Of a DNA stretch of 64,000 nt, positions 1 through 64,000 are shown one piece after another. Under the pieces are notes generated by a model. That model did no database searches, was not told where the DNA came from, and worked only from the letters and a program-made list of their open reading frames with translations. This DNA is from Candidatus Nanopelagicales bacterium. GTDB taxonomy: Bacteria > Actinomycetota > Actinomycetes > S36-B12 > UBA10799. The translations under genes were made by a program, and so were the position numbers. The DNA lies in NCBI GenBank assembly GCA_037045455.1, contig JBAOIN010000006.1:128116-192115 (forward strand), read 5' to 3'. The number at the start of each line of letters is the position of its first letter. Position 1 is the first letter of the stretch.

Positions 1-854
1 ATCAGTGTCGAGGTAGTCGCGGTACTTCCCCTGACCGTCGAACTCGATTCCCAAGGGCAGCCCGTCGACGCCCAAGTCGATGCGAGCCAGCAGATGGCCA
101 AGGTGATCGCGGACCTCAACCTGTGGGGTTACGGCCACGCCGGCATCGACACAGATGAGGCGGGCGCGCGTTTCACCCACACTCTCCGCTCGCCCGTCGG
201 CCAGCGCAACGACGGTGCGAGCTCTCGAGATACCCCATGCCTGACCGCTCGTTGAGAGCGCCTCCTGCAATTGCTCGGCAGTAACCCGCCTCATGTGAAG
301 CGCATAGTCCGCCATGACCACGGCCGTATCGCGGGATTGGGTGCGTGCACAATCGATCAGCGTTCGGTCAACCGGCGTCACGGGCACGCCGTTGACCTGA
401 ACCGGAGTCGCCCTCGCGAGGCGGTGGATCTGCGTACCGGCCCGAATCCCGCCGTGGCCCGGGCCGGTGCAACTCAGGTGGACAACTGAGAGGTCAGGAC
501 GGTGGAGTGGCAGGCGATGTACCGACGGCTGCCGAAACATGGCTAGCAATCAGCACCCGGATGAACCCTGAGCGCGGCGATGGTCCGCAGGAAATGCAGG
601 TGCTGAGGGTTCCTGGGTCGCTCCACCGAGTACACCCCATGGCCGATTCTGAAGAGGTGACGCAGCACCGCTCGTGCGCCGTTCCGGTCGAAGCCCATGG
701 CGGTTACATCACGCGTCAGGATCACGCCGTTCTGGGACTGGGCAAGAGCACGAAGTTCGTCGATCATCCAGCCAGCCTGCGCCGGTCCGCACCCCCTCAA
801 CGGCCAATCCACAGCCAGGCTCACCGTCCGAGCCCCAATGTTCACTTCGCCCAC
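1..854 (-). pseudogene. AbiEi_4-N / DUF559-type (restriction-endonuclease-like fold) protein; disrupted and running off the left edge
   Basis: ORF 543-854 gives a wHTH-like N-terminus (GVILTRDVTAMGFDRNGARAVLRHLFRIGHGVYSV). My hand translation of the minus strand from 540 to 1 gives VHRLPLHRPDLSVVHLSCTGPG...VNGVPVTPVDRTLIDCAR...AESVGETRARLICVDAGVAVTPQVEV...LGIEFDGQGKYRDYLDTD. A short third-frame piece (VLIASHVSAAV) bridges the two. That implies at least two frame changes near 515-556. No stop is reached before position 1. Confidence 0.6.
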
Positions 855-900
855 AGACCCTTCGGGCTAGAAGTGAGCAAACAGGCCAGGACAGTAACGA

Positions 901-1084
901 ACGGTGCCCGCCCCCATCGAGGGGACGGGCACGGCTCCAAACCACAAACAACGGTGCCCGCCCCCATCGAGGGGACGGGCCCGGCTCCAAACCACAAACA
1001 ACGGTGCCCGCCCCCATCGAGGGGACGGGCCCGACTCCTAAACCACAAAAACGGTGCCCGCCCCCATCGAGGGGCGGGCACCGT
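901..1084. repeat. 50-bp tandem repeat, about 3.7 copies; each unit carries a GC-rich hairpin
   Basis: The unit acggtgcccgcccccatcgaggggacgggcNcggctccaaaccacaaaca starts at 901, 951 and 1001, with a partial copy at 1051. Copies 1-3 have a bulged stem. The last copy (1051-1084) is a perfect palindrome, acggtgcccgcccc-atcga-ggggcgggcaccgt. Confidence 0.9.
1045..1084 (-). terminator. Rho-independent terminator of the substrate-binding-protein gene
   Basis: A perfect 14-bp stem lies at 1051-1084, 14 nt after the stop at 1098. On the minus strand it is followed by TTTT (plus-strand aaaa at 1047-1050). Confidence 0.65.
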
Positions 1085-1097
1085 CATCCGAACCAGA

Positions 1098-2384
1098 TCA
1101 GCCCTGCGAGGCGTCCGGCACGTCACCTTCTTCTTGCTTCTCGAAGGTGTAGGTGTTCTCGGGACCGTACTTGTAGACGCCCATGATTGCCTTGCTCGGG
1201 TCGCCCACATCGTTGAGGTCGATCGGACCGGACTGACCGTCGTAGTCGGCGTCCTTCCCGTCCTTGATCAGCTTCAGGCAGTCGGCGTAGGTGGTGCACT
1301 TCTCACCGTCGGCCGAAACCGCCTTGATGTTGTCGGCGATCGCAGTGCCGCTGTCGTTGCCGGCAGCCTCGGCGGCCAGCGCGACGAGGATCGTTGCGTC
1401 ATAGGCTTCCGGACCGTAGGAGAAGTCCTCGAGCTTCGGGTCGACTCCCAGCAATTGCTTGCGGAACTCGTCGCTTGCCTGAGCACCCGGCAGGGTGCCC
1501 TGCGTGCCCTCCATGGTGCCCTTCGGCAGATCCACGTACGCGGTGTTGGACAGGTTGCCGTCCACCAGGTACAGCGGAACGTCCTTGGGCCCGATGCCCT
1601 GCTTGATCATCTCCTGGATGACCTTCACGGACTCGTCGAAGCCGATCAGCGTGATGGCCTCGGGGTTGGCCGCCTTGGCCTCGGAGACCTCGGCCTCGAA
1701 GGACGTCGCCTTGGGGTCGTAGATCTGCTTGGAGACAACCTGGCCACCGGCAGCGGTGAAGGCCTTCTCCACGTTGTCGGCAAGACCAGTGCCGTACGCG
1801 TCGTCCAGCGCCAGGATGGCGAGGGTCGAGTGTCCGTCACCGGCCACCAGGTCACCACTGACCTGACCCTGGAACGTGTCCGGCGGAGCGGTACGGGCGT
1901 ACAGACCCTTGTCCGGGTAGGTGGAGAACTCCGGCGAGGTGTTCGCCGGGCTGACCTGCTGAACGCCTGCGCTGGTGATCTTGTCGATCACGGTCAGCGA
2001 GACCGAGCTGGACGCGGCGCCGATGATGGCATCGACGCCCTGCGACAGTTGCCGGTCAACGGTCTGCGAGGCGATGTTCGTGGACGTGTCACCGGAGTCA
2101 CCGATGACGACGTCAACGTCCTTGCCCAGCACACCGCCAGCGGCGTTGATGTCCTTGGCGGCGAGGTTGACACCGGCGAACTCGGGCGGCCCGAGGAAGG
2201 CGAGCGAACCCGTCTGCGGCAGCAAGGTGCCGATCTTCAGGGCGCCGTCGCCCTGGGCGACAGATGTCTCTGCGGAAGGACTCGCGCTCGTGTCCGACGA
2301 ACCGTCACCGCTGCTGCACGCAGACAATGCCAGGCTCGCCGCACCCACGACCACGAGCGACCGCAGAATGGTCGATCGGGACAT
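1098..2384 (-). CDS. ABC transporter substrate-binding lipoprotein, branched-chain amino acid (LivJ/LivK, type I PBP) family
   Basis: The lipoprotein signal MSRSTILRSLVVVGAASLALSAC starts at the ATG at 2384 (residue 72 of ORF 1098-2597). The body has typical Leu/Ile/Val-binding PBP1 motifs (IGTLLPQTGSLAFLGPPEFAGVNLAAKDINAAGGVLG). Confidence 0.85.
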   Translation of the reverse strand: MSRSTILRSLVVVGAASLALSACSSGDGSSDTSASPSAETSVAQGDGALKIGTLLPQTGSLAFLGPPEFAGVNLAAKDINAAGGVLGKDVDVVIGDSGDTSTNIASQTVDRQLSQGVDAIIGAASSSVSLTVIDKITSAGVQQVSPANTSPEFSTYPDKGLYARTAPPDTFQGQVSGDLVAGDGHSTLAILALDDAYGTGLADNVEKAFTAAGGQVVSKQIYDPKATSFEAEVSEAKAANPEAITLIGFDESVKVIQEMIKQGIGPKDVPLYLVDGNLSNTAYVDLPKGTMEGTQGTLPGAQASDEFRKQLLGVDPKLEDFSYGPEAYDATILVALAAEAAGNDSGTAIADNIKAVSADGEKCTTYADCLKLIKDGKDADYDGQSGPIDLNDVGDPSKAIMGVYKYGPENTYTFEKQEEGDVPDASQG

Positions 2385-2521
2385 ATATGACCCCTCTTTG
2401 TGTGTGCGTAAGTCGACACGTTGTCGTGCCGGTGGGTTAACAATACGCAAAGCCGGGCTCTGGGCAAGGTAATTGGGGGCATGTTGCGCTTCCGTGATCG
2501 ACATTCCACGAGTCGGAAAAG

Positions 2522-3091
2522 CTAGGGAGCCTCCAGCGTGCGACGAGCAACCTCGACCAGCGGCAGCCGCTGATCCATGGCAGCGGTCCGCAACCATGTG
2601 TACGCCTCGTCCTCCGACAGGCGCAACCGTTGCTGCACCACTCCTCGCGCCCGCTCGATGGTCTTGCGATCAGCCAGGCTCTGCGCGAGTTCCCGGGAGC
2701 GCTGCTGCTCGGCATGCAACTGCTGGTGGCGCTGGTGCGCCACGGTCAGCGCAGCCCGCAGTTCCTCGGGTTTGAACGGCTTCACGAGATAGCCCATCGC
2801 GCCAGCCGCGACCGCCCGCTGAATGAGTTCGGGCTGGCTGAAGGCCGTGAGCATGACGACCGCCGTGGAACGCAACTCCAGGATCTCCGAGGCAGCCGCC
2901 AGGCCGTCGGTGTCAGGCATCTTCACATCGAGCAACGCGACGTCCGGGCGCAGTTCCGACGCCGCTGACACCGCGCGCCGCCCATCGGCCACAGCCGCGA
3001 CCACCCGGAAACCGAGTTCCTCCAGCGTCTCCACGAGGTCCATGCGGATTAGCGCTTCGTCCTCGGCCACGAGCACGGTCAAGGCCTCCAT
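2522..3091 (-). CDS. pdtaR: ANTAR-domain response regulator (PdtaR-like antiterminator)
   Basis: 189 aa. The REC domain (VLVAEDEALIRMDLVETLEELGF...LLDVKMPDTDGL) is followed by an ANTAR helix region (LADRKTIERARGVVQQRLRLSEDEAYTWLRTAAMDQRLPLVEVA). Confidence 0.9.
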   Translation of the reverse strand: MEALTVLVAEDEALIRMDLVETLEELGFRVVAAVADGRRAVSAASELRPDVALLDVKMPDTDGLAAASEILELRSTAVVMLTAFSQPELIQRAVAAGAMGYLVKPFKPEELRAALTVAHQRHQQLHAEQQRSRELAQSLADRKTIERARGVVQQRLRLSEDEAYTWLRTAAMDQRLPLVEVARRTLEAP

Positions 3092-3131
3092 ACCCCAAGC
3101 CTAGAAAGCCCCGATACCATCGGAACGCATT

Positions 3132-3205
3132 GCCCTCGTAGACCAACCGGCAGAGTCACAGGCCTCAAAATCCTGGCAGTGTGGGTTCGAATCCCACCGA
3201 GGGCA
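3132..3205 (+). tRNA. tRNA, anticodon CAA (Leu by anticodon), atypical because it has only a 5-nt variable region
   Basis: Hand-folded cloverleaf. The 7-bp acceptor stem is perfect (gccctcg 3132-3138 with cgagggc 3198-3204) and the discriminator is A3205. The D-stem is 3 bp with a GG-containing loop. The anticodon stem is caggc/tcctg (one C.T mismatch) with loop cTCAAaa (3164-3170). The T-arm is gtggg-ttcgaat-cccac (3181-3197). CCA is not encoded. Confidence 0.6.
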
Positions 3206-3379
3206 CCCAAACCGCCACCCGCGATCCTTCGTCGGTGAACGAGAGGGCGCCCCCGCACGACCAACCTCTAGAGTGCAAACCTCGAAGGTCGCTTGAGCCG
3301 TTCCAGTCCATCACTCACAGAAATCTCACAACCGCGACCCGATCCGTCAAGCATTGCGGACTACCATCGCGGCAACCCG

Positions 3380-3788
3380 CTACTCCCGGCCGATCCGGTC
3401 CTTCACCGCGTTGACCTGGGCCAAGACCCCGTTGATGTACTTGCCCGACTCGTCGGTGCTCAATTCGTTGGCCAGGTCCACGGCCTCGGCCAGCGCAACC
3501 GCCTCCGGCACCTCGCCCCAGAGCAGTTCCCACGTGCCGATCCGCAGGATGGCACGGTCCACGGGCGGCATTCGGTCCAACGTCCACCCCTGGGCGTAGG
3601 TCGACAGCGTCTCGTCGATCCGCTCCTGATGCTCGACAACCCCGCGCACGATCTGCTCGGTGTACGGGTTGATGGACTGCAGGCGGGACCCCAAGCGAGG
3701 CCATGCCGGCGTCGGCATCCTCACCACGCAGGTCGACCTCGTACAGGACTTCAACTGCCCGGCGGCGGGCCTTGGTGCGGGCGGACAC
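3380..3788 (-). pseudogene. nusB: Transcription antitermination factor NusB, with one +1 frame disruption as assembled
   Basis: The N-terminus [33 protein letters not shown] is in one frame. It starts at the GTG at 3788, which overlaps the efp stop. The rest (LGSRLQSINPYTEQIVRGVVEHQERIDETLSTYAQGWTLDRMPPVDRAILRIGTWELLW, ORF 3380-3754) is in the next frame. The junction is at the CCCC run 3689-3692. The span is 409 nt (3n+1). Confidence 0.85.
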
Positions 3789-4351
3789 TACCCCGTCACG
3801 CGTCCGAGGTAGGAACCGTCGCGCGTGTCGACCTTGATCTTCTCGCCGTTCTCCAGGAACAGCGGAACCTGCACCTCGGCGCCGGTCTCCAGGCGCGCGG
3901 GCTTGGTGCCCCCGGTGGAGCGGTCGCCCTGCAGACCAGGCTCGGTGTACTCGATGACCAGTTCGACGCTGGCGGGAAGTTCGATGTACAGCGGAGTGCC
4001 GTCGTGCATCGCGACGATCGCCTCCTGATTCTCCAGGAGGTATTTCTGGGCATCGCCGACTGTGGCCGCCGAGACGGGCACCTGGTCGTAAGTGCTCGCG
4101 TCCATGAAGATGAAGTCGGTGCCGTCGTTGTACAGGTAGCTCATCTGCCGCTTGTCGACGTTGGCGGTCTCCACCTTGACGCCGGCGTTGAACGTGCGGT
4201 CCACGACCTTGCCGCTCAGCACGTTCTTCAGCTTGGTGCGCACGAAGGCGCCGCCCTTGCCGGGCTTGACATGCTGGAACTCCACCACCGACCACAGTTG
4301 TCCGTCGATGTTGAGCACCAGGCCATTCTTCAAGTCGTTGGTCGTCGCCAC
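3788..4351 (-). CDS. efp: Elongation factor P
   Basis: 187 aa: [54 protein letters not shown]... Confidence 0.97.
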
Positions 4352-4361
4352 GTCGTCATTC

Positions 4362-5432
4362 CTATCCGATCCTCGCGAGGTCGCGAGGGAACTCTGTGAG
4401 GATCACGACGCCGTCATCGGTCACCAGCACGGTGTCTTCGATGCGGACCCCGCCCCGGTCGGGCAGGTAGATCCCCGGCTCCACGGTGAGTGGAACGCCT
4501 GCGTCCACGGTATCGGGCGAGCTGGCGCCGAGGAACGGCACCTCGTGGATCTCCAAGCCCACACCGTGCCCCGTCCCGTGGCCGAAGTACTCGCCGAAGC
4601 CCGCCTCCTCGATCACGGCGCGGGCAGCAGCATCGACCGTCGCTCCCGTCACACCGGGGGCCAGCGCCGAGATGCCGGCCGCCTGTGCGCGCTCGACGAC
4701 CTCGTGAATCTCGGCCTGCCAGTCTTCGGGTTCCGCGGCCACGATGAACGTGCGCGTGCAGTCCGCGTGGTAGCCATCGAACAGCGCACCGAAGTCGATC
4801 TTGAGCAGGTCACCCACGGCGATGGGACGCTCGGTGGGCTGGTGGTGCGGGATCGCGCTGTGCGGGCCTGCGGCCACGATGCTGTCGAACGCCCGGTCCG
4901 GCGCGCCGTGCAGTCCCATCAGCAGTTCCAGCTCGCGGGCCACCTGGATCTCGGTCTTGCCCAGCAGTGGGGTGGAAACCAGCTCGGCCAGGGCATCGGC
5001 GCTGATCCGGCAGGCCGTTCGCAGGGCGGCCAGTTCGGCGGAATCCTTGACCTTCCGCAAGCCGCTCGCCGCGACCTTCACGGGCACAAGTTCCACGCCG
5101 GGCACGTCGTCGCCAGCCCGCCGCCAGGCGGCCACGGTCAGCAATGCGGCGTCGAACCCGACGTGGCTCACTCCCCGTTCCCGCACCCAGCCGAGCAGAT
5201 CCGCGACGAGTCGCCGAGTGATGACCAGATCGACACCGGGTGCTTCGGAGGCGGCCTGCGTCCTGTAACGGCCGTCCGTGGCCAGGGCTGCGGAGTCACC
5301 AGTGACGAGCAGGGCACCGTTGGAGCCGGAGAACCCGCAGAAGTACCGCACATCCGCCAGGTCAGTCACGAGGAAGGCGCGGCAGCGCGCCGCAGCCATC
5401 AGTTCCCGCAACCGATCCAGGCGTGCGTTCAT
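4362..5432 (-). CDS. pepQ: Xaa-Pro aminopeptidase / dipeptidase, M24 family
   Basis: 356 aa with M24 metal-ligand motifs ([42 protein letters not shown]). It lies in the conserved position between efp and aroQ. Confidence 0.9.
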
Positions 5433-5857
5433 GCCTGCGCCAGCAGCGCGTCCAGGGCCAACAGGTAGCCGGTCACGCCGAACCCGGCGATCGTGCCGGT
5501 GGCCACCCCGGCGATCACCGAAGTGTGCCGGAACTCCTCGCGCGCTGCGGGATTGGACAGGTGGACCTCGATCAGCGGCGCCCGCAGCTGCGCGGCGGCA
5601 TCGCGCACGCCGTAGCTGTAGTGCGTGAAGGCGGCCGGGTTCAGCACAACCGGCATCGCGGCATCCGCCGCCTCGTGCAGCCAGCCGATGAGTTCCGCCT
5701 CGCTGTCGGTCTGCCGCACATCCGCCTCGATGCCGCGACTCGCGCCGTACTCGGCGACCATCTGCCGCAACTGCGGCCAGGTGGTGGTCCCGTAGACGTC
5801 AGGCTCGCGGGTACCCAGGCGGGACAGGTTCGGCCCGTTGAGGACCAGCACCTTCAC
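5429..5857 (-). CDS. aroQ: Type II 3-dehydroquinate dehydratase
   Basis: 142 aa: [23 protein letters not shown]...[19 protein letters not shown]. Confidence 0.95.
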
Positions 5858-6933
5858 GAGTGCACCTGCGCGTAGGCAGCCGCGACCAGCGCGGGGTCGG
5901 GGCCGACGAGGATCTCCGGATGCGCCACAGCCGACAGTATGACGAATCGCAGCGTGTCACCGCGGGTCTTCTTGTCCCGGCGCATTGCATCCAGCAGCGG
6001 CGGGAAGCCCCCGTCGTAGGAGATCGGCAGCCCGACCGAGGCGAGTACCTCGCGGTGCAGGTCCACGACGTCGTCAGAAAGCCGGCCCGCCAACCGGGCG
6101 AGTTCGGCAACGTAGACCATTCCCACCGCGATGGCCGGGCCGTGCCGCCAGCGATACCGCTCGTTGAGTTCGATGGCATGGCCCATGGTGTGGCCGTAGT
6201 TCAGGACCTCGCGGCCCAGCGTTGCGTTGAGCGATTCCCGCAGGTCACCTGCCACTACGTCGGCCTTGACCTGGACGGATCGCCGGATCACATCCTCCAG
6301 GGCGGGCGACGCCGGATCGAGGATCGCTTGCGGGTCCTGCTCTACCCGGTGCAGGATCACGGGGTCGGCGATGAAGCCGCACTTGATGACCTCGGCCATG
6401 CCCGAGATCATCTCGGCACGGGGCAGTTCGTCCAGCGTGTCGAGGTCGCAGATCACGGCCGCGGGTTCGTGGAAACTGCCCACCAGATTCTTGCCGGCAG
6501 CAGTGTTGATCCCCGTCTTTCCACCGACCGCCGCGTCGACCATGGCCAGCAGGGTGGTCGGCACCTGCACAATCGGCACCCCGCGCAGCCAGGTCGCCGC
6601 CACAAAGCCGGCCAAGTCCGTGGTGCTGCCTCCGCCGACCGCGACGATCGCATCCGAGCGCGTGAAACCGTTCTCGCCCAGCACTGACCAGCAGTAGTTG
6701 AGGACGTCGACGCTCTTGGCGTCTTCAGCATCGGGGATCTCGATCGAGATGGCGTTGGGCAGATCCGCGCGGATCTGCTCGCCGGTTGCACGGAGTGCCC
6801 GGGGGTGGATGACGGCAACCCTGGTCGCCGACTCCGGGACACTGCTGGCGAGTGTGTCGAACAGGCCATGACCTATGTGCACCAGGTAGGGCGAGCCGGT
6901 CGGTACCTCGATCGCCGTCATCGTGTCTCCCAC
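5854..6933 (-). CDS. aroB: 3-dehydroquinate synthase
   Basis: 359 aa: [47 protein letters not shown]; [10 protein letters not shown]. Confidence 0.95.
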
Positions 6934-7403
6934 TTCTCGATCTCGTCGACCACTTCCGGCGGGGTGCGGCCGTCGGTCAGGACGCGCAGATCAGCCACTG
7001 ACTCGTACACCGCCGCCCGCTCCTGCAGCATCTGGTGCAGTTGCGCCCGCACGTTACCCATGGACATCGGACGCATGCCGGAGAGGCCGGTGCGCCGGGC
7101 CGCTTCGGCGAGACCAATCTCCAGCCACACCACGGGCACGTCGCGTAATGCTTGCAGAACAGGGGCGGTGGTGGCGCCACTGCCGACCGCGACAACTGCA
7201 TCGGTTTCGGCGAGCGCCGCGAGCACGAGCGCCTCCTCGGCCTGCCGGAACGCAGGTTCGTCCTCGATGATCGCCTCGGACACCGGCGAACCGTAGTCGA
7301 TGTCTGTGTCGCGAATCGGGCATTGCCAGCGCTGGGCAAGTTCTGCGGCAACGCTGGACTTGCCTGAACCCGGGGCGCCGACCAGCGCCAACCGGGCTCT
7401 CAC
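6918..7403 (-). CDS. aroK: Shikimate kinase
   Basis: 161 aa with the P-loop [13 protein letters not shown]. It lies between aroC and aroB. Confidence 0.92.
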
Positions 7404-8587
7404 GCCGGTTCCGGCTCGTCCGACAGGCTCTGCAGGTACGCGTCGAGGTTACGGCTGACCTCGGTGAGGCTGTCGCCGCCGGTCTTCTCCAGCAGGGCAT
7501 CGGCGAGTACCAGGGCGACCATCGCCTCGGCGATCACCCCGGCCGCCGGGACTGCACAGGCATCGCTGCGCTGGTTGATCGCAGTCGCCGCCTCTCCGGT
7601 GGCCGTGTCGATGGTGCGCAGCGCGCGCGGCACGGTGCTGATGGGCTTCATCGCCGCGCGCACCCGCAACGGCTGACCGGTGGACATGCCGCCCTCGGTC
7701 CCGCCGCTGTGCGCCGTTTCCCGCACGATCCGGCCGGCGATCTTGAAGATCTCGTCTTGCGCCTTGGACCCGCGCATGGCAGCCAAGTCGAAGCCATCAC
7801 CGACCTCCACGCCTTTGATCGCCTGGATGCCCATGAGCGCCGCGGCCAGCCGCGCGTCGAGCCGGCGGTCGGAGTGCACGTAACTGCCCAAGCCGGGCGG
7901 CACGCCTTCGGCGATCACCTCGATCACACCGCCCAGGGTGTCGGCATCGGCTTTGGCAGCGTCGATCTCCGCGACCATCGCCTCGCCGATCTCGGGCACG
8001 GCGCAGCGGACCGGATCGGCGTCGATGGCGGCCAGATCGGCATAAGTGGGCGGCGGGGCATCGCTGGCCACTGCACCCACCCGCACCACGTGGCTGAACA
8101 CGTGTACTCCGGCTGCCTGTTCCAGCAGTGCCTTTGCTATCGCACCCAGGGCGACGCGGGCGGCGGTCTCCCGGGCACTGGCGCGCTCCAGAACCGGTCG
8201 TGCGTCATCAAAGGCGTACTTCTGCATCCCCACCAGGTCCGCATGACCGGGCCGGGGACGAGTCAACGGTGCGTTGCGCGCGAGCTTGGCGAGGACCGCA
8301 GCGTCGACGGGGTCCGGCGACATCACCTGTTCCCACCTCGGCCACTCGGAGTTGCCGATCTGCACTGCGATGGGGCCGCCCTGGGTCTGGCCGTGCCGGA
8401 TCCCGCCGAGCAACGACACGACGTCTGCCTCGAACTTCTGCCGCGCTCCGCGGCCATACCCCAGGCGCCTGCGAGCAAGCGCGGCGCCGACATCGGCTGT
8501 GGTGACAGCGACCCCGGCGGGCATTCCCTCCAGGACTGCGGTCAACACCGGGCCGTGGGACTCCCCGGCCGTGATCCACCTGAGCAT
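7400..8587 (-). CDS. aroC: Chorismate synthase
   Basis: The conserved N-terminus [13 protein letters not shown] starts at the ATG at 8587 (residue 10 of ORF 7400-8614). Motifs include [14 protein letters not shown] and [17 protein letters not shown]. Confidence 0.95.
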
Positions 8588-8610
8588 GTGCCAATCGTGG
8601 CACGCCCGGC

Positions 8611-9327
8611 TCACAAGTCGGCCGTTTCCCCCTCACACACCGTGACTCGGACCTGCTTACTGGCCAGGGCCAGCCAGGCGCAGCCACTGCCGAGTGGGCT
8701 CACGTAGGTCACTCCGGCAGCGTCGGGGACGGACAGGTACAGCGTCTCCTTCTGACCGTTCACGCGGGCTTCCAGCGAGTCGGCCGCGACCGAGACCACC
8801 TTGACCTGGGCGCTGCCCTCCGGGACCGCATCGGCATCGTCCACGGGCTGCGGTGCGACGGGCTTGGGCGTGGCCTTCTTGCCACGGTCGGACTTGTCGT
8901 TGGACTTGCCGTTGGACTTGCCGTTGGAACCACTGTTACCGGGGTCCGCGAAGGTGCCCTTCGACGACGATCCGCCGGTGGTTCCCGAAGGGTTGGTGTC
9001 AGACGATCCGCTACTGGAGGTGCTCTTGTCGGCCTTCGACGCGCTGTCCGTGGTGCTGTCGGCCGACTCCGAAGGCTGGGCCAGCGGTTCGAATGGGTTG
9101 ATCTGGCTGCCGCCAGAGGACGGTTCGAAATTGCCTTCCGCCTGGGTCTGATCGATCTCCGCTTCCGGCGTCGCGGCAGCACTGGGGGTCGCCTGCGGCA
9201 CGGGAGCGGCTTCGGGTTCGCTGGAACCACCGCTGAACAGCATGTAGAGGAAGACGAGCAGGGCAGCTCCCACAGCCACGGTGAGCATGACGACCGCCCG
9301 CTTGTTCTCCTGCACGAAGCTCCCCAT
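8611..9327 (-). CDS. T4P-associated bitopic protein, PilP-like (N-terminal TM helix, Ser/Pro/Gly-rich linker, small C-terminal beta domain)
   Basis: The ATG at 9327 is preceded by GGAGGTG and lies 1 nt after the pilO stop. The protein has a TM segment ([21 protein letters not shown]), a low-complexity linker with [15 protein letters not shown] repeats, and a C-terminal domain ([36 protein letters not shown]). The PilP assignment rests on position and architecture only. Confidence 0.55.
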
Positions 9328-9328
9328 G

Positions 9329-10018
9329 TCAGCCACCTCCCACACTGGCCGGTAGTTGCACGTCTTTGCTGTTCAGCACGAAGACCCGGGCGCTCATCGT
9401 GAACAGCAGCGGCTGCTTCGAGGTGTCATCCGAACGGGTGACGTCCAGGGTCGTGACCAGGAATGCCCGCTGCTGGTGTTCCAGTCGGCTGATCAGGCGC
9501 CTGATCGACGCATAGTCACCCTGGCCGCTCAGCGACAGCGGGACGAAGGCCAGGCCGGCGTTTTTGGGTGCGATCCCCTGGCCGAGATCGCTGGGCGTGG
9601 GTTCTGGAGCCTGGGTCGCGTCCGCGGTCGGACTGGCGGAGTCAGTGGCCGCCGGTGTCGGCTCCGGCACGGAGAACAGCGTGATCTGGCCCGGCTGCAG
9701 GGAGTCGAGTTCGACACCCTCGGCCCGCGCCTCGGCCTGAATCGTGCGCATCAGTACAGGCACGTTCACGTCCTTGGGGATCTTGGCGCGCAGCCGCATA
9801 AGGGCATCGATCTGATCCTGCAGATCCTTCTGCTGCTCGGCGAGCTGCGCTGTCTGCGCCCGGACCCGATCAGTTTGCTCCTGCGTGGTGACGGTGTCGG
9901 CCTCGGCCTGGGCAACGTTGCCGAAGACCGGCCGCAGCATCAGCGCCCAGCCCGCATAGGCGGCCAACAGCACGATGATCAGGCCACCGATCTGCCAGGT
10001 GCGGGGGTTGGTCTTCAT
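9329..10018 (-). CDS. pilO: Type IV pilus assembly protein PilO
   Basis: 229 aa with an N-terminal TM helix, a coiled coil (TQEQTDRVRAQTAQLAEQQKDLQDQIDALMRLRAKIPKD) and a ferredoxin-like C-terminus (VPLSLSGQGDYASIRRLISRLE). It lies directly after pilM-pilN. Confidence 0.8.
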   Translation of the reverse strand: MKTNPRTWQIGGLIIVLLAAYAGWALMLRPVFGNVAQAEADTVTTQEQTDRVRAQTAQLAEQQKDLQDQIDALMRLRAKIPKDVNVPVLMRTIQAEARAEGVELDSLQPGQITLFSVPEPTPAATDSASPTADATQAPEPTPSDLGQGIAPKNAGLAFVPLSLSGQGDYASIRRLISRLEHQQRAFLVTTLDVTRSDDTSKQPLLFTMSARVFVLNSKDVQLPASVGGG

Positions 10019-10725
10019 GTCGTCTCCTCCACGAACCGCCCGGACAGCGTCTGGTCGGTCAGTTCGGCCGAGGACGTGAACGTGTAGGTGCCGGTCGTGG
10101 TGTCCCGCGACACCTCGGTCAGGATGACGTTCTGGTAGTCGGGCTGCGCGCGCAGGGCGGCGATCCAGGCGGACACGTCATTGAAGCTGACGGCCTCGCC
10201 CGCGAACGTGACGGTCGCAATGGGTAGGTCCTCCTGGGAGACAGAGGTGGATGACACCTGGGTGTCCTCGGATTCCCCGGTCACCAGCGACATGCTCTGC
10301 AGCGAGACGTGCGGCGGGACGATCGCACTGAGATCGGTCACCAGCCGCGCGACCTGCACTTCGTTACCCATGGCCAACGCCAACTCCGAGCGGGCGGCCC
10401 GAACAGCGGAGTAGACCGCGGGAACGTCTTTGTACTGCGCGCGCGCCTGCTCGGCATCCCGCAGTTCCGCCTGTGCCACGGCCAGGTTGTTCTGAGCGGT
10501 GCTCAACTGCATCTGCGCCAGCCCGTAGAAGACACCCAGCACCATCAGCACGATCAACAGCGCCAACCCTGTGCGGCGACGGGCGGTGGCGACTGCCCGG
10601 CGCCGGCGCACGATCGGCGGGATCAGCGACGGGGTGGGGAAAGTGCTCTCCATGAACAGCACGTCCAGACCGGGCTCCTCAGGAACGGGACCCTGGTCGA
10701 CATGCTCGGCGGCCTGCGCGCTCAT
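10015..10725 (-). CDS. pilN: Type IV pilus assembly protein PilN
   Basis: The ATG at 10725 overlaps the pilM stop (ATGA). The protein starts MSAQAAEH..., has a TM helix (GLALLIVLMVLGVFYGLAQ), then a coiled coil and a PilN/Fimbrial-assembly-type C-terminus. The upstream part of ORF 10015-11067 is out-of-frame overlap with pilM. Confidence 0.8.
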   Translation of the reverse strand: MSAQAAEHVDQGPVPEEPGLDVLFMESTFPTPSLIPPIVRRRRAVATARRRTGLALLIVLMVLGVFYGLAQMQLSTAQNNLAVAQAELRDAEQARAQYKDVPAVYSAVRAARSELALAMGNEVQVARLVTDLSAIVPPHVSLQSMSLVTGESEDTQVSSTSVSQEDLPIATVTFAGEAVSFNDVSAWIAALRAQPDYQNVILTEVSRDTTTGTYTFTSSAELTDQTLSGRFVEETT

Positions 10726-11768
10726 GCTGCCGCCCCCAGTGCCAATCCGACCGCCGAGGTGGCCGAGGTGCTCGAGGCCAGTTCGCGACCCCGCACGCTC
10801 AGAGCCTTCGCGGGGTTCAGGAACTGGCCTGTCACGCTGGTCACGGGAACCCGCAGAACGCCGGAAAGAATCTGTGGAAGGCCCAGAGTGCTTGCCCCTC
10901 CGCCCACGACGTAGGCGCGAACGGTGCGGTGTCCGTCGCCAGTCGTGTAGAAGTCCACGGAGGTGCGGATGTCCGTGACGAGTTCGGCGACTGCCGCCCG
11001 CAGAGCCGTCTCGGTGAGTGCACGATCGGCCGGCGACATCTGCTCCCACATCTGCCACAGGCCGCACTTCCAGGTTTCCGCATCGGCCTCGCTGATCTGG
11101 AGATGCTCGGCCAGGCCGGAGGTGATGTCGCGGCCGCCGCGGCTGAGGATTCGGACGAATCGGGGCTGGCCGCCCTCGTGGATGCTGACACTGGTCATCG
11201 CATGCCCGACGTCAATCACGGCTTCCGGTCCAGGTGCCAGCGAGTCACCGACCGCGGCCAACGTGGCCAGCGGGGTGAGCGTCACGTCGACGACCTGCAG
11301 GCCGCCGGCTTCGACCGCGTCCACCAGTTCCAGCACACCGGCCTCCGGCGCAGCCACGAGCAGGCCGAGAATCGTCTTGAGGCCTTGGCTGTCACCCCTC
11401 TGCTCATAGGGCATGAAGTCCAGAACGCATTCCTCGGCGGGCATCGGCAGCATGTCAGCCGCCAGCAATGGCAGCGCTGAGCGGAACTCCTTCTTCGGCA
11501 CCCACGGCAGCTCCACCTCGCGGGCCACAGTGCGCTGGCTGACCAAGCCGAGCCGAACGCGCTTGTTGCCTGGTTTGGCCTGCCGCACGGCCTCCTTGAC
11601 GGCGGCGGTGACGACAGCGCCATCGACGAGCTCGCCGTCGGACATGGCCCCTGGGGGTAGAGCAATCGCGGCGAGGTGCTCAAGGGTGCCGCCGGCGCGG
11701 CCGCGACTGATCGCCGCGACCCGCACGGCCGAGGTCCCTACCTCTAGCCCTACGGACGTCCTGCCCAC
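10722..11768 (-). CDS. pilM: Type IV pilus assembly protein PilM (actin-like ATPase fold)
   Basis: 348 aa: VGLEVGTSAVRVAAIS...; VIDVGHAMTSVSIHEGGQPRFVRILSRGGRDIT. Confidence 0.9.
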   Translation of the reverse strand: MGRTSVGLEVGTSAVRVAAISRGRAGGTLEHLAAIALPPGAMSDGELVDGAVVTAAVKEAVRQAKPGNKRVRLGLVSQRTVAREVELPWVPKKEFRSALPLLAADMLPMPAEECVLDFMPYEQRGDSQGLKTILGLLVAAPEAGVLELVDAVEAGGLQVVDVTLTPLATLAAVGDSLAPGPEAVIDVGHAMTSVSIHEGGQPRFVRILSRGGRDITSGLAEHLQISEADAETWKCGLWQMWEQMSPADRALTETALRAAVAELVTDIRTSVDFYTTGDGHRTVRAYVVGGGASTLGLPQILSGVLRVPVTSVTGQFLNPAKALSVRGRELASSTSATSAVGLALGAAA

Positions 11769-11868
11769 GACAGCCTCCTAATGCTGCTATGTCGTTGGCA
11801 TCGACAAGGTCGTTCTCGGGCTTGAGGCCCCAACCCCCTACCGGAGCAAACTCGTTGAACCGCGTCAG

Positions 11869-12636
11869 CTACAGCAGCTGGCCGTACCAGTCCGCGATGG
11901 GTTGCGCGACCGCCAGCGCCAGCACCGTGGCGGCAATCATGAACGGCCCGAACGGCAGCGCGCTCTTGCGTCCCGCTTTGCCGGCCACCATGGCCGCCAC
12001 ACCCACGATCGCGCCCAGTACGAATGCCCCGAAGCCACCCACGACCACGTAGGACCAGCCGTACCAGCCCAGCACCGTGCCCAGCGACAGCGCCAGTTTG
12101 ACGTCCCCCCAGCCCATTCCGGCTGGGACCAGCGTCGCCAACAGGGCATAGGCGGCCGCCAAGGCCAGGCCCCCGAGCAGCGCCTGTCCGAAGCGAAGCC
12201 ACTCCCCCTGCACTGCGGCCGTGACGGCGAAGCCGGCTACGACCACGGCATAGGTCGACAGCGTCAGGACGTTGGGCAGCCGTTTGTGATCCAGATCGAT
12301 GAGGGCCAAGGCGATGCAGGCAGCGGTGAACCACAGCGCGAACGGCAGCAGCACTGACCATCCGACAAACGCCCCCGTGGCGGCGAATGCCAGGCCGGTG
12401 CCCAGTTCCACCAACGGGTACCGCACGGAGATGGGTGCGGCACAGTCCCGGCACTTCCCACGAAGCAGCAGCCACGAAACGACTGGGATGTTGTCGTAGG
12501 CACGGATCGGGTGGCCGCACGATGGGCAGTGCGACGGTGGCTGCGCCAGCGATTCACCCCGCGGCAGCCGCCAGATGACGACATTGAGGAACGACCCGAT
12601 CAGCAGGCCGAACAAGCCCGACAGCAGCGCCACCAC
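11869..12636 (-). CDS. pilD: Prepilin peptidase (A24 family, PilD)
   Basis: 255 aa: GLLIGSFLNVVIWRLP, the Cys motif CPSCGHPIRAYDNIPVVSWLLLRGKCRDC, and catalytic-Asp contexts (LIDLDHKRLP, GMGWGDVKL). Confidence 0.93.
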   Translation of the reverse strand: MVALLSGLFGLLIGSFLNVVIWRLPRGESLAQPPSHCPSCGHPIRAYDNIPVVSWLLLRGKCRDCAAPISVRYPLVELGTGLAFAATGAFVGWSVLLPFALWFTAACIALALIDLDHKRLPNVLTLSTYAVVVAGFAVTAAVQGEWLRFGQALLGGLALAAAYALLATLVPAGMGWGDVKLALSLGTVLGWYGWSYVVVGGFGAFVLGAIVGVAAMVAGKAGRKSALPFGPFMIAATVLALAVAQPIADWYGQLL

Positions 12637-12747
12637 GGGCGTCAGCCTAGCCAGCTGAGAACGGTCAGCGGAGGATGCTGTGGATGCCGGGGAGTTCTGG
12701 TCATCGAGCTGCCACGCAATGGTCCCTGGATGACCGAAATCCGCGAC

Positions 12748-14844
12748 TCAGTACCGCGCCTGCAACTCACCGGTGACCTTCGCCCCCCAAGCAGCATTCG
12801 TCCACTGCGGGAAGTAGGGCGGCGAGGCGAACTGCAGCCGGGAGTCATAGGAGTAGTCCTTGTCGAACCCGGTGCCCCCGGACGTCCCGACCGCACCACG
12901 CCACTTCTGGGCGATCGATCCTCGGACAGACAGCTTGCCGAGGTCGGTGCCCTTTTCGTAGTTCTGGACCCAGAAACTATGGGCCAGGGTCTGGATCGAG
13001 GCGTACACCCAACGGGTCCCGGAACTGCTGGTCACCCCTGGGAAGGTGATGTCGCTGTAACTACTTCCGTACGTCCGAGTGGTCGTCCAGGTGCACGTGA
13101 TGGTGTTGTTGTTGGCGGGGCTGCCGCCGCTGGGCGTCGAGGCGATGTCGGTGCACTTGGTCCGGAGGCTGGTCGGGGACTTCACGGTCGTTGTGGGAGT
13201 CGAGGGCGTGCTTTCCGAGGAACTGCGTAACACCGGGTGGTAGATCACCACGCTGTTCGACGCGACCAGGCCCACCATGTCCGGACCGACCGCGGTGCTG
13301 CCCTTGGTGCTGCTGCTGATGGACAGGTCGTTGGTGACGATGACGTTGTTCTGGGCTGCGATGGTGACGCGGCCCTTGACCACACCCTCGATGTAGACAT
13401 TGCCCAGGCCGCAGTCGAACGTGCTCGGGTGCACATCATTCACCGCGGTCTCGGCTGACGTTGCCGGGTTCGGGCTCATACTCGAGTCCAGCTGCCACGC
13501 GTTGCTGACACGCTTCCACTTCTTCGTCGTCGTGTATGTTGCCGTGTCCGGGTTGTAGTAACTGATGTCGCTGACCAGGCCGCTGCTGCCTGTGGGGATC
13601 ACGTCGTTGCTCGTGCTGCCCGACGTCGTGCCGTTGACGATCTGCCCAGGGACACACCGCGCGGAGCCACCGGTCGCGGCCTGCACGTAGATCACCAAGT
13701 CGGTGGGCACCGGTACGGTCTGTTTGCCGGCGGGGTATTTCTGTCCGGTCGCCGGCACGAACTGGGCAGCGTTCCCGCAGTCAAGGCCCGCTGGTGAGTC
13801 GGGACCCTTCAGAGACTTGCCCGCACTGGTCGTGTTCCAGACCGTCATCGTGCCGTCGCTATTGAAGCGGATCCGGGTGTCGCCGTAGTAGTTGCAGCCG
13901 GGGAAGGTCGAGAACTTGTCGGAGTTGTCCGGCAAGTACAGCGGTAGCGCCGGCCGGGCCCCGGCGGTTCCGACATAGGGGCGGGCTGACGTGCCGGTCG
14001 TACGCCAGCATTTGGCGTCACCGGCCGCCTTACCCACGCCACTGGAGTCGGGAGTTCCGGCCGCCTCCGTACACCTCGAGTCGGCAACTTCGTAGCCCTT
14101 GAGGAACCGCGGCCGAGAACCGCCGGACGCCACCATCAGCGGGCTGTCGTTGAAGTGCACGTCGCCATCGAGGACGTCATTGCTGCCGAACTGGATCTCC
14201 TGACACGTACCGGAACTCGAGCGCGCACTGGTCTGCCACCAGTACTTCGCCAGGGTCGCGCCGCTCTTGCCGCACTCGTCGTACTTCGCCCCACCGGCCG
14301 CTTGGGACTTGCTGCCGCCTGGCGGGTAGGCCACGAGGTTCTGGGGGTCGGCGTCCTCGAAGTCGGTGTAGTACAGGAAGTCGGTCGAGCCGCCGCGCGC
14401 CACTCGCACCTGGATCGTGCGCGAGACGCCCTTCACCTTGCCGGTCGACTCGACCCAGACCGAGCCGTCCTTCCAGAAGTTGGCGGTGTTGACGTCGTAG
14501 TGGAACTTCCCCGCTTGCGGGTTACCCCCTTGCACATCGACCCATCCCGCAGCGGTACTCGAGTTCCACCCGCAGGAGTTGGTCTCGGCCTTGGGCCCCT
14601 TCAATGCGACGTTCGAACAGTCGACAGTCTGGGCGTAGGCATCGTTGCGATTCAGTTTGGCGAGGTAATCGTCCACGCCCGCCTGGGCTGCCGCTAGAGC
14701 CGCTTGCCAGTGCTCGTCGCGGCTGGTCCGTGGCGCCACGTTGGCTGCGTAACTCAGCGCGGCTGCGACCACCACAGTGAGAATTGAGATCATCCCGAGC
14801 ACCATGATCATGGCGACTCCACGCTCGTCTGTTCGCATTCGCAT
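12748..14844 (-). CDS. Large PilX-N-domain pilus protein (putative tip or minor-pilin-associated protein)
   Basis: 698 aa. The N-terminus MRMRTDERGVAMIMVLGMISILTVVVAAALSYA has the PilX N-terminal pattern. It is followed by a long Cys-, Gly-, Ser- and Thr-rich secreted region with beta-helix-like stretches (GNVYIEGVVKGRVTIAAQNNVIVTNDL). Confidence 0.7.
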   Translation of the reverse strand: MRMRTDERGVAMIMVLGMISILTVVVAAALSYAANVAPRTSRDEHWQAALAAAQAGVDDYLAKLNRNDAYAQTVDCSNVALKGPKAETNSCGWNSSTAAGWVDVQGGNPQAGKFHYDVNTANFWKDGSVWVESTGKVKGVSRTIQVRVARGGSTDFLYYTDFEDADPQNLVAYPPGGSKSQAAGGAKYDECGKSGATLAKYWWQTSARSSSGTCQEIQFGSNDVLDGDVHFNDSPLMVASGGSRPRFLKGYEVADSRCTEAAGTPDSSGVGKAAGDAKCWRTTGTSARPYVGTAGARPALPLYLPDNSDKFSTFPGCNYYGDTRIRFNSDGTMTVWNTTSAGKSLKGPDSPAGLDCGNAAQFVPATGQKYPAGKQTVPVPTDLVIYVQAATGGSARCVPGQIVNGTTSGSTSNDVIPTGSSGLVSDISYYNPDTATYTTTKKWKRVSNAWQLDSSMSPNPATSAETAVNDVHPSTFDCGLGNVYIEGVVKGRVTIAAQNNVIVTNDLSISSSTKGSTAVGPDMVGLVASNSVVIYHPVLRSSSESTPSTPTTTVKSPTSLRTKCTDIASTPSGGSPANNNTITCTWTTTRTYGSSYSDITFPGVTSSSGTRWVYASIQTLAHSFWVQNYEKGTDLGKLSVRGSIAQKWRGAVGTSGGTGFDKDYSYDSRLQFASPPYFPQWTNAAWGAKVTGELQARY

Positions 14845-14858
14845 CTGTGGTCACCTCC

Positions 14859-15575
14859 TCAGGGAATCGCCGTGGGTGTCGGCTGGATCAGGGAATCCGC
14901 GTTGGGCAGGGTCACGCGGGCCGTGACCGTGGCGCTGCCCGCCGTGGTGCTGGGCCGCACGCGAAGCACCAGATCGATGCTGTCCACTGCCTTCAACTTG
15001 GACACGTCGGACTGCAAGGGTGGCGTGATCAGGGCGCCCGAGCGGTCGTAGTAGGTGAACAGGGCGCCTGCTTGAACGTTGCGGGCCAGCACGCGGGTGC
15101 GGACAGGGCAGGAGGGACCGGGTGTGCAGTACTGGTAGTTGAAGTCGCTGACGCTGTGGACGTTGGGCTTCTGCACGGTTTCCACGAGTTGGCCGTTGGT
15201 CAGGGTATACGTGACGCGCCTGGGTCCGCGGTCGGTGTTGCCGGAGGCGGGCAGAATGCCGTCGTTGTCGACGTTGGCGTAGAAGCGCACCATCGTGTCA
15301 GTGCCCTCGATGAACGCGGCGACATCGCATCCTGAGCATGTGGCCTGAATCTGCGACGGCAGGATCGCGGTGCGCAGGATCCGGGTCATTGCCTCGACCG
15401 CGACATTGGTCTGGCTCAGGCCGTCCAGGCGATGGGCATTCTGCGCCATCGTCCGCTGTGCCGTGATCAGACCTTGCGAGACGATGGCCAGAACCGTGCC
15501 GAGGATGCTCACCACGACGAGCATCTCGATGAGGGTGACGCCGTGGTCACCGCGAATTCTGCGCAGAATGCTCAC
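14859..15575 (-). CDS. Minor pilin (prepilin-type N-terminal cleavage/methylation domain, PilW-like)
   Basis: 238 aa with the class III signal RRIRGDHG|VTLIEMLVVVSILGTVLAIV. Confidence 0.85.
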   Translation of the reverse strand: MSILRRIRGDHGVTLIEMLVVVSILGTVLAIVSQGLITAQRTMAQNAHRLDGLSQTNVAVEAMTRILRTAILPSQIQATCSGCDVAAFIEGTDTMVRFYANVDNDGILPASGNTDRGPRRVTYTLTNGQLVETVQKPNVHSVSDFNYQYCTPGPSCPVRTRVLARNVQAGALFTYYDRSGALITPPLQSDVSKLKAVDSIDLVLRVRPSTTAGSATVTARVTLPNADSLIQPTPTAIP

Positions 15576-16951
15576 GGTTCGGTCCCCTCAGGGACGTAGA
15601 CGATGCCCGCGGCCGAGGTGCTCAGACCCGCGGTCAGCACGTCGGTGCCGGCCTTGAGTGTCCACTGCCCGTACGGCAAAGCGGTGCGAACCACGCCATT
15701 CGCATCCGTCTTTCCCAGCTGGTAGATCTGCGCCGGCGAGCACCCGGTCGCGTCCGCGATGACAGCCGTGACACTCACGTCAGCCCTGGGGTCGCCCTCG
15801 CTGTCGAGGAACGTTGCCTGGAGCGGTTTGAGTGGCACCTTCGCCGTGACTGTTCCTCCCGGACTCGCAATCACGGCCTTGGGCCGGGAACCACCCGTGG
15901 CGGCTGGGTCGTTGAGCGTGCACTTGCCCGCCCAGACCGAGTAGCCATCGGTGAACGGCCACAGCCCGGTCACCGAGGACGTCCCGCCGGGCAGTTCCTT
16001 GCGACCCATGTTGGGCAGACCCGGGTTGAACAAGACGATGGGCTGAACAGGCGTGGGTGCGGTGAAACTGGGACCGGGGTCGTCGGTGACCTCGTAGTTG
16101 AACTGGATAGTCGCCGCCCGGTCGTAACTGAACGGCACAACCTGGATCGTGCCCTGGCTGACCGTGGCCGGTTTGGATACCGATTGCTGTCCGTCAAAAC
16201 TCACATACCCCGGCTCGTCGAGGGTGACCGTGTAGTTGCCCGTCGTATCCATGGCGAATACCGCGCAGCCGTCGGCGCCCGTGACCCGGGTCTGGCTTCC
16301 CCCCGGCCCGGTGATGTCGACCGGAACACTGTCGACACCCGTTCCAGCAGCGCCCTGCACCTTGGCCGCCACGAACCCCTTGATGGCGGCCAGGGTGCCC
16401 TTCGGCGGCGTCAGGATGGTGTTCGACTCCACGTCGCGAGTCACCGCGTGCTGCTTCCAGCTCACTTTGACGTTGACTGCCAGCGATGGGTAGGTAACGG
16501 CCGAACCACCGTCGCAAGGACTTGCTCCCGACCCTGCAGGCAGCCATTCCACAGTCCGCACCACGGTGTACTTGGTGCCGTCGAGGTTCAGTGGCTGGCC
16601 GGCCGTCTGCCCGGGCAACGGTGTGCCGTTCGTGACCTGACTGGTGGCGGCCACCGTCAAGGGCGCGCTCTTGGAGGAGCCGAACTGATTGCGCACGGTC
16701 TCGATCTCGCGGGCGGCAAGGTTTGCGGCCTGCACGCGGGACCGGTCGGTCTGGGTCACCGCCAGCGACAGTTGCAGTCCGTAGGCAAACGCGGAGGAGA
16801 CCAGGCCGAGGATCGTGAGTGCGGCCATGAGCTCGATGATGGTGAACCCCGCGTCGGACTGCCGACGGTCCCGCCGTCGGGCGCGCAGCAGCCGAATGAT
16901 CACGTCTAGTGAATCGGCGTAATGGGACTGTGCCTTAATCCTTATGGGCAT
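15572..16951 (-). CDS. Minor pilin (PilV-like) with CarboxypepD_reg-like beta-sandwich repeats
   Basis: The prepilin signal is RRQSDAG|FTIIELMAALTILGLV. Two carboxypeptidase-regulatory-like segments are present (VPVDITGPGGSQTRVTGADGCAVFAMDTTGNYTVTL; VSVTAVIADATGC...KTDANGVVRTALPYGQWTLK). The start is uncertain. The ATG at 16951 abuts a hairpin, and the GTG at 16903 is an alternative. Confidence 0.8.
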   Translation of the reverse strand: MPIRIKAQSHYADSLDVIIRLLRARRRDRRQSDAGFTIIELMAALTILGLVSSAFAYGLQLSLAVTQTDRSRVQAANLAAREIETVRNQFGSSKSAPLTVAATSQVTNGTPLPGQTAGQPLNLDGTKYTVVRTVEWLPAGSGASPCDGGSAVTYPSLAVNVKVSWKQHAVTRDVESNTILTPPKGTLAAIKGFVAAKVQGAAGTGVDSVPVDITGPGGSQTRVTGADGCAVFAMDTTGNYTVTLDEPGYVSFDGQQSVSKPATVSQGTIQVVPFSYDRAATIQFNYEVTDDPGPSFTAPTPVQPIVLFNPGLPNMGRKELPGGTSSVTGLWPFTDGYSVWAGKCTLNDPAATGGSRPKAVIASPGGTVTAKVPLKPLQATFLDSEGDPRADVSVTAVIADATGCSPAQIYQLGKTDANGVVRTALPYGQWTLKAGTDVLTAGLSTSAAGIVYVPEGTEP

Positions 16952-16955
16952 AGGG

Positions 16956-16981
16956 AAAGGCCCCGGTTTCCCGGGGCCTTT
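16956..16981 (-). terminator. Intra-operon hairpin directly after pilA (attenuator or partial terminator)
   Basis: Perfect 11-bp stem aaaggccccgg-tttc-ccggggccttt. It starts 18 nt after the reconstructed pilA stop (16999-17001) and has only a short U-run. Confidence 0.55.
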
Positions 16982-16998
16982 CAGGGTGAGGGGTCAGA

Positions 16999-17417
16999 TC
17001 ACGCGGTCGCCACGCAAGCGCCCGTCTTGAGGCCGGCGGGGCTGGAGTAGCTCCACACGGCTCCACCGTTGGCGGTCGCCTCGAGGCAGTAGTCCGTCGA
17101 TCCGTTGGCGGTGGCTGTCGATCAGCGGGGTGGTGCCGCCGCTCGTAGTTGCTGCCTGGAGAGTACTTGAAGCCGACAGCCTGCAGATCAGCGATCGCGT
17201 TGGTGTACGTACCGGTGTCGGTCAGAACCGTCTCTTCGGCCGTGGCCGCGTTGCGGAGGTCCGCCTTGACCGCAGATTCCCAGCCCTTCTTGCGCTGGTT
17301 GAGGAACACGGGAATGGCGATGGCTGCCAGGATCCCGATGATGATGATCACGACGAGGAGTTCGATGAGGGTGAAGCCCTCTTCCTCTTTCCTTGCCTGG
17401 ACGAGCCGCGTGAACAT
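16999..17417 (-). pseudogene. pilA: Major type IV pilin PilA, with two +1 frame disruptions as assembled
   Basis: The class III signal is MFTRLVQARKEEEG|FTLIELLVVIIIIGILAAIAIPVF. After ...GFKYSPGSNY the listed ORF becomes junk. Hand translation of the other frames restores SGGTTPLID, then TANGSTDYCLEATANGGAVWSYSSPAGLKTGACVATA*. This is a typical disulfide-bonded pilin C-terminus. The shifts lie near 17142-17145 and 17110-17114. The span is 419 nt (3n+2). Confidence 0.85.
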
Positions 17418-17584
17418 AACGATCTCCTTCGAACTGGGCTTATGCCCTTATTGCAATGACGTTGAGGAAATCGACAACGTAGGGACGGAATCTGAACGGC
17501 ATTGGCAACCGTGCTGCTTCTGTCACCCGTTCGGCCCAATGAAGATCAGCTCTGGCGCGCTTTCGGGTGACAACACTGCTCCGG

Positions 17585-18250
17585 TCAGGTGCGCATCTCG
17601 TCGGTCAGGTGGTGCGTGAGGTTGTGGTAGTGCAACCACCAGTCCGGACGGTGGGCGGCAGGCCGGTGCTCGAGATGGGTTATCCCAGTGTGATGGGTCT
17701 CGATCGCGACCACACTCCACGGACCCTTCTCGAAGACGTACTCGAAGATCGCCTCGATCACGCCACCGTGCGCGACGGCCAGCACCCGGCGCTCGTCGGG
17801 CTCGGGTTCCTCGGCTCGGCCGCGGCGCACGGTAGGCACCAGTGTCTCCAGAAACCCGCCGACCCGGGAGCGGAACTGCAGCCAGGTCTCACCGGTTGCT
17901 GTCGTCGGCGTGTAGGGATCGAGCGTGCCCCATACCTCCGGGGTGAAGGGCTCGAACTCAAGGGCAGGAATCGGAGTCCCGTCGGCATGGCAAGTGCCGA
18001 CCTCGCGCAGGCCGTCGTGATACTGCGGCCTCATGCCGATTGCTTCGCCGATGATCTCCGCCGTCTGCCGTGTCCGGGCGACCGTGCTGGCCACGAAGTC
18101 GGTGATGTGCAAGTGGCTTGCGATCCACTTGCCTGCGCGTCGTGCCTGCTCCTGACCCAAATCTGTCAGCGGGTCGTCGCGGTGCTCAATGGTGAGGTCG
18201 GCAAGATTGACGTGACTCTGGCCATGGCGGACGAGATACAGGTGCACCAC
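17585..18250 (-). CDS. Histidine phosphatase family protein (phosphoglycerate-mutase-like)
   Basis: 221 aa with the LYLVRHGQSHVN catalytic motif and a later AVAHGGVI motif. Confidence 0.85.
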   Translation of the reverse strand: MVHLYLVRHGQSHVNLADLTIEHRDDPLTDLGQEQARRAGKWIASHLHITDFVASTVARTRQTAEIIGEAIGMRPQYHDGLREVGTCHADGTPIPALEFEPFTPEVWGTLDPYTPTTATGETWLQFRSRVGGFLETLVPTVRRGRAEEPEPDERRVLAVAHGGVIEAIFEYVFEKGPWSVVAIETHHTGITHLEHRPAAHRPDWWLHYHNLTHHLTDEMRT

Positions 18251-18335
18251 CCCAGCCTAGTGAGCGGCGCCTTACATAGTGTTTGCCTTTGTTTGTGCGC
18301 GTTTGCGCGTGTTTGTCGTACGTGCGTTCTAGTGT

Positions 18336-19444
18336 TTGGGTATGGACCTTCCCCGCGCTCTGACTCTCCTGGAATCCCCGGCCGGGGATCCGCTGGAGCT
18401 CGTCCGGGCGGCTGAGGCGGTCAAAGCCTGGGCTGATGCTCGGCAGTTGGAAGCCATTCATGACCTGTCCGAGCAGGAGCCGGCCGGGTTCGACCCCTAC
18501 GGGCAACTCGTTGATCCGGTCCCGGCCGAGGTGGCCTGCGCGCTGACCTGGACGGCATGGACCGCCAGCCGCCGGGTCGACCTGGCCCACGAACTGCACG
18601 ACGAGCTTGCCCGACGTGCTCGACGCGCTGCGGCTTGGTGAGATCGACCTGGCCAAGGCGGTTGAGATCGCCCACGGCACCTGCGAACTCCCGCCCGCCG
18701 ACCGGGTGCGAACTGGCTGATCGTGCGATCGGGTACGCCGCCAGACCCACACCCGCGCCCAGCTGAAAGCGTGGCTGGCCGGACGCATCGCCAAACTCAA
18801 CCCGGACGCCGCCGAGAAACGCCGCAAGAAAGCCAAGAAACAGCGCCGGGTCTGGGTGCAACCCGAATCCGACGGCATGGCCACCCTGGGCGCCTACCTC
18901 ACCGCCGAAGAAGCCCAAGCCTGCCTACTGTCGCTGAAGCACGGCGTCGCCAATCATGAAGGCAGCGTGGACGCCGCCCGCGCCGACCTGCTCGTCCAGA
19001 CGACTGACCGGCCTGGCACCCGCCGACCCGATCCCTGTGCAGGTGATCATCACCCCGGGCGGACCCGGAACTGGCCGGCCACGGCCCCCTAAGCCCGCTG
19101 CACGCCGCTCAGCTGTGCGACGGGGCACCCCGCATCAACCTCGAGGCGCCCGCCCCGACGCTGTCCTACGCCCCCACCGTCGGCACTCGTGCGACTACGT
19201 CAAAGCCCGCGACCGGCACTGCCGCTTCCACGGCTGCCGACGCGCCGCCATGCACTGCGACCTCGACCACACCATCGAATACCCTCACGGCCCGACCTGC
19301 GCCTGCAACCTCCACTGTTTGTGCCGGTATCACCACCGGCTCAAAACCCACACCGCCTGGCAAGTGCACCGCAACCCCGACGGATCACTGACCTGGACCA
19401 GCCCCCGCGGCCACCAATACAGAAGCGAACTCGAAGACCCGTAG
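18336..19444 (+). pseudogene. DUF222 / HNH endonuclease (13E12-repeat-type), with multiple frame disruptions
   Basis: The DUF222-like N-terminus is in ORF 18336-18641. Recognisable pieces occur in changing frames: LPDVLDALRLGEIDLAKAVEIA; QLKAWLAGRIAKLNPDAAEKRRKKAKKQRRVWVQPESDGMATLGAYLTAEEAQA; ELAGHGPLSPLHAAQL. The HNH C-terminus is in ORF 18956-19444 (ARDRHCRFHGCRRAAMHCDLDHTIEYPHGPTCACNLHCLCRYHHRLKTH). There are at least 5 frame changes, and not all run in the same direction. Confidence 0.8.
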
Positions 19445-19447
19445 TCG

Positions 19448-20119
19448 CTACAGGTACTTTGTGATGACCATTGCCGCGAGAAGTGCCAACCAGATCACGG
19501 TGCCCGCGATATCCAACCCGTAGGCCAGTGGCTTGCGCGTGATCCTTTGTAGGCGTGCGCCCAGATGCCCGTCGGCCAGATTGACGCGAGTCAAGGAAGT
19601 GAACACCAGGGTCGTTGTGACGGTGATGAGCAGGCACCACGGGCAGAGTGCCCCGATCACGAAGTAGGCCTGGTAGAACAGCCAGTACGCGAATAGGAAC
19701 CCGATCGAGTAGAACGTCTGCGCGATCAGCATGAACCACCGCGGGAAGCGCACTCCCCCGAGCGCAGCCACGGCGACCGTGATCACGATCGGCTCCGTGA
19801 TCAGCCCGAGGAAAGCGTTGGGAAATCCCAGTAAGTTGGCCTGCCAGGTGGAACCGACGGTCGTGCACGAGATCTTCGAGCTGATGTCGCAGGAAAGGAT
19901 GACGTCGGGATTCTCAGCGATCTTGATGGCGTCGATGGACAGCACGAGCGATGCGACCAGGCCCAGCAATGAGGACACCAGCATCTCGATGTAGGCGCCA
20001 GTGTGCCGACGGCCGGTCTCCGGCACCTCGTCGAACTCGTCGAGCAGCTCGTCTGCGGTCTGCGAAGTCACGTGACCGAGTATCCCTGGATGACGGGAGG
20101 GACGCGCAAGCGGGCGCAT
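19448..20119 (-). CDS. Vitamin K epoxide reductase (VKOR) family protein, a DsbB-type disulfide oxidoreductase
   Basis: 223 aa and multi-TM. It has the loop cysteines ILSCDISSKISCTTV and the active-site CPWC (GALCPWCLLITV). Confidence 0.85.
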   Translation of the reverse strand: MRPLARPSRHPGILGHVTSQTADELLDEFDEVPETGRRHTGAYIEMLVSSLLGLVASLVLSIDAIKIAENPDVILSCDISSKISCTTVGSTWQANLLGFPNAFLGLITEPIVITVAVAALGGVRFPRWFMLIAQTFYSIGFLFAYWLFYQAYFVIGALCPWCLLITVTTTLVFTSLTRVNLADGHLGARLQRITRKPLAYGLDIAGTVIWLALLAAMVITKYL

Positions 20120-20137
20120 CGACGAGTCACGTGGCCC

Positions 20138-21409
20138 TCAGGCAGGCACCAAGCCGGCCGGGCCCGGCGCAGGTGGCACGGGATCGGCGGAGTCGGGCCG
20201 CGACGTCCGGTCGGTCCGATGGACAGCACGCCACGAGATACTGGTCAACAGGATCAGAGTGAGGCCGTACAGCACAAACCAGACCTCCTGGAACGCGAAG
20301 GTGGACTCGATGGGCTGCCAGCCTCGGGTCGGGTAGTACAGGCAAGCCAGTAGCCCAATTCCGACCGCGACGCGACGCGGCGAACGGCCGTTGCCGACCA
20401 CGGCCCCAAGGGCCGGGAGCATCCACACCGCGTGGTGACTCCACGAGACCGGGGACACCATGACACTGGTCAGCCCGACAACCGCAGCGGTCCCGATCGG
20501 ATCGTTGGCCCGCCATACGACGGCAGCAGCAAACAAGCCGGCCGCACACAGCAGGAGTGCGAGGGGAACGTACACCCGCACCGGAATATCCCCATCGTGC
20601 AGGCGCGCGAGCAGGCCACCGAGGGACTGGTTGTACTCCAGGGCGGGCGACGCTGCGCGGGCTGTCGGATTGACGATGAGGCGCTGCGTCCAGAGGTAAG
20701 TCCAGGTCGACTCGGGCAGCCAAAGCGCGCCGACACACCAGGCAACCGCTGTGGTCGCACATGCGGTGAGTGCGGGTCGCCACTGCTTCGTGGTGAACCA
20801 GTGGACGATGAACAGCCCTGGTGTCAGCTTCACGGCCGTCATTAGGCCCACCAGGACACCTCGTGGTAGCCGCCCGGATCGCCCCATGACGTCCAGCAGG
20901 CAAGCTAGCGTCAGGATGGTGCCGATCTGTCCGAAGGGAAGCAGTTCGCTGATGGGCTCCGTGGGGATCACCACGATCAGCGCCATCACGATCACGAGCC
21001 ACCGTCGAGGCGATCGGATCAACACGGCATTGAAGCTGAGCGCAAGAATGGCCGCCAGGCTGACGAGGGAAGCGAGGGTCCACACCGGCATGAGCCATGC
21101 ATCCGGCAGCATCCCCACGGGGATCATCAAGACCGCGGCGAACGGCGGGTAGGAGAACGGGAGGAACCCTGTGAATGCCGTCTCAAACGTTCCCGCGTAG
21201 ACATCTGCATGAGCCAGCGCCCACCGTCCCCCCTGGGCATACACCCGCACATCCGTTGCTGGGATCTGGGACCAGAACTGTAGGTGCAGATACCACTGAC
21301 CGAGGACGGCCATCACAGCGGCGGTGACAAGCCCCCACCTTGCGAACCGGGAGCCTTGAACGCCAACAACGAGGCCGTGCTGGACAAGAGCCAGCCGTCC
21401 CCGGGTCAC
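20138..21409 (-). CDS. GT87 / DUF2029 polytopic membrane glycosyltransferase (polyprenol-phosphate-sugar dependent, GT-C fold)
   Basis: The GTG at 21409 overlaps the upstream stop (GTGA). The first-loop signature is ATDVRVYAQGGRWALAHADVYAG...FSYPPFAAVLM. Many TM helices follow. The N-terminal half of ORF 20138-22606 is out-of-frame overlap with the upstream gene. Confidence 0.8.
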   Translation of the reverse strand: MTRGRLALVQHGLVVGVQGSRFARWGLVTAAVMAVLGQWYLHLQFWSQIPATDVRVYAQGGRWALAHADVYAGTFETAFTGFLPFSYPPFAAVLMIPVGMLPDAWLMPVWTLASLVSLAAILALSFNAVLIRSPRRWLVIVMALIVVIPTEPISELLPFGQIGTILTLACLLDVMGRSGRLPRGVLVGLMTAVKLTPGLFIVHWFTTKQWRPALTACATTAVAWCVGALWLPESTWTYLWTQRLIVNPTARAASPALEYNQSLGGLLARLHDGDIPVRVYVPLALLLCAAGLFAAAVVWRANDPIGTAAVVGLTSVMVSPVSWSHHAVWMLPALGAVVGNGRSPRRVAVGIGLLACLYYPTRGWQPIESTFAFQEVWFVLYGLTLILLTSISWRAVHRTDRTSRPDSADPVPPAPGPAGLVPA

Positions 21410-22683
21410 GAGGGTTCCTCCTGGCCGAGGGGGACATCTCGCAGAAAGAACAGCCCGGCGACACTGGCCACACACGCTGCAGCAGAAAGCGCGAATGGTC
21501 CTCTGCCGGCAGCGCCCATGAGTACCAGCCAGGAGGCCAGCATGAGCCATGCGCCCGCAATGTTGCGGTGCAGTGCCCAGATGACTGCGGCTGGCAGCAG
21601 CACCACCACCGGCGAGATCAGGTAATAGGAGCCGAACCAGATGTCGGTCGCGACCCTCAGCAACACGATGATCACGGGCACCAGCAGGCATGCCGTCGCC
21701 CTGATCGCCGCGTGCCGGCGAAGCAGTGGGCGTGCCCACAATAGCGTCACCGCCGTGGCCACAGCGCCCACCAGACCCGCCTGCAGCAGGCGCAATGACC
21801 AGGGGAATGGAGAACCCGCTCCCACTAGCAGGCTCCAGGCACTGTCTGCGCGCACGGTCCAGTGGTAGCCGGCCATATGGAACGATCCTGAAACAACAAA
21901 GGGCAGCCACAGCATCGCCGACACGGCCACCGCTGCGCCGACCGCGCCTGCCACTCGCCGCAGGTCCGGCGCGAGCAGCAAGGCGACGACGCCGACGATG
22001 CCCCACGGCTCGAGCCCGGTTGCCAGTCCGATTGCCGCACCGGCGAGCACGGGCCGGCCGGCAGCACTGAGACCGCCCGCCAGCACCCACAGCAAGAGCA
22101 CCGGGATCTGCCACCAGTGCCCGGCCATCAGGTACTCCTCGTCGGCGCCGATCAGACCGAGAACGGCGACCGTCAGCCACGGGGCAGCAAGCACGAGGGT
22201 GCTGCTGTCGGGAAGGCGACGGATGAGTGACGCAGCCACGGAACCGCCTACGAGCAATGGGACCGAAGCCACGAGAGTCATGAGGACAGCGGCACCTGCT
22301 GCTCCAGGCAGCACTGCCAGCAGGCGATGGAGCAGGCCGTCGCCGATGATCTGTGCGGGCCCGGCTTGGTTGAACGGATCGGCGTACGCGCCCCCGAGAT
22401 CGCCGCGCAGTACCGACTCCCCGAGGCCGCTGAATTGAGCGATGTCCGGAATCCACCCATATAGCGCCTGTATCCGTGATCCGGCACCGGCAGTCAGGTC
22501 CCACAGCCGCCCCGCGGTAGCCACGGAGAAGGCCAGGGCGAGCGCGATCCACCCATGCCGTGCCAGAACGCTGACCCAATGCGGCCATGTGGCCGGGCGC
22601 AGCCACAGCCCCGCATCGAGCAACGCTGGCCGTGAGGCGGTCGCAACACCACCCATAGGAGGCGCATCGTCACCCATGCCCAC
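21406..22683 (-). CDS. Polytopic membrane protein, GT-C-like (possible second glycosyltransferase)
   Basis: 425 aa with about 10 or more hydrophobic helices. Its first loop is IPDIAQFSGLGESVLRGDLGGAYADPFNQAGPAQI. It starts 3 nt after the pilC stop. The family assignment is tentative. Confidence 0.55.
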   Translation of the reverse strand: MGMGDDAPPMGGVATASRPALLDAGLWLRPATWPHWVSVLARHGWIALALAFSVATAGRLWDLTAGAGSRIQALYGWIPDIAQFSGLGESVLRGDLGGAYADPFNQAGPAQIIGDGLLHRLLAVLPGAAGAAVLMTLVASVPLLVGGSVAASLIRRLPDSSTLVLAAPWLTVAVLGLIGADEEYLMAGHWWQIPVLLLWVLAGGLSAAGRPVLAGAAIGLATGLEPWGIVGVVALLLAPDLRRVAGAVGAAVAVSAMLWLPFVVSGSFHMAGYHWTVRADSAWSLLVGAGSPFPWSLRLLQAGLVGAVATAVTLLWARPLLRRHAAIRATACLLVPVIIVLLRVATDIWFGSYYLISPVVVLLPAAVIWALHRNIAGAWLMLASWLVLMGAAGRGPFALSAAACVASVAGLFFLRDVPLGQEEPS

Positions 22684-22686
22684 CCC

Positions 22687-23907
22687 TTACTCGATCAGGT
22701 CGAACACCTTGAAGATCGGCATGTAGAGGGCAATGATCATTGCGCCAACGATCGCACCCACCACAGCGATCATGATCGGTTCGATCAGCGATGTGAGGGC
22801 CTCGGTCGTGGCCTCCACCTCTGAGTCGTAGAAGTCCGAGATCTTGTGGAGCATGGCATCCAGGGACCCGGTGTCCTCGCCGACAGCCATCATCTGCACA
22901 ACCATCGGCGGGAAGACCGGGTGTTCGGCCAAGGGACCGGCCAACGACTCCCCCCGTCGTACGGAGTTCTCCACGTCGTCGATCGCGCGGGCAAGAACCA
23001 CGTTGCCGGTGGTGTCCGAGACGATGTCCAGCGACTGCAGGATGGGGACACCTGCGTGAATCATGGTGCCGAGGTTGCGGGAGAAGCGGGAGATCGCCAC
23101 CTTCTGGAAGAGCTTGCCGAAGATCGGAGCCTTCAACTTGAATGGATCCACGACGTTGCGCACCTTGGGATGGTTCTTGTAACGGCGCCACACGAAGAAG
23201 CCGATCACCGCCAGCAGCAGCAAGAACGGCAGCGCAGTCTTCAGCAGGTTGGAGAGTGCGACCAGAACCCGGGTGGGCAGCGGCAACTCACCGCCTAGGC
23301 CGGCGAACATGTCGGCGAAGACCGGGACGATAAAGACCAGCATCGCGGTCATGGACAGGATGGCGAACGAGAACACCACGACCGGGTACGTCATCGCGGA
23401 CTTGATCTTTGCGCGCAATTTGACTTCCGCCTCGAAGTTCTCCGCGAGTTGCAGCAGCACCTGATCCAGGAAACCGCCGGTCTCACCGGCCCGGACCATG
23501 TTGATCATGATGGGCGGGAACACACGCTCGTGCTGGGCAAAGGCCTGGGACAGCGAGGAACCCTGCTCTACTGCCAGGCGGACCTCGGAGTAGACCTCGG
23601 CCAGTTTCTCGTTGTCGGTCTGCTCGGCAAGGATGGACAGCGCTCGCAGCAGCGAAAGCCCGGAGTTGATCATGGTGGCGAACTGCCGTGCCGAGATGGC
23701 GATGTCCTTGAGTTTCACCCGGCCACCGAAGCCCGGGATGTGCAACTCCTTGTTCAGCCCGGCGTTGGCTTTGGCGATCGAGATGGGCGCGTAGCCCATG
23801 CCTTTCAGCTTGCTGGCCACGGCCGCTGGCGACTGCGCGTCAATCCGGCCCTTGAGGACCTTGCCCCCCCGGTCGCGGACTTGATAGTCGAACGTCTCCA
23901 GACTCAC
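22687..23907 (-). CDS. pilC: Type IV pilus platform protein PilC (GspF family)
   Basis: 406 aa with a duplicated T2SS-F domain (ISARQFATMINSGLSLLRAL...; ISRFSRNLGTMIHAGVPILQSL...). Confidence 0.95.
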   Translation of the reverse strand: MSLETFDYQVRDRGGKVLKGRIDAQSPAAVASKLKGMGYAPISIAKANAGLNKELHIPGFGGRVKLKDIAISARQFATMINSGLSLLRALSILAEQTDNEKLAEVYSEVRLAVEQGSSLSQAFAQHERVFPPIMINMVRAGETGGFLDQVLLQLAENFEAEVKLRAKIKSAMTYPVVVFSFAILSMTAMLVFIVPVFADMFAGLGGELPLPTRVLVALSNLLKTALPFLLLLAVIGFFVWRRYKNHPKVRNVVDPFKLKAPIFGKLFQKVAISRFSRNLGTMIHAGVPILQSLDIVSDTTGNVVLARAIDDVENSVRRGESLAGPLAEHPVFPPMVVQMMAVGEDTGSLDAMLHKISDFYDSEVEATTEALTSLIEPIMIAVVGAIVGAMIIALYMPIFKVFDLIE

Positions 23908-25031
23908 GCGATCCTCCCGGTCATCCGGTTGAAGTCCTCAACGTGGTGGCATTTCTCCGCGCCCTGCTCGTAGCTGATGCGACGCGACCGGACGAGTTCC
24001 GCCAAGTGCTGGTCGAGGGTCTGCATGCCGTACTGCGCGCCGGCCTGCAGGGATGAGTAGATCTGGTGGGTCTTGCCCTCGCGAATCAGGTTGCGGATGG
24101 CCGGGGTGGCGACCATGACCTCGACCGCAGCCACCCGGCCTTTGCCGTCCGCGGTCTTGCACAGCGTCTGGCAGACCACACCCTGCAGGGTGCCGGCGAG
24201 CTGCTGGCGGATCTGCTGCTGCTGATGCGGCGGGAAGACATCGATGATGCGGTCGACCGTTTGGGCGGCGTCCTGAGTGTGCAGGGTCGCGAACACCAGG
24301 TGGCCGGTCTCCGCGGCAGTCAGGGCGACCTGGATGGTCTCGAGGTCACGCATCTCCCCGACCAGGATGATGTCCGGGTCCTGCCGCAGGACGTGCTTGA
24401 GCGCCTCGGCGAAGGAGCGGGTGTCGGTGCCCACCTCCCGCTGGTTGACCAGGCAGTTGCGGTGCCGATGCAGGAATTCGATCGGGTCTTCCACGGTCAT
24501 GATGTGGTCGTGGCGGGTGGAGTTCGCGATGTCGATCAGCGACGCCAGCGTCGTGCTCTTGCCAGAGCCGGTGGGTCCGGTCACCAGCACGAACCCGCGC
24601 GGCAGCGCGGAGAACGACGAGACGATTGGGGGGATGCCCAGCGATTCCAGGCTCTTGATCTCAAACGGAATGACGCGGAACGCTGCGCCGACAGCTTCCC
24701 GCTGCTGGTACATATTCACGCGGAATCGGGCCCGGCCCGGCAGCGAGTACGAGAAGTCGAGCTCCAGCCGCTCTTCGAACATCTCCCGCTGCTGCTGGGT
24801 GATGATCGCGTAGAGGATGCGTTTGAGGGAGGCGCTGTCCAGAACGGGCGCGCCCGGCAACGGCCGCAGGCTGCCCGCGATCCGCACGGTAGGCGGCGCG
24901 CCGGCCGTGACGTGCAGGTCACTGGCACCCGCGGAAAGCATCAACTCCAGGCACCGAACCAGGCTGACATCGCTGGCCCGGACGGCCTGCTCGGTGCCGG
25001 GGCGAGCGGCTGCGGGTGTCTGCACGGACAT
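23904..25031 (-). CDS. pilT: Type IV pilus retraction ATPase PilT
   Basis: 375 aa with Walker A GPTGSGKSTT, VGEMRDLETIQVALTAAETGHLVFATLHT, and the AIRNLIREGK motif. Confidence 0.95.
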   Translation of the reverse strand: MSVQTPAAARPGTEQAVRASDVSLVRCLELMLSAGASDLHVTAGAPPTVRIAGSLRPLPGAPVLDSASLKRILYAIITQQQREMFEERLELDFSYSLPGRARFRVNMYQQREAVGAAFRVIPFEIKSLESLGIPPIVSSFSALPRGFVLVTGPTGSGKSTTLASLIDIANSTRHDHIMTVEDPIEFLHRHRNCLVNQREVGTDTRSFAEALKHVLRQDPDIILVGEMRDLETIQVALTAAETGHLVFATLHTQDAAQTVDRIIDVFPPHQQQQIRQQLAGTLQGVVCQTLCKTADGKGRVAAVEVMVATPAIRNLIREGKTHQIYSSLQAGAQYGMQTLDQHLAELVRSRRISYEQGAEKCHHVEDFNRMTGRIA

Positions 25032-25177
25032 GTTGACGACTTCGGCAGTTCGTGGGAAGTGCTTGAACCAGCGCTCACCCGAGCGGGGGCGCTGACGCTT
25101 TCACGCAATGAGATTGAACAACGACCCAGGTGAGAGCGCTGGACGGTCGTCTATCGCTCGCAACAGCGCGCAACTCC

Positions 25178-26842
25178 TCAGACCACGACGCGCAGTACTT
25201 CGTCCAGGCTCGTGACCCCGGCCAGCACCTTGGCCAGCCCGTCCTGCTTGAGGGTCTGCATGCCTTCCTCCCGCCCGGCGGTCGCAATGGCCGCAGAGGG
25301 GGCCCGCTCCACGGCCAGCCGCTCGATCCGCTCGGTGATCGGCAGCACCTCATGCAGGGCGACCCGGCCTTTGTAGCCGGTCCGCGAACACACCGAGCAG
25401 CCGACCGGACGGTAGATCTTCGGGATCTCGTGACCGTCCTCGATCGGCAGGCCAGCTGCTCGCAAAGCCTCACGCGACGGCTGGTAGGTCTGCTTGCACT
25501 TAGGGCACAACCGTCGCGCGAGACGTTGGGCCAGGACGCAGTCCAGAGACGAGCCCACCAGGAACGGCTCAATGCCCATCTCGATCAACCGGGTCACGGC
25601 ACTCGGCGCATCGTTGGTGTGCAAGGTGGACAGCACCAGGTGTCCGGTGAGCGCGGACTCCACCGCGATCTGGGCGGTCTCGTGGTCGCGGATCTCACCG
25701 ATCAGCACGATGTCGGGGTCGGCACGCAGGATCGACCGCAGCGCCGCTGCGAACGTCAGACCAGCCTTGGCGTGGGTCTGGATCTGGTTCACCCCTGCCA
25801 AACGGTATTCGACCGGGTCCTCGACAGTGATGATGTTCACCTCGGGTCGGTTGAGGATGTTCACCGTCGCGTACAGCGTCGTGGACTTTCCCGAACCGGT
25901 CGGCCCAACGACCAGGATCATGCCGTAGGGCTTACCGAAACTCGCCGAGAAGCGGTCGTAGTTCACCTGCCGGAACCCGAGGTCGGCCAGGTCCAGCATC
26001 GCAGTGGAGTTGTCCAGGATCCGCATGACGATCTTTTCGCCCCACACCGTCGGCAACGTCGCCACCCGCAGATCGACCTTCTGGCCGTTGCTACTCACGC
26101 TCAGCCGACCGTCCTGCGGCACCCGGCGTTCGGCAATGTTCATGTCGGCCATGATCTTCAAACGGCTGATCACCCCGGACTGGATGGACTTCGGCGAGCG
26201 CATCACCTCGTGCAGCACGCCGTCGATCCGGAACCGCACGCGAACGTCGTGCTCAGTCGGCTCGAGATGGATGTCGGAAGCCCGGTCCTGGATGCCCTGG
26301 GTGATCAGCAGGTTCACGAACTTGACGATCGGGGCGTCCTCGACGACCTCCTTGATGCTGGACAAGTCGTCTTCGTCGGAATCCGGCTCTATCGCGGTCG
26401 TGAGCTCGTCGAGTTCGCCGTCCGCGCGGTAGTGCCGGTCCAGCGCTGCCTGCACGTCGGTGCGCGTCGCCACGACCGGGATGACCGTCATGCCACTGGC
26501 CGAACGAATGTCGTCGATGGCGAAGACGTTGGCCGGGTCGCTCATGGCAACCACCAGCCGGCCGTTCTCGAAGGCGATCGGGATGGCACTGTGGCGCCGG
26601 CACACCGCGCCGGGGACCTTGGTCAGGGCGGCCCCGTCCAAGGTCGCTTCGGCCAGGTCGACGAACCGCATGCCGATCTGGGTGGCCAGAGCCTGCACGA
26701 CCTGCGCCTCGGTGAGCATGCCGAGATCTATCAGCACCCGGCCCAGAGAATGCCCGATGTTGCGCTGTTCGAACAGGGCCTTCTCCAACTGATCGGACGT
26801 GATGAGGCCCTGGCCGATCAAGATCTCGCCCAGTTGCTTCAT
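25178..26842 (-). CDS. pilB: Type IV pilus assembly ATPase PilB (GspE family)
   Basis: 554 aa with an N-terminal GSPII_E_N domain (LGEILIGQGLITSDQLEKALFEQ), Walker A GPTGSGKSTT, and the tetracysteine motif CPKC...CSVC. Confidence 0.95.
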   Translation of the reverse strand: MKQLGEILIGQGLITSDQLEKALFEQRNIGHSLGRVLIDLGMLTEAQVVQALATQIGMRFVDLAEATLDGAALTKVPGAVCRRHSAIPIAFENGRLVVAMSDPANVFAIDDIRSASGMTVIPVVATRTDVQAALDRHYRADGELDELTTAIEPDSDEDDLSSIKEVVEDAPIVKFVNLLITQGIQDRASDIHLEPTEHDVRVRFRIDGVLHEVMRSPKSIQSGVISRLKIMADMNIAERRVPQDGRLSVSSNGQKVDLRVATLPTVWGEKIVMRILDNSTAMLDLADLGFRQVNYDRFSASFGKPYGMILVVGPTGSGKSTTLYATVNILNRPEVNIITVEDPVEYRLAGVNQIQTHAKAGLTFAAALRSILRADPDIVLIGEIRDHETAQIAVESALTGHLVLSTLHTNDAPSAVTRLIEMGIEPFLVGSSLDCVLAQRLARRLCPKCKQTYQPSREALRAAGLPIEDGHEIPKIYRPVGCSVCSRTGYKGRVALHEVLPITERIERLAVERAPSAAIATAGREEGMQTLKQDGLAKVLAGVTSLDEVLRVVV

Positions 26843-27723
26843 ACGCCTCGCACTCCTCGCAGGATGGCGGTCAGGAGGTCCTGGTCGTCATCGCGCGCAG
26901 GAGTCTCCGGAGCGGCCTCACTGACTTCTTCGGCAGCAGTGCCGCCGGGGATGACCGCCAAATGCGGTGCTTGCGGCCGCTTTGTGGGCGCCGGTGCGTC
27001 CTCGATCGCCGAGAGCATGGCCAGCCGGTGTTCCACGGCGCCGGACCCGGCGATCACGGGGATGGCACAATCGGCATCCACCAGATCCGCCAGATCCACG
27101 ACCGTGCCGACCGTGCCATGGCCGCTCGCCTCGATGAGTTCGGCGACGGTACGCCGGCCGTCGATCAGCGAATGCAACCCTCGAAGGTGGGCCGGCACGG
27201 CACCCGGGTGCGCCGCCATGACCGTGCTCGATCCGCCGAGCAGGTCGGCGGCCGGACGCCAGCGTTTCAGCAGCGCAGTCACATCGGCGGCCATCTCGGC
27301 CAAGGGAAAAACGACGCCCACGTCGTCGGGCACGACGTCGGCCTCGTCAGCGGTGAACGTGCCCTTGCGCCAGTGGCTCAAACCCGCCAGAGCGCTCACC
27401 AGGTGCAGGCGGGTCAGCGGCCGAAGGTAATCGGGGTCGATGGCGTCGGCCTGCACCAGCGCCTTGACCACACCACCGTCCTGGGCGCTGCGCAGCGCCT
27501 CCGCCAGACTCGTGGTTCCGACCGCCCCTTCCAGCACCAGCCGACGCGCCAGGCACTGCCGGGAACCGTCAGCGCTGGCGCTCACCACCGCACCGTCCCG
27601 CAGCGCCACGAAGGCGGCCTGTTCCCCCTGTAACCGAACCAGCCACTGCCCTGGCTTGCGCCCCACCAGGCTCAGGACCTCCTGAACCCGGAAGGCGTGC
27701 ACGGAACCAGCGAGCAGGGGCAT
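26839..27723 (-). CDS. DUF4388 / PATAN-like domain protein
   Basis: 294 aa. The N-terminus GSVHAFRVQEVLSLVGRKPGQWLVRLQGEQAAFVALRDGAVVSA matches the DUF4388 pattern as I remember it (reporter residues F/L, a K-G stretch, then a G..v.A strand). Its stop overlaps the pilB ATG (ATGA). Confidence 0.6.
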   Translation of the reverse strand: MPLLAGSVHAFRVQEVLSLVGRKPGQWLVRLQGEQAAFVALRDGAVVSASADGSRQCLARRLVLEGAVGTTSLAEALRSAQDGGVVKALVQADAIDPDYLRPLTRLHLVSALAGLSHWRKGTFTADEADVVPDDVGVVFPLAEMAADVTALLKRWRPAADLLGGSSTVMAAHPGAVPAHLRGLHSLIDGRRTVAELIEASGHGTVGTVVDLADLVDADCAIPVIAGSGAVEHRLAMLSAIEDAPAPTKRPQAPHLAVIPGGTAAEEVSEAAPETPARDDDQDLLTAILRGVRGV

Positions 27724-27726
27724 GGC

Positions 27727-28711
27727 TTACTCCGGCGGCGGGAGTTCGAACGCGGGGCCGACGGGCGGCGGCAGCTCGATTGCGGGTCCGGACGGCGGCG
27801 CGAGATCAGCTAGATCGGCCAGGTCCAGGTCGGGCTCGGACGGGCCGGTGAACTGCGGCCCCTCTTCCTCGTCGATTCCGAAACCGGCCGGGACAGCATC
27901 GGCGGGTGGTGCCAGGTCAAACGCGGTGTCGAAGGCATCGGAGGCCGGCACGGGCGGTGCCAAGTCAAACGCCGTGTCGAAGGCATCGGAGGCCGCAACG
28001 GGCGGTGCCCAGGCCTCACCGAACGCGGCGTGCATCCCCGGTGTCCAAGGCATCGGAGGCCGCAACGGGCGGTGCCAGGTCGAACTCCTCGACCGCTGGC
28101 TGCGCCACTGACCAGTCCTGGAAGTCGGTCACCTGCTGCTCGTCCAGAGCAGGGCCGGCCGGTTCGTCCACGGTCTGCTCGTCGGCCCAGCGAATCTCCG
28201 GTTCCGGCTGCTCCTCGGCGGCCTCCTGCACCACATCGGCAGCCCACCATTGGTTCTCGTCGCTGCGCGGTTCCTGCTCCTGGGGCTCTTCGGCGGATTC
28301 CGAGGCTGGCAACTCCGGCCGCCGACCCATCGGGAAAGCGTCGGCGATCTCCCGCGCCTCGTAGCGCAGCAGACCGATCGGCACGCCCGGAGCACCCACC
28401 ATCACCAGCACCCACGGATCCTTGTCAATCACGCAGATCCCGCTTTCGCCCCCCTCCAGGAACAGCTGCGAGGTGCCGTCCTGGCCCAGCGACTTCGCCA
28501 TGCCGCGCACCTGCACCATCATGCGCACGGCTCCGGCAGCCACAGCGTCGTCGTCCACGGCACCCGCGCCCTCCGACGCGATGGCAAAGCCGTCTTCGGA
28601 CATCAAGCCCAGCCATTGCACGTCGGGGTGGTCGCGCAACGCCTCGCTCAGCAGGCGGCCCACGATCTCCGATGCGCCCGGTTGGGGCACCTCGATGTCA
28701 CCCATACTCAT
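27727..28711 (-). pseudogene. Roadblock/LC7 (MglB-like) domain protein with an acidic, Pro-rich repeat tail; one +1 frame disruption as assembled
   Basis: ORF 28016-28711 has a Roadblock-like N-terminal domain (VGRLLSEALRDHPDVQWLGLMSEDGFAIASEG...LFLEGGESGICVIDKDPWVLVMVG) followed by an acidic tail. ORF 27727-28065 continues the same repeat (APPVAASDAFDTAFDL) in the next frame. The junction is at the CCCC run 28036-28039. The span is 985 nt (3n+1). Confidence 0.65.
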
Positions 28712-28867
28712 CCTTTCGGCAGGTCCTGGCGAGAAGTATTGCGGATCGGACCCCTTCGGCGGGGATCCGACGGGCCCGGTTGGCCGAATGCACCGAATTC
28801 GTCGTGCCGGAGGCCGGTCACCCCAGCAACGTTCACGGTCTTCGGCCCCTTATGCGGCGGAGACAGC

Positions 28868-29680
28868 TCAGTCCTGGGTGGCCGGCAGCGCGGCCCGCAT
28901 CGCCGCTGTGGGGGCCGGCCGGCCGGTCATCAGCTCGACCTGTCGCTCGGCCTGGGCCAGCAGCATTTCCAGGCCCGAGACGATCCGACCGCCGCCGGCA
29001 GCCCACGCCTGCGCGAGCACGGTGGGCCACGGCGAGTACACGACATCGAGCAGCCACGCCGGTTGCGTCGGCAGGCTTTGGGCCAGGACATCGGCGACCC
29101 CGGACGGCACAGTCGTGATCACAAGCTCGGTGGCCAGCCACTGCGGGCTGTCGAAAGGGTGCACCCGCAGGGCCACGCCCAGTCGGTCGGCGGTGTCACG
29201 TGCCGGTGCCGCGCGGAGGCTGTCGCGGGCGAGCAGATGCACCTCACCGACTCCCAGGGCATGCAACGCCGCCACCGCCGAACGGGCCGTGGCACCCGCG
29301 CCAGCCACCGTGGCCGGGAATCCCGGTTCGGCGGCGAACCCGGCGCGCAGCAGGGCCATACGCAGTCCGTCGACATCGGTGTTGTGCGCCTGCCTGGCGG
29401 GCAGCAGCAGCGTGTTCGCGCTGGTAGTGGCGTGCGCTGTCCAGGAGATCTCACCGGCCAGATCCAGCACAGCCTCCTTCAGCGGCATGGTCAAGGACAG
29501 TCCCGCCCAGCTGGCGTCCAGACCTGCGAGGAAATCGGGCAACTGCTCGACGGTGACCTCGAGGCCCGCGTACGTCCAGTCCAGGCCGAGCGCCCTGTAG
29601 GCAGCCCGGTGCAGGGCCGGGGACAGACTGTGCGAGATCGGGGAACCGACGACGGCTGCGTTGCGGGTCAGGTCGGTCAC
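28868..29680 (-). CDS. aroE: Shikimate dehydrogenase
   Basis: 270 aa: AAVVGSPISHSLSPALHRAAYRALGLDW...; NTDVDG. Confidence 0.92.
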   Translation of the reverse strand: MTDLTRNAAVVGSPISHSLSPALHRAAYRALGLDWTYAGLEVTVEQLPDFLAGLDASWAGLSLTMPLKEAVLDLAGEISWTAHATTSANTLLLPARQAHNTDVDGLRMALLRAGFAAEPGFPATVAGAGATARSAVAALHALGVGEVHLLARDSLRAAPARDTADRLGVALRVHPFDSPQWLATELVITTVPSGVADVLAQSLPTQPAWLLDVVYSPWPTVLAQAWAAGGGRIVSGLEMLLAQAERQVELMTGRPAPTAAMRAALPATQD

Positions 29681-29705
29681 GTGGCTACCTCGGGCTGAAT
29701 GGCCG

Positions 29706-29792
29706 ATCGGTGAGCATTCCGGGCATCGGTGAGCATTCCGGGCGGCGAAATCCCGTCCGGCGCGCTAACGGATGCCCGGAAGGCTAACGGAT
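29706..29792. promoter_or_regulatory. Two pairs of 19-bp tandem direct repeats in the mltG-aroE spacer
   Basis: atcggtgagcattccgggc occurs at 29706-29724 and, identically, at 29725-29743. gctaacggat occurs at 29764-29773 and 29783-29792, also 19 bp apart. The second word is the same core found four times at 54159-54236. Confidence 0.5.
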
Positions 29793-29852
29793 TGGTACAA
29801 CCGGATGAGCGCGCCCGGGCAGGGACCGTGCTGTTGCCTTCGCAGCGTTCCG

Positions 29853-30950
29853 TCACGGATTCTCCGCGACGTACTTCTCGAACTCCTTCTTGAACTGCAG
29901 GAACTCGTTGTAGTCGCTGGTGAACTTGGTCTCCCCGGTGTCCGGGTTGACTGCCACGAAGTAGAGCCAGTCGCCCTCGTCCGGCTGCAGCGCCGCAGTC
30001 ATCGCGGCCTCCCCCGGCTGGTTGATCGGGGTCGGCGGCAAGCCCGTGTTCTTGTAGGTGTTGTACGGCGAGTCGGTCGCGATCTGATCGGGCGAAAGAT
30101 TGATCTCACTCTTCTTCAAGACGTAGTTCACGGTCGCATCCAACTGCAGCGGCATGCCCGCGGCGAGCCGGTTGTAGATCACCCGCGACACCTTGCCGTA
30201 ATCGTTCGGGTGCCCCTCGGCCTGCACCAGGCTCGCAATGATCATCACCTCGTACGGTGAATAGCCGGTCTCCTTGGCGTTCTGCGTGAACTGAAGCGTG
30301 TCCGCCGACTCGTTCCAGCGACTGATCATCGCCGCGATCATGTCCTTCGGCGTGGAATCAGGAGCGAACTCGTATGTGGCGGGGAAGAGGAAGCCCTCCG
30401 CATTGCCCTTCGCCCATTTCGGTAGCCCGAGCGAGCCAGCGTCCTTGAGCACCGCTTCGAACTTCGCTTTCGGAATCTTCGACGCCTCGGACAGTCGCCG
30501 GACGACCTGATCCTCGCGCAGGCCCTCCGGAATCACCACGCGGATGACCACCCGGCTGGCCGGGTCGAGCATCCGCTTCACGGCTTCCTCGCCACTCATG
30601 TGCTGGGACATCTGGTAGTAGCCCGGACCGATCGACTGCGCCTCGGAGTTGGCCGCGGCGGCATCGATGAAGGACTGCACGCTGGCAACCACGCCGTTCT
30701 CCTTCAACGTGCTGCCGATGTCGGCCAGGGTCTCCCCCTCCTTGACCTGAACGGTCACCTCGCCGGAGCCGGCGCCGGAGTAGTCGTCGCCACTCGGAAA
30801 CACGCGGTCCTTGAGGAACACGGCGCCAATCACTGCCAGCACTGCGGCGAACACGAAGACAGCCAGGATCACCGGGCCGCGACCCATTTTCTGCGGGTCC
30901 TTCCCTGTGCGCGGCGGTTCCGCCTGCATGTTCAGACCAAGTTCACTCAT
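29853..30950 (-). CDS. mltG: Endolytic murein transglycosylase MltG (YceG family)
   Basis: The ATG at 30950 (MSELGLNMQ...) overlaps the ruvX stop. The protein has a TM helix and YceG motifs (EGFLFPATYEF, IIASLVQAEG, LQLDATVNY, YNTYKNTGLPPTPINQPG). Confidence 0.93.
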   Translation of the reverse strand: MSELGLNMQAEPPRTGKDPQKMGRGPVILAVFVFAAVLAVIGAVFLKDRVFPSGDDYSGAGSGEVTVQVKEGETLADIGSTLKENGVVASVQSFIDAAAANSEAQSIGPGYYQMSQHMSGEEAVKRMLDPASRVVIRVVIPEGLREDQVVRRLSEASKIPKAKFEAVLKDAGSLGLPKWAKGNAEGFLFPATYEFAPDSTPKDMIAAMISRWNESADTLQFTQNAKETGYSPYEVMIIASLVQAEGHPNDYGKVSRVIYNRLAAGMPLQLDATVNYVLKKSEINLSPDQIATDSPYNTYKNTGLPPTPINQPGEAAMTAALQPDEGDWLYFVAVNPDTGETKFTSDYNEFLQFKKEFEKYVAENP

Positions 30951-31403
30951 GTTCCATCCATCAGCATCCCGGGTGGTTCGCCCGTGGCGCGTTCGGTATC
31001 CAGCGCTTGCTGCAGCATAATGACCGCCGCCGCTTGATCGACGATGCGGCGTCCCTTGCGAGCACTGACCCCGCTTTCGTGCATCAGCGTGTGGGCGATC
31101 GTCGTGGTGTGCCGTTCGTCCACGAGCCGCAATGAAACATTCGGGAAATGTGTGCCGATTTCGCGTCGCCACCGAACGAACGGTTGCCGCCGCAGCACGC
31201 TCTTGCCCGTCGAGCGAGACCGGCAGCCCGATGATGATCTCCAAGGGTTCCCATGCGTCGACCAACTGCTGCAGTTGCGGCAGCCACTCCCGGCGGGCGT
31301 CCAGGGTGCACTCCGGCACGGCCAGTGTCCCGGTGGCATCACTGCGAGCCACCCCTATACGCACTGATCCGATATCCAGGGCCAGCCGTACGCCGTTGCG
31401 CAT
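30947..31403 (-). pseudogene. ruvX: Holliday-junction-resolvase-like pre-16S rRNA nuclease RuvX/YqgF, with one +1 frame disruption as assembled
   Basis: The N-terminus is MRNGVRLALDIGSVRIGVARSD...IIIGLPVSLDGQERAAAATVRS. The C-terminus is in the next frame (IGTHFPNVSLRLVDERHTTTIAHTLMHESGVSARKGRRIVDQAAAVIMLQQALD). The junction is at the TTT run 31159-31161. The span is 457 nt (3n+1). Confidence 0.85.
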
Positions 31404-34074
31404 CAGTGGTCGCGGACGTGCGCCTGCGCCGCCGCGAACGCCGCCGGGATCCCGTCCGGGTTGGCTCCCCCGCCCTGGGCCGTGTCCCGCTTGCCGCCAC
31501 CGCGGCCCTCCACACTGGGCAGGGCCGACGCCGAGCAGGTCATTGGCATAGAGACCCTGCTCCTGGGCGGCCGCGTTCACCGCAGCGATCACCGATACCC
31601 GGCCGTTGTCGACCGCCGCCGCGAGCACCGCAGCCGGCACGTCACTGCGCGCCTTGCGGATGCCGGTCAGCGCGATGTCACGCAGTTGCTTGCCATCTGT
31701 GCCGTCCGGCGTGCGCAGTGTCCACAACCGCACACCGGCGACATCGCTGCCCTCACCGAGCAGGTCGTCGATGTTGGCCATCATGGCTTCCTGCTTGAGC
31801 CGGGCGAGTTCGCGCTCAGCTTGCTTGAGCTTCTCGACGGTCGCCCCGACCCGGTCCACCAGGTCCTCGCGCGGCGACTTCAACATGGTGCTCAGCGCCG
31901 AAACCAGCAGGTGCTCGCGGGCGAGGTACTGGTAGGCATCCGACCCGACCAGGGCCTCGACCCGTCGCACTCCGGACCCGATCGACCCCTCGGAGATAAA
32001 GGACACCACGCCGAGCTGCCCCGAACGGTGGGCGTGGGTGCCACCACACAACTCGTGCGCCCAGTCCCCTACCGACACGACGCGCACAGTGTCGCCGTAC
32101 TTCTCACCGAACAGCGCCATGGCTCCCATGTCCATGGCCTCTGGCTGCGACATGTACCGGGCCGTCACGCTCATGTCCTCGAGGAGCATCTCGTTGACGT
32201 GCGCCTCGGCATCACGCAGGACGCTGTCGGGCACGGCCTTCGGGAACGGGAAGTCGAACCGCAGCCGGCCCGGCGCGTTCTCCGAACCCATCTGGGTCGC
32301 GGTCTCCCCCAACATCTCCCGGAACGTTTTGTGGATCATGTGGGTCGCTGTGTGCGCGCGAGAGATCGCCCGTCGCCGTTCGACGTCGACGACTCCGACC
32401 GCCGGCGCTCCGACCGACGCCTCGCCGTCCAGCACCTTTGCCCGGTGAACCCACAGGCCAGGCACCGGCGTCTGCACATCCGTCACTTCCAGAGTGGTGC
32501 CGTCGTCCAGGCGGATCAGGCCGTGGTCACCGAGTTGGCCACCGGCCTCGGCGTAGAACGGACTGCGGTCCAGCACCACCTCGACCGACTCTCCCGCAGC
32601 AGCCGACGTGACGCTCTGCCCGTCCCGCAGCAGACCCTTGACCCGGGCTTCCGACTCCCACTGTTCATAGCCGGTGAACAACGTTTCGCCGGCCTTCTCC
32701 ATGACCTCCCGGTAGGCGGTCAAGGGGCGTGACGCCGGCCTTGCGCGCGACCGCGTCAGCCTTGGCACGCTGCCGTTGCTCGGTCATCAGGTCGGCGAAA
32801 CCGTCCCGGTCCACCTGCAGCCCCTGCTCGGCGGCGAGTTCGAGCGTCAAGTCGATCGGGAAGCCATAGGTGTCGTGCAGCGCGAACGCGTCGGCACCGG
32901 ACATGGTCGCGGCGCCGCGCGCTTTCGTGTTGGCCACAGCGGTGTCGAAGACCGTCGTGCCGGAGCGCAGCGTCTGCCGGAACGTCTCCTCCTCGGACAC
33001 CGCGATCGTCTCGATACGGCCCGCGTCGTTCCGCAGATTCGGGTACTGCGGCGACATGGCAGTGATCACACTGCGAATGAGCGCGGACATCGTGGGTTCA
33101 TGCGCGCCGAGCAGACGCATGTTGAACACGACCCGGCGCAGTAACCGCCGCAGCACGTATCCGCGGCCTTCGTTACCGGGCAGCACGCCGTCGGCGATCA
33201 GGAAGGCGCAGGTGCGGGAGTGATCGGCAACCACGCGCAGCGCCACGTCGTCGGCATGGTCGCGGCCGTACGCCCGGCCGGTGATGTCCACGGCGGTGTC
33301 GATGGTCGCGCGCGTGGTGTCGATCTCGTAGATGTTGTCGACGCCCTGCAGGATCGCGGCCATCCGCTCCAGACCCAGTCCGGTGTCGATGTTCTTGTTG
33401 GGCAGATCGCCCAGGATCGGGAAGCCCTTCCTTGCCCGGTCCCTCACCCCGGATGGACTGCATGAACACCAGGTTCCAGACCTCGAGGTAGCGGTCCTCG
33501 TCGGCGATCGGGTCCGCCTTCCCGGCCGTAATCCGGGCCCGCGGTCGTAGTAGATCTCACTGCACGGTCCGCATGGCCCGGGCACGCCCATGCTCCAGAA
33601 GTTGTCGACCATGCCGCGGCGCTGAATGCGGTCGGCGGGCAGGCCGACGAGTTCCTGCCACATGCCAGCGGCCTCGTCGTCGTCCTCATAGACGGTGACC
33701 CAGAGTTTGTCTTCCGGGAAGCCGTAGCCACCTTCGTGGGTCGACGTGGTCAGCAGGTCCCACGCGAACGGGATCGCGCCCTCCTTGAAGTAGTCACCGA
33801 ACGAGAAGTTGCCGCACATCTGGAAGAAGGACGCGTGCCGGGTGGTCTTGCCGACCTCCTCGATGTCGAGGGTGCGCACGACCTTCTGGACGCTGGTCGC
33901 ACGCTTGTACGGCGGCACGGCCTCACCGAGGAAGTACGGCTTGAACGGCACCATGCCAGCGTTGACGAACAGCAACGTCGGGTCGTTGAGGAGCAGCGAA
34001 GCGCTCGGGACGACGGTGTGTCCGCGCTCGGCAAAGAAGTTCAGGAAGCGGCGGCGGATCTCGGCTGACTCCAT
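31403..34074 (-). pseudogene. alaS: Alanine--tRNA ligase, with five +1 frame disruptions as assembled
   Basis: The protein starts [28 protein letters not shown]... and ends, in a different frame, with ...PSVEGRGGGKRDTAQGGGANPDGIPAAFAAAQAHVRDH*. Hand reconstruction places the junctions at GGG/CCC(C) runs 33538-33540, 33510-33512, 33425-33427, 32724-32727 and 31522-31524. The span is 2672 nt (3n+2). Confidence 0.9.
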
Positions 34075-34304
34075 GGTTCACCAGCCTAATCGGCGAGGGC
34101 CTGGGCTTCCCGGGGGTTGCGGGGCCAGCGCCGTTGCTAGCCGCCGATCAGGTGCCGTAAACGCCCTCAGGCCGCGTTCGTGAGACTGAGAGCGATGGGC
34201 GGGCGTCCGCGGCTCACAACTGCGTCGTTGTCTCTCAATCGGCACATCCACCCATGGGTGTCCACCGGCTACCGCAGGGCCTCGTGCCTGGCGCCAGCAC
34301 TTCC

Positions 34305-34535
34305 CTAGCGGGCCCGCGCTGCGCTGCGGATGTCGACCACCTCGGCCTTGTCCTCGTCGGCGTTCAGCGCGGCCAGGTACCGGGCGGAGGCAGCGATGTT
34401 GGACGCGTGCTTGGCCACCCGGGTCAGGTTCTCCCGGACGGAGCGCTCACGCACACCCTCGATGGTCTGGGTCGTCTTGCGGTAGGCGTAGATGCCGCCG
34501 ACGGCACCCACCCCCACCCAGAGGATTCGGCTCAC
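34305..34535 (-). CDS. Small membrane-anchored hypothetical protein
   Basis: 76 aa with an N-terminal TM helix (ILWVGVGAVGGIYAYR) and a helical tail. It lies in the conserved position upstream of alaS. Function unknown. Confidence 0.55.
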   Translation of the reverse strand: MSRILWVGVGAVGGIYAYRKTTQTIEGVRERSVRENLTRVAKHASNIAASARYLAALNADEDKAEVVDIRSAARAR

Positions 34536-34640
34536 CTGCCGATGCTAACCCGAGACCCGCAACCGGAATGTGTCGCACAAGGGGATGCGTCATCGGGCGG
34601 GCACCGACTACTCTCGACAAACCACAACTGGGAGGTTGCA

Positions 34641-36608
34641 GTGCACAAGACGATGGGCATCGCCCTGGCACTCGGACTCGTTGGCGCGGCGGTGGCACCG
34701 GCCATTGCCGACGACGGCTACGGGCAGACCGGCAAGAGCACGCTGGACGAGACCGTCGTGCGCACCGACACTCCCTGGAAAGAACTGGTCAAGGGCCCAG
34801 GCGAGCCGTACATCGTGCGCACGGACATGGTGAAGGCGAAGGCCAAGCGGGACAAGACGCGCCGGTCGATGTCGTTCTTCGGCCAACTGACCGACCCGCA
34901 GATCGTCGACGAGATGTCGCCGGCCCGGCTGGAACTGGTGGACCCGGTCAGCGGGCCGACCTCGGCGGCGTGGCGACCCCAGGAGGCGCTAGGCGTGCGG
35001 GTCTTCGACGCCACCATCCGCAACATGAACGCCAACAACGTCAGCCGGGTGCCGGACGGCAAAGGCCACAAGGCCAAGCTCAAGTACGTCATCCTCACCG
35101 GGGACATCGCCGACAGCGCCCAGTACAACGAGGTCCGGATGTTCCGGCAGACCCTCGACGGCAAGACCGTGGACCCGTATTCCGGCAAGGCGATCACCGC
35201 CGCGGCGGCGAAGAACTGCCGGCTCGGCCTGTTCCCCGCCGGTGACGCCGATGTGGCAAAAGCGAATGCAGCGGTGGCCGCGCGCAAGTACGTCGGTGTG
35301 CAGAACTACGAGTACTACAACGCGCCTGCCGACCGGCAGAGCGGCTTCTGGGACCCCAACCTCGGGCAGACCGACAACACGTTCGGTTATGGCTACTTCC
35401 CGAAGTACCCGAACCTCATGGACGTCGCGCAGACGAAGATGAAGGCCGAGGGCATCAAGGTCCCGTGGTACATCACGCGCGGCAACCACGACACGCTGGT
35501 GCAGGGCAACGTTCCAGCCAGCATGGCGTTGTCGGTTGCCGGTCTGCCGCTGCCGCTGTCCACGATCGCCACCGGATGCGCCAAGCCGTGGCCGAACGAC
35601 GGGGTGAACCCGGAGACCTTCAAGGGTCTGCCCGGCGACCAGATCTTCGAGCAACTCACCAAGCCGGCCAACCTCGCCGGCGTCGTGGGCGCCATGCGCG
35701 ACGGTGCGGCGGTTCCGCCGGACCCGGATCGCCGTTACGTCTCGAAGGTGGAGTTCAAGAAGTACGTGGGCTCCGGCGACAACGAGCACGGCTTCGGCTA
35801 CGTCAGCAAGAAGCAGCTGAAGGCCTCGAACTCCCAAGCCACGTACTACGGCTTCACCAAGGGCAAGTTCCGCATCATCATGCTGGACAGCAACGCCGAG
35901 GGCGGCGGGTCGGAAGGCAACATCGACAACCCGCAGTACAAGTGGCTGGCCAAGGAACTCGACAAGTACTCGAGCACCGAGATCGTCGACGGCAAGGTCA
36001 AGCGTGACAACGGCAAGGACAAGCTCATCATCATCTCCTCGCACCACACGCTGGCGACGATGAATAACCCGACCCCGGACGAGAAGGCCGGTGCCTGCGA
36101 CAAGCAGGTGGCCGGGACCGACTGCGACCCGCGCAAGTCGACCCCGCTGCACTTCGGGCTGAAGGGCAAGCAGAACCTCAAGAAGTTGCTGCTGCGCTAC
36201 CCGAACGTGGTGGCCTACGTCAACGGGCACACCCACCACAACGCCGTGAACGCCTACAAGCAGCCCAAGTCGTCGAAGTTCAAGGGTGGCTTCTGGCAGA
36301 TCAACACCGCCTCCCACGTCGACTGGCCGCAGCAGAGCCGCACCATCCAGCTGTTCGACAACCAGGACGGCACGCTGAGCATCTTCGGGACCATCCTGGA
36401 CACGGCAGCCTCGGTGGAGGCGCCGGCCCCGGGAACCGATGCCACCACGATGTCCAACGGGCAGCTCGCCTCGCTCTCCCGGCTGATCTCGGCCAACGAC
36501 CCGCAGTGGAAGGTCGTGACCGACGGCGGTGGACCCGGCAAGATCGAGGACCGCAACGTGGAGTTGTTGGTCAAGGACCCGCGCACGTTGTGGAAGCCCA
36601 CGAAGTAG
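34641..36608 (+). CDS. Secreted metallophosphoesterase (calcineurin-like)
   Basis: The GTG at 34641 lies 5 nt after GGGAGG. The signal peptide is MGIALALGLVGAAVAPAIA. Phosphoesterase motifs include LTGDIADS, ITRGNHD, SSHHTL and VNGHTHHN. Confidence 0.85.
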   Translation: MHKTMGIALALGLVGAAVAPAIADDGYGQTGKSTLDETVVRTDTPWKELVKGPGEPYIVRTDMVKAKAKRDKTRRSMSFFGQLTDPQIVDEMSPARLELVDPVSGPTSAAWRPQEALGVRVFDATIRNMNANNVSRVPDGKGHKAKLKYVILTGDIADSAQYNEVRMFRQTLDGKTVDPYSGKAITAAAAKNCRLGLFPAGDADVAKANAAVAARKYVGVQNYEYYNAPADRQSGFWDPNLGQTDNTFGYGYFPKYPNLMDVAQTKMKAEGIKVPWYITRGNHDTLVQGNVPASMALSVAGLPLPLSTIATGCAKPWPNDGVNPETFKGLPGDQIFEQLTKPANLAGVVGAMRDGAAVPPDPDRRYVSKVEFKKYVGSGDNEHGFGYVSKKQLKASNSQATYYGFTKGKFRIIMLDSNAEGGGSEGNIDNPQYKWLAKELDKYSSTEIVDGKVKRDNGKDKLIIISSHHTLATMNNPTPDEKAGACDKQVAGTDCDPRKSTPLHFGLKGKQNLKKLLLRYPNVVAYVNGHTHHNAVNAYKQPKSSKFKGGFWQINTASHVDWPQQSRTIQLFDNQDGTLSIFGTILDTAASVEAPAPGTDATTMSNGQLASLSRLISANDPQWKVVTDGGGPGKIEDRNVELLVKDPRTLWKPTK

Positions 36609-36617
36609 TTCTAGCCT

Positions 36618-36665
36618 GCTTGTTCACTTCGCCCTCCGGAGCCTTCGGGCCAGAAGTGAACAAGC
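36618..36665. terminator. Bidirectional terminator hairpin between convergent genes
   Basis: Perfect 13-bp inverted repeat: gcttgttcacttc (36618-36630) pairs with gaagtgaacaagc (36653-36665). Confidence 0.6.
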
Positions 36666-36681
36666 GGGCCGGAACGCGCGG

Positions 36682-38061
36682 TCAGTCCGGCTGCTCGCCG
36701 CGGAAGAGCGCCCGCAAGCGCTGGACGGCGGCCGCTGCCCGCGCTTCGGCCCCGCGATCGCTGGGCCGGTAGTACTCCCGGTCCACGATCGGCGCCTCGA
36801 CGTAGCGGACCGGGACGAAACCGCCCTCCTCGTGGGGGTAGCGGTAGCCCTTGCCCGCACCCGTGGCGCGCGACGACTTCAGGCTGGCGTCGCGCAGCAT
36901 CGCCGGCACCGGACTGATCCGACCGGCCCGGACGTCCTCGAGCGCTTCGTTGATCGCCACGTACGCGGCATTGGACTTGGGGCTCAGGCACAGGTGGATC
37001 ACCACATGCCCGAGCGTGATCCGGGCCTCGGGCCACCCCACGAACTGGACCGCCTGCAGACCCGCGATCGCCAACGGCAGCGCGCTCGGATCAGCCAGAC
37101 CGATGTCCTCACTGGCCAGGATCACCAGTCGCCGGGCGATGAAGCGAGGGTCCTCACCGCTGTCCACCAGCCGGGCCAGGTAGTGCAACGCCGCATCCAC
37201 GTCACTGCCGCGCACGCTCTTGATCAGAGCGCTGGTGATGTCGTAGTGCAGGTCACCTTCCCGGTCGTACCGGTTGGCGACGCTGGGGATGATCGACCGC
37301 ACGGTCGCCGCGGTCACGTGGGGATCCGGCGAGGCGGAAGCCTCCAGCGACGTCAGCGCCCGGCGGGCATCACCGCCGGCGAACCGCACGATCAGGTCGC
37401 GGGCGTCCTCGTCGAGTTGTACCCCGGGCAGGCCATGTGGATGGTCCAAGGCCCGCTGCAGAACCTGCTCGACCTCCTCGTCGGTCAAGGGCTGCAGTAC
37501 GAGCAACATCGAGCGCGAGAGTAATGGGCTCACCATGCTGATGCTCGGGTTCTCGGTCGTGGCGGCGATCAGGGTGACCCAGCCGTGCTCCACGGCGGGC
37601 AACAGCACGTCCTGCTGGGTCTTGGAGAAGCGGTGGACCTCGTCGATGAACAGAATCGTTCGCTCGCCGTGAGTGCGGCCCAGTTCGCGAGCAGTCTCAA
37701 TGGCGGCCCGCACATCCTTGACACCCGCACTGACCGCAGCCAACGCCACAAACCGTCGTCCCGAAACCTCGGCAGCCAGCCGCGCCAGCGTGGTCTTCCC
37801 CGTGCCCGGCGGCCCCCACAGGATCACACTGGTCGTCGCGTCGGGATCGCTGAGCAGAGCCCGCAGGGGACTGGACTCCCCCAGCAAGTGGGACTGCCCG
37901 ATGACCTCCTCGACGCTGGCTGGCCGCACCCGCGCGGCCAACGGCTCCGCTGGTGCTTGGGAGTCGAAGAGGTCAGGACTCGGGTTCAAAGTCCACGCCC
38001 GCCTCGGCCCGCTGCTCAGCGGTGATCGGGGTCGGTGCTCCGGTGAGCGGATCCTGCCCAC
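36682..38061 (-). CDS. rarA: Replication-associated recombination protein A (RarA/MgsA AAA+ ATPase)
   Basis: Walker [12 protein letters not shown]; [16 protein letters not shown]; C-terminal MgsA domain. The start is uncertain. The ORF start at 38061 overlaps aspS by 89 nt, and the TTG at 37989 (LNPSPDLFD...) is an alternative. Confidence 0.88.
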
Positions 38062-39706
38062 CGCCGGTCTTCGGGAAAGCGATCACGTCGCGCAGCGAGG
38101 ACGCGCCGGCCAGCAGCATGCAGATCCGGTCCCAGCCGAACGCGATCCCGCCGTGTGGCGGCGGGCCGTACTTGAATGCCTCCAGCAGGAAGCCGAACTT
38201 CTCCTGCGCCTCCTGCTCATCGATACCGAGCACGCCGAACGCCCGCTGCTGCACGTCCTGCTGGTGGATACGGATCGAGCCACCGCCGATCTCGTTGCCG
38301 TTGCAGACCAGGTCGTACGCCCACGCCAGAGCACTGCCCGGGTCCGTGTCGAACGTGGCCACCGAGTCGCTGTTGGGTGAGGTGAACGGGTGGTGCACGG
38401 CCGTCCAGCCCGTGGTCCCGTCATCGAGGTCGATCTCCTCGAACATGGGCGCGTCGATGATCCACACGAACGACCACTGGGATTCATCGATCAGCCCCAG
38501 CCGGGAAGCGATCTCGTCGCGGGTGGCCGCCAGCAGGGCGCGGGCATCGGACGGCTTGCCAGCGGCGAAGAAGATGCAGTCGCCAGGGTTCGCTCCCACC
38601 TTCGCCACAAGGCCATCGCGCTCGGCGTCACTGATGTTCTTGGCCACTGGACCACCGAGCGTGCCGTCCTCCGCGACGGTCACATAGGCCAGACCCTTCG
38701 CGCCGCGCTGCTTGGCCCACTCCTGCCAGGCGTCGAACGCGCGCCGGGCCTGACTGCCGCCACCGGGCATCACGATCGCCCCTACGTAGGGCGCCTGGAA
38801 CACCCGGAACGGCGTCTGGCTGAAGTAGTCGGTGAGCTCGGTGAGCTCGAGGTCGAAGCGCAAGTCCGGCTTGTCCGACCCGTAGCGGCGCATCGCTTCC
38901 CGATACGTCATCCGCGGGATGTCGGCGATCTCGTACCCGAGGATGCCCGACCACAGCGCGCGCACGACGGCCTCGCCGACCTCCATCACGTCGTCCTGCT
39001 CGACGAAGCTCATCTCGATGTCGAGCTGGGTGAACTCAGGCTGCCGGTCGGCCCGGAAGTCCTCGTCCCTATAGCAACGGGCGATCTGGAAGTAGCGCTC
39101 CATGCCCGCCACCATCAGCAGCTGTTTGAACAGCTGCGGCGATTGCGGCAGGGCGTACCAGTGCCCGGGCTGCAGGCGCACGGGGACCAGGAAGTCGCGG
39201 GCGCCCTCCGGCGTGGACCGGGTCAGCGTCGGGGTCTCGATCTCGACGAAGTCCCGTTCCAGCAACACGTCGCGGGCTAGCTGGTTGACCTTCGATCGCA
39301 TCCGTAGTGCCTGCGCCTGCTGCGGCCGGCGCAGGTCGAGATAGCGGTGCCGCAGCCGGGCGTCCTCGCCGACCTCGACGTGCTCGTCGATCGGGAACGG
39401 CAGCGGGGCCGCAGCGGACAGCACCTCGACGTCGGAGGCCACGACCTCGATCTCGCCCGTGGGCAGTTCGGAGTTCTCGTTGCCTTCCGGCCGCGTGCGC
39501 ACAGTTCCCGTGACGCGGATGCAGTACTCGTTGCGCAACCCATGAGCTGCCTCGTCGCGCACGACTACCTGCACAACCCCGGAGGCGTCCCGCAGATCGA
39601 GGAACGCCACCCCGCCGTGGTCGCGCCGGCGTCCGACCCAACCGGCCAGGGTCACCTCCCGCTCGGCGTCGGAGCCCCGCAAGGTGCCTGCAGGTGTGCG
39701 CTTCAC
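37973..39706 (-). CDS. aspS: Aspartate--tRNA ligase
   Basis: The GTG at 39706 overlaps the hisS stop (GTGA). Motifs include [11 protein letters not shown]..., [24 protein letters not shown] and GGGSIRIH. The upstream part of ORF 37973-40033 is out-of-frame overlap with hisS. Confidence 0.93.
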
Positions 39707-40971
39707 ATCGTCTCCCTCTGGGTCAGGATCTCCCCGACCACCTCGTGCACTGGTATCGCCGACTGCGCTCCGGTCTGCAGATCCTTCATCTGGACCACAC
39801 CGTCGGCCAGTTCCTTCTCTCCCACGATGATGGCCCACCGGGCGCCGGACTTGTCCGCATGTTTCATGGCGCCCTTGAGCCCGCGACCGCCGTAGGCGAT
39901 GTCCACGGGGATTCCGTCGGCGCGGAACTTCCCAGCTAGCACCACGGCATGATCCCGGGCAGCCTCGCCCAGCGGCACCACGTAGACCTCGATCGGCCTC
40001 GCTTGAGCAGGATGCAGCCCTTCCGCCTGACAAGCCAGCAGCGTCCGGTCGGTGCCCAGCCCAAACCCGATGCCGCTCATGTCCGGACCGCCGAGCGACT
40101 CCATCAGCCCGTCGTAGCGGCCGCCGCCGCCGATCCCCGATTGGGCACCGAGCGCCGGGTGGTCGAACTCGAACGTGGTGCGCGTGTAATAGTCCAGACC
40201 CCGCACCAGACGCGGGTTGAGCGTGAACCGCACCCCGAGCCCAGTCAGCGCGTGCTGGACGCGCGTGAAGTGCTCACGGCAGGCGTCACAGAGGTGGTCC
40301 GGCGGAAGCGGTGCGTCGGCGAGCAGCGCCTGCACATCGGGCCGCTTGTCGTCGAGCACCCGCAGCGGGTTGAGCTCGGCGCGCTGCTGCGTCGCTTCGT
40401 CCAAGGGCAGTCCGGCCAGGAACTCCTGCAGCGCAGCGCGGTAAGCCGGCCGGCACTCCCGGCAGCCGATGCTGGACAGGTACAGGCGGTAGCCGCGCAG
40501 TCCGAGCCGGCGGTAGCCCTCGTCAGCGATCGCGATGACTTCGGCGTCCAGCAGCGGGTCGTCCACGCCGATCGCCTCGACCCCGACCTGCTGCAGTTGC
40601 CGGTAGCGGCCCTGCTGCGGACGCTCGGCGCGGAAGAAGGGCCCGGCGTACCAAAGCTTCACCGGCAGCGCACCGCGGTGCAGACCGTGCTGCAACACCG
40701 ATCGCATCACGCCGGCGGTGCCTTCCGGACGCAGCGAGATGGACCGGTCGCCGCGGTCGGTGAACGTGTACATCTCTTTGCTCACCACGTCCGTGCTCTC
40801 ACCGACGCCGCGCACGAAAACTGCAGTGTCCTCGAACACGGGGAGTTCGATGTAGCCGTAACCGGCCAGTTCCGCCGCACGGCCCAGTGTGTTGCGCACG
40901 GCGAGGAAGTCGGCGCTGACCGGCGGCAGATACTCCGGCACTCCCCGCGGGGCCTGCAATGAGTTGCTCAC
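39703..40971 (-). CDS. hisS: Histidine--tRNA ligase
   Basis: 422 aa: PRGVPEYLP..., [33 protein letters not shown]. Confidence 0.95.
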
Positions 40972-41666
40972 AGGCCACGTCCCGGAGCGGGCGTCCCGGT
41001 CAGGAACGGGTTGGTCGCCAGTTCCTGCCCGATCGTGGTCTGCGGTCCGTGGCCAGGCAGAACCACCATCTCCGGCGGCGCCGGAAGCACGACGGCGGCC
41101 AGGGATTGGGTCATCTGCGCCATGTCCCCGCCTGGTAGGTCCGTGCGCCCGATCGAACCGGCGAACAGCAGGTCACCGGAGTACATGATCGGCGGAATGT
41201 CGCCGCTCTCGTCGGTCACGAACACCGTCGAGCCAGGCGTGTGCCCCGGGGCGTGCCGGACCGTGAACTGCAGGCCGGCCAGGTTCAGGACGCCGCCGTC
41301 CTCGAGCAACCGCACGTCATCGGGTTCCGTGAACTGCATCCGCCCGCCTGTCATCTGCGCGAACATGGCTTCAGTGTCCCGGCCCATGCCGGCCAGCGGG
41401 TTGGCCAGCAACGCCCGGTCGTCAGGGTGAATGTAGGCCGGCACGTCGCGCGCTTCGCACACAGGTGTCACCGACCACATGTGATCGAGATGCCCGTGGG
41501 TCACCATGACCGCCACGGGGAGCAGGTTGTGTTCGCGGACCACCTCGTCGACCCCGGCCATCGCGTCCTTGCCCGGGTCGATCACCACGCATTCGGAACC
41601 GCCCGCAGGCGCGACGACATAGCAGTTCGTCCCCCATGGCCCGGCGGGGAATCCGGCGATCAGCAC
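40968..41666 (-). CDS. MBL-fold metallo-hydrolase (glyoxalase II-like)
   Basis: 232 aa with the THGHLDH motif. It lies in the position of the glyoxalase II-like gene next to hisS, as in other actinobacteria. Confidence 0.85.
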
Positions 41667-41997
41667 CCGTCAAGGGTATCGGGGGGCAGTCCTGCGATCA
41701 GACCCAGCGCTTGGCGAGGGCATCACCACTGCCGAGTGGGTCCCCACGCTCGCCGTCCGCCAGAAGACCGGAACTGCGCAAGGCCCCATCTCGCAGATAT
41801 CACTTTCTGCGGGTTTGGTCGCATGTGGGTCGCGGCACCTGGGCTATCACCGCGGACAGCCGCGTTTGCCGAGCGCTCGGCGGCATTCTCGGGTGGGGCA
41901 CCGATGCGCAAGTGGCGCCCGCAACGCAGCACTCGTATCGGGTCGCGCTGGCGGGCGGTCCCCCACGTAAACTCGGCTGAGGACGAAGGGGAATCAC

Positions 41998-42819
41998 GTG
42001 GCAACCGAGAAGCGGCGCAAGCAACTGGCGCACGCCAAGGCGCAGCGACAGGCCGAGCGCCGGGCGGAGCGTGCCCGCCGCGCCCGCCGTAACCGCTTGA
42101 TCGGCTTGCTCGCTGCCGCGGCGGTCGTCGTGGGTGCGATCGTCTGGGCGTCCTGGCCGCAGCCGGACGTGACGCCTGCTGCCGAAGAGGCCCTGCCCAG
42201 CGAGGACGTGAGCGCGCCCGCCACCCCCGGCCCCGTGGCAACACCAGCCGGGGTGAAGTGCACTGAGCCCGGCGACGCCCGCAAAGACAGCCGCACCTGG
42301 AAGAAGGCTGCCGACCAGAACCTCAGCGGGCAAGTCACTTGGGTCCTTAACACCAACTGCGGACGCATCACGATCGACCTTGACGCGGACAAGGCACCGA
42401 AGAACGTCAACGCCATCGCGTTCCTCACCGATGAGGGCTACTACACGGGCAACTACTGCCATCGCCTGACGACCGCCGGCATCTTCGTCGTGCAGTGCGG
42501 TTCAGCCGGGTCGGATGGGACCGGTGATGTCGGCTTCACGCTGCCTGACGAGAACCTGCCTGGCAAGGGTGACAACAACTACCCGGCCGGGACCGTCGCG
42601 ATGGCCAATCGGGGCGCAGGCACGGCAAACAGCCAGTTCTTCCTGGTCTACAAGGACTCCACGCTGCCTCCGAACTACACCATGGTCGGCACCATCAGCA
42701 AGGGCCTGGACGTGGTTAAGTACGTTGCAGCCGCCGGAGTTCAGGGGGGATCATCGGATGCGACCGACGGCACCCCCGCCCAGACTCTGCTCATCAAGAC
42801 CGCCCAAATCGAGAAGTAG
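41998..42819 (+). CDS. Membrane-anchored cyclophilin-type peptidyl-prolyl isomerase
   Basis: 273 aa with a GTG start and a basic N-terminus plus TM helix. The cyclophilin core includes FHRLTT-like CHRLTTAGIFVVQCG and GTVAMANRGAGTANSQFFLV. Confidence 0.9.
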   Translation: MATEKRRKQLAHAKAQRQAERRAERARRARRNRLIGLLAAAAVVVGAIVWASWPQPDVTPAAEEALPSEDVSAPATPGPVATPAGVKCTEPGDARKDSRTWKKAADQNLSGQVTWVLNTNCGRITIDLDADKAPKNVNAIAFLTDEGYYTGNYCHRLTTAGIFVVQCGSAGSDGTGDVGFTLPDENLPGKGDNNYPAGTVAMANRGAGTANSQFFLVYKDSTLPPNYTMVGTISKGLDVVKYVAAAGVQGGSSDATDGTPAQTLLIKTAQIEK

Positions 42820-42825
42820 GACACG

Positions 42826-44091
42826 ATGACCGAACAGACCTCCACCCACGGCCCGGCCCCGGCCGAGTCCTTCGGACGGGTCGGCGACGACGGCACGGTC
42901 TTCTTGCGCCTGCCGGACGGCAGCGAGCGGCCGGTCGGGCAGTTCACGGCGGGTACCCATGAAGAGGCCCTGCAGTACTACGCGACGAAGTACCAGGACC
43001 TGACCTCCTCCCTGGAACTGACGGCGACCCGGCTGGCGGACAACAAGTGCTCGCCGCGGGATGCACTCTCGGTGGCCGGCAAGGCCCGGCAAGCACTCGA
43101 GGAGCCGGCGTTCGTCGGCGACATCTCGCTGCTCATGGCCCGGATCGGGCAGCTCGAGGTATTGGCGCATATCCGCCAGCAGATTCTGGATGAGGAACGC
43201 AAGGTCGCCCGCGAGCAGGCACAGCAGGCGCGCGAGGCGATTGTCACCGAAGCCGAGACCCTGGCGACGGCGACCTCGTGGAAGCAGACCGGTGAGAAGT
43301 TCCGGGAGCTCGTTGAGCAGTGGAAGACGCTGCCCAAGCCGACCGCCGAGCAACGCGAGCAGACCGATGCGCTGTGGGAGCGGTTCCGCACCGCCCGGCG
43401 CACGTTCGACAAGGCCCGCAAGGTTGCCCGCGAGGAGCAGGATAAGAAGCGCGCCGCGGCGATCGAGGCCAAGGAAGCGCTGATCGCCAAGGCCGAGGAG
43501 TTGCAGGAGTCCACGGACTGGGGCACCACGGCCGCCGCCTTCCGCGAGCTCATGGAGCAATGGAAGAAGGCCGGGTTCGCGGGCAAGAAGGACGACGACG
43601 CGCTGTGGCAGCGGTTCCGCGCGCCCCAGGAGAAGTTCTTCAACGCCCGCAAGGAGACGTTCAATAGTCGCGACAACGAGCAGAAGTCCAACCTGGCGGC
43701 CAAGCGGGACCTGCTGACCAAGGCCGAAGCGCTGCTGCCGGTCAAGGACGCGAAGACCGCACGGCGGGCGTTCCGGGACATCCAGGGCGAGTGGAATTCG
43801 GTCGGGCATGTGCCGCGTGCGGACAAGCCGAAACTGGACCGGCGGCTGCGGGCAGTGGACGACGCCATCCGGGAGTCCGAGCAGGCGGCCTGGCGGCGCA
43901 GCAACCCGGAGATCCGGGACCGCGCGCAGGGTCTGGTCGATGCCTACCGGGCGTCGGTCCAGAAACTCGAGGCCCAGCTGGCGAAGGCCCAGGAGTCGGG
44001 GGACGAAGGGGCCGTGGCGTCGACCCAGGCGACGCTGGACCAGCAGCGGTTGCTGCTGCAGTCGGCGGAACAGAGCCTCTCGACGCTGTAG
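42826..44091 (+). CDS. DUF349 domain-containing protein
   Basis: 421 aa with repeated W-x-x-x-G-x-x-F/W-R-x-L-x-x-x-W-K units (WKQTGEKFRELVEQWK, WGTTAAAFRELMEQWK, ALWQRFRAPQEKFF). Confidence 0.85.
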   Translation: MTEQTSTHGPAPAESFGRVGDDGTVFLRLPDGSERPVGQFTAGTHEEALQYYATKYQDLTSSLELTATRLADNKCSPRDALSVAGKARQALEEPAFVGDISLLMARIGQLEVLAHIRQQILDEERKVAREQAQQAREAIVTEAETLATATSWKQTGEKFRELVEQWKTLPKPTAEQREQTDALWERFRTARRTFDKARKVAREEQDKKRAAAIEAKEALIAKAEELQESTDWGTTAAAFRELMEQWKKAGFAGKKDDDALWQRFRAPQEKFFNARKETFNSRDNEQKSNLAAKRDLLTKAEALLPVKDAKTARRAFRDIQGEWNSVGHVPRADKPKLDRRLRAVDDAIRESEQAAWRRSNPEIRDRAQGLVDAYRASVQKLEAQLAKAQESGDEGAVASTQATLDQQRLLLQSAEQSLSTL

Positions 44092-44176
44092 CCCGCGTTT
44101 TGTTGCGTTGTCGTCGTTAACGTCGGCGTGTCGCGTCGACAACGCGACACTGCGGGCAACAACACGACAAAACGGC
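44091..44176. repeat. Intergenic GTTGTCGCG-type repeat element with a central hairpin, between convergent genes
   Basis: The sequence reads gcccgc-gttttgttgcgttgtcgtcgtt...gtgtcgcg-tcgacaa-cgcgacac...gcgggc-aacaacacgacaaaac. The central perfect 8-bp hairpin is at 44128-44150. The outer arms are imperfect inverted repeats. Confidence 0.7.
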
Positions 44177-46465
44177 TACACCCGGCGGGCGTCGAACACA
44201 CCCTCCACACTGCGCACACCCTTGAGAACGGTGTCCAGATGCTTGGGGTCAGCCATCTCGAACGTGAACCGTGAGATCGCGATCCGGTCCCGGTTTGTGG
44301 TGGACGTGGCGCTCAGGATGTTCACGTGGTGGTCGGAGAGCACTCGGGTGACGTCTGACAGCAGCCGGGCCCGGTCGAGCGCCTCGACCTGGATGTTGAC
44401 CAGGAACACGCTCTCCGCGCTCGGCCGCCACTGCACCTCGACCAACCGGTCGGGATGTTGTGCCAACTCCGGGAAGTTCACGCAGTCCTTGCGGTGCACC
44501 GAAACCCCGTTGCCGCGGGTCACGAATCCGACGATGTCGTCGCCCGGGACCGGAGTGCAGCACTTGGACAGCCGGATCCAGACGTCATCGGCGTTGGCCA
44601 CCACAACCCCGGGGTCGCCCAGCGGTCCGGAGCGGATCGACGGCGGCGGGGTTTCTTCCTCGGTGTCGTCCGCGGCAGACTCCACGCCACCGCGTCCGGC
44701 GATGAGCCGGTCCACCACCGTGGCGGCGTCGATCTTGCCCTCACCAATCGAGGCGTACAGCGCGCTGACGTCGGACATCCGGTAGTAGGCCGCGATGCTG
44801 AGGAGGTCGGGGGTGTTCAGCAACCGCTGCATCGGCAACGACCGGCGGCGCAACTCGCGCACCAGCGCGTCCTTGCCGTGCTCGAGGGCCTCCTCGCGGC
44901 GCTCGCGGGAGAACCAGGCGCGGATCTTGCTGCGGGCACGCGGGGAGGCGACGAAGTTCAGCCAGTCGCGGGATGGCCCCTGCCCCTGCGTCTTGGAGGT
45001 GAAGATCTCGACAGTGTCCCCGTTGTCGAGCTTGGACTCCAGCGGGACGAGCTTGCCGTTGACCCGGGCGCCGATCGTGCGGTGCCCGACCTCGGTGTGG
45101 ACCGAATATGCGAAGTCCACCGGAGTTGAGCCCGCGGGTAGCGAGATGACGTCGCCCTTGGGCGTGAAGACGAACAGTTCCCCTGTACCGAGTTCATAGC
45201 GAAGGCTGTCCAAGAACTCGTCGGGATCCTCGGTCTCCCGCTGCCACTCCAGCAACTGCCTCAGCCACGCGAACTCGTCGGGGCCGTCGTCCGTACCACT
45301 GCGGCCCTGCTTGTAACGCCAATGTGCCGCGACGCCGTACTCCGCCTGCTGGTGCATCTCCATCGTGCGGATCTGGACCTCGACGGGCTTGCCCTCCGGG
45401 CCGATGACCGTGGTGTGCAGCGAGCGGTAGACGCCGTAACGCGGGCTGGCGATGTAGTCCTTGAACCGCCCCGGCACGGGGTTCCACTTGGCGTGCAGAA
45501 GGCCCAGAACCCCGTAACAGTCAGGGATCGAGTCGACGAGGACACGGACGCCCACAAGGTCGTAGATGTCGGCGAAGTCCCGGCCGCGCACGATCATCTT
45601 TTGATACACGCTGTAATAGTGTTTCGGTCGACCGGTGACCTTCGCACGAATCCGGTTGACGCGCAGTTCCTCGTCGATAAAGCCGATCACCTGACCCAGG
45701 TACTCGTCACGAGACGGCGCCCTTTGTCCGACCAGCCGCACGATCTCGTCGTACATCTTCGGGTACAAGGTCGCGAAGGCCAGATCCTCGAGCTCCCACT
45801 TGATCGTGTTCATCCCGAGCCGGTGGGCCAAGCGGTGCGTAGATCTCCAGCGTTTCGCGGGCCTTCTTCTGCTGTTTGTTCTCGGGCAGCCAGGAGATGG
45901 TACGCATGTTGTGCAGCCGGTCGGCGAGCTTGATGACCAGCACGCGGATGTCGCGGGCCATGGCCACGACCATCTTGCGGACCGTCTCCGCGGCTGAGGC
46001 GTCGCCGTACTGCACCTTGTCGAGCTTCGTGACCCCGTCGACCAGGCGGGCGACTTCGTCGCCGAAGTCCTCCCGCAGCCGCTCGACGGTGTAGCCGGTG
46101 TCCTCGACGGTGTCGTGCAACAGGGCGGCAGCCAGCGTGGTGGGGGTCATGCCCAGCTCGGCCAGGATCGTGGCCACCGCGAGCGGGTGGGTGATGTAAG
46201 GCTCGCCACTGCGCCGTTTCTGCTCGGAGTGCAGGTGGGCAGCCATGACGTAGGCGCGCTCGACCACCAGCTTGTTGGCCTTGGGGTGGAACTGCCGCAG
46301 CGTGCGCAGAAGTGGCTCAAGTTCGGGGACCGTGGTGCGGCTGCTGCCGGTGAGACGGTTCAGCAGTTGCCGGCGGCGGGGCATTTCGTGGACCAGGCTG
46401 GCAGGGGTGATCACCTCCTCCGCCTCGGTCTCGATGCTCTCCTTGGCCACGTCCCACCGCCTCAC
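44176..46465 (-). pseudogene. relA: Bifunctional (p)ppGpp synthetase/hydrolase RelA/SpoT, with one +1 frame disruption as assembled
   Basis: The HD domain is in ORF 45707-46465 ([29 protein letters not shown]...HDTVEDT). The synthetase, TGS and ACT parts are in ORF 44176-45831 ([16 protein letters not shown]...). The junction EIYAPL|AHRLG lies at about 45825-45832. The span is 2290 nt (3n+1). Confidence 0.92.
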
Positions 46466-46554
46466 TTATGGGAGAAGTCTACGGATCGGGCTGGAGTCTG
46501 CCCACCGCCGTCGTCCTTAAGGTCGGCGCTTGCCGGTACTGGAGATTGACCGCG

Positions 46555-46583
46555 CTGCAGCCAATGCCGCGCTTTGGCTGCAG
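46555..46583. terminator. Hairpin in the secF-relA spacer
   Basis: Perfect 10-bp inverted repeat ctgcagccaa-tgccgcgct-ttggctgcag. There is no clear U-tract. Confidence 0.35.
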
Positions 46584-46666
46584 ACGGTCGTCCGGCGCAC
46601 CGCCGGGTGTGAGGATTAACTGCCTCACCACACCGTTTGTTCCTTCAGGCTCGGGCGACCGACGGG

Positions 46667-47794
46667 TCAACTCTTCTTGCGCTGCGAGCGGGACTGCCGT
46701 TTGGGCTGGGCACGGCCGGCGGCGTCCCTGTTCTGCCGGTGCTTGCGATCGGCCGCTGGGGCCAGCCCACCACCACCGGCCGCCACGGCGGCCTTCTCTG
46801 CCGGCTGGTCACCGGTGACTGCTTCGCCGCGCGAGGCCCGACGCTTCATGACTCGCTGGCTCAGCGCCTTCATCGCCGGCTCCCGCTCCTTCATGTCGCA
46901 CAAGGCGGGCGTCGCGACGAAGATCGACGAATAGGTGCCGACCGCGGTCCCGACGAACAGCACGAGCGCCAGGTCCTTCAGCGTTCCGGCACCGAGCAGA
47001 CCGGCCCCGACGAACAGGATGGAGGCCACCGGCAGCAGCGCCACAATGCTGGTGTTGATGGATCTGATGATGGTCTGGTTCAGCGCCAGGTTGGCCAGTT
47101 CGCTGAACGTGTAGCGGCTCTGGCCGGTGATGCCCTGGGTGTTCTCCTTGACCTTGTCGAACACCACGACCGTGTCGTAGAGCGAATAGCCCAAGATCGT
47201 GAGCAGACCGATCACCGTCGCGGGCGTGACTTCGAAGCCAACGATCGCGTAGATACCGGTGGTGATGATGATGTCGTGAGCCAGCGCGATGAGCGCAGCC
47301 ACGGCCATCTTCCACTGGAAGTAGATGGTGAGGAACACCGCCAGCGCGGCCAAGAACACTACGAGCGCGACCGTGGCACTGCGGGTGATCTCGCCACCCC
47401 ACGTCGGCCCGACGTTGCGACTCGAGATCTGATCGGCCGGGACGCCACACGCCTCTGACAGCGCATCCACGATCTTGACGCTCTGCCCCTCGGGCACCGC
47501 CTCGGTCTGAGCGCGGATGTTGTCCGAGCCGATCTCGGTCACCGCGGCGATCTGCACCCCTGTGGAGCCGATGGCATCCCGCGCCTGCTGGATCGTACAG
47601 CTGGTGCTCGGCACGTAGAACTCGCCGCCACCGCGGAACTCGATGCCCAGGTTCAAACCTCGTACGAGGATCCCACCGATCGCGACCAGAATAAGGGCGG
47701 CGGAGACGCCGTACCAGACCTTGCGGCGCCCGACGATGTCGAACGACGCCTCGCCGCGGTAGAGCCTTCCACCCAGATCTCCCAGACGCGACAT
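46667..47794 (-). CDS. secF: Protein translocase subunit SecF
   Basis: 375 aa: FDIVGRRKVWYGVSAALILVAIGGILVRGLNLGIEFRGG... Confidence 0.95.
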   Translation of the reverse strand: MSRLGDLGGRLYRGEASFDIVGRRKVWYGVSAALILVAIGGILVRGLNLGIEFRGGGEFYVPSTSCTIQQARDAIGSTGVQIAAVTEIGSDNIRAQTEAVPEGQSVKIVDALSEACGVPADQISSRNVGPTWGGEITRSATVALVVFLAALAVFLTIYFQWKMAVAALIALAHDIIITTGIYAIVGFEVTPATVIGLLTILGYSLYDTVVVFDKVKENTQGITGQSRYTFSELANLALNQTIIRSINTSIVALLPVASILFVGAGLLGAGTLKDLALVLFVGTAVGTYSSIFVATPALCDMKEREPAMKALSQRVMKRRASRGEAVTGDQPAEKAAVAAGGGGLAPAADRKHRQNRDAAGRAQPKRQSRSQRKKS

Positions 47795-49530
47795 CAGGCG
47801 TCCACCTCCTCACGGCTGCGGGTGTGGGTCGCCAGCACTTCCGGTTTGAGCCCCAGCCGACGGGGATCGAGACCGGTCAAGGGGTGGCCGCTGGTGAACC
47901 ACTTGTTGCGGGCCAGCAAGGTGACCGTCGGTCTGGTGAACAGGAACGCCACCATGACGTCGATCAGAGTGGTCAGACCCAGGACGAAGGCGAAACCGCG
48001 CACCGCACCCACCGACAAGTAGTACAGCGTCACTGCGGCGAGCAACGAGACGAAGTCCGCGGCCAGGATCGTGTTCCGCGCCCTCGACCACCCCAAGTCG
48101 CAGGCCGCCCGCAGGCTACGTCCTTCCCGGATCTCGTCTCGAATCCGTTCGAAGTAGACGACGAACGAGTCTGCTGTGATACCGATCGCCACGATCGCAC
48201 CGGCCACACCAGCCAAGGTGAGTGCCAGCCCCACGGTGCGCGACAGGACCACGAATACGAAGTAGGTGATGACCGCCGCGATGATCAGACTGGCCACCGC
48301 GACCAGTCCGAGCGCCCGGTAGTACGCCATCAGGTAGAGGATGACCAGCCCCAATCCGATGGCGCCGGCCAGCAGACCCACTTGCAGGTAGTCCGCACCG
48401 AGGGTCGGGGTGACGGTCTCCACACTGGCGATCTGCAGCGTCAGCGGCAGCGCGCCGAACTTGAGCACCTGCGCCAGCGCTTTGGCGTCGTCGGGGGTGA
48501 AACTACCGCTGATCTGAGCCCGGCCGTCATTGATCGCACTCTGGAAGTACGGCGAGGACACCACGAGGCCGTCAAGCACGATGCCGAACTGGTTCTTCGG
48601 CGACTGCAGCCCGACGAGTTTGTTGCTCACCTCGGACAGCGCTTGCGTGCCTTCCCCGTCGAATTCGAGGTTGACCACCCAGCCGGCGCCGCCCTGTGCC
48701 AGTCCGGCCGAGGCGTCGGAGATCGAGGTGCCTCTGATGAAGGCAGGCTGTAGCAGGTACTTGGCGGTGCCGTCCTGGTCGCAGGTAACGATCCACTTGT
48801 CGGGGTTGTCGGGCTTGCCGCCCTGCCGGTTGGCCTCGTCGGTGCAGTCGAGTTTGATCAGGGCGTCTTGCAGTACGGGGTCGTCAGCACTGTCCCCCTC
48901 GACCGGCGGCGTGATGCCGTCATCGGCCTTGGTCGCCGTGGCGCTTGGGCTGGCACTAGCGTCCGGGCTCGCGGTGGCGTCCGGGCTGGCACTCGCGTCG
49001 GGGCTGGCACTGGCCTGCGGACTCGCCGACGGGCTCGGGGTGTCGGCGAAGCTGGCATTGCCACTGGCGCCGTTCTTCTTGGACTTCTTCGTGCCGGTGC
49101 CACCGGTTGTACTGGTCTGCGAGGTGTCGATCGGACCAGGGTTCACCACGGTCTCGACCGGCCGGAAGTCCAGCAGTGCGGTCTGCGACAACTGCTCTGC
49201 AAGCTGCCGCTCGTTCACGCCGGGCACCGAGACCACGATCGCGGCATCGTTGCCGGACCCCTGGATCGCCACGTCGGCTTCTGCCACACCGAAGCCGTTG
49301 ACCCGCTGCCGGATGATCTCGACGGTTTGCTGCAACTGCTCGTCGGTGATATCCGCGGTTCCCTCCGCCTGCTTCGGCGTCAGGATGACCTGAGTCCCAC
49401 CCTGCAGGTCCAGACCCAGTTTCGGGGTATGCGCCTGTCCGGGCCACATCGCCCACACGCCCAGGCCGACCACGATGATCAGCAGGGCCAGCAGCGAACG
49501 CCAGGGCCTCGATTGTCCGGTTGCAGCCAC
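47794..49530 (-). CDS. secD: Protein translocase subunit SecD
   Basis: 578 aa: LGLDLQGGTQVIL..., plus the SecD/F membrane domain. It contains a low-complexity insert, SPSASPQASASPDASASPDATASPDASASPSATATK. Confidence 0.95.
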   Translation of the reverse strand: MAATGQSRPWRSLLALLIIVVGLGVWAMWPGQAHTPKLGLDLQGGTQVILTPKQAEGTADITDEQLQQTVEIIRQRVNGFGVAEADVAIQGSGNDAAIVVSVPGVNERQLAEQLSQTALLDFRPVETVVNPGPIDTSQTSTTGGTGTKKSKKNGASGNASFADTPSPSASPQASASPDASASPDATASPDASASPSATATKADDGITPPVEGDSADDPVLQDALIKLDCTDEANRQGGKPDNPDKWIVTCDQDGTAKYLLQPAFIRGTSISDASAGLAQGGAGWVVNLEFDGEGTQALSEVSNKLVGLQSPKNQFGIVLDGLVVSSPYFQSAINDGRAQISGSFTPDDAKALAQVLKFGALPLTLQIASVETVTPTLGADYLQVGLLAGAIGLGLVILYLMAYYRALGLVAVASLIIAAVITYFVFVVLSRTVGLALTLAGVAGAIVAIGITADSFVVYFERIRDEIREGRSLRAACDLGWSRARNTILAADFVSLLAAVTLYYLSVGAVRGFAFVLGLTTLIDVMVAFLFTRPTVTLLARNKWFTSGHPLTGLDPRRLGLKPEVLATHTRSREEVDA

Positions 49531-49802
49531 TATCCCTCGTGTCCCTCGTCGGCCATCACGGTGGCGACCGCCGCCCGTGCGTACTTCACGACCACCCCGT
49601 TGCTGATCTCGAGCCCGATGGTGTCGTCGTCCACCCAGCGCACTGTGCCGTAGATCCCGGCCGTTGTCATGACGTCAGCACCTTCGCGCACCGCCTGCTG
49701 GGCTGCCACGGATTCTCGCTGCCGCTTGCGCAGCGGCCGGATCATGGTGAACCACAGCAGGCCCAGCAAAACCAGGGGAAGCGCGAGCACGACGACGTCC
49801 AT
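49530..49802 (-). CDS. yajC: Preprotein translocase subunit YajC
   Basis: The ATG at 49802 gives MDVVVLALPLVLLGLLWFTMIRPLRKRQRE...GIYGTV. Confidence 0.9.
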   Translation of the reverse strand: MDVVVLALPLVLLGLLWFTMIRPLRKRQRESVAAQQAVREGADVMTTAGIYGTVRWVDDDTIGLEISNGVVVKYARAAVATVMADEGHEG

Positions 49803-49816
49803 CCCCCCGATGCTAC

Positions 49817-50863
49817 CTACCCTTCGGCCCACTCCTGTGGATCGGTCAGGGTGAGTTGATCCGGCGTCGGCAGCGGGCTGCGTCCCAGATGTGCGTAGGC
49901 GCGGGAGGTGGCGATGCGGCCGCGCGGGGTGCGTGCCAGGAATCCCGAGCGCAGCAGGAACGGCTCGCAGACTGTCTCCACCGTTTCGGCCTCCTCCCCG
50001 ACCGCGACGGCCAGCGTGGACAGCCCGACCGGTCCACCGCCGAAGTTGTCGACCAGTGCCAGCAGCACGGCGCGGTCGAGGCGGTCAAGGCCCGATGCGT
50101 CCACCTCGAACAGCTCGAGCGCCGCCTCGGTGGAGGGCACATCCACCCGTCCGTCGCCGTGAATCTGGGCGTAGTCCCGGACGCGGCGCAGCAGCCGGTT
50201 GGCGATGCGGGGAGTCCCACGGGAGCGGCCGGCGATGACGGTTAGCGCCTCGGGGTCGGCCTCCATCCTCATGAGGACCGCGGCTCGGGCGACGATTCGC
50301 TGCAACTCCTCCGGTTCGTAGAAGTCCATGTGTGCCGTGAAGCCGAACCGGTCGCGTAACGGGCCGGGCAGCAGACCGGACCGAGTCGTGGCACCGACCA
50401 GCGTGAACGGCGCCAGGTCTAGCGGGATCGAGGTCGCTCCCGGGCCCTTGCCGACCACGACGTCGACCCGGAAATCCTCCATGGCCATGTAGAGCATCTC
50501 TTCGGCGGGCCGCGACAGCCGATGGATTTCGTCGATGAACAGCACGTCGCCGGGCTGCAGGGCGGTCAGGATGCTCGCAAGGTCGCCGGCATGGGTGATC
50601 GCCGGACCGCTGGTCAGCCGCAATGCTTTGCCGAGTTCTGCGGCAATGATCATGGCCAGCGTGGTCTTGCCCAGTCCCGGTGGACCGCTGAGCAGGACGT
50701 GATCGGCGACATGATCGCGCTGCTTGGCGGCAGCCAGCACCAGGTCCAGCTGATCCTTCACGCGCTGTTGTCCGATGAAGTCGTGCAAAGAAGTGGGTCG
50801 AAGAGCACCCTCGACCATGCGCTCGGTTGCGTCGGCCCCGGCGGCCAGCAGCGGGTCGTTCAC
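49817..50863 (-). CDS. ruvB: Holliday junction branch migration helicase RuvB
   Basis: 348 aa: [22 protein letters not shown]. Confidence 0.97.
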
Positions 50864-51468
50864 GGTGCGACCGCGGGTGTGTGATCAAGGACCTGCAGTG
50901 CCAGTCGCAGGGCCTCAGGCACGCCGAGTTCGGCTGCTTCGGGACGGGCAGCGACGTCGGTGACTGCGGCCTGCGCTTCGGGCGCCGACCAACCTAGGCC
51001 AGTCAACGCGGCACTGACTTGCAGGCGCCACGACGCGGTGGCTGGCGGGGCTGCGGTCGTGCTGTTCGTCGGCCCCACCTTTTCTTTGAGGTCGACGATC
51101 AGCCGCTGCGCGGTGCGTTTGCCCAGGCCCGAAACCGAGGTCAGCGTCCGCTCGTCCTCACTGCCGATCGCCTGCCTGATCTGATCGGCGGAAAGCGCGG
51201 CCAGCATGGTCAGCGCCAGCCGGGGGCCGACGCCGGTCACCGTTTGCACAAGCCGGAAGATCTCCCGCTCGTCCGCGCTGGCGAACCCATAGAGCGTGAG
51301 GCTGTCCTCACGCACCACGAGTTCGGTGATCAGGGTGGTCTCTTGACCGAGTTCGGATACGGCCGACGTGCGCGGCGTGACGACCAGGGATAGCCCCACG
51401 CCGCCGACCTCGACGACGAGTTCATCTGTGCCGCGCTGGAGCACCCGGCCCCGGACCTGGGCGATCAT
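50860..51468 (-). CDS. ruvA: Holliday junction DNA-binding protein RuvA
   Basis: The ATG at 51468 overlaps the ruvC stop (ATGA). Motifs include [26 protein letters not shown]... and the HhH motifs [10 protein letters not shown] and [13 protein letters not shown]. Confidence 0.95.
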
Positions 51469-51953
51469 CCGGCCACCGGCGTCCGCGAGCGCCACAGGTG
51501 ACAGATGGCCAGTGCCAGAGCATCGGTCGCATCGGCGGTTCTGGGCAGATCGTGCAGACCGAGAATGCGCCCGACCATGAACGCGACTTGCTGCTTGTCC
51601 GCCCGCCCGGAACCGGTCACCGCCGCTTTCACCTCGGTCGGCGTGTGCTGGTGGACGGCCAGTCCGCGACGGCTGGCGGCGAGCATGCACACCGCTGCTG
51701 CTTGGGCCGTGCCGGTCGCGGTACGAACGTTCTGCTGGGTGAACACCCGCTCCACGACGAGCACGTCAGGTGCCGTGCGTTCCAGGTGGTCATCCACGGC
51801 CAGGAAGACCTCGTGCAGCCGGGTGGCGAGGTCGGTCTGTGGATCGGTCCGCACGACGTCCACGGCGACCGCACGCGCACGACCGTCATGGGTCGTCTCC
51901 ACCACGGCCACACCGCAGCGAGTCAGCCCCGGATCCACCGCCAGCACCCGCAT
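51465..51953 (-). CDS. ruvC: Crossover junction endodeoxyribonuclease RuvC
   Basis: 162 aa: [19 protein letters not shown]...; [13 protein letters not shown]. Confidence 0.95.
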
Positions 51954-52029
51954 CGACTCTCCTCGTACGTCTGTACGGTGAGCCTACCCGGTCGGGGGGA
52001 CTGCCTGCGCCCGGCGCGCCGTCTCTCTT

Positions 52030-52281
52030 GGGCGCTTTGTTGGTGGACGTTGGCCGCGCTGGTGCGGGGTTTTGTCGCGAAGTTGCCCGCGCTGTCGCGA
52101 TGTTGTCACGACACGCCGCGATTAGCGACGACAACGCAGCAAACCCGGGCGTGGGCAAGTAGTCGGCGTCACACTTGCCGCCCGTTCTGTCGCGTTGTTG
52201 GCCCGCGCTGTCGCGGTGTTGTCGCGAAACGCCGCGATCAAAGACCCCGACGACGCCACAGCGAAACCAACATCGCGACAA
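52030..52281. repeat. Cluster of GTTGTCGCG-type intergenic repeats, including a 38-bp direct repeat
   Basis: gcccgcgctgtcgcgatgttgtcacgacacgccgcgat (52085-52122) repeats as gcccgcgctgtcgcggtgttgtcgcgaaacgccgcgat (52201-52238) with 3 mismatches in 38. A degenerate third copy starts near 52052. The words tgtcgcgttgttgg, cgacgacaacgc and catcgcgacaatc also occur here. Confidence 0.8.
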
Positions 52282-54096
52282 TCAGCGGATCGTCAGCGGG
52301 TTCCCCGCCAGCACCGGCGCCCCGATCACCTCGCGGAACCCGTACCGCAGGCTACGCACAAGTTCGTCGCGATCGTCCACGGCGGCATCGTCGGTGCTGA
52401 TCCCAACGCTGGCCACACCGTTGTAGGTGAGCATCGTGACATTGATGGCCGCGCCGATCGTGCCGACCAAGGGGTACATCCGCTCGACCTTCGCCCCGGC
52501 CAGCCAGACCTGCACCGGCACGCCTGGCACATTCGACGCGGTGAGGTCGGAGGTCTGAGCGGCAGCCGAAACCAAATCGGGAGGCAGGAATCGCGACAGT
52601 TCGGCAAGGTTGTCCGCCAGTTTCAACGCGGGCTCCGCGCGCCACGCTCGCACCGTCTCGGCCGCGGTCTCCAGCACGTCGTCGATGGCGTTGCTGACCG
52701 GGATCTCAAACCGCGCGATGGTCACAGCGTTGCTCTCGGTTCCGGACGTGCGCAGGGAGATCGGCATATTCATGCGCAACTCGTCGACCGGGCGGCCCAT
52801 CTTCTCGTGGTAGCGGTGCATGCCCAGACTGATGGCCGCTAGGAATAGGTCGTTCACCGTACGGTTGCGCTGCTTGGCCGCAGCCCGATAGGTCGCGAAG
52901 TCCATGTCGATGGTGTCGAAGTGGTAGTTGATGCTGCGCTGCTGCATGATCGGCGACAGCGGCCCGAGCGGCACCCGCGTGAACCGCGCCAGCGATTCGG
53001 CCGTGCCGCGTACCCGGTTTAGCAACTCAGCGGGGTTTTTGATGGCCGCCAGCGTCAGCGGCCCGAGGCCCTTGACCACGTCTTCCGCGGTGCGGGCCAC
53101 CCACCCCACGTTGTTGCGAATGACGGCCTCGAGGAAACCGGTCGTGTCGAGCACGGCAGGCTCAGGAGCGGGCGGCATGGGGCCGAGGTCTGTGCCTTCC
53201 GGGGTGAAGTCGAACAGCGCCATACCGAGTTGCACGGCGCCCTGGCCGTCAGCGATGGCGTGGTGCAGTTTGAGGATCAGCGCGCAGCGCCCGCCGGGCA
53301 GACCCTCCAACAACGTCACCCGCCATAGCGGCCGCTCCTTGTCGAAGTCGGCCATGCTCTGGCGGCGAGCATCTTCCAGAACGTCGCTCCAGGTCGAGCC
53401 GCGCGGCATACTGAACCGGCGCATATGGAAGGACAGGTCGAAGTTGGGGTCGACCACCATGCGCGGGGTCTGAATACCGATGGGACCCTCCACGACCACT
53501 GACCGCAGGACAGGGGCCATGCGAGTAGCCCGCTCGTAACGCTGCTTCAACCGGTTCCAGTCCGGGCTGGAATCCAGCACCAGCAAGCCGATGATCGTCG
53601 AGCGCATCACCGGATCGTCCGTGGCCATCCGCCAGGTCGCGAAGTCCCAGCCCGACAACCGCTTGGCCTCTGTCACCGCTTGCTTGCCGCGCAGGGGCTT
53701 GGGTTGCTTAGGTGCTTTCTTGGTGGGGGCTTTCTTCGCCGGCGCCTTCTTGGCTGGAGTCTGCTTGGCTGGGACCTTCTGCGCGGGGACCTTCTTGGCT
53801 GGAGCCTGCTTGGTGGGAGCTCGCTTGGCCGCAGCCTTCTTCGCGGGCACCTTCTTGGCTGGGGCTTCCTTGGTGGCAGCTCGCTTGGCCGGGGCCTTCT
53901 TCGCGGGCACCTTCTTGGCTGGAGCCTGCTTGGCCGGGGCCTTCTTCGCCGGGGCTTGCTTCCCCAAGGGCTCGGCCGGGGTCTGCGTCGCAGCGCGTTT
54001 GGCTGTCGCCTGCTTGGCGGCAGAGGCTGACTTGGACACTGGGGCCTTCTTTGCCGCAGCCGTCTTCTTCGACGCGGGGGCAGAGCGCTCGGGCAC
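52282..54096 (-). CDS. Wax ester synthase / diacylglycerol acyltransferase (WS/DGAT) with an N-terminal Lys/Ala/Pro-rich extension of about 135 aa
   Basis: 604 aa. The catalytic motif is HHAIADGQG, with WS/DGAT N- and C-terminal domains. The N-terminus consists of PAKKAPAKQAPAKKVPAKK-type repeats. Confidence 0.9.
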   Translation of the reverse strand: MPERSAPASKKTAAAKKAPVSKSASAAKQATAKRAATQTPAEPLGKQAPAKKAPAKQAPAKKVPAKKAPAKRAATKEAPAKKVPAKKAAAKRAPTKQAPAKKVPAQKVPAKQTPAKKAPAKKAPTKKAPKQPKPLRGKQAVTEAKRLSGWDFATWRMATDDPVMRSTIIGLLVLDSSPDWNRLKQRYERATRMAPVLRSVVVEGPIGIQTPRMVVDPNFDLSFHMRRFSMPRGSTWSDVLEDARRQSMADFDKERPLWRVTLLEGLPGGRCALILKLHHAIADGQGAVQLGMALFDFTPEGTDLGPMPPAPEPAVLDTTGFLEAVIRNNVGWVARTAEDVVKGLGPLTLAAIKNPAELLNRVRGTAESLARFTRVPLGPLSPIMQQRSINYHFDTIDMDFATYRAAAKQRNRTVNDLFLAAISLGMHRYHEKMGRPVDELRMNMPISLRTSGTESNAVTIARFEIPVSNAIDDVLETAAETVRAWRAEPALKLADNLAELSRFLPPDLVSAAAQTSDLTASNVPGVPVQVWLAGAKVERMYPLVGTIGAAINVTMLTYNGVASVGISTDDAAVDDRDELVRSLRYGFREVIGAPVLAGNPLTIR

Positions 54097-54158
54097 GGGT
54101 CCTCCTCGGGTTAGGGTCCACGCTATCCCGGCACGCCGCGGGACGACACATCACCGAC

Positions 54159-54236
54159 ATCCGTTAGAGAGTCCACCATCCGTTAGACGGAATTGTCCGT
54201 TTTGCCCTCTAACGGATGGGCGAAGGTCTAACGGAT
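54159..54236. promoter_or_regulatory. Four-site operator-like array of the 10-mer ATCCGTTAGA upstream of the WS/DGAT gene
   Basis: ATCCGTTAGA occurs at 54159-54168 and 54178-54187. Its reverse complement TCTAACGGAT occurs at 54208-54217 and 54227-54236. All four 10-mers are identical, and the 9-nt spacers are unrelated. The array lies 63-140 nt upstream of the start codon at 54096. Confidence 0.55.
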
Positions 54237-54241
54237 CCGGG

Positions 54242-54995
54242 CTAGGCGTCGACCTGCGCCATGACCTCGTCGGACACGTCGAAGTTCGCATAGACGTTCT
54301 GCACGTCGTCGCTGTCCTCCAGGGCCTCCAACAGCCGGAAGACCTTGGCGGCGGCGTCGGCCTCCAAGGGAACAGTCACACTGGGCACGAACTGCACCTC
54401 GGCGGAGTCGTAGTCCAGGCCAGCGTCCTGCAATGCCGTCCGCACCGCGACGACGTCAGTCGGTTCGCTGATCACCTCGAACGTGCCATCGAGGTCGTTG
54501 ACCTCTTCGGCGCCGGCGTCCAGCACGGCCGCGAGCACGTCATCCTCGGTCAAACCAGCAGCGGGAACTAGCACGACGCCCTTGCGCGTGAACAAGTACG
54601 ACACCGAGCCGGGATCCGCCATCGAACCGCCGTTGCGGCTCATCGCCACCCGCACCTCGCCGGCGGCCCGGTTGCGGTTGTCGGTCAGGCACTCGACGAG
54701 CACAGCCACACCATTGGGGCCGTAGCCCTCGTACATGATCGTCTGCCAGTCTGAACCGCCGGACTCCGCGCCGGAGCCGCGCTTGACGGCGCGGTCGATG
54801 TTGTCCAGCGGGACCGAGTTCTTCCGCGCCTTCTGGATGGCGTCGTAGAGGGTCGGGTTGCCGTCCGGGTCTCCGCCACCGGTACGCGCTGCCACCTCGA
54901 TGTTCTTGATCAGCTTGGCGAACAGCTTGCCCGCGCTTGGCGTCGATCGCCGCCTTCTTGTGCTTGGTCGTCGCCCACTTGGAATGGCCGCTCAT
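54242..54995 (-). pseudogene. yebC: YebC/PmpR family transcriptional regulator, with one +1 frame disruption as assembled
   Basis: [22 protein letters not shown] starts at the ATG at 54995, preceded by GGAGGAG. The rest continues in the next frame as [36 protein letters not shown]... (ORF 54242-54895). The junction is at the CCC run 54930-54932. The span is 754 nt (3n+1). Confidence 0.9.
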
Positions 54996-55598
54996 GTCTC
55001 CTCCTGCACGATGTCCACCAGCAGCCGGTGGAACCGCCGGTCGTCGGTCACCTCGGGATGGAACGAGGTCGCCAGCAGCACGGCCCTGCCGCACCGCGAC
55101 GATTCTATCCGTGCCGTCCTCGGCCCCCACCCGGGCAAGGACCTCGACCTCCGGGCCCACCCGTTCCACCCAAGGCGCCCGAATGAAGACTGCCGGAACC
55201 GCCGGACCGGGCAGCGCCGGAACCTCGACCGCGGCTTCGAACGAGTCCACCTGCCGGCCGAACGCGTTGCGGCGCACCGTCATGTCGATGGCACCGAGGC
55301 TGTACTGGTCGGGCCGGCCATCCAGTACCTGGTCGGCCAGCAGGATCATGCCGGCGCAGGTCCCGAAGATCGGCATCCCCTGCGCGATCCGCTCTTCCAG
55401 CGGCTCGGTCAGATCATTACGCCCGATGAGCATGCCGATCGTCGTGGACTCGCCACCCGGGATGATCAGTGCCTGAACTGCAGCGAGGTCTTCGGTGGTG
55501 CGCACGGCGGCGGCCTGCGCGTCCACCTCGCGCACGGCCGCGATGTGCTCGCGGAAGTCGCCCTGCAGCGCCAGCACCCCGATCCGGGGCGTCACCAC
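54992..55598 (-). pseudogene. pdxT: Pyridoxal 5'-phosphate synthase glutaminase subunit PdxT, with one +1 frame disruption as assembled
   Basis: The N-terminal part is [19 protein letters not shown]...[10 protein letters not shown]...VAVRQG. The C-terminus [29 protein letters not shown] is in the next frame. The junction lies at about 55081-55086. The span is 607 nt (3n+1). Confidence 0.9.
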
Positions 55599-56488
55599 CC
55601 GCGTTCGGCGAGACGGTGGGGTTCGGGAATGTCCTCAACGTTGATGCCGACCATAGCCTCACCCAGACCGCGGGAGACCTTGGCCAGGATCTCCGGGTCG
55701 TCGAAGTGGGTCGTGGCCTGCACGATCGCGGCGGCCCGCTCGGCCGGGTTGCCGGACTTGAAGATGCCGCTGCCGACGAACACGCCGTCCGCGCCGAGTT
55801 GCATCATCATCGCGGCGTCGGCCGGGGTTGCGATGCCGCCGGCCGTGAACATGACAACGGGCAGCGTGCCGGCGCGGGCGATCTCCGCCACGAGTTCGTA
55901 TGGCGCCTGGAGTTCCTTGGCCGCGACGAACAACTCGTCCTGCGGGAGGCTGGTGAGCCGCTTGATCTCACCGCGGATGGTGCGCATGTGAGTGGTGGCG
56001 TTTGAGACGTCACCAGTCCCGGCCTCGCCCTTGCTGCGGATCATGGCCGCGCCCTCGGTGATCCTGCGCAGCGCCTCACCCAGGTTGGTGGCACCACAGA
56101 CGAAGGGGACGGTGAACGCCCACTTGTCGATGTGATTGGCGTAGTCGGCGGGCGTCAGCACCTCGGACTCGTCGATGTAGTCCACGCCGAGGCTCTGCAG
56201 GATCTGCGCCTCGACGAAGTGGCCGATGCGGGCCTTGGCCATGACCGGAATCGAAACCGCCTCGATGATCCCGTCGATCAGATCGGGGTCGCTCATGCGA
56301 GCCACGCCACCCTGCGCGCGGATGTCCGCGGGAACCCGCTCAAGCGCCATCACGGCGACCGCTCCGGCGTCCTCGGCGATCTTCGCCTGGTCCGGGGTCA
56401 CCACGTCCATGATCACCCCGCCCTTGAGCATCTCGGCCATTCCGCGCTTGACGCGGGCGGAGCCGGTCACATGTGTGGGGTCAGTCAT
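55592..56488 (-). CDS. pdxS: Pyridoxal 5'-phosphate synthase lyase subunit PdxS
   Basis: 298 aa: [15 protein letters not shown]...[13 protein letters not shown]... Confidence 0.97.
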
Positions 56489-56634
56489 TTGTGGTTCCTT
56501 TCAGGTCCTTCCTCAATGGTAGGTGAACCTCACCTGCGGCCAAAACGCCGTCCGGCCCCTCACCATTCTCGACAATGTTGCTCAGCGACCGCGTTCGGTT
56601 CCGCCGGCAACAATGCGGGAATTCGGCCGACAAC

Positions 56635-57195
56635 TCAGCGGCTGCGCAACGCCGGCGGCACCTCGTCGTCCAGCTCCACCGTGCGCGGCAGCGGCGCGGA
56701 GCCGGCCAGCCGGAACAACCGCACCACCCGTTGCTTGCGCACCGCCAGGCAGGACCGCACCGCGTCGTTGTGGAAGCGCCGCGACCACGCAGCCTTCTGC
56801 ACGACCGCCGACAGTTCGGTCATCGTTTGGGCGCCACCCGGCTGCGACTGCAACTCCTCCACCACCTGCGGGTCGGACAGGGCGGCATCCAGCGCCTTGG
56901 TCAAGGCGCTCTCCGCGGCGCAGCGCGACAGATCGAACGCCGCCCCCGTGGAACGGCCGGCAGCCAGGGCGCCATCGGCGGCATCGGCCAGGACCAAGGA
57001 GGTAGCCGGGTCCAAGCGGCCTGAGCTGGCCAGACCGAGCACCTCGTTGGCACGGTCCATGCACTGGGCCTGCAGGGCGGTGCGAGAGGTGTCAACCCGG
57101 TGGTGCAACCGGTCGAGGCGGGCGGCGGTCTGCGACAGGTAAAGCACCGACAGGCCGATGAGGACCACGACTCCGACCAGGCCCCAGACGTCCAT
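56635..57195 (-). CDS. Hypothetical membrane-anchored protein
   Basis: 186 aa with an N-terminal TM helix (VWGLVGVVVLIGLSVLYL). Its ATG overlaps the pimA stop. I recognised no family. Confidence 0.55.
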   Translation of the reverse strand: MDVWGLVGVVVLIGLSVLYLSQTAARLDRLHHRVDTSRTALQAQCMDRANEVLGLASSGRLDPATSLVLADAADGALAAGRSTGAAFDLSRCAAESALTKALDAALSDPQVVEELQSQPGGAQTMTELSAVVQKAAWSRRFHNDAVRSCLAVRKQRVVRLFRLAGSAPLPRTVELDDEVPPALRSR

Positions 57196-58371
57196 CAGAC
57201 CTCGTCCCGGGGCCGGGCCAGCCGTCCGACGAACTGCCCGCGCATGTCGTTCTCAACGCGTTCACCGGTCGCCGTGACGCTCTCGTAGACGCCCTCGATC
57301 TCCCGGGCTACGACGTTCCAGTCGAACTGCCGTGCACGGACGTGCCCGAGTTCGGTCAGCTCGGCCCGCCGGGCCGGATCGGCCAGCAGCGTGAGGACGG
57401 CGTCTGCCAACGAGTCCGCGTTCTCGCTGGTGAACATCATCCCGGTCCGGCCATCGTCGAGCACGCGCGCGAAGGCATCGAGGTCGCTGGCCACGACCGG
57501 GGTACCAGCGGCCATCGACTCCAGCAGCACGATGCCGAAGCTCTCCCCGCCCGTATTCGGAGCGACATAGACGTCGGCACTGGCGAACGCGCTGGCCTTC
57601 TCCGCGTCGCTGACGAGACCCGAGGAAGCGGACCGCCGAGCGGACCCGATCATCGACACCGTCGAGCGCTTCGTCCTGATCCCCCGGTCCTGCGATCAGC
57701 AGTTGCGTTCCCGGCTCAGCAGCGAGGATCCGGGGCATTGCGGCCAGCAACACCGGCAGACCCTTGCGCGGCTCGTCGATGCGCCCGATGAAGAACAGCG
57801 TGGGGCCCGAGCGAGGGTAACCGGGAAGCGGCGTCACGCCTTCGAAGTCGGCGCAGGTCACACCGTTGGGGATGAGGACCGCGTCGCCGCCGAGATGCTT
57901 CACCAGTGTCTGCCGCGCAGCTTCGCTCACGGCGATGCGGGCGCTGATCTTCTCCATCGCGGTCTGCATGACGTAGTAGGCCGCGGTCAGCGCGCGGGAG
58001 CGGGTCTGCGACGAGTGATATGTGGCCACGATCGGACCGCGGGCGGCCCAGCATGCGAGCACGCTCAGAGTGGGCGAGGCCGGCTCGTGCACGTGCAGGA
58101 CGTCGAACTCGCCCTCCTTGATCCAGCGCCGCACCCGAGTCGCCGACACCGGTCCGAAGTTCACCTTCGCGACCGACCCGTTGTAAGGCACGGAGACCGG
58201 CTTGCCGCCATCGACGACGAAGTCCTCGAGCGGGTAGTCGGCGTCGTCCACCGGCGCCAGCACGCTCACGTCGTGCCCGAAGCGGCGCAGGGTCAGGGCC
58301 AAGTCGTGCACGTGCGCCTTCACGCCCCCCGGCGACGTCCAGTCGTAGGGGCAGACGATGCCGACCTTCAT
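57195..58371 (-). pseudogene. pimA: GT4 phosphatidylinositol alpha-mannosyltransferase (PimA-like), with one +1 frame disruption as assembled
   Basis: The N-terminus is MKVGIVCPYDWTSPGGVKAHVHDLA.... The junction RFLG|LVSDAEKASAFASADVYVAPNTGGESFGIVLLESMAAGTPVV is at the CCC run 57619-57621. The span is 1177 nt (3n+1). The gene lies in conserved synteny with the acyltransferase and PI synthase genes. Confidence 0.88.
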
Positions 58372-59288
58372 CGGGGCTCCAGGTCAGCCAGGAACACCGG
58401 CTGCAGCATGTGCCAATGGGTCGGGTGCATGCTGATGCCCTCGGCGAGCTGGTCTGCCATCCGCTGCGTGAACTCGCGGGCAGCTGCCAGGAACTCCTCG
58501 TCGAAACGGTCGTGGTGGGTCCAGTCCCCCGTCGGCGGCTCGACTGGCGGAAACACGTGCACGTGGGCGCGGTAGTCGGTGTAGTACAGCGACGCCGCGA
58601 ACATCGGCGCCCCGGTCAGCATGCAGATCGCCGCCGGACCGATGGGCATCTTCGCGGCCTCCCCGAAGAACTCCACCTGCACACCGTGGCGGCTCAGATC
58701 GCGGTCGGCCAGCAGGGCGAGCAGTCCGTTGGCTTTGACGAGCTCGACGAGCTCCTCGAAGACGCCCTCGCCGCCGGCGTGCGGCAGGATCTTCATGCCT
58801 ACGCTGCGGCGGTAGTCCAGGAACTCCTCATACAGCCGCTCCGGCTTGAGCCGCTCAGCAACACTGATGACCTGCGCGAAGTGAATGCTGGCCCAGGCCC
58901 CGGTGAGGTCGTAGTTCCCACCGTGTGGGACGGCGAACACAGCGCCCTTCCCGCCTGCCAGGGCGTCTGCTAGGTAGTGGTCGTTGATGGCGCGGTGGCG
59001 ATGGGTGATCTCTTCCGGTGTCCAACTGGGCATGCGGAACGCATCGCACCAGTAGCGCATGTAGGAGCGCATGCCCTCACGGGACAGTTCCCGCAGTTCG
59101 GCCTCGGTCGCGTCCGGCACCACTCGTTGCAGGTTCTTCTCCAGTTGCCGGACACCCTTGCCACGGCGGCGCCAGAGTTGATCGCCCATTCGCAGGAACG
59201 CGCCATACGCCGCCTTCTCAGGCAAGGCCCGCACGATCCGCCAGCCGGTCGCGTAGACCCAGTAGGTCACCTCGTCCTGGATGTTCAT
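58368..59288 (-). CDS. Lauroyl/myristoyl (LpxL/HtrB family) acyltransferase, the PIM acyltransferase position
   Basis: The ATG at 59288 (MNIQDEVTYW...) overlaps the PI synthase stop (ATGA). The HGGNYD acyltransferase motif is present. The upstream part of ORF 58368-59918 is out-of-frame overlap. Confidence 0.88.
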   Translation of the reverse strand: MNIQDEVTYWVYATGWRIVRALPEKAAYGAFLRMGDQLWRRRGKGVRQLEKNLQRVVPDATEAELRELSREGMRSYMRYWCDAFRMPSWTPEEITHRHRAINDHYLADALAGGKGAVFAVPHGGNYDLTGAWASIHFAQVISVAERLKPERLYEEFLDYRRSVGMKILPHAGGEGVFEELVELVKANGLLALLADRDLSRHGVQVEFFGEAAKMPIGPAAICMLTGAPMFAASLYYTDYRAHVHVFPPVEPPTGDWTHHDRFDEEFLAAAREFTQRMADQLAEGISMHPTHWHMLQPVFLADLEPR

Positions 59289-59887
59289 GCGGTGGCCTGC
59301 CGGTACACGTGGACCAGCCGTTGTCCGACGGTGATGACGACCAAGACGGCGAGCACGATCAGCGCCGCAGGCAGCAGGTAGGGCACGCCGAGACCGTAGA
59401 AGAACGCGGGGACGAGAAGGATCAGCATTCGCTCGGTGCGTTCGGCGATACCGACCTTGCACTCCAGCCCGATGCTCTCGGCCTTCGCCCGCGCATAGGA
59501 GATCACGAACCCACCGACCAGGCAGATCAGGGCAGCGGCTTGCACCCAGACGTTCTGCGTGCGGACCGCCCAGATCACCACGGCACCGAAGATGGCGCCG
59601 TCCGCAACGCGGTCCAGGGTGGAGTCGAGGAACGCACCCCAGACGCCGGTGCGGTTCTGCAGCCGCGCCATCGTGCCGTCCAGCATGTCGCTGAAAACGA
59701 ACAGCAACATGATCAGGATCCCGATCACGAACTCGCCGCGCGGGAAGAACGCGAGGGCTGCGGCGCTGACACCTACGGTGCCGATGAAGGTCACCGCGTC
59801 TGGCGACAAGCCGATCTTCAGCAGCCCCTTGGCGACCGGTTCCACGACCTTGGCCAGCACGGAACGCGCATTGGTCTGATTGAGCAT
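59285..59887 (-). CDS. pgsA: CDP-alcohol phosphatidyltransferase (phosphatidylinositol phosphate synthase-like)
   Basis: 200 aa with the motif SDMLDGTMARLQNRTGVWGAFLDSTLDRVAD. Confidence 0.9.
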   Translation of the reverse strand: MLNQTNARSVLAKVVEPVAKGLLKIGLSPDAVTFIGTVGVSAAALAFFPRGEFVIGILIMLLFVFSDMLDGTMARLQNRTGVWGAFLDSTLDRVADGAIFGAVVIWAVRTQNVWVQAAALICLVGGFVISYARAKAESIGLECKVGIAERTERMLILLVPAFFYGLGVPYLLPAALIVLAVLVVITVGQRLVHVYRQATA

Positions 59888-59938
59888 GCGCGGTCCCTTC
59901 GGTGCACGGTGGCGTCACTTCATGCTATTAGTCACCAC

Positions 59939-60802
59939 GTGACCCTTCGGAGTTCCGCCGCGCCCAGCGTGGTCGCCGTGTTCGGACTCGAGGACGCCTC
60001 CGCGCGGTGGCTGACTCGTGCCATGCGGGACGCCGGGGTGGTGGCCGTGCACCTCCGGCCCGATCTGCCGCCGGCCGCGGCCCACTCCGTGCTGTCCGCG
60101 GTGGATGCGGGAGTGCACATGGTCAGCGCCCGGCGCGGCATGGACGCGACGTTCCTGGAGTACTGGCAGTTGCTCGGGGAGCTGGGCCGTGCCCGGTTCG
60201 TCGCAGTGCACGACCTCGGGCCCATCGCGCTGGACATCAACGAAGTCGCGGCGATCGCGGGCCGCGTGCTTGAAGAAGACGTGCACCCCCTCACCATGCC
60301 GCTGCTGGACGACGACGAGAGCGTGATCGGCGTGCTGGACGTGGCCTCGGGCGAGCAGTGGTTTCCCGACGGATCAGTGCAGGCGCCGCGGGCGGACTTC
60401 GTGGAGGCGGTCGAGGCCGAGACCAACGTATTGCGCGACGAGGTGGGCGAGGACGTGCTCGCCGCTGTCCTTGCCGGCGATGTGGCGGTAGCGGTGACCG
60501 TGGATGCGCACAGCCGCGCGGGTGTCGGCTGGCTCGGAAGGCATCTGCCAGCCCGAACCATCCCTGGGTCTGCCGTGGTCCTGCCGGGTGATCACCCGGC
60601 ATCGGTGCTGGTGGCCGCCGGGACCGAGCCGGTCGCGCTGGGCCCGGCACTGGCCGTCACTGGCACGCAGACCATGACCGTGCGCGTGCAGTCGTTGCAG
60701 GGAGTGCTGGAGCCGGCGCTTCTGGCCGAGTTGGCCCCCGCAGCAGTCGCAGCGGCGCAGATCGACCCTGTTCCGGACGTGGGGTCCCTGCTGATCCACT
60801 GA
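59939..60802 (+). CDS. Hypothetical protein with a remote EF-G/EF-Tu G-domain plus domain II resemblance and degenerate GTPase motifs
   Basis: This is the tail of ORF 59018-60802. I chose the GTG at 59939 because it is the first in-frame start after the divergent pgsA gene. The segments VVAVFGLEDASARW, AVDAGVHMVSARRGMDATFLEYWQLLGELGRARFVAVHDLG and PLTMPLLDDDESVIGVLDVASGEQW line up by eye with EF-G G1, G3-G4 and post-G-domain segments, but without GKT, DxxG or NKxD. Confidence 0.5.
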   Translation: MTLRSSAAPSVVAVFGLEDASARWLTRAMRDAGVVAVHLRPDLPPAAAHSVLSAVDAGVHMVSARRGMDATFLEYWQLLGELGRARFVAVHDLGPIALDINEVAAIAGRVLEEDVHPLTMPLLDDDESVIGVLDVASGEQWFPDGSVQAPRADFVEAVEAETNVLRDEVGEDVLAAVLAGDVAVAVTVDAHSRAGVGWLGRHLPARTIPGSAVVLPGDHPASVLVAAGTEPVALGPALAVTGTQTMTVRVQSLQGVLEPALLAELAPAAVAAAQIDPVPDVGSLLIH

Positions 60803-60812
60803 AGATCAACAT

Positions 60813-60867
60813 CACCGTTTGGACAGGATTGCACCGTTCCGAACGGTGCAGGAATGTTCAAACGGTG
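60813..60867. terminator. Nested palindrome (bidirectional terminator) between convergent genes
   Basis: The inner stem pairs tgcaccgttc with gaacggtgca (60830-60850). The outer stem pairs caccgttt (60813-60820) with aaacggtg (60860-60867). Confidence 0.6.
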
Positions 60868-60880
60868 AAACGAAGCCGAG

Positions 60881-61390
60881 TCACCACGCCGCGGCCAGCA
60901 ACTCTCGCGTCTCCTCCAGCAGCGTGGGCATGGTCTTCGTACCGCCCACCACCGTGATGAAGTTGGTGTCCCCGCCCCAGCGCGGCACCACGTGCTGGTG
61001 GAGATGTCCCGCGATTCCGGCACCCCCGATGGACCCCTGGTTCATGCCGATGTTGAACCCCTGCGGCCCGGCGACCGAGCGCATCGCGGTCATGGCCTGC
61101 TGCGTCAACCGGCTGAACTCCGTCACCTCGGGGTCGGTCAATTCGGTGTAGTCAGCGATGTGCCGGTACGGGCAGATCAGCATGTGCCCGGGGTTGTACG
61201 GGTAAAGGTTCAGCACGACGAAGCACAGCTCGCCGCGATACACGATCAAGGCCTCGTCGTCGGGCAGGCCGGGAACCCGGCAGAAAGGACAGTCGTCACC
61301 AGCCTGGGTGTGCGGGGGACGGTTCTCACCCTTGATGTAGGCGATCCGGTGCGGGGTCCACAACCGCTCCCACGCCGACGCGCCGGCCAT
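60881..61390 (-). CDS. HIT family protein (Ap4A phosphorylase-like, as found next to thrS in mycobacteria)
   Basis: 169 aa with the histidine triad GHLHQHVVPRW. Its ATG overlaps the thrS stop. Confidence 0.88.
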   Translation of the reverse strand: MAGASAWERLWTPHRIAYIKGENRPPHTQAGDDCPFCRVPGLPDDEALIVYRGELCFVVLNLYPYNPGHMLICPYRHIADYTELTDPEVTEFSRLTQQAMTAMRSVAGPQGFNIGMNQGSIGGAGIAGHLHQHVVPRWGGDTNFITVVGGTKTMPTLLEETRELLAAAW

Positions 61391-63344
61391 CAGACCTGCC
61401 GCTTCTCTGCCACCGCCAGCGCGATCTCCTGGATCGCCTCGGCCACCGGAATTCCGTTGCGCTGGGTCCCGTCCCTATAGCGGAAGCTGACCGCCCCGGC
61501 AGCGATGTCCTCGTCGCCCGCGATCAGCATGTACGGAACCTTCTGCTTCTGGGCGTTGCGGATCTTCTTCGGCATCCGGTCGGAACCGGCGTCCACCTCC
61601 GCCCGGATCCCCTTGGCCCGCAACTGTTGAACGACGTCCTGCAGGTAGTCCGCGTGGTGGTCGGCCACCGGAATCCCCACCGCGGTGACCGGGGCCAACC
61701 ATGGCGGGAACGCTCCGGCGTAGTGCTCGAGCAGAACGGCGAAGAACCGCTCAATGGAGCCGAACAGCGCGCGGTGGATCATGATCGGGCGTTCCCGGGA
61801 ACCGTCCGCGGATTGGTACTCCATGTCGAAGCGCTGCGGCATCTGGAAGTCCACCTGGATGGTCGACATCTGCCAGGTGCGACCGATCGCATCCTTGGCC
61901 TGCACGGAGATCTTCGGGCCGTAGAACGCAGCGCCGCCCTCGTCCATGACCAGTTCCAGGTCCTGCCGCTTGGCTGCCTCGTAGAGGATGTCGGTGGCCT
62001 CCTGCCACTCTTCGTCGGTCCCGATACTCTTCTCGGGATCGCGGGTCGACAGTTCGAGGTAGAAGTCGGTGAGCCCGTAGTCCTTCAGCAGATCCAGCAC
62101 GAATGTCAGCAGGCTGTCGAGTTCTTCGGGCATCTGCTCGCGAGTGCAGTAGATGTGGGCGTCGTCCTGGGTGAAGCCGCGCGCCCTGGTCAAGCCCTGC
62201 ACGACCCCGGACTTCTCGTAGCGGTAAACGGTGCCGAACTCGAACAACCGCAGCGGCAGCTCCCGATACGACCTGCCGCGCGCGCCGTAGATGAGGTTGT
62301 GCATCGGGCAGTTCATCGGCTTGAGGTAGTACTGCGCGTTATCCATGTCCATCGGTGGGTACATGCCGTCGGCGTACCAGTCGAGGTGGCCGGACTTCTC
62401 GTAGAGTGCGGCCTTGGTCACGTGCGGGGTGTTGACGAAGTCGTAGCCGGCGTCGATGTGGCGCTGCCGGGAGTAGTCCTCCATCACGTTGCGGACGATC
62501 CCGCCCTTGGGGTGGAACACGGCCAGACCGCTGCCGATCTCCTCCGGGAAGGAGAACAGGTCGAGTTCCGAGCCGAGTTTGCGGTGGTCGCGGCGGGCGG
62601 CCTCTTCCAGGAAGGTCAGGTACTCCTTGAGCTGGTCCTTGCTCGGCCAGGCGGTGCCGTAGATGCGCTGCAGCTGCGGGTTGCGCTCGTCGGACAAGCC
62701 AGTACACCGCGGCGGTGCGCATCAGCTTGACCGCGTTCTGCGGGATGTAGCGGGTGCTCGGTACGTGCGGCCCCCGGCACAGGTCCGACCAGCAGACTGC
62801 ACCGTGCCGGTCGACGTTGTCGTAGACGGTCAGCTCGGAGCCGCCGGTCTCCATGATCTCGTCGGCGTTGCCGCCCTTCTTGCCGATCAGCTCGATCTTG
62901 AAGGGCTCGCTGGCCAGTTCCCGATGCGCCTCGTCCTCGGTGACTACCCGACGGCTGAAACGTCTGGCCGGCCTTGAGGATCTCGACCATCTTCTTCTCG
63001 ATGCGGGTCAGATCGTCGGGGTGGAACGGCTGGTCGACCATGAAGTCGTAGTAGAAACCGTCCTTGATGGGCGGGCCGATCCCGAGCTTGGCGTCGGGGA
63101 ACAGGCTCTGAACGGCTTGGGCCATGACGTGCGTGGTCGAGTGCCGCAGAACCGCGAGCCCTTCAGGATCGTCGGCCCCCACCGGTTCGATGACGTCGCC
63201 GGCTTGCACTGAGTAGGTCAGGTCCTTGAGCTCGCCGTTGACGCGGGCAACGAGTACCGAGCGGTCGCCGTCGAACAGGGCGGCTGCCGTAGTTCCTGGC
63301 TCCACCGAACGCGATTCACCGGAGACGGTCACGTCGATCGACAC
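61390..63344 (-). pseudogene. thrS: Threonine--tRNA ligase, with two +1 frame disruptions as assembled
   Basis: The TGS N-terminus (MSIDVTVSGESRSV...) runs through ...EILKAGQTF. The next frame reads [47 protein letters not shown]...MRTAAVYW. The following frame reads [22 protein letters not shown]... to the stop. The junctions are at the AAA run 62958-62960 and the AA at 62696-62697. The span is 1955 nt (3n+2). Confidence 0.92.
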
Positions 63345-63428
63345 GGCAGGGCCTTTCCTAGGGGACGCGCCCAGTCTAGTGAGAGTGGGGTGTCGCGCCT
63401 GCGCTGGCGTTCAGACACCAGGCCCGAA

Positions 63429-63519
63429 TTGTTGCGTTGTTGTTCTGACTGCTGCGTTGTTGGTGACAACCAAGATCAAAAACACCAACAACGCGACAGC
63501 GAGAACAACAACGCGACAG
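63429..63519. repeat. Long imperfect palindrome of the GTTGTCGCG repeat family upstream of thrS
   Basis: The left arm is ttgttgcgttgttgttctgactgctgcgttgttggtg (63429-63465). The loop is 17 nt. The right arm is caccaacaacgcgacagcgagaacaacaacgcgacag (63483-63519). The arms are about 37 nt long with a few mismatches. Confidence 0.8.
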
Positions 63520-63527
63520 AACCAGGA

Positions 63528-63997
63528 CTACTTCGTGCGCTTCAACGTCCAGACCACGTACATCTCGCCGGTGACCGTGCCGTCCTCGGTGGCGATGGTG
63601 ATGTCCACCCGGAACTCAGGTCGGGTGCCGGATTCCAGCTCTGCCAGGACTTCTTCGACCGTGCGCGTCATGATGGCCGTGGCGATCACCGGCCCCATGG
63701 CGACCTTGCGGTACTTGATGTTGGCCTCGACCGCGCAGCGGCACGACGCTGTCCGAGGTGATCGGCGAAGTTACCCAGCACCAGCGCGCCCGAGGCGGAC
63801 TCCCCCAGCGTGAACATCGCGCCGGCATGCGGGCCACCGATGTGGTTGTGGTACGGCTGCTGGTCCGGCATCCGCATCACGGCGGTCTTGGCGTCGAGTT
63901 CGACGAACTCCAGGCTCAGCGTCCCCACCATTGGAACCAGCGTTGGCATTCCCGTCTTGACACCCTCGAAGTCCATGGCCTTGAGCATTCCACGCAC
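63528..63997 (-). pseudogene. PaaI/DUF4442-type hotdog-fold thioesterase, with two frame disruptions as assembled; the 5' end is at the window edge
   Basis: ORF 63686-63997 reads ...PYHNHIGGPHAGAMFTLGESASGALVLGNFADHL. A short piece in a second frame reads SDSVVPL. The third frame reads VEANIKYRKVAMGPVIATAIMTRTVEEVLAELESGTRPEFRVDITIATEDGTVTGEMYVVWTLKRTK*, with its stop at 63528-63530. The junctions lie near 63720-63770. Confidence 0.7.
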
Positions 63998-64000
63998 CCT

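What the first reader, a model, noticed from the sequence alone, without database searches (positions are those of the whole stretch)
19448..22683. Two GT-C-type membrane glycosyltransferase-like genes and a VKOR gene are packed directly behind pilC: a candidate pilin maturation module
The first polytopic membrane protein starts 3 nt after the pilC stop. The GT87/DUF2029 gene overlaps it by 4 nt (GTGA). The VKOR gene follows after 18 nt. All are on the pil strand, so co-transcription with pilB-pilT-pilC is likely.

GT87/DUF2029 enzymes use polyprenol-phosphate sugars on the outer face of the membrane. VKOR replaces DsbB as the disulfide-generating enzyme in actinobacteria. In Pseudomonas aeruginosa, some pilins are glycosylated by a GT-C enzyme (TfpW) with arabinofuranose of the mycobacterial type.

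The pilin (two C-terminal Cys, Ser/Thr-rich C-terminus) and the Cys-rich 698-aa protein are plausible substrates. A dedicated glycosylation and disulfide module wired into an actinobacterial T4P operon would, to my knowledge, be new.
Basis: inference. Interest (0 to 1): 0.65.

Follow-up and report, generated by a model that had tools for sequence, protein, structure and literature searches.

The report
Pilus-linked membrane glycosyltransferase pair, plus VKOR
Directly behind the type IV pilus motor genes of this actinobacterium sit two membrane sugar-transferase genes and a disulfide-forming enzyme gene; the first belongs to an unannotated family that keeps turning up next to pilin genes, so it probably glycosylates pilins, while the link to the disulfide enzyme is specific to this species.

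Summary
On the minus strand, pilB-pilT-pilC is followed by a 425-aa polytopic gene ("A", 3-nt gap), a GT87 gene (GTGA overlap) and a VKOR gene (18-nt gap). All three are intact and are 99-100% identical, without indels, in two independent metagenome contigs.

A has no Pfam or NCBIfam hit. It is nevertheless a GT-C-fold protein. Its AF2 model has pLDDT 91, its best structural matches are PIG-M/Gpi14, ALG3, PIG-U, PimE and ALG6, and hhalign gives 95.7% probability against its GT87 partners.

The main new result is comparative. Seven of ten independent lineages of family A have a prepilin or platform gene as the immediate neighbour. In the closest relatives the A-GT87 pair sits inverted between pilin genes rather than behind pilC. 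The GT87 partner occurs only in some lineages. One of those also carries a polyprenyl-phosphate-sugar-synthase-like GT2.

VKOR has all its catalytic cysteines. It is absent from every related pilus cluster I could read outside this species.

Best reading: A, with GT87, is a pilin-directed GT-C glycosylation system analogous to Pseudomonas TfpW. VKOR is a lineage-specific neighbour. Nothing here is biochemically tested.

The parts
25178..26842 (-). pilB extension ATPase, with an N-terminal MshEN / c-di-GMP-binding domain
   Evidence: T2SSE 2e-139, TIGR02538 7e-198, MshEN 4e-23.
23904..25031 (-). pilT retraction ATPase
   Evidence: TIGR01420, 492.6 bits, above the cut-off of 319.
22687..23907 (-). 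pilC platform protein
   Evidence: T2SSF x2 at 5e-68; PilC models at 3.5e-128.
21406..22683 (-). Gene A: a 425-aa polytopic GT-C-fold protein and a member of an unannotated family linked to type IV filament genes. It is the predicted pilin-directed glycosyltransferase.
   Evidence: No Pfam or NCBIfam hit. The exhaustive search found 376 representative relatives. Conserved residues include D80, Q106, H189, E225, R298, R343, D347 and Y353/Y354. AF2 pLDDT is 91. Foldseek's top hits are GT-C enzymes. hhalign against the GT87 partners gives 95.7%. Contexts.
20138..21409 (-). GT87-family GT-C glycosyltransferase (423 aa), translationally coupled to A through a GTGA overlap
   Evidence: PF09594 4e-37. 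Matches PimE 9dm5 at E 1e-24, with D53 of the 'atDvrvY' stretch aligned to the Asp of PimE's 'lvDlhvY' stretch. It is not the PimE equivalog: 126.9 bits against a cut-off of 413.
19448..20119 (-). VKOR-family quinone-dependent thiol oxidoreductase (223 aa)
   Evidence: PF07884 7e-33. The loop Cys pair (SCDISSKISC) and the CPWC motif are present and align to VKOR structures. It is found next to GT87 only in this species.
18336..19444 (+). Decayed DUF222/HNH endonuclease gene, convergent with VKOR. It marks a rearrangement breakpoint.
   Evidence: all but two of the indels against L001/L013 lie in it (the exceptions are at the two ends of the L013 alignment). It is intact in L013 at 366 aa. The L005 homologue hits DUF222 and HNH.
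17585..18250 (-). 221-aa gene with a histidine-phosphatase-like N-terminus, conserved next to the pilin gene in relatives
   Evidence: translation; 72-76% identical in L005 and L016. The histidine-phosphatase label rests on the 'RHG' N-terminal motif only. No family search was run.
16999..17417 (-). Major type IV pilin gene. It has two +1 frameshifts as assembled, near 17144 and 17113. The corrected product has 2 Cys and a Ser/Thr-rich globular part. It is the candidate acceptor.
15572..16951 (-). Minor pilin (459 aa)
   Evidence: N_methyl 7.6e-6.
14859..15575 (-). Minor pilin (238 aa)
   Evidence: Prepilin motif GVTLIEMLVV.
12748..14844 (-). 698-aa protein with a GspK-like N-terminus, 12 Cys
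   Evidence: (weak GspK hit, 8.9e-4).
11869..12636 (-). Prepilin peptidase (pilD)-like gene
   Evidence: translation. It is 69% identical in L005. No family search was run on it.
9329..11768 (-). pilM, pilN and pilO-like genes
   Evidence: The names come from position and from similarity to the L005 cluster. They were not family-tested.

Best explanation
Genes A and GT87 encode two GT-C-fold integral membrane glycosyltransferases. They probably use polyprenyl-phosphate-linked sugar on the outer face of the membrane, most likely mannose or another hexose. Their probable targets are type IV pilins and perhaps the large Cys-rich minor pilins. The likeliest division of labour is that A, the pilin-linked family, recognises the membrane-anchored prepilin or pilin and transfers sugar to Ser/Thr. 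GT87, a facultative partner, would extend the glycan or act with A as a heteromer.

In this species the pair has come to lie directly behind pilC and is almost certainly transcribed with pilB-pilT-pilC. VKOR is a functional disulfide-generating quinone reductase that happens to be the next gene here. It may oxidise the Dsb/MdbA-type partner that forms the pilin D-region disulfide, but it is not a conserved member of the module.

Shown: gene order, family and fold assignments, conserved residues, and recurrent synteny. Inferred: the donor, the acceptor, the order of action, and co-transcription.
For: Fold and family of A:
- AF2 gives pLDDT 91 and pTM 0.89.
- The Foldseek hits with probability 0.94-1.0 are all GT-C proteins: Gpi14/PIG-M 9wno, ALG3 9s6r, PIG-U 8imx_U, PimE 9dm5/9dm7 and ALG6 6snh, with TM-scores of 0.45-0.53.
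- hhalign of family A against the GT87 partners gives 95.7% probability and E 8e-9.
- Seven of 41 relatives, and the L005 orthologue, give sub-threshold GT87 hits.
- A nearly invariant Asp (D80) lies in the first loop after TM1, next to juxtamembrane helices. That is where GT-C catalytic Asp residues sit.

GT87: PF09594 at 4e-37 and PimE at 1e-24, with the loop-1 Asp aligned.

The A-GT87 pair, with overlapping or abutting genes, recurs in L001-L007, L013-L016 and L020.

Immediate neighbours of A in ten independent lineages:
- Window: pilC.
- L005, L014, L015, L016 and L002: pilin genes flank the pair.
- L008 (42% identity): follows a tadA-like ATPase and two T2SSF genes, with TadE-like genes downstream.
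- L012 (37%): follows a 384-aa prepilin.
- L017 (30%): 15 nt after the third of three tandem prepilin genes.
- L021 (34%): precedes a prepilin of at least 1687 aa.
- L022 (37%): divergent from a prepilin gene.
- No adjacency in L019, L020 and L006/L007.

Donor: in L020 the order is GT87, A-like, then a GT2 whose best matches are polyprenyl- or dolichyl-phosphate sugar synthases such as AglJ, PpgS and ArnC. A GT2 also lies near A in L019.

Acceptors: every short pilin beside a family-A gene has exactly two C-terminal Cys, and Ser+Thr makes up 21-31% of its globular part. The 326-aa mature L012 pilin has two Cys and 17%.

Precedent: TfpW, a GT-C enzyme encoded next to pilA, O-glycosylates Pseudomonas group IV pilins (bioRxiv 10.1101/2020.04.19.049825).
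Against: - There is no biochemical or mass-spectrometry evidence.
- The sample is ten lineages, taken from the top of the hit list, out of 376 representative relatives. More distant members may have other contexts.
- Two GT87-paired lineages (L006/L007 and L020) show no pilus gene on their short contigs, so the pair may have a broader substrate range.
- PIG-U, a non-catalytic GT-C-like protein, is among the best structural matches, so catalysis by A is not proven.
- Foldseek E-values are weak (8e-3 to 0.5), and the profile search of PDB sequences found nothing.
- The window also encodes a GT4 (57262-58371). From its position I suspect it is pimA, though only Pfam GT4/GT1 domains were matched. 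The organism may therefore make mannolipids that also need GT-C enzymes.
- As assembled, the only major pilin gene in the window is frameshifted.
Confidence: 0.55

Rival explanations
1. A and GT87 build a cell-envelope glycoconjugate, such as a lipomannan-like lipoglycan or a wall polysaccharide, as characterised GT87 enzymes (PimE, Rv2181) do. Their position in the pilus cluster would then reflect either no functional link or only an indirect one, for example local wall remodelling that lets the pilus pass.
For: - All characterised GT87 enzymes act on lipoglycans. The best solved match is PimE.
- A-GT87 pairs occur without visible pilus genes in L006/L007 and L020.
- L012 and L019 have GT2 and polysaccharide-type genes nearby.
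- The window carries a GT4 gene that I suspect from its position to be pimA.
Against: - Seven of ten independent family-A lineages have a prepilin or platform gene as the immediate neighbour. These include an organism with 44% GC and a Tad locus.
- The adjacency survives rearrangement and strand inversion between the window and L005/L016.
- The GT87 gene scores far below the PimE equivalog cut-off.
Confidence: 0.2
2. A, GT87 and VKOR form a dedicated three-part pilin maturation module combining glycosylation and disulfide formation. VKOR would be specialised for pilus proteins.
For: - The spacing is tight and all genes are on the same strand.
- The VKOR catalytic cysteines are intact.
- The arrangement is identical in three assemblies of this species.
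- The pilin has the two-Cys D-region, and the 698-aa protein has 12 Cys.
- VKOR supports pilus assembly through MdbA in Actinomyces oris (PMC5478893).
- A role of MdbA-like enzymes in type IV pilin folding was proposed for CPR bacteria, where VKOR genes often lie next to them (PMC6744442).
Against: - VKOR is absent from all related A-GT87 pilus clusters read here: L005, L014 and L015 (about 20 kb each), L016 and L002. It is also absent from the more distant family-A contexts.
- No DsbA/MdbA-like partner gene was seen beside it.
- It borders a decayed HNH/DUF222 gene that is a rearrangement breakpoint. Its position may therefore be a by-product of rearrangement.
- Whether it is the genome's only VKOR is unknown.
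Confidence: 0.15
3. A is a non-catalytic GT-C-fold protein, like PIG-U in GPI transamidase. It would bind the membrane-embedded N-terminal helix of pilins and present them to a partner enzyme or to the assembly platform.
For: - PIG-U chains are the third and fourth best structural matches.
- Five of the pilin-adjacent family-A lineages have no GT87 partner.
- Family A follows platform genes in two contexts (window, L008).
Against: The nearly invariant polar residues D80, Q106, H189, E225, R298, R343 and D347 form a pattern typical of an active site. GT2 lipid-sugar-synthase-like genes lie beside A in L020, and one lies near A in L019.
Confidence: 0.1

Closest known systems
TfpW of Pseudomonas aeruginosa group IV strains (a GT-C pilin O-arabinofuranosyltransferase encoded next to pilA)
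   Same: Both are polytopic GT-C-type enzymes encoded in the pilin neighbourhood. Both are predicted to use a polyprenyl-phosphate sugar outside the membrane to O-glycosylate Ser/Thr of type IV pilins (10.1101/2020.04.19.049825). The relatives of A in L005, L016, L017, L012 and L022 are likewise immediately adjacent to pilin genes.
   Different: - TfpW is 646 aa and has a large periplasmic TPR domain and a DDX motif.
- A is about 400-425 aa and helical membrane protein throughout. It has no soluble domain and a single conserved loop-1 Asp.
- A pairs in some lineages with a second GT-C (GT87).
- A occurs in a monoderm actinobacterial T4P cluster.
- No D-Araf synthesis genes were seen.
- Sequence relatedness to TfpW was not tested, because no TfpW sequence was available.
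GT87 mannosyltransferases (PimE; PDB 9dm5)
   Same: The second gene is a clear GT87 member. A is a distant relative with the same GT-C fold.
   Different: Neither gene is the PimE equivalog: the GT87 gene scores 126.9 bits against a cut-off of 413, and A has no hit. Known GT87 enzymes modify lipoglycans, not proteins, and none is reported in a pilus cluster. A search for 'GT87' plus 'pilin' returned two unrelated papers, and 'DUF2029' plus 'type IV' returned none.
VKOR-MdbA disulfide pathway of Actinomyces oris and Corynebacterium
   Same: A VKOR-family enzyme with a loop Cys pair and a CXXC motif. In A. oris, VKOR reoxidises MdbA, which is needed for pilus assembly (PMC5478893).
   Different: In A. 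oris the pili are sortase-assembled and VKOR is a general housekeeping enzyme that is not encoded in a pilus operon. Here VKOR lies in a T4P cluster, but only in this species.
PglL/TfpO (PilO) O-oligosaccharyltransferases of Neisseria and Pseudomonas
   Same: Dedicated pilin O-glycosylation by a polytopic membrane enzyme encoded near pilin genes.
   Different: From my own knowledge, these belong to the Wzy_C / O-antigen-ligase-like family and transfer preassembled undecaprenyl-pyrophosphate glycans. A has a GT-C fold of the PimE/ALG3/PIG-M type, and enzymes of that type use monophosphate-linked single sugars.

Membership tests
GT87 (Pfam PF09594), gene at 20138-21409 | Score above Pfam's gathering threshold across the whole domain | tested here: met
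   128.7 bits against a cut-off of 25, covering profile positions 1-237 of 237.
GT87 (Pfam PF09594), gene at 20138-21409 | Asp in the first extracytoplasmic loop, aligned with the corresponding Asp of PimE | tested here: met
   query D53 in 'patDvrvY' aligns with the Asp of PimE's 'dlvDlhvY' stretch. That this Asp is the catalytic base is my own recollection of PimE, not something tested here.
PimE equivalog (NCBIfam NF009915) | Score above the equivalog cut-off | tested here: not met
   126.9 bits against a cut-off of 413. The gene is a GT87 paralogue, not PimE.
GT87 (Pfam PF09594), gene A at 21406-22683 | Score above Pfam's gathering threshold | tested here: not met
   no hit. The L005 orthologue scores 22.5 bits, below the cut-off of 25. 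Seven of 41 relatives give weak hits. hhalign to the GT87 partners gives 95.7%. A is a distant relative, not a member by the curated criterion.
GT-C fold superfamily, gene A | A polytopic GT-C membrane core with juxtamembrane helices in the first outer loop | tested here: met
   model pLDDT 91; all high-probability matches are GT-C proteins, with TM-scores of 0.45-0.53.
GT-C fold superfamily, gene A | Conserved acidic residue in the first extracytoplasmic loop | tested here: inconclusive
   D80 is at least 90% conserved and lies just after TM1. Its structural equivalence to the catalytic Asp of PimE was not verified, because no model coordinates were accessible.
GT-C fold superfamily, gene A | Glycosyl transfer from a polyprenyl-phosphate sugar | not testable with these tools
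   Only indirect support: GT2 lipid-sugar-synthase-like genes lie beside A-like genes in L020, and one lies near A in L019.
VKOR (Pfam PF07884) | Score above the threshold, plus the CXXC active site and a loop Cys pair | tested here: met
   114.1 bits against a cut-off of 27.5. SCDISSKISC and CPWC are present and aligned to VKOR structures.
TfpW-like pilin glycosyltransferases | Gene immediately adjacent to the major pilin gene | tested here: inconclusive
   Not met in the window, where A is adjacent to pilC and about 4 kb from the pilin gene. Met for the relatives in L005, L016, L002, L012, L017 and L022.
TfpW-like pilin glycosyltransferases | Large C-terminal periplasmic TPR domain | tested here: not met
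   A consists of membrane helices up to residue 414. No TPR family hit.
TfpW-like pilin glycosyltransferases | Sequence homology to TfpW | not tested
Type IVa pilus system (monoderm type) | PilB, PilT, PilC, a prepilin peptidase, PilM/N/O and prepilins with the N-terminal methylation motif, in one cluster | tested here: met
   PilD and PilMNO were identified by translation and by similarity to L005 only.

The most novel reading that the evidence does not exclude
Family A is the signature enzyme of a previously unrecognised pilin O-glycosylation system in type IV filaments of Actinobacteria and other bacteria that so far lack one. It would act on T4a pili, Tad pili and giant prepilin adhesins alike. 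A would initiate glycosylation on pilins still anchored in the membrane, and GT87 would extend the glycan. In this lineage the system would be wired into the pilB-pilT-pilC transcript together with VKOR, so that glycosylation and disulfide formation are co-expressed with assembly.
Probability: 0.3. Interest if true: 0.7.

Novelty: new variant of a known kind. Interest (0 to 1): 0.55.

Why it matters
As far as I could find, pilin glycosylation is known mainly from Gram-negative pathogens, where it affects phage resistance, immune evasion and pilus function. No dedicated pilin-modifying enzyme has been described for the type IV pili of Actinobacteria or other monoderm-type bacteria.

An unannotated GT-C family that tracks pilin genes across deep divergence gives a concrete, testable candidate. 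It would extend GT87-like enzymes from lipoglycan synthesis to protein modification. It would also name a family of several hundred "hypothetical" membrane proteins.

For genome annotation, the result also shows that the VKOR adjacency should not be over-read.

Tried and rejected
- Word-indexed homology searches with A and with the family alignment found only 5 and 7 proteins. The exhaustive representative search was needed.
With narrow alignments, the genome scan found one locus and the metagenome scan found four. A genome-wide synteny statistic was therefore not possible.
- The profile search of PDB sequences with family A found nothing.
- I first read the two frameshifts in the pilin gene, together with the decayed HNH gene, as pseudogenisation of the pilus system. 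I withdrew that reading because alaS (at least two frameshifts) and rel (one) are also split. Assembly indels are likely, and the pilin's status is undecided.
- L013, a strain 98.4% identical at DNA level, diverges from the window just beyond the HNH gene, into luciferase-like and WS/DGAT genes. I could not tell a real rearrangement from a chimera induced by the DUF222/HNH repeat. L005's synteny supports the window's order.
- I considered PimE orthology for the GT87 gene and rejected it.
- The promoter and terminator scan gave nothing usable.
- Literature searches for GT87 or DUF2029 together with pilins found nothing relevant.

Full report
**1. The observation**

All genes below are on the minus strand.

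| Gene | Coordinates | Junction with the previous gene |
|---|---|---|
| pilB | 25178-26842 | |
| pilT | 23904-25031 | |
| pilC | 22687-23907 | |
| A (425 aa, polytopic) | 21406-22683 | GTG 3 nt after the pilC stop; ATG 9 nt after it |
| GT87 (423 aa) | 20138-21409 | GTG overlaps A's TGA (GTGA) |
| VKOR (223 aa) | 19448-20119 | ATG 18 nt after the GT87 stop |

Pfam and NCBIfam confirm PilB, PilT, PilC, GT87 (4e-37) and VKOR (7e-33). Gene A has no hit in either library.

The three genes show coding-type GC3 bias. They are 99-100% identical at protein level, with no indel, in two independent metagenome contigs of the same species, L001 and L013.

**2. The rest of the cluster**

A decayed DUF222/HNH gene on the plus strand (18336-19444) converges on VKOR. 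After it, on the minus strand, come:
- a histidine-phosphatase-like gene;
- the only major pilin gene in the window;
- three minor or large pilin-like genes, including the 698-aa protein with 12 Cys;
- pilD, pilM, pilN, pilO, a Ser/Thr-rich gene, and then aroC-aroK-aroB.

Upstream lie a DUF4388 gene and alaS-ruvX-mltG. The pilus cluster therefore sits in a conserved actinobacterial housekeeping region.

Proteins at least 90% identical to A are labelled "hypothetical protein, Candidatus Nanopelagicales bacterium" in NCBI MAGs.

**3. What gene A is**

The exhaustive search found 376 representative relatives at E ≤ 1e-3 and 217 at E ≤ 1e-10. They are about 400 aa long. The alignment shows invariant or nearly invariant polar residues: D80, Q106, H189, E225, R298, R343, D347 and Y353/Y354.

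- Seven of 41 relatives, and the L005 orthologue, give sub-threshold GT87 hits.
- Profile-profile comparison with the GT87 partner genes gives 95.7% probability and E 8e-9 over 180 columns.
- The AF2 model is confident, with pLDDT 91 and pTM 0.89. It is an all-helical membrane protein with short juxtamembrane helices after TM1.
- Its high-probability structural neighbours are exclusively GT-C proteins: Gpi14/PIG-M, ALG3, PIG-U, PimE, ALG6 and the Emb proteins. TM-scores are 0.45-0.53 for all but the Emb chains, which score lower.

A is therefore a GT-C-fold protein distantly related to GT87. It lies outside every curated family.

**4. The GT87 gene and VKOR**

The GT87 gene matches the solved PimE structure at E 1e-24, with its loop-1 Asp aligned to the corresponding Asp of PimE. 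It scores far below the PimE equivalog cut-off, so it is a paralogue of unknown specificity.

VKOR has both the loop Cys pair and the CXXC motif.

**5. Comparative genomics**

A and GT87 form a conserved pair, with overlapping or abutting genes, in L001-L007, L013-L016 and L020.

In the nearest relatives the whole pilus cluster is colinear with the window, but the A-GT87 pair lies inverted between pilin genes rather than behind pilC. These relatives are L005 (= L014 = L015), labelled an uncultured Micrococcales MAG with pilB 91% identical, together with L016 and L002. No VKOR is present in them.

| Representative (identity to A) | Locus | Immediate context |
|---|---|---|
| P0006 (42%) | L008 | follows a tadA-like ATPase and two T2SSF genes; TadE-like genes downstream |
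| P0007 (37%) | L012 | follows a 384-aa prepilin |
| P0008 (30%) | L017 (44% GC) | 15 nt after the third of three tandem prepilin genes |
| P0009 (32%) | L019 (same contig as L017) | near a GT2 and next to a methyltransferase; about 7 kb from pilus genes |
| P0010 (35%) | L020 | between a GT87 gene and a polyprenyl-phosphate-sugar-synthase-like GT2 |
| P0011 (34%) | L021 | precedes a prepilin of at least 1687 aa with a carbohydrate-binding module |
| P0012 (37%) | L022 | divergent from a prepilin gene |
| P0061 (30%) | L006/L007 | paired with GT87; no pilus gene on a 10-kb contig |

Counting the window and the L005-type group as one lineage each, seven of ten lineages have a type IV filament gene as the immediate neighbour. 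Prepilin and platform genes make up well under 1% of a genome (a general estimate from my own knowledge), so this is far beyond chance. The sample is small, however, and it is drawn from the relatives closest to A.

**6. Candidate substrates**

As assembled, the window's pilin gene has two +1 frameshifts, near 17144 and 17113. The corrected product is a 138-aa prepilin. It closely resembles the pilins of L005, L016 and L002, has the two-Cys D-region, and has 23% Ser+Thr in its globular part.

Every short pilin next to a family-A gene has two C-terminal Cys and 21-31% Ser+Thr. The 326-aa mature L012 pilin has two Cys and 17%.

The window also has frameshifts in alaS and rel. I therefore treat the pilin frameshifts as probable assembly errors, not as proof of a pseudogene.

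**7. Mechanism**

Shown: two GT-C genes that are translationally coupled to each other and tightly packed behind pilC, and a family-level association of A with type IV filament genes.

Inferred: A transfers a sugar from a polyprenyl-phosphate donor to Ser/Thr of membrane-anchored pilins. GT87 extends the glycan or partners with A. The pair is co-transcribed with pilBTC in this species.

GT-C enzymes of the PimE/ALG3/PIG-M type use monophosphate-linked single sugars. That statement is established knowledge rather than a result here. It is supported here only by the neighbouring GT2 genes.

The closest functional precedent is TfpW, a GT-C enzyme encoded beside pilA in Pseudomonas group IV strains. 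A differs from TfpW in size, in lacking the TPR domain, and in its GT87 partner.

**8. VKOR**

VKOR looks catalytically competent and is probably co-transcribed with the pair here. It is missing from every related cluster I could read outside this species. It also borders a decayed HNH/DUF222 gene where a strain 98.4% identical at DNA level (L013) diverges.

In Actinomyces oris VKOR reoxidises the general thiol-disulfide oxidoreductase MdbA (PMC5478893). A role of MdbA-like enzymes in type IV pilin folding has been suggested for CPR bacteria, where VKOR genes are often adjacent to them (PMC6744442). A dedicated role here is possible but unsupported.

**9. Novelty and verdict**

Within the searchable library I found no report linking GT87, DUF2029 or any GT-C enzyme to actinobacterial type IV pili.

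The finding is best classed as a new variant of a known kind: pilin-associated GT-C glycosyltransferases. The glycosyltransferase half is strengthened by synteny. The VKOR half and the exact gene order are lineage-specific.

| Claim | My confidence |
|---|---|
| A has a GT-C fold | about 0.9 |
| Family A is functionally linked to type IV filaments | about 0.8 |
| A, with or without GT87, glycosylates pilins | about 0.55 |
| VKOR is a dedicated part of the module | about 0.15 |

Noticed in passing
window 16999-17417 (-): As assembled, the only major pilin gene in the window has two +1 frameshifts 31 nt apart, near 17144 and 17113. The corrected reading gives a normal 138-aa prepilin.
   Followed up: yes
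window 29853-34074 (-) and 44176-46465 (-): Housekeeping genes are split by frameshifts. alaS is broken at about 32665-32768 and again near its 3' end, so that the alaS C-terminus, ruvX and mltG run together in one 971-aa ORF. rel/spoT is split at about 45707-45831. This points to indel errors in the assembly, or to genome decay.
   Followed up: partly
window 18336-19444 (+); L013 8609-9709: The DUF222/HNH endonuclease gene convergent with VKOR is heavily decayed in the window: about 10 indels and many substitutions against L001 and L013, where it is intact at 366 aa. A homologous HNH gene lies near pilC in L005.
   Followed up: partly
L013 9774-12580 compared with the window below 18272: A strain 98.4% identical at DNA level diverges from the window just beyond the HNH gene. 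It continues into a luciferase-like oxidoreductase and a WS/DGAT gene instead of the histidine-phosphatase-like gene, the pilin and the minor pilins. This is either a real rearrangement or a repeat-induced assembly chimera.
   Followed up: partly
window 25178-26842 (-) and 26839-27723 (-): PilB carries an N-terminal MshEN-type c-di-GMP-binding domain (NF053729 7.5e-18, MshEN 4e-23). It is preceded by an overlapping DUF4388 gene that is conserved in L005 and L013. This suggests c-di-GMP control of this actinobacterial pilus.
   Followed up: no
L021 1684-6744 (+): A giant protein of at least 1687 aa has a prepilin N-terminus and a CBM_4_9 carbohydrate-binding module. It is encoded directly after a family-A gene.
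   Followed up: partly
L017 10001-11209 and L019 10001-11224 (same 311-kb contig, 44% GC): Two family-A paralogues lie about 15 kb apart in one genome. They flank a region with prepilin, TadE-like and T2SSE genes, and a separate ATPase plus two-T2SSF-gene locus lies beyond one of them. A RecA gene with two inteins lies nearby.
   Followed up: no
L005 8740-13035: The relative carries three paralogous major-pilin-like genes around the A-GT87 pair, whereas the window has one.
   Followed up: partly
window 8611-9345 (-): A 244-aa Ser/Thr/Pro-rich protein is encoded between pilO and aroC. It is conserved at 36% identity in L005 and its function is unknown. It is another possible glycosylation substrate.
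   Followed up: no
window 57262-58371 (-): A GT4/GT1-domain glycosyltransferase gene lies a few genes from yebC and ruvAB. From its position I suspect it is pimA. If so, the organism makes phosphatidylinositol mannosides.
   Followed up: no

Follow-up and report, generated by a model that had tools for sequence, protein, structure and literature searches.

Can a Roadblock/LC7 protein and a PATAN protein act on a type IV pilus (T4P) assembly motor with no small GTPase beside them? This question is raised by a 64-kb stretch of DNA (here called the window), in which Roadblock, PATAN, pilB, pilT and pilC genes were all called as open reading frames (ORFs) on the minus strand (Table 1). The route from MglA-type Ras-like GTPases to the T4P motor is still being traced one case at a time, such as for SgmX in Myxococcus, and, to our knowledge, binding of PATAN domains to PilB and PilC has been demonstrated in cyanobacteria only. 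In this study, we examined the two upstream proteins and their homologs. The locus is best read as a variant of a known Roadblock/PATAN/GTPase kind of system, with a function that is predicted from comparison of sequences.

The downstream genes form a type IVa pilus motor operon, comprising an assembly ATPase that bears an MshEN domain (T2SSE, E = 2.3e-139; MshEN, E = 4e-23), its retraction counterpart and the platform protein PilC, with pilins, prepilin peptidase and PilMNO located nearby. As had been noted before, the stop codon of the PATAN gene overlaps the pilB start (ATGA, 26842..26839). The gap between pilB and pilT is 146 nt, and the start of pilC overlaps the stop of pilT. On the other side, aroE lies 156 nt upstream of the Roadblock gene and is kept as the upstream neighbor in nearly all related loci.

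Table 1. Features of the Roadblock-PATAN-pilB locus (positions in the window)
Feature	Coordinates	Strand	Basis
Roadblock/LC7 gene, 5' part	28016..28711	-	231-aa ORF; Pfam Robl_LC7 match
Frameshift site within the Roadblock gene	28018..28046	-	Comparison with the aligned contigs L007 and L009
Roadblock gene, 3' part (+1 frame), acidic Ala/Pro-rich tail	27727..28065	-	ORF
Stand-alone PATAN (DUF4388) gene, 294 aa	26839..27723	-	Pfam; AlphaFold model
pilB, T4P assembly ATPase, 554 aa, N-terminal MshEN domain	25178..26842	-	Pfam
pilT-type retraction ATPase, 375 aa	23904..25031	-	Pfam T2SSE, E = 5.5e-48
pilC, platform protein, 406 aa	22687..23907	-	Pfam T2SSF, E = 5e-68
aroE, shikimate dehydrogenase	28868..29680	-	Pfam

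The assignment of the first protein to the Roadblock/LC7 family, proposed in an earlier note on this DNA, was confirmed. Its 5' ORF matched Robl_LC7 (PF03259) with an E value of 9.8e-9 (35.3 bits, cut-off 23), the domain covering approximately 28400-28654. As modelled by AlphaFold, the intact protein has the alpha-beta-beta-alpha-beta-beta-beta-alpha topology of the MglB-like superfamily (H11-25, E29-36, E41-45, H52-72, E81-83, E90-95, E98-104, H110-123), and Foldseek matched it to MglB, LAMTOR2 and an Asgard Roadblock protein (probability 1.00, TM 0.62-0.72). The translation start is probably the ATG at 28705 (MGDIEV...), which agrees with the homologs and has an AAGGA motif 5 nt before it.

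The same note had described a Roadblock protein with a long acidic, Pro-rich tail, followed after 3 nt by the PATAN gene. In the window as given, domain and tail are two ORFs in different frames: the Roadblock ORF ends at 28016, and it is the stop of the tail ORF, in the +1 frame, that lies 3 nt ahead of the PATAN ATG. On the other hand, two metagenomic contigs approximately 98% identical to the window (L007 and L009) read through the site and encode the described protein in one piece of 339 aa, whose protein cluster (P0161) has 19 member sequences. The window differs from these intact alleles by a net 7 nt, in or at the start of an array of 48-nt tandem repeats (27903-28009). An indel introduced at assembly is the most likely cause of the frameshift, because the near-identical contigs are intact and the reading frame is likewise broken in alaS (twice), ruvX (once) and the major pilin gene of the window.

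The tail of the intact protein comprises 214 aa with a net charge of -49. It consists of invariant short islands amid hypervariable sequence, including NQWW (28244-28255), EIRWADE (28178-28198), FDLAPP-type repeats and the C-terminal motif DLADLAPPSGPAIELPPPVGPAFELPPPE (27730-27816), the last being conserved in 37 homologs and at every locus of the clade that lacks the GTPase (see below). All Roadblock proteins of this clade end in ...GPAFELPPPE, whereas all intact ones encoded beside a GTPase end in Trp plus 0-2 residues. The Roadblock protein of the window's clade carries an acidic disordered tail of roughly 200 aa with several invariant short motifs, and this tail was gained in the GTPase-less clade.

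The second protein was also correctly assigned. It matched DUF4388/PATAN (PF14332; E = 1.3e-8, 35.4 bits, cut-off 25), as did 35/35 of its homologs (best E value 1.7e-35), and this is its sole Pfam domain. No match to Response_reg (REC) was observed in it or in the 35 homologs scanned at E values up to 1, which agrees with the earlier description of a stand-alone protein; in the AlphaFold model (pLDDT 82, pTM 0.73), a winged helix takes the place of the CheY-like receiver of PATAN-REC proteins. The PATAN domain (27256-27708) contains an MshEN_N-like helical insertion (27376-27558) and is followed by the MarR-like winged helix (27055-27222); a disordered linker then leads to a C-terminal helix that is conserved, DLLTAILRGVRGV (26848-26877).

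The insertion could be aligned by hhalign with PilB residues 2-64 (probability 96%, E = 1e-9, score 49; 60 column shuffles scored no higher than 19.8), and profile matches in PDB included MshE, PilF and PilB, in each case the N-terminal domain. Judged from these profile alignments, it is homologous to the N-terminal four-helix module of MshEN type in PilB. It does not carry the c-di-GMP receptor motif of MshEN: Cys, Asp or Ala replaces the first Arg, Gly is mostly Ala, and in the window's clade the spacer is shortened. The likeness is therefore one of fold homology without the binding motif, and says nothing firm about a ligand.

The note had also reported that no MglA-like GTPase is present in the window, and, using three GTPases of related loci as tblastn queries, we indeed detected none in the 64 kb; none was found either in the approximately 20-kb loci of eight other members of the clade, and in these nine loci the Roadblock gene is not accompanied by a cognate GTPase gene. 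To place this absence, 46 related loci, all relatives being uncultured metagenome-assembled genomes (MAGs), were recovered via the PATAN protein. Throughout Actinomycetes and Nitriliruptoria the gene order is aroE-Roadblock-PATAN-small GTPase-pilB-pilT-pilC, with genes overlapping or nearly abutting. A Ras-like GTPase of 190-200 aa (PF03029/Ras) lies between PATAN and pilB in 32 related loci, which belong to Acidothermaceae, Sporichthyaceae, Mycobacteriales, Frankiaceae and Nitriliruptoraceae. The expected co-occurrence of the pair with pilB was borne out, as pilB is found downstream in all actinobacterial MAG loci that reach far enough and the Roadblock gene is present in all except one Mycobacteriales MAG (L040), which has lost both Roadblock and GTPase genes and in which PATAN still adjoins pilB. 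Roadblock and PATAN genes are separated by 1 to 6 nt, and PATAN and GTPase genes by -1 to +1 nt. The spacing of -4 nt to pilB is seen for the GTPase gene in basal lineages and for the PATAN gene in the window's clade, where spacings range from -4 to +6 nt.

In a neighbor-joining tree of PilB, the GTPase-less loci formed one clade, flanked on both sides by GTPase-bearing lineages. This clade consists of MAGs labelled Candidatus Nanopelagicales and includes the window; the names of these MAGs point to activated-sludge sources. In Actinomycetes and Nitriliruptoria, the ancestral arrangement is Roadblock-PATAN-(small GTPase)-pilB-pilT-pilC; the GTPase was lost in a single event by the window's lineage, which brought the PATAN stop to overlap the pilB start. 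The Roadblock and PATAN pair is thus what has been conserved of a small-GTPase switch of three genes that relatives still have at this position, and the missing GTPase reflects secondary loss in one clade rather than how the system was built. The earlier suggestion of an undescribed variant without a GTPase needs to be qualified in this respect; as to novelty it stands, since neither the aroE-Roadblock-PATAN-GTPase-pilB operon nor its GTPase-less derivative was found described in the literature searched.

We compared mean amino-acid identities among members of the clade lacking the GTPase, among the loci bearing it and between these two sets. These were 88, 73 and 28% for the Roadblock core, 69, 48 and 30% for PATAN, 91, 75 and 71% for PilB, and 68, 45 and 44% for AroE. 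After the loss of the GTPase, both Roadblock and PATAN proteins changed strongly and were then held under tight constraint. The Roadblock proteins of the two sets could still be aligned (hhalign probability 98.3%, 28% identity). The profile of the GTPase-bearing loci matched a Thorarchaeota Roadblock protein (7f8m) at E = 1.5e-29, whereas that of the window type matched MglB only at E = 0.006.

Our preferred, though tentative, reading is that Roadblock and PATAN proteins are a cytoplasmic adaptor or regulator pair, made together with PilB, that would act on the pilus extension motor and would do so free of a GTPase in this clade. The Roadblock dimer would bind the PATAN protein, and the latter would contact PilB, PilC or both, in the manner of the PATAN domains of cyanobacteria, possibly via the insertion homologous to the MshEN-type module. 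These proposed contacts have no structural template, because a fold search of the whole PATAN model against PDB returned nothing significant. In the relatives, the GTPase would toggle the Roadblock-PATAN complex, with the Roadblock protein as a GAP-type partner; in the window's clade, the pair would operate without it, and motifs of the Roadblock tail might supply the docking or input once given by the GTPase. A more specific version appears rather doubtful as a whole: the triad would be the ancestral PilB controller of Actinomycetota, its PATAN adaptor docking via the copy of the PilB module, and a Nanopelagicales-like clade would have discarded the GTPase and let acidic-tail motifs (EIRWADEP, FDLAPP/FEMP repeats and the LPPPxGPAFELPPPE end) take over docking or input, a GTPase-free rewiring of an MglA/MglB-type circuit.

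Alternatively, the system might still be a G-protein switch whose cognate small GTPase has moved elsewhere in the genome, the Roadblock protein remaining its GAP. Homologs of MglA and MglB often occur unlinked (orphans numbered 59 for MglA and 328 for MglB; PMC4316618), and the DNA searched comprised 64 kb of the window's genome and approximately 20 kb around each of eight related loci. However, the GTPase is 88-100% identical among its best 120 homologs, and a retained partner should therefore have kept the Roadblock surface constant. Instead, the window-type core is as distant from the GTPase-linked ones as given above, while among the latter the Nitriliruptoraceae proteins still share 54-62% identity with that of L002, the reference locus of Actinomycetes type. 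The C-terminal Trp of the GTPase-linked proteins has also been replaced. We thus consider a relocated GTPase unlikely.

The winged helix raises another explanation, namely that the PATAN protein works chiefly as a transcription factor of the pil operon, that the Roadblock protein serves it as sensor or partner, and that neither of them touches the motor. MarR_2 was matched in 19/35 PATAN homologs (best E value 2e-6) and the modelled unit spans residues 168-223, so that a DNA-binding role of this MarR-like middle domain is possible; PatA-type proteins were also once predicted to bind DNA, a prediction mentioned by Han et al. The same authors argue against DNA binding by the cyanobacterial PATAN regulators, which bind PilB1 and PilC at the membrane. 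Moreover, winged helices are protein-protein modules as well, and translational coupling to pilB (in the relatives, to the GTPase gene) fits a stoichiometric protein complex better. A primarily transcriptional role is therefore improbable.

It is very hard to maintain that the pair is a decaying relic, useless since the loss of the GTPase, with the Roadblock frameshift as the onset of pseudogenization. Although the ORF is interrupted in the window and L040 has dispensed with the gene, the core is better conserved across the clade than AroE, the window-type Roadblock protein occurs in 57 protein clusters, nearly all full length (290-368 aa), the allele is intact in near-identical strains, and the two frameshifts in the essential alaS of the same window point to assembly errors. 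Equally slight is the chance that the pair serves a non-pilus role and owes its place to a historical accident of the aro gene neighborhood: the pil cluster is indeed embedded between aroE and aroC, interspersed with unrelated genes (GT87, VKOR and histidine phosphatase), but adjacency to pilB with overlapping or near-abutting genes is kept in two classes and more than 40 loci, and insertions fall downstream of the Roadblock-PATAN-GTPase triad, never inside it.

With regard to an adaptor pair acting on the motor, the presence of Roadblock, PATAN, PilB and, in relatives, the GTPase in one co-translated unit leads us to predict that the GTPase acts directly on PATAN and PATAN, in turn, directly on PilB. 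The GTPase-less clade may be regarded as a natural deletion experiment, showing which parts of the Roadblock and PATAN proteins could vary after the GTPase had gone and which new motifs then became fixed, and the locus is thus a useful natural variant for learning how small-GTPase switches talk to the pilus motor. It also extends T4P regulation to uncultured actinobacteria with small genomes, whose pili may serve DNA uptake or attachment.

Both precedents cited in the earlier note were found in the literature. One concerns the PatA-type (PATAN-REC) regulators PixE, PixG and LsiR of Synechocystis: the PATAN domain of PixE alone binds PilB1 and suffices to reverse phototaxis, and such regulators bind the N-terminal domain of PilC (bioRxiv 10.1101/2021.06.11.447907). 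The window protein shares with them the N-terminal PATAN/DUF4388 domain and, as implied by the operon structure, the T4P extension motor as target. In contrast, it lacks REC and thus a phosphorylation input, has a winged helix, linker and C-terminal helix instead, belongs to the pilB operon and not to one of chemotaxis-like type, and would partner with a Roadblock protein, joined in relatives by a GTPase.

The other, the MglA/MglB polarity module of Myxococcus xanthus and Thermus thermophilus, is similar in the MglB-type Roadblock fold (TM 0.62-0.69), the link to T4P and, in relatives, the Ras-like GTPase with a TxxGQ-type switch II. MglC, a non-GAP Roadblock paralog, provides a precedent for a Roadblock protein as adaptor (PMC4719450, PMC7949163). 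On the other hand, the window has no GTPase, its Roadblock protein is only weakly similar to MglB in sequence, the genes are part of the pilB operon, and in relatives the PATAN gene lies between the Roadblock and GTPase genes. No homologs of RomR, RomX or SgmX were seen, and the published interface residues of MglB mapped ambiguously onto the Roadblock alignment.

Actinobacterial conservons (CvnA-CvnB-CvnC-CvnD; Mfp of mycobacteria) resemble the GTPase-bearing relatives in gene order, Roadblock-middle protein-GTPase corresponding to CvnB-CvnC-CvnD, and in the Roadblock profile, which matches CvnB5 (E = 1e-15) and MfpD/Rv3364c (E = 5e-15). The GTPase of the relatives matches PF03029 and is annotated as 'ATP/GTP-binding protein', both being also typical of CvnD. 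The loci differ in that there is no CvnA kinase-like gene, aroE being upstream in the window and its relatives, that a PATAN protein with a winged helix, not a DUF742 protein, occupies the middle position, that the output is a pilus ATPase, and that the window has no GTPase. DUF742 scored far below the cut-off of 27 in the window PATAN protein (E = 0.12, 12.7 bits), and only weak matches (E = 0.07 or worse) were found in 3/35 homologs.

PATAN genes are also known to adjoin mglA/mglB homologs (Makarova et al. 2006; Wuichet and Sogaard-Andersen 2014, PMC4316618). The same three gene families adjoin here, whereas the reported neighborhoods have no link to pilB. Wuichet and Sogaard-Andersen also described an actinobacterial MglB clade of orphans only, without flanking conservon genes (PMC4316618), which may be the Roadblock family of the window. 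Finally, Bdellovibrio bacteriovorus has MglA without MglB (Milner et al. 2014, PMC3983030). In both cases half of a GTPase/Roadblock pair was lost and the other half kept a T4P-related role, which for the window is predicted; the two are mirror images, Bdellovibrio having kept the GTPase and lost the Roadblock GAP, and the window's clade having kept the Roadblock protein and lost the GTPase.

The operon that contains pilB in the window runs on the minus strand from aroE through a Roadblock gene and the gene of a stand-alone DUF4388 (PATAN) protein to pilB, pilT and pilC (see the table below), and its structure and domain make-up could be established. A gap of 156 nt separates aroE from the Roadblock ORF, the PATAN TGA overlaps the pilB ATG (ATGA), and an overlap of stop and start also joins pilT to pilC. 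Genes for pilins and a prepilin peptidase, pilM, pilN and pilO, and then aroC, follow 3' of pilC; therefore, a whole type IVa pilus cluster is embedded in an aro region. The G+C content of the genome is 66%. An actinobacterial origin of the window follows from its order alaS-ruvX-mltG-aroE, its GT87 glycosyltransferase gene and the closest MAGs, which are labelled Candidatus Nanopelagicales (Actinomycetota). An HNH-endonuclease/DUF222-like remnant (...RFHGCRRAAMHCDLDHTIEYPHGPTCACNLHCLCRYHHRLKTH...), apparently broken and in several frames, was noticed at ~18300-19450 in the stretch that divides the pilus cluster in two, with GT87, VKOR and histidine-phosphatase genes around it.

Features of the pilB operon in the window, with supporting Pfam matches
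Feature	Position	Strand	Pfam match
aroE	29680..28868	minus	
Roadblock ORF	28711..28016	minus	Robl_LC7, E 9.8e-9, 35.3 bits vs cut-off 23
Roadblock tail ORF (+1 frame, acidic Pro-rich repeats)	28065..27727	minus	
PATAN ORF (294 aa)	27723..26839	minus	DUF4388/PATAN, E 1.3e-8, 35.4 vs cut-off 25
pilB	26842..25178	minus	T2SSE, E 2e-139; MshEN, E 4e-23
pilT	25031..23904	minus	
pilC	23907..22687	minus	

An earlier note, made from the sequence alone, had proposed that Roadblock and DUF4388/PATAN genes are coupled to pilB here, with neither an MglA-like GTPase nor a receiver domain in sight. Both domain calls were upheld by Pfam matches above cut-off, the overlap with the pilB start was confirmed in the sequence, and a REC domain, which was looked for on the PATAN protein, was absent. 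The PATAN ORF has no second domain above the Pfam threshold, and NCBIfam has no model for either protein. A scan of 22400-29000 gave no sigma-70-like promoter sites and six terminator-like hairpins (shuffled mean 2.8, sd 1.6, i.e. about twofold), all intragenic and none between genes; such a scan is uninformative in a high-GC actinobacterial host.

The comparison covered 46 loci, gathered by looking up gene contexts and by a single scan in which a PATAN alignment was run against 185,579 species genomes; six gene families were placed in them by tblastn and ORF calling. The order aroE-Roadblock-PATAN-...-pilB-pilT-pilC was found in all actinobacterial loci long enough to tell, except L040 (a Mycobacteriales MAG), and the co-occurrence of the pair with pilB, on which the earlier note depended, thus extends well beyond the window. 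The Roadblock-PATAN-pilB feature is real and conserved. A small GTPase gene (190-200 aa) lies between PATAN and pilB in 32 of these loci, which belong to Acidothermaceae, Sporichthyaceae, Mycobacteriales, Frankiaceae, Nitriliruptoraceae and unclassified Actinomycetes MAGs. PF03029 (~1e-20), Ras and Arf all match this GTPase, which has a P-loop (GPFSAGKT) and a switch II motif (FGTPGQ). Spacing is tight, with 1 to 6 nt between Roadblock and PATAN, -1 to +1 nt between PATAN and GTPase and, in Nitriliruptoraceae and two Actinomycetes MAGs, -4 nt between GTPase and pilB. The GTPase is highly conserved, with 87-100% identity to the query among the best 120 of ~8000 protein-search matches; the one of these whose context was read, on soil contig L057, is also T4P-linked (aroE-Roadblock-PATAN-GTPase...pilB).

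Additional genes were observed downstream of the GTPase gene. On L057 (7043-10074), HepT-like and PhdYeFM/PIN toxin-antitoxin genes and a 506-aa gene lie between the GTPase gene and pilB; thus, insertions are tolerated downstream of the Roadblock-PATAN-GTPase triad, not within it. At the same place, Acidothermaceae-type loci (L022:11985-13445, also L020, L021, L026, L027 and L038) encode a candidate pilin glycosylase, a membrane protein of 486 aa in the O-antigen ligase family (Wzy_C, E 5e-16); the stop of its gene overlaps the pilB start. Mycobacteriales-type loci have a small conserved ORF after the GTPase gene (83-107 aa, motif ...FRDGT.A.LDP...; L002:11698-12021, L005:4774-5025, L039:11910-12062) that had no Pfam match.

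The GTPase gene is absent from the window and from related loci L001/L016 and L010-L019, where PATAN runs directly into pilB with overlapping stop and start codons. In the PilB tree (neighbour-joining, rooted on a non-actinobacterial locus), these GTPase-less loci formed one clade, and GTPase-bearing lineages were both basal (Nitriliruptoraceae, L046/L047) and sister to it. Therefore, a single loss is the simplest history, and the GTPase-less state is derived. An independent loss of both the Roadblock and GTPase genes is seen in L040 (9995-11032, aroE-PATAN-pilB); PATAN is retained beside pilB there and is thus the triad member most persistently tied to it. In line with the earlier note, tblastn across the 64 kb of the window detected no homologue of the GTPase, and neither did tblastn of the flanks of the GTPase-less loci. 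It might be supposed that the clade relies on an unlinked GTPase encoded elsewhere in the genome, which we consider unlikely.

In the AlphaFold model of the PATAN protein (pLDDT 82, pTM 0.73), a helical insertion (57-115) breaks the PATAN beta-sheet. A winged-helix unit (168-223), one more helix, a linker without order (248-282) and a short C-terminal helix follow. A C-terminal motif, LLxxLLxGVRG[VL], is kept in both GTPase-less and GTPase-bearing clades. Of 35 homologues, 19 matched MarR_2 at the winged helix (best E 2e-6). An assignment as CvnC/DUF742 was rejected, only 3 of the 35 matching at E 0.07 or worse, far under the Pfam cut-off, and MarR-like is the better description of this middle domain. 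A purely transcriptional role through such a domain could be imagined, and we hold it to be quite improbable.

The helical insertion of the same protein resembles a part of the pilus ATPase itself. Foldseek of the whole model against the PDB gave nothing under E 0.48; apparently no PATAN structure has been solved, and neither fold-level confirmation nor a contact template was thus at hand. Among PDB sequences, the family profile picked up MshE (E 2e-4), PilF and PilB, in each case at the N-terminal domain. In a profile-profile alignment, the insertion matched the first 64 residues of PilB of the same locus (probability 96%, E 1e-9, score 49; maximum of 60 column shuffles 19.8, reversed profile 8.3). 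This region of PilB is an MshEN_N module, which has two 24-residue motifs and a 5-residue spacer (PMC5013675). In the PATAN insertion, the c-di-GMP motif is without its Arg and, mostly, its Gly, and the spacer is shortened in the window's clade; therefore, we claim homology of the module, and binding of c-di-GMP by the insertion was dropped as a claim, these being key residues of the MshEN motif (PMC5013675). Residues 1-64 of the window PilB (26842-26650) contain two well-formed 24-residue motifs, with Gln3 and Ser32 at the positions of the MshE Arg residues that stack on c-di-GMP. Han et al. have pointed out a GspE_N annotation on some DUF4388 proteins and the frequent presence of MglA/MglB homologues in the neighbourhood of PATAN genes (bioRxiv 10.1101/2021.06.11.447907); therefore, the PATAN-PilB homology is an extension of known hints.

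With regard to the Roadblock protein, the profile of the GTPase-linked relatives matched PDB sequences of Thorarchaeota Roadblock (7f8m, 1.5e-29), Prometheoarchaeum Roadblock3 (9jue, 5.6e-23), CvnB5 (1e-15) and MfpD/Rv3364c (5e-15), and these relatives are CvnB/Asgard-like rather than MglB-like. The window-type profile reached M. xanthus MglB at only E 0.006 in such a search. The two types are clearly homologous (hhalign probability 98.3%). The AlphaFold model of the window-type core has an alpha-beta-beta-alpha-beta-beta-beta-alpha topology, for which Foldseek found MglB, LAMTOR2 and Asgard Roadblock (TM 0.62-0.72).

The long acidic tail described in the earlier note is borne out by intact 339-aa alleles on L007 and L009, two metagenome contigs near-identical to the window; in the window itself, it is divided between two ORFs in different frames. 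Likewise, the reported distance of 3 nt to the PATAN ATG holds for the TAA of the tail ORF, the Roadblock ORF itself stopping at 28016. On both contigs, the PATAN protein is 100% identical to that of the window, the Roadblock-region DNA is ~98% identical, and the Roadblock gene is uninterrupted; the intact form has 19 member sequences in its cluster (P0161). The net difference of 7 nt falls where a 48-nt tandem-repeat array begins. Frameshifts also affect alaS (two, ~32724 and ~31532, splitting it over three frames), ruvX (one, ~31165, two frames) and the major pilin gene (16935-17417, at least one, its Cys-Cys C-terminus, ...DYCLEATANGGAVWSYSSPAGLKTGACVATA, being in another frame). These genes are expected to be intact, and their state suggests an assembly prone to errors and probably made from long reads. 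Taking all of this together, we regard the Roadblock break as an assembly indel and the frameshift as probably an artefact rather than biology. The true start is likely ATG 28705 (MGDIEV...), in agreement with all homologues and with AAGGA 5 nt upstream.

The intact tail (214 aa) contains 18% Ala, 17% Pro and 25% Asp+Glu, with a net charge of -49, and AlphaFold predicts disorder along it (pLDDT below 50) apart from the last ~30 residues (pLDDT 75-84; P0161 residues 310-339, window 27730-27816), a Pro-rich motif that may pack against the core or take a defined conformation. Across 37 homologues, the tail is mostly unalignable, with several invariant islands: Trp ~154, EIRWADEP, repeated FDLAPP/FEMP units and a C-terminal DLxDLAPPxGPxIDLPPPxGPAFELPPPE. 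Intact Roadblock proteins adjacent to a GTPase all end in Trp plus 0-2 residues. These islands and the different ending beside the GTPase make the tail look like a string of predicted short binding motifs, apparently fixed after GTPase loss. The 48-nt repeat (window 27903-28009; L007:120-1195; L009:1-552) encodes FDLAPPVxASDAFDTA units, and its copy number differs between L007 and L009, strains ~98% identical to the window; therefore, tail length is variable within a species.

Mean amino-acid identity (%) within and between the two groups of loci
Protein	Within GTPase-less	Within GTPase-bearing	Between
Roadblock core	88	73	28
PATAN	69	48	30
PilB	91	75	71
PilT	86	75	69
PilC	84	67	65
AroE	68	45	44

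The identities within and between groups establish remodelling followed by constraint. On the GTPase-loss branch, Roadblock and PATAN diverged to a much greater extent than the proteins encoded around them; for comparison, Nitriliruptoraceae Roadblock proteins are 54-62% identical to that of L002, the GTPase-bearing reference. Since the loss, both proteins have been more strongly conserved than a housekeeping enzyme, and such a sharp change followed by tight conservation reads, at the sequence level, as the signature of a changed job. That the two genes are simply decaying, as the interrupted Roadblock frame might suggest, is very improbable given this conservation and the probably artefactual frameshift.

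Based on these observations, we propose that the PATAN protein would resemble the PATAN domain of PixE in binding PilB and/or PilC, possibly through its PilB-like helical module, and that a Roadblock dimer would be its partner. In relatives, the GTPase would have this dimer as its GAP-type partner as well; in the window's clade, the Roadblock-PATAN pair would act without a GTPase, and the tail motifs would offer a new surface for docking or input. Taken as a whole, this mechanism is tentative, its chance of being right falling a little short of even. A role unrelated to pili is hardly credible for genes so placed.

In the searchable literature, no paper was found that ties Roadblock, PATAN and GTPase genes of Actinomycetota to pilB. 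Arguably, the wider Roadblock-PATAN-GTPase-pilB operon is more interesting than its GTPase-less form, because it offers a compact, testable link of Ras-like switches to the pilus motor. Wuichet and Sogaard-Andersen reported that PATAN genes occur close to some MglA genes and that one small clade of actinobacterial MglB homologues consists of orphans only (PMC4316618), and the Roadblock family of the window may be that clade. The locus is not a conservon, having neither a CvnA gene nor a DUF742 protein. It belongs neither to the cyanobacterial PATAN regulators, its PATAN protein carrying no REC domain, nor to MglA/MglB modules, the window encoding no GTPase; however, it is predicted to work most like a blend of cyanobacterial PATAN pilus-motor regulators and MglA/MglB-type GTPase modules.
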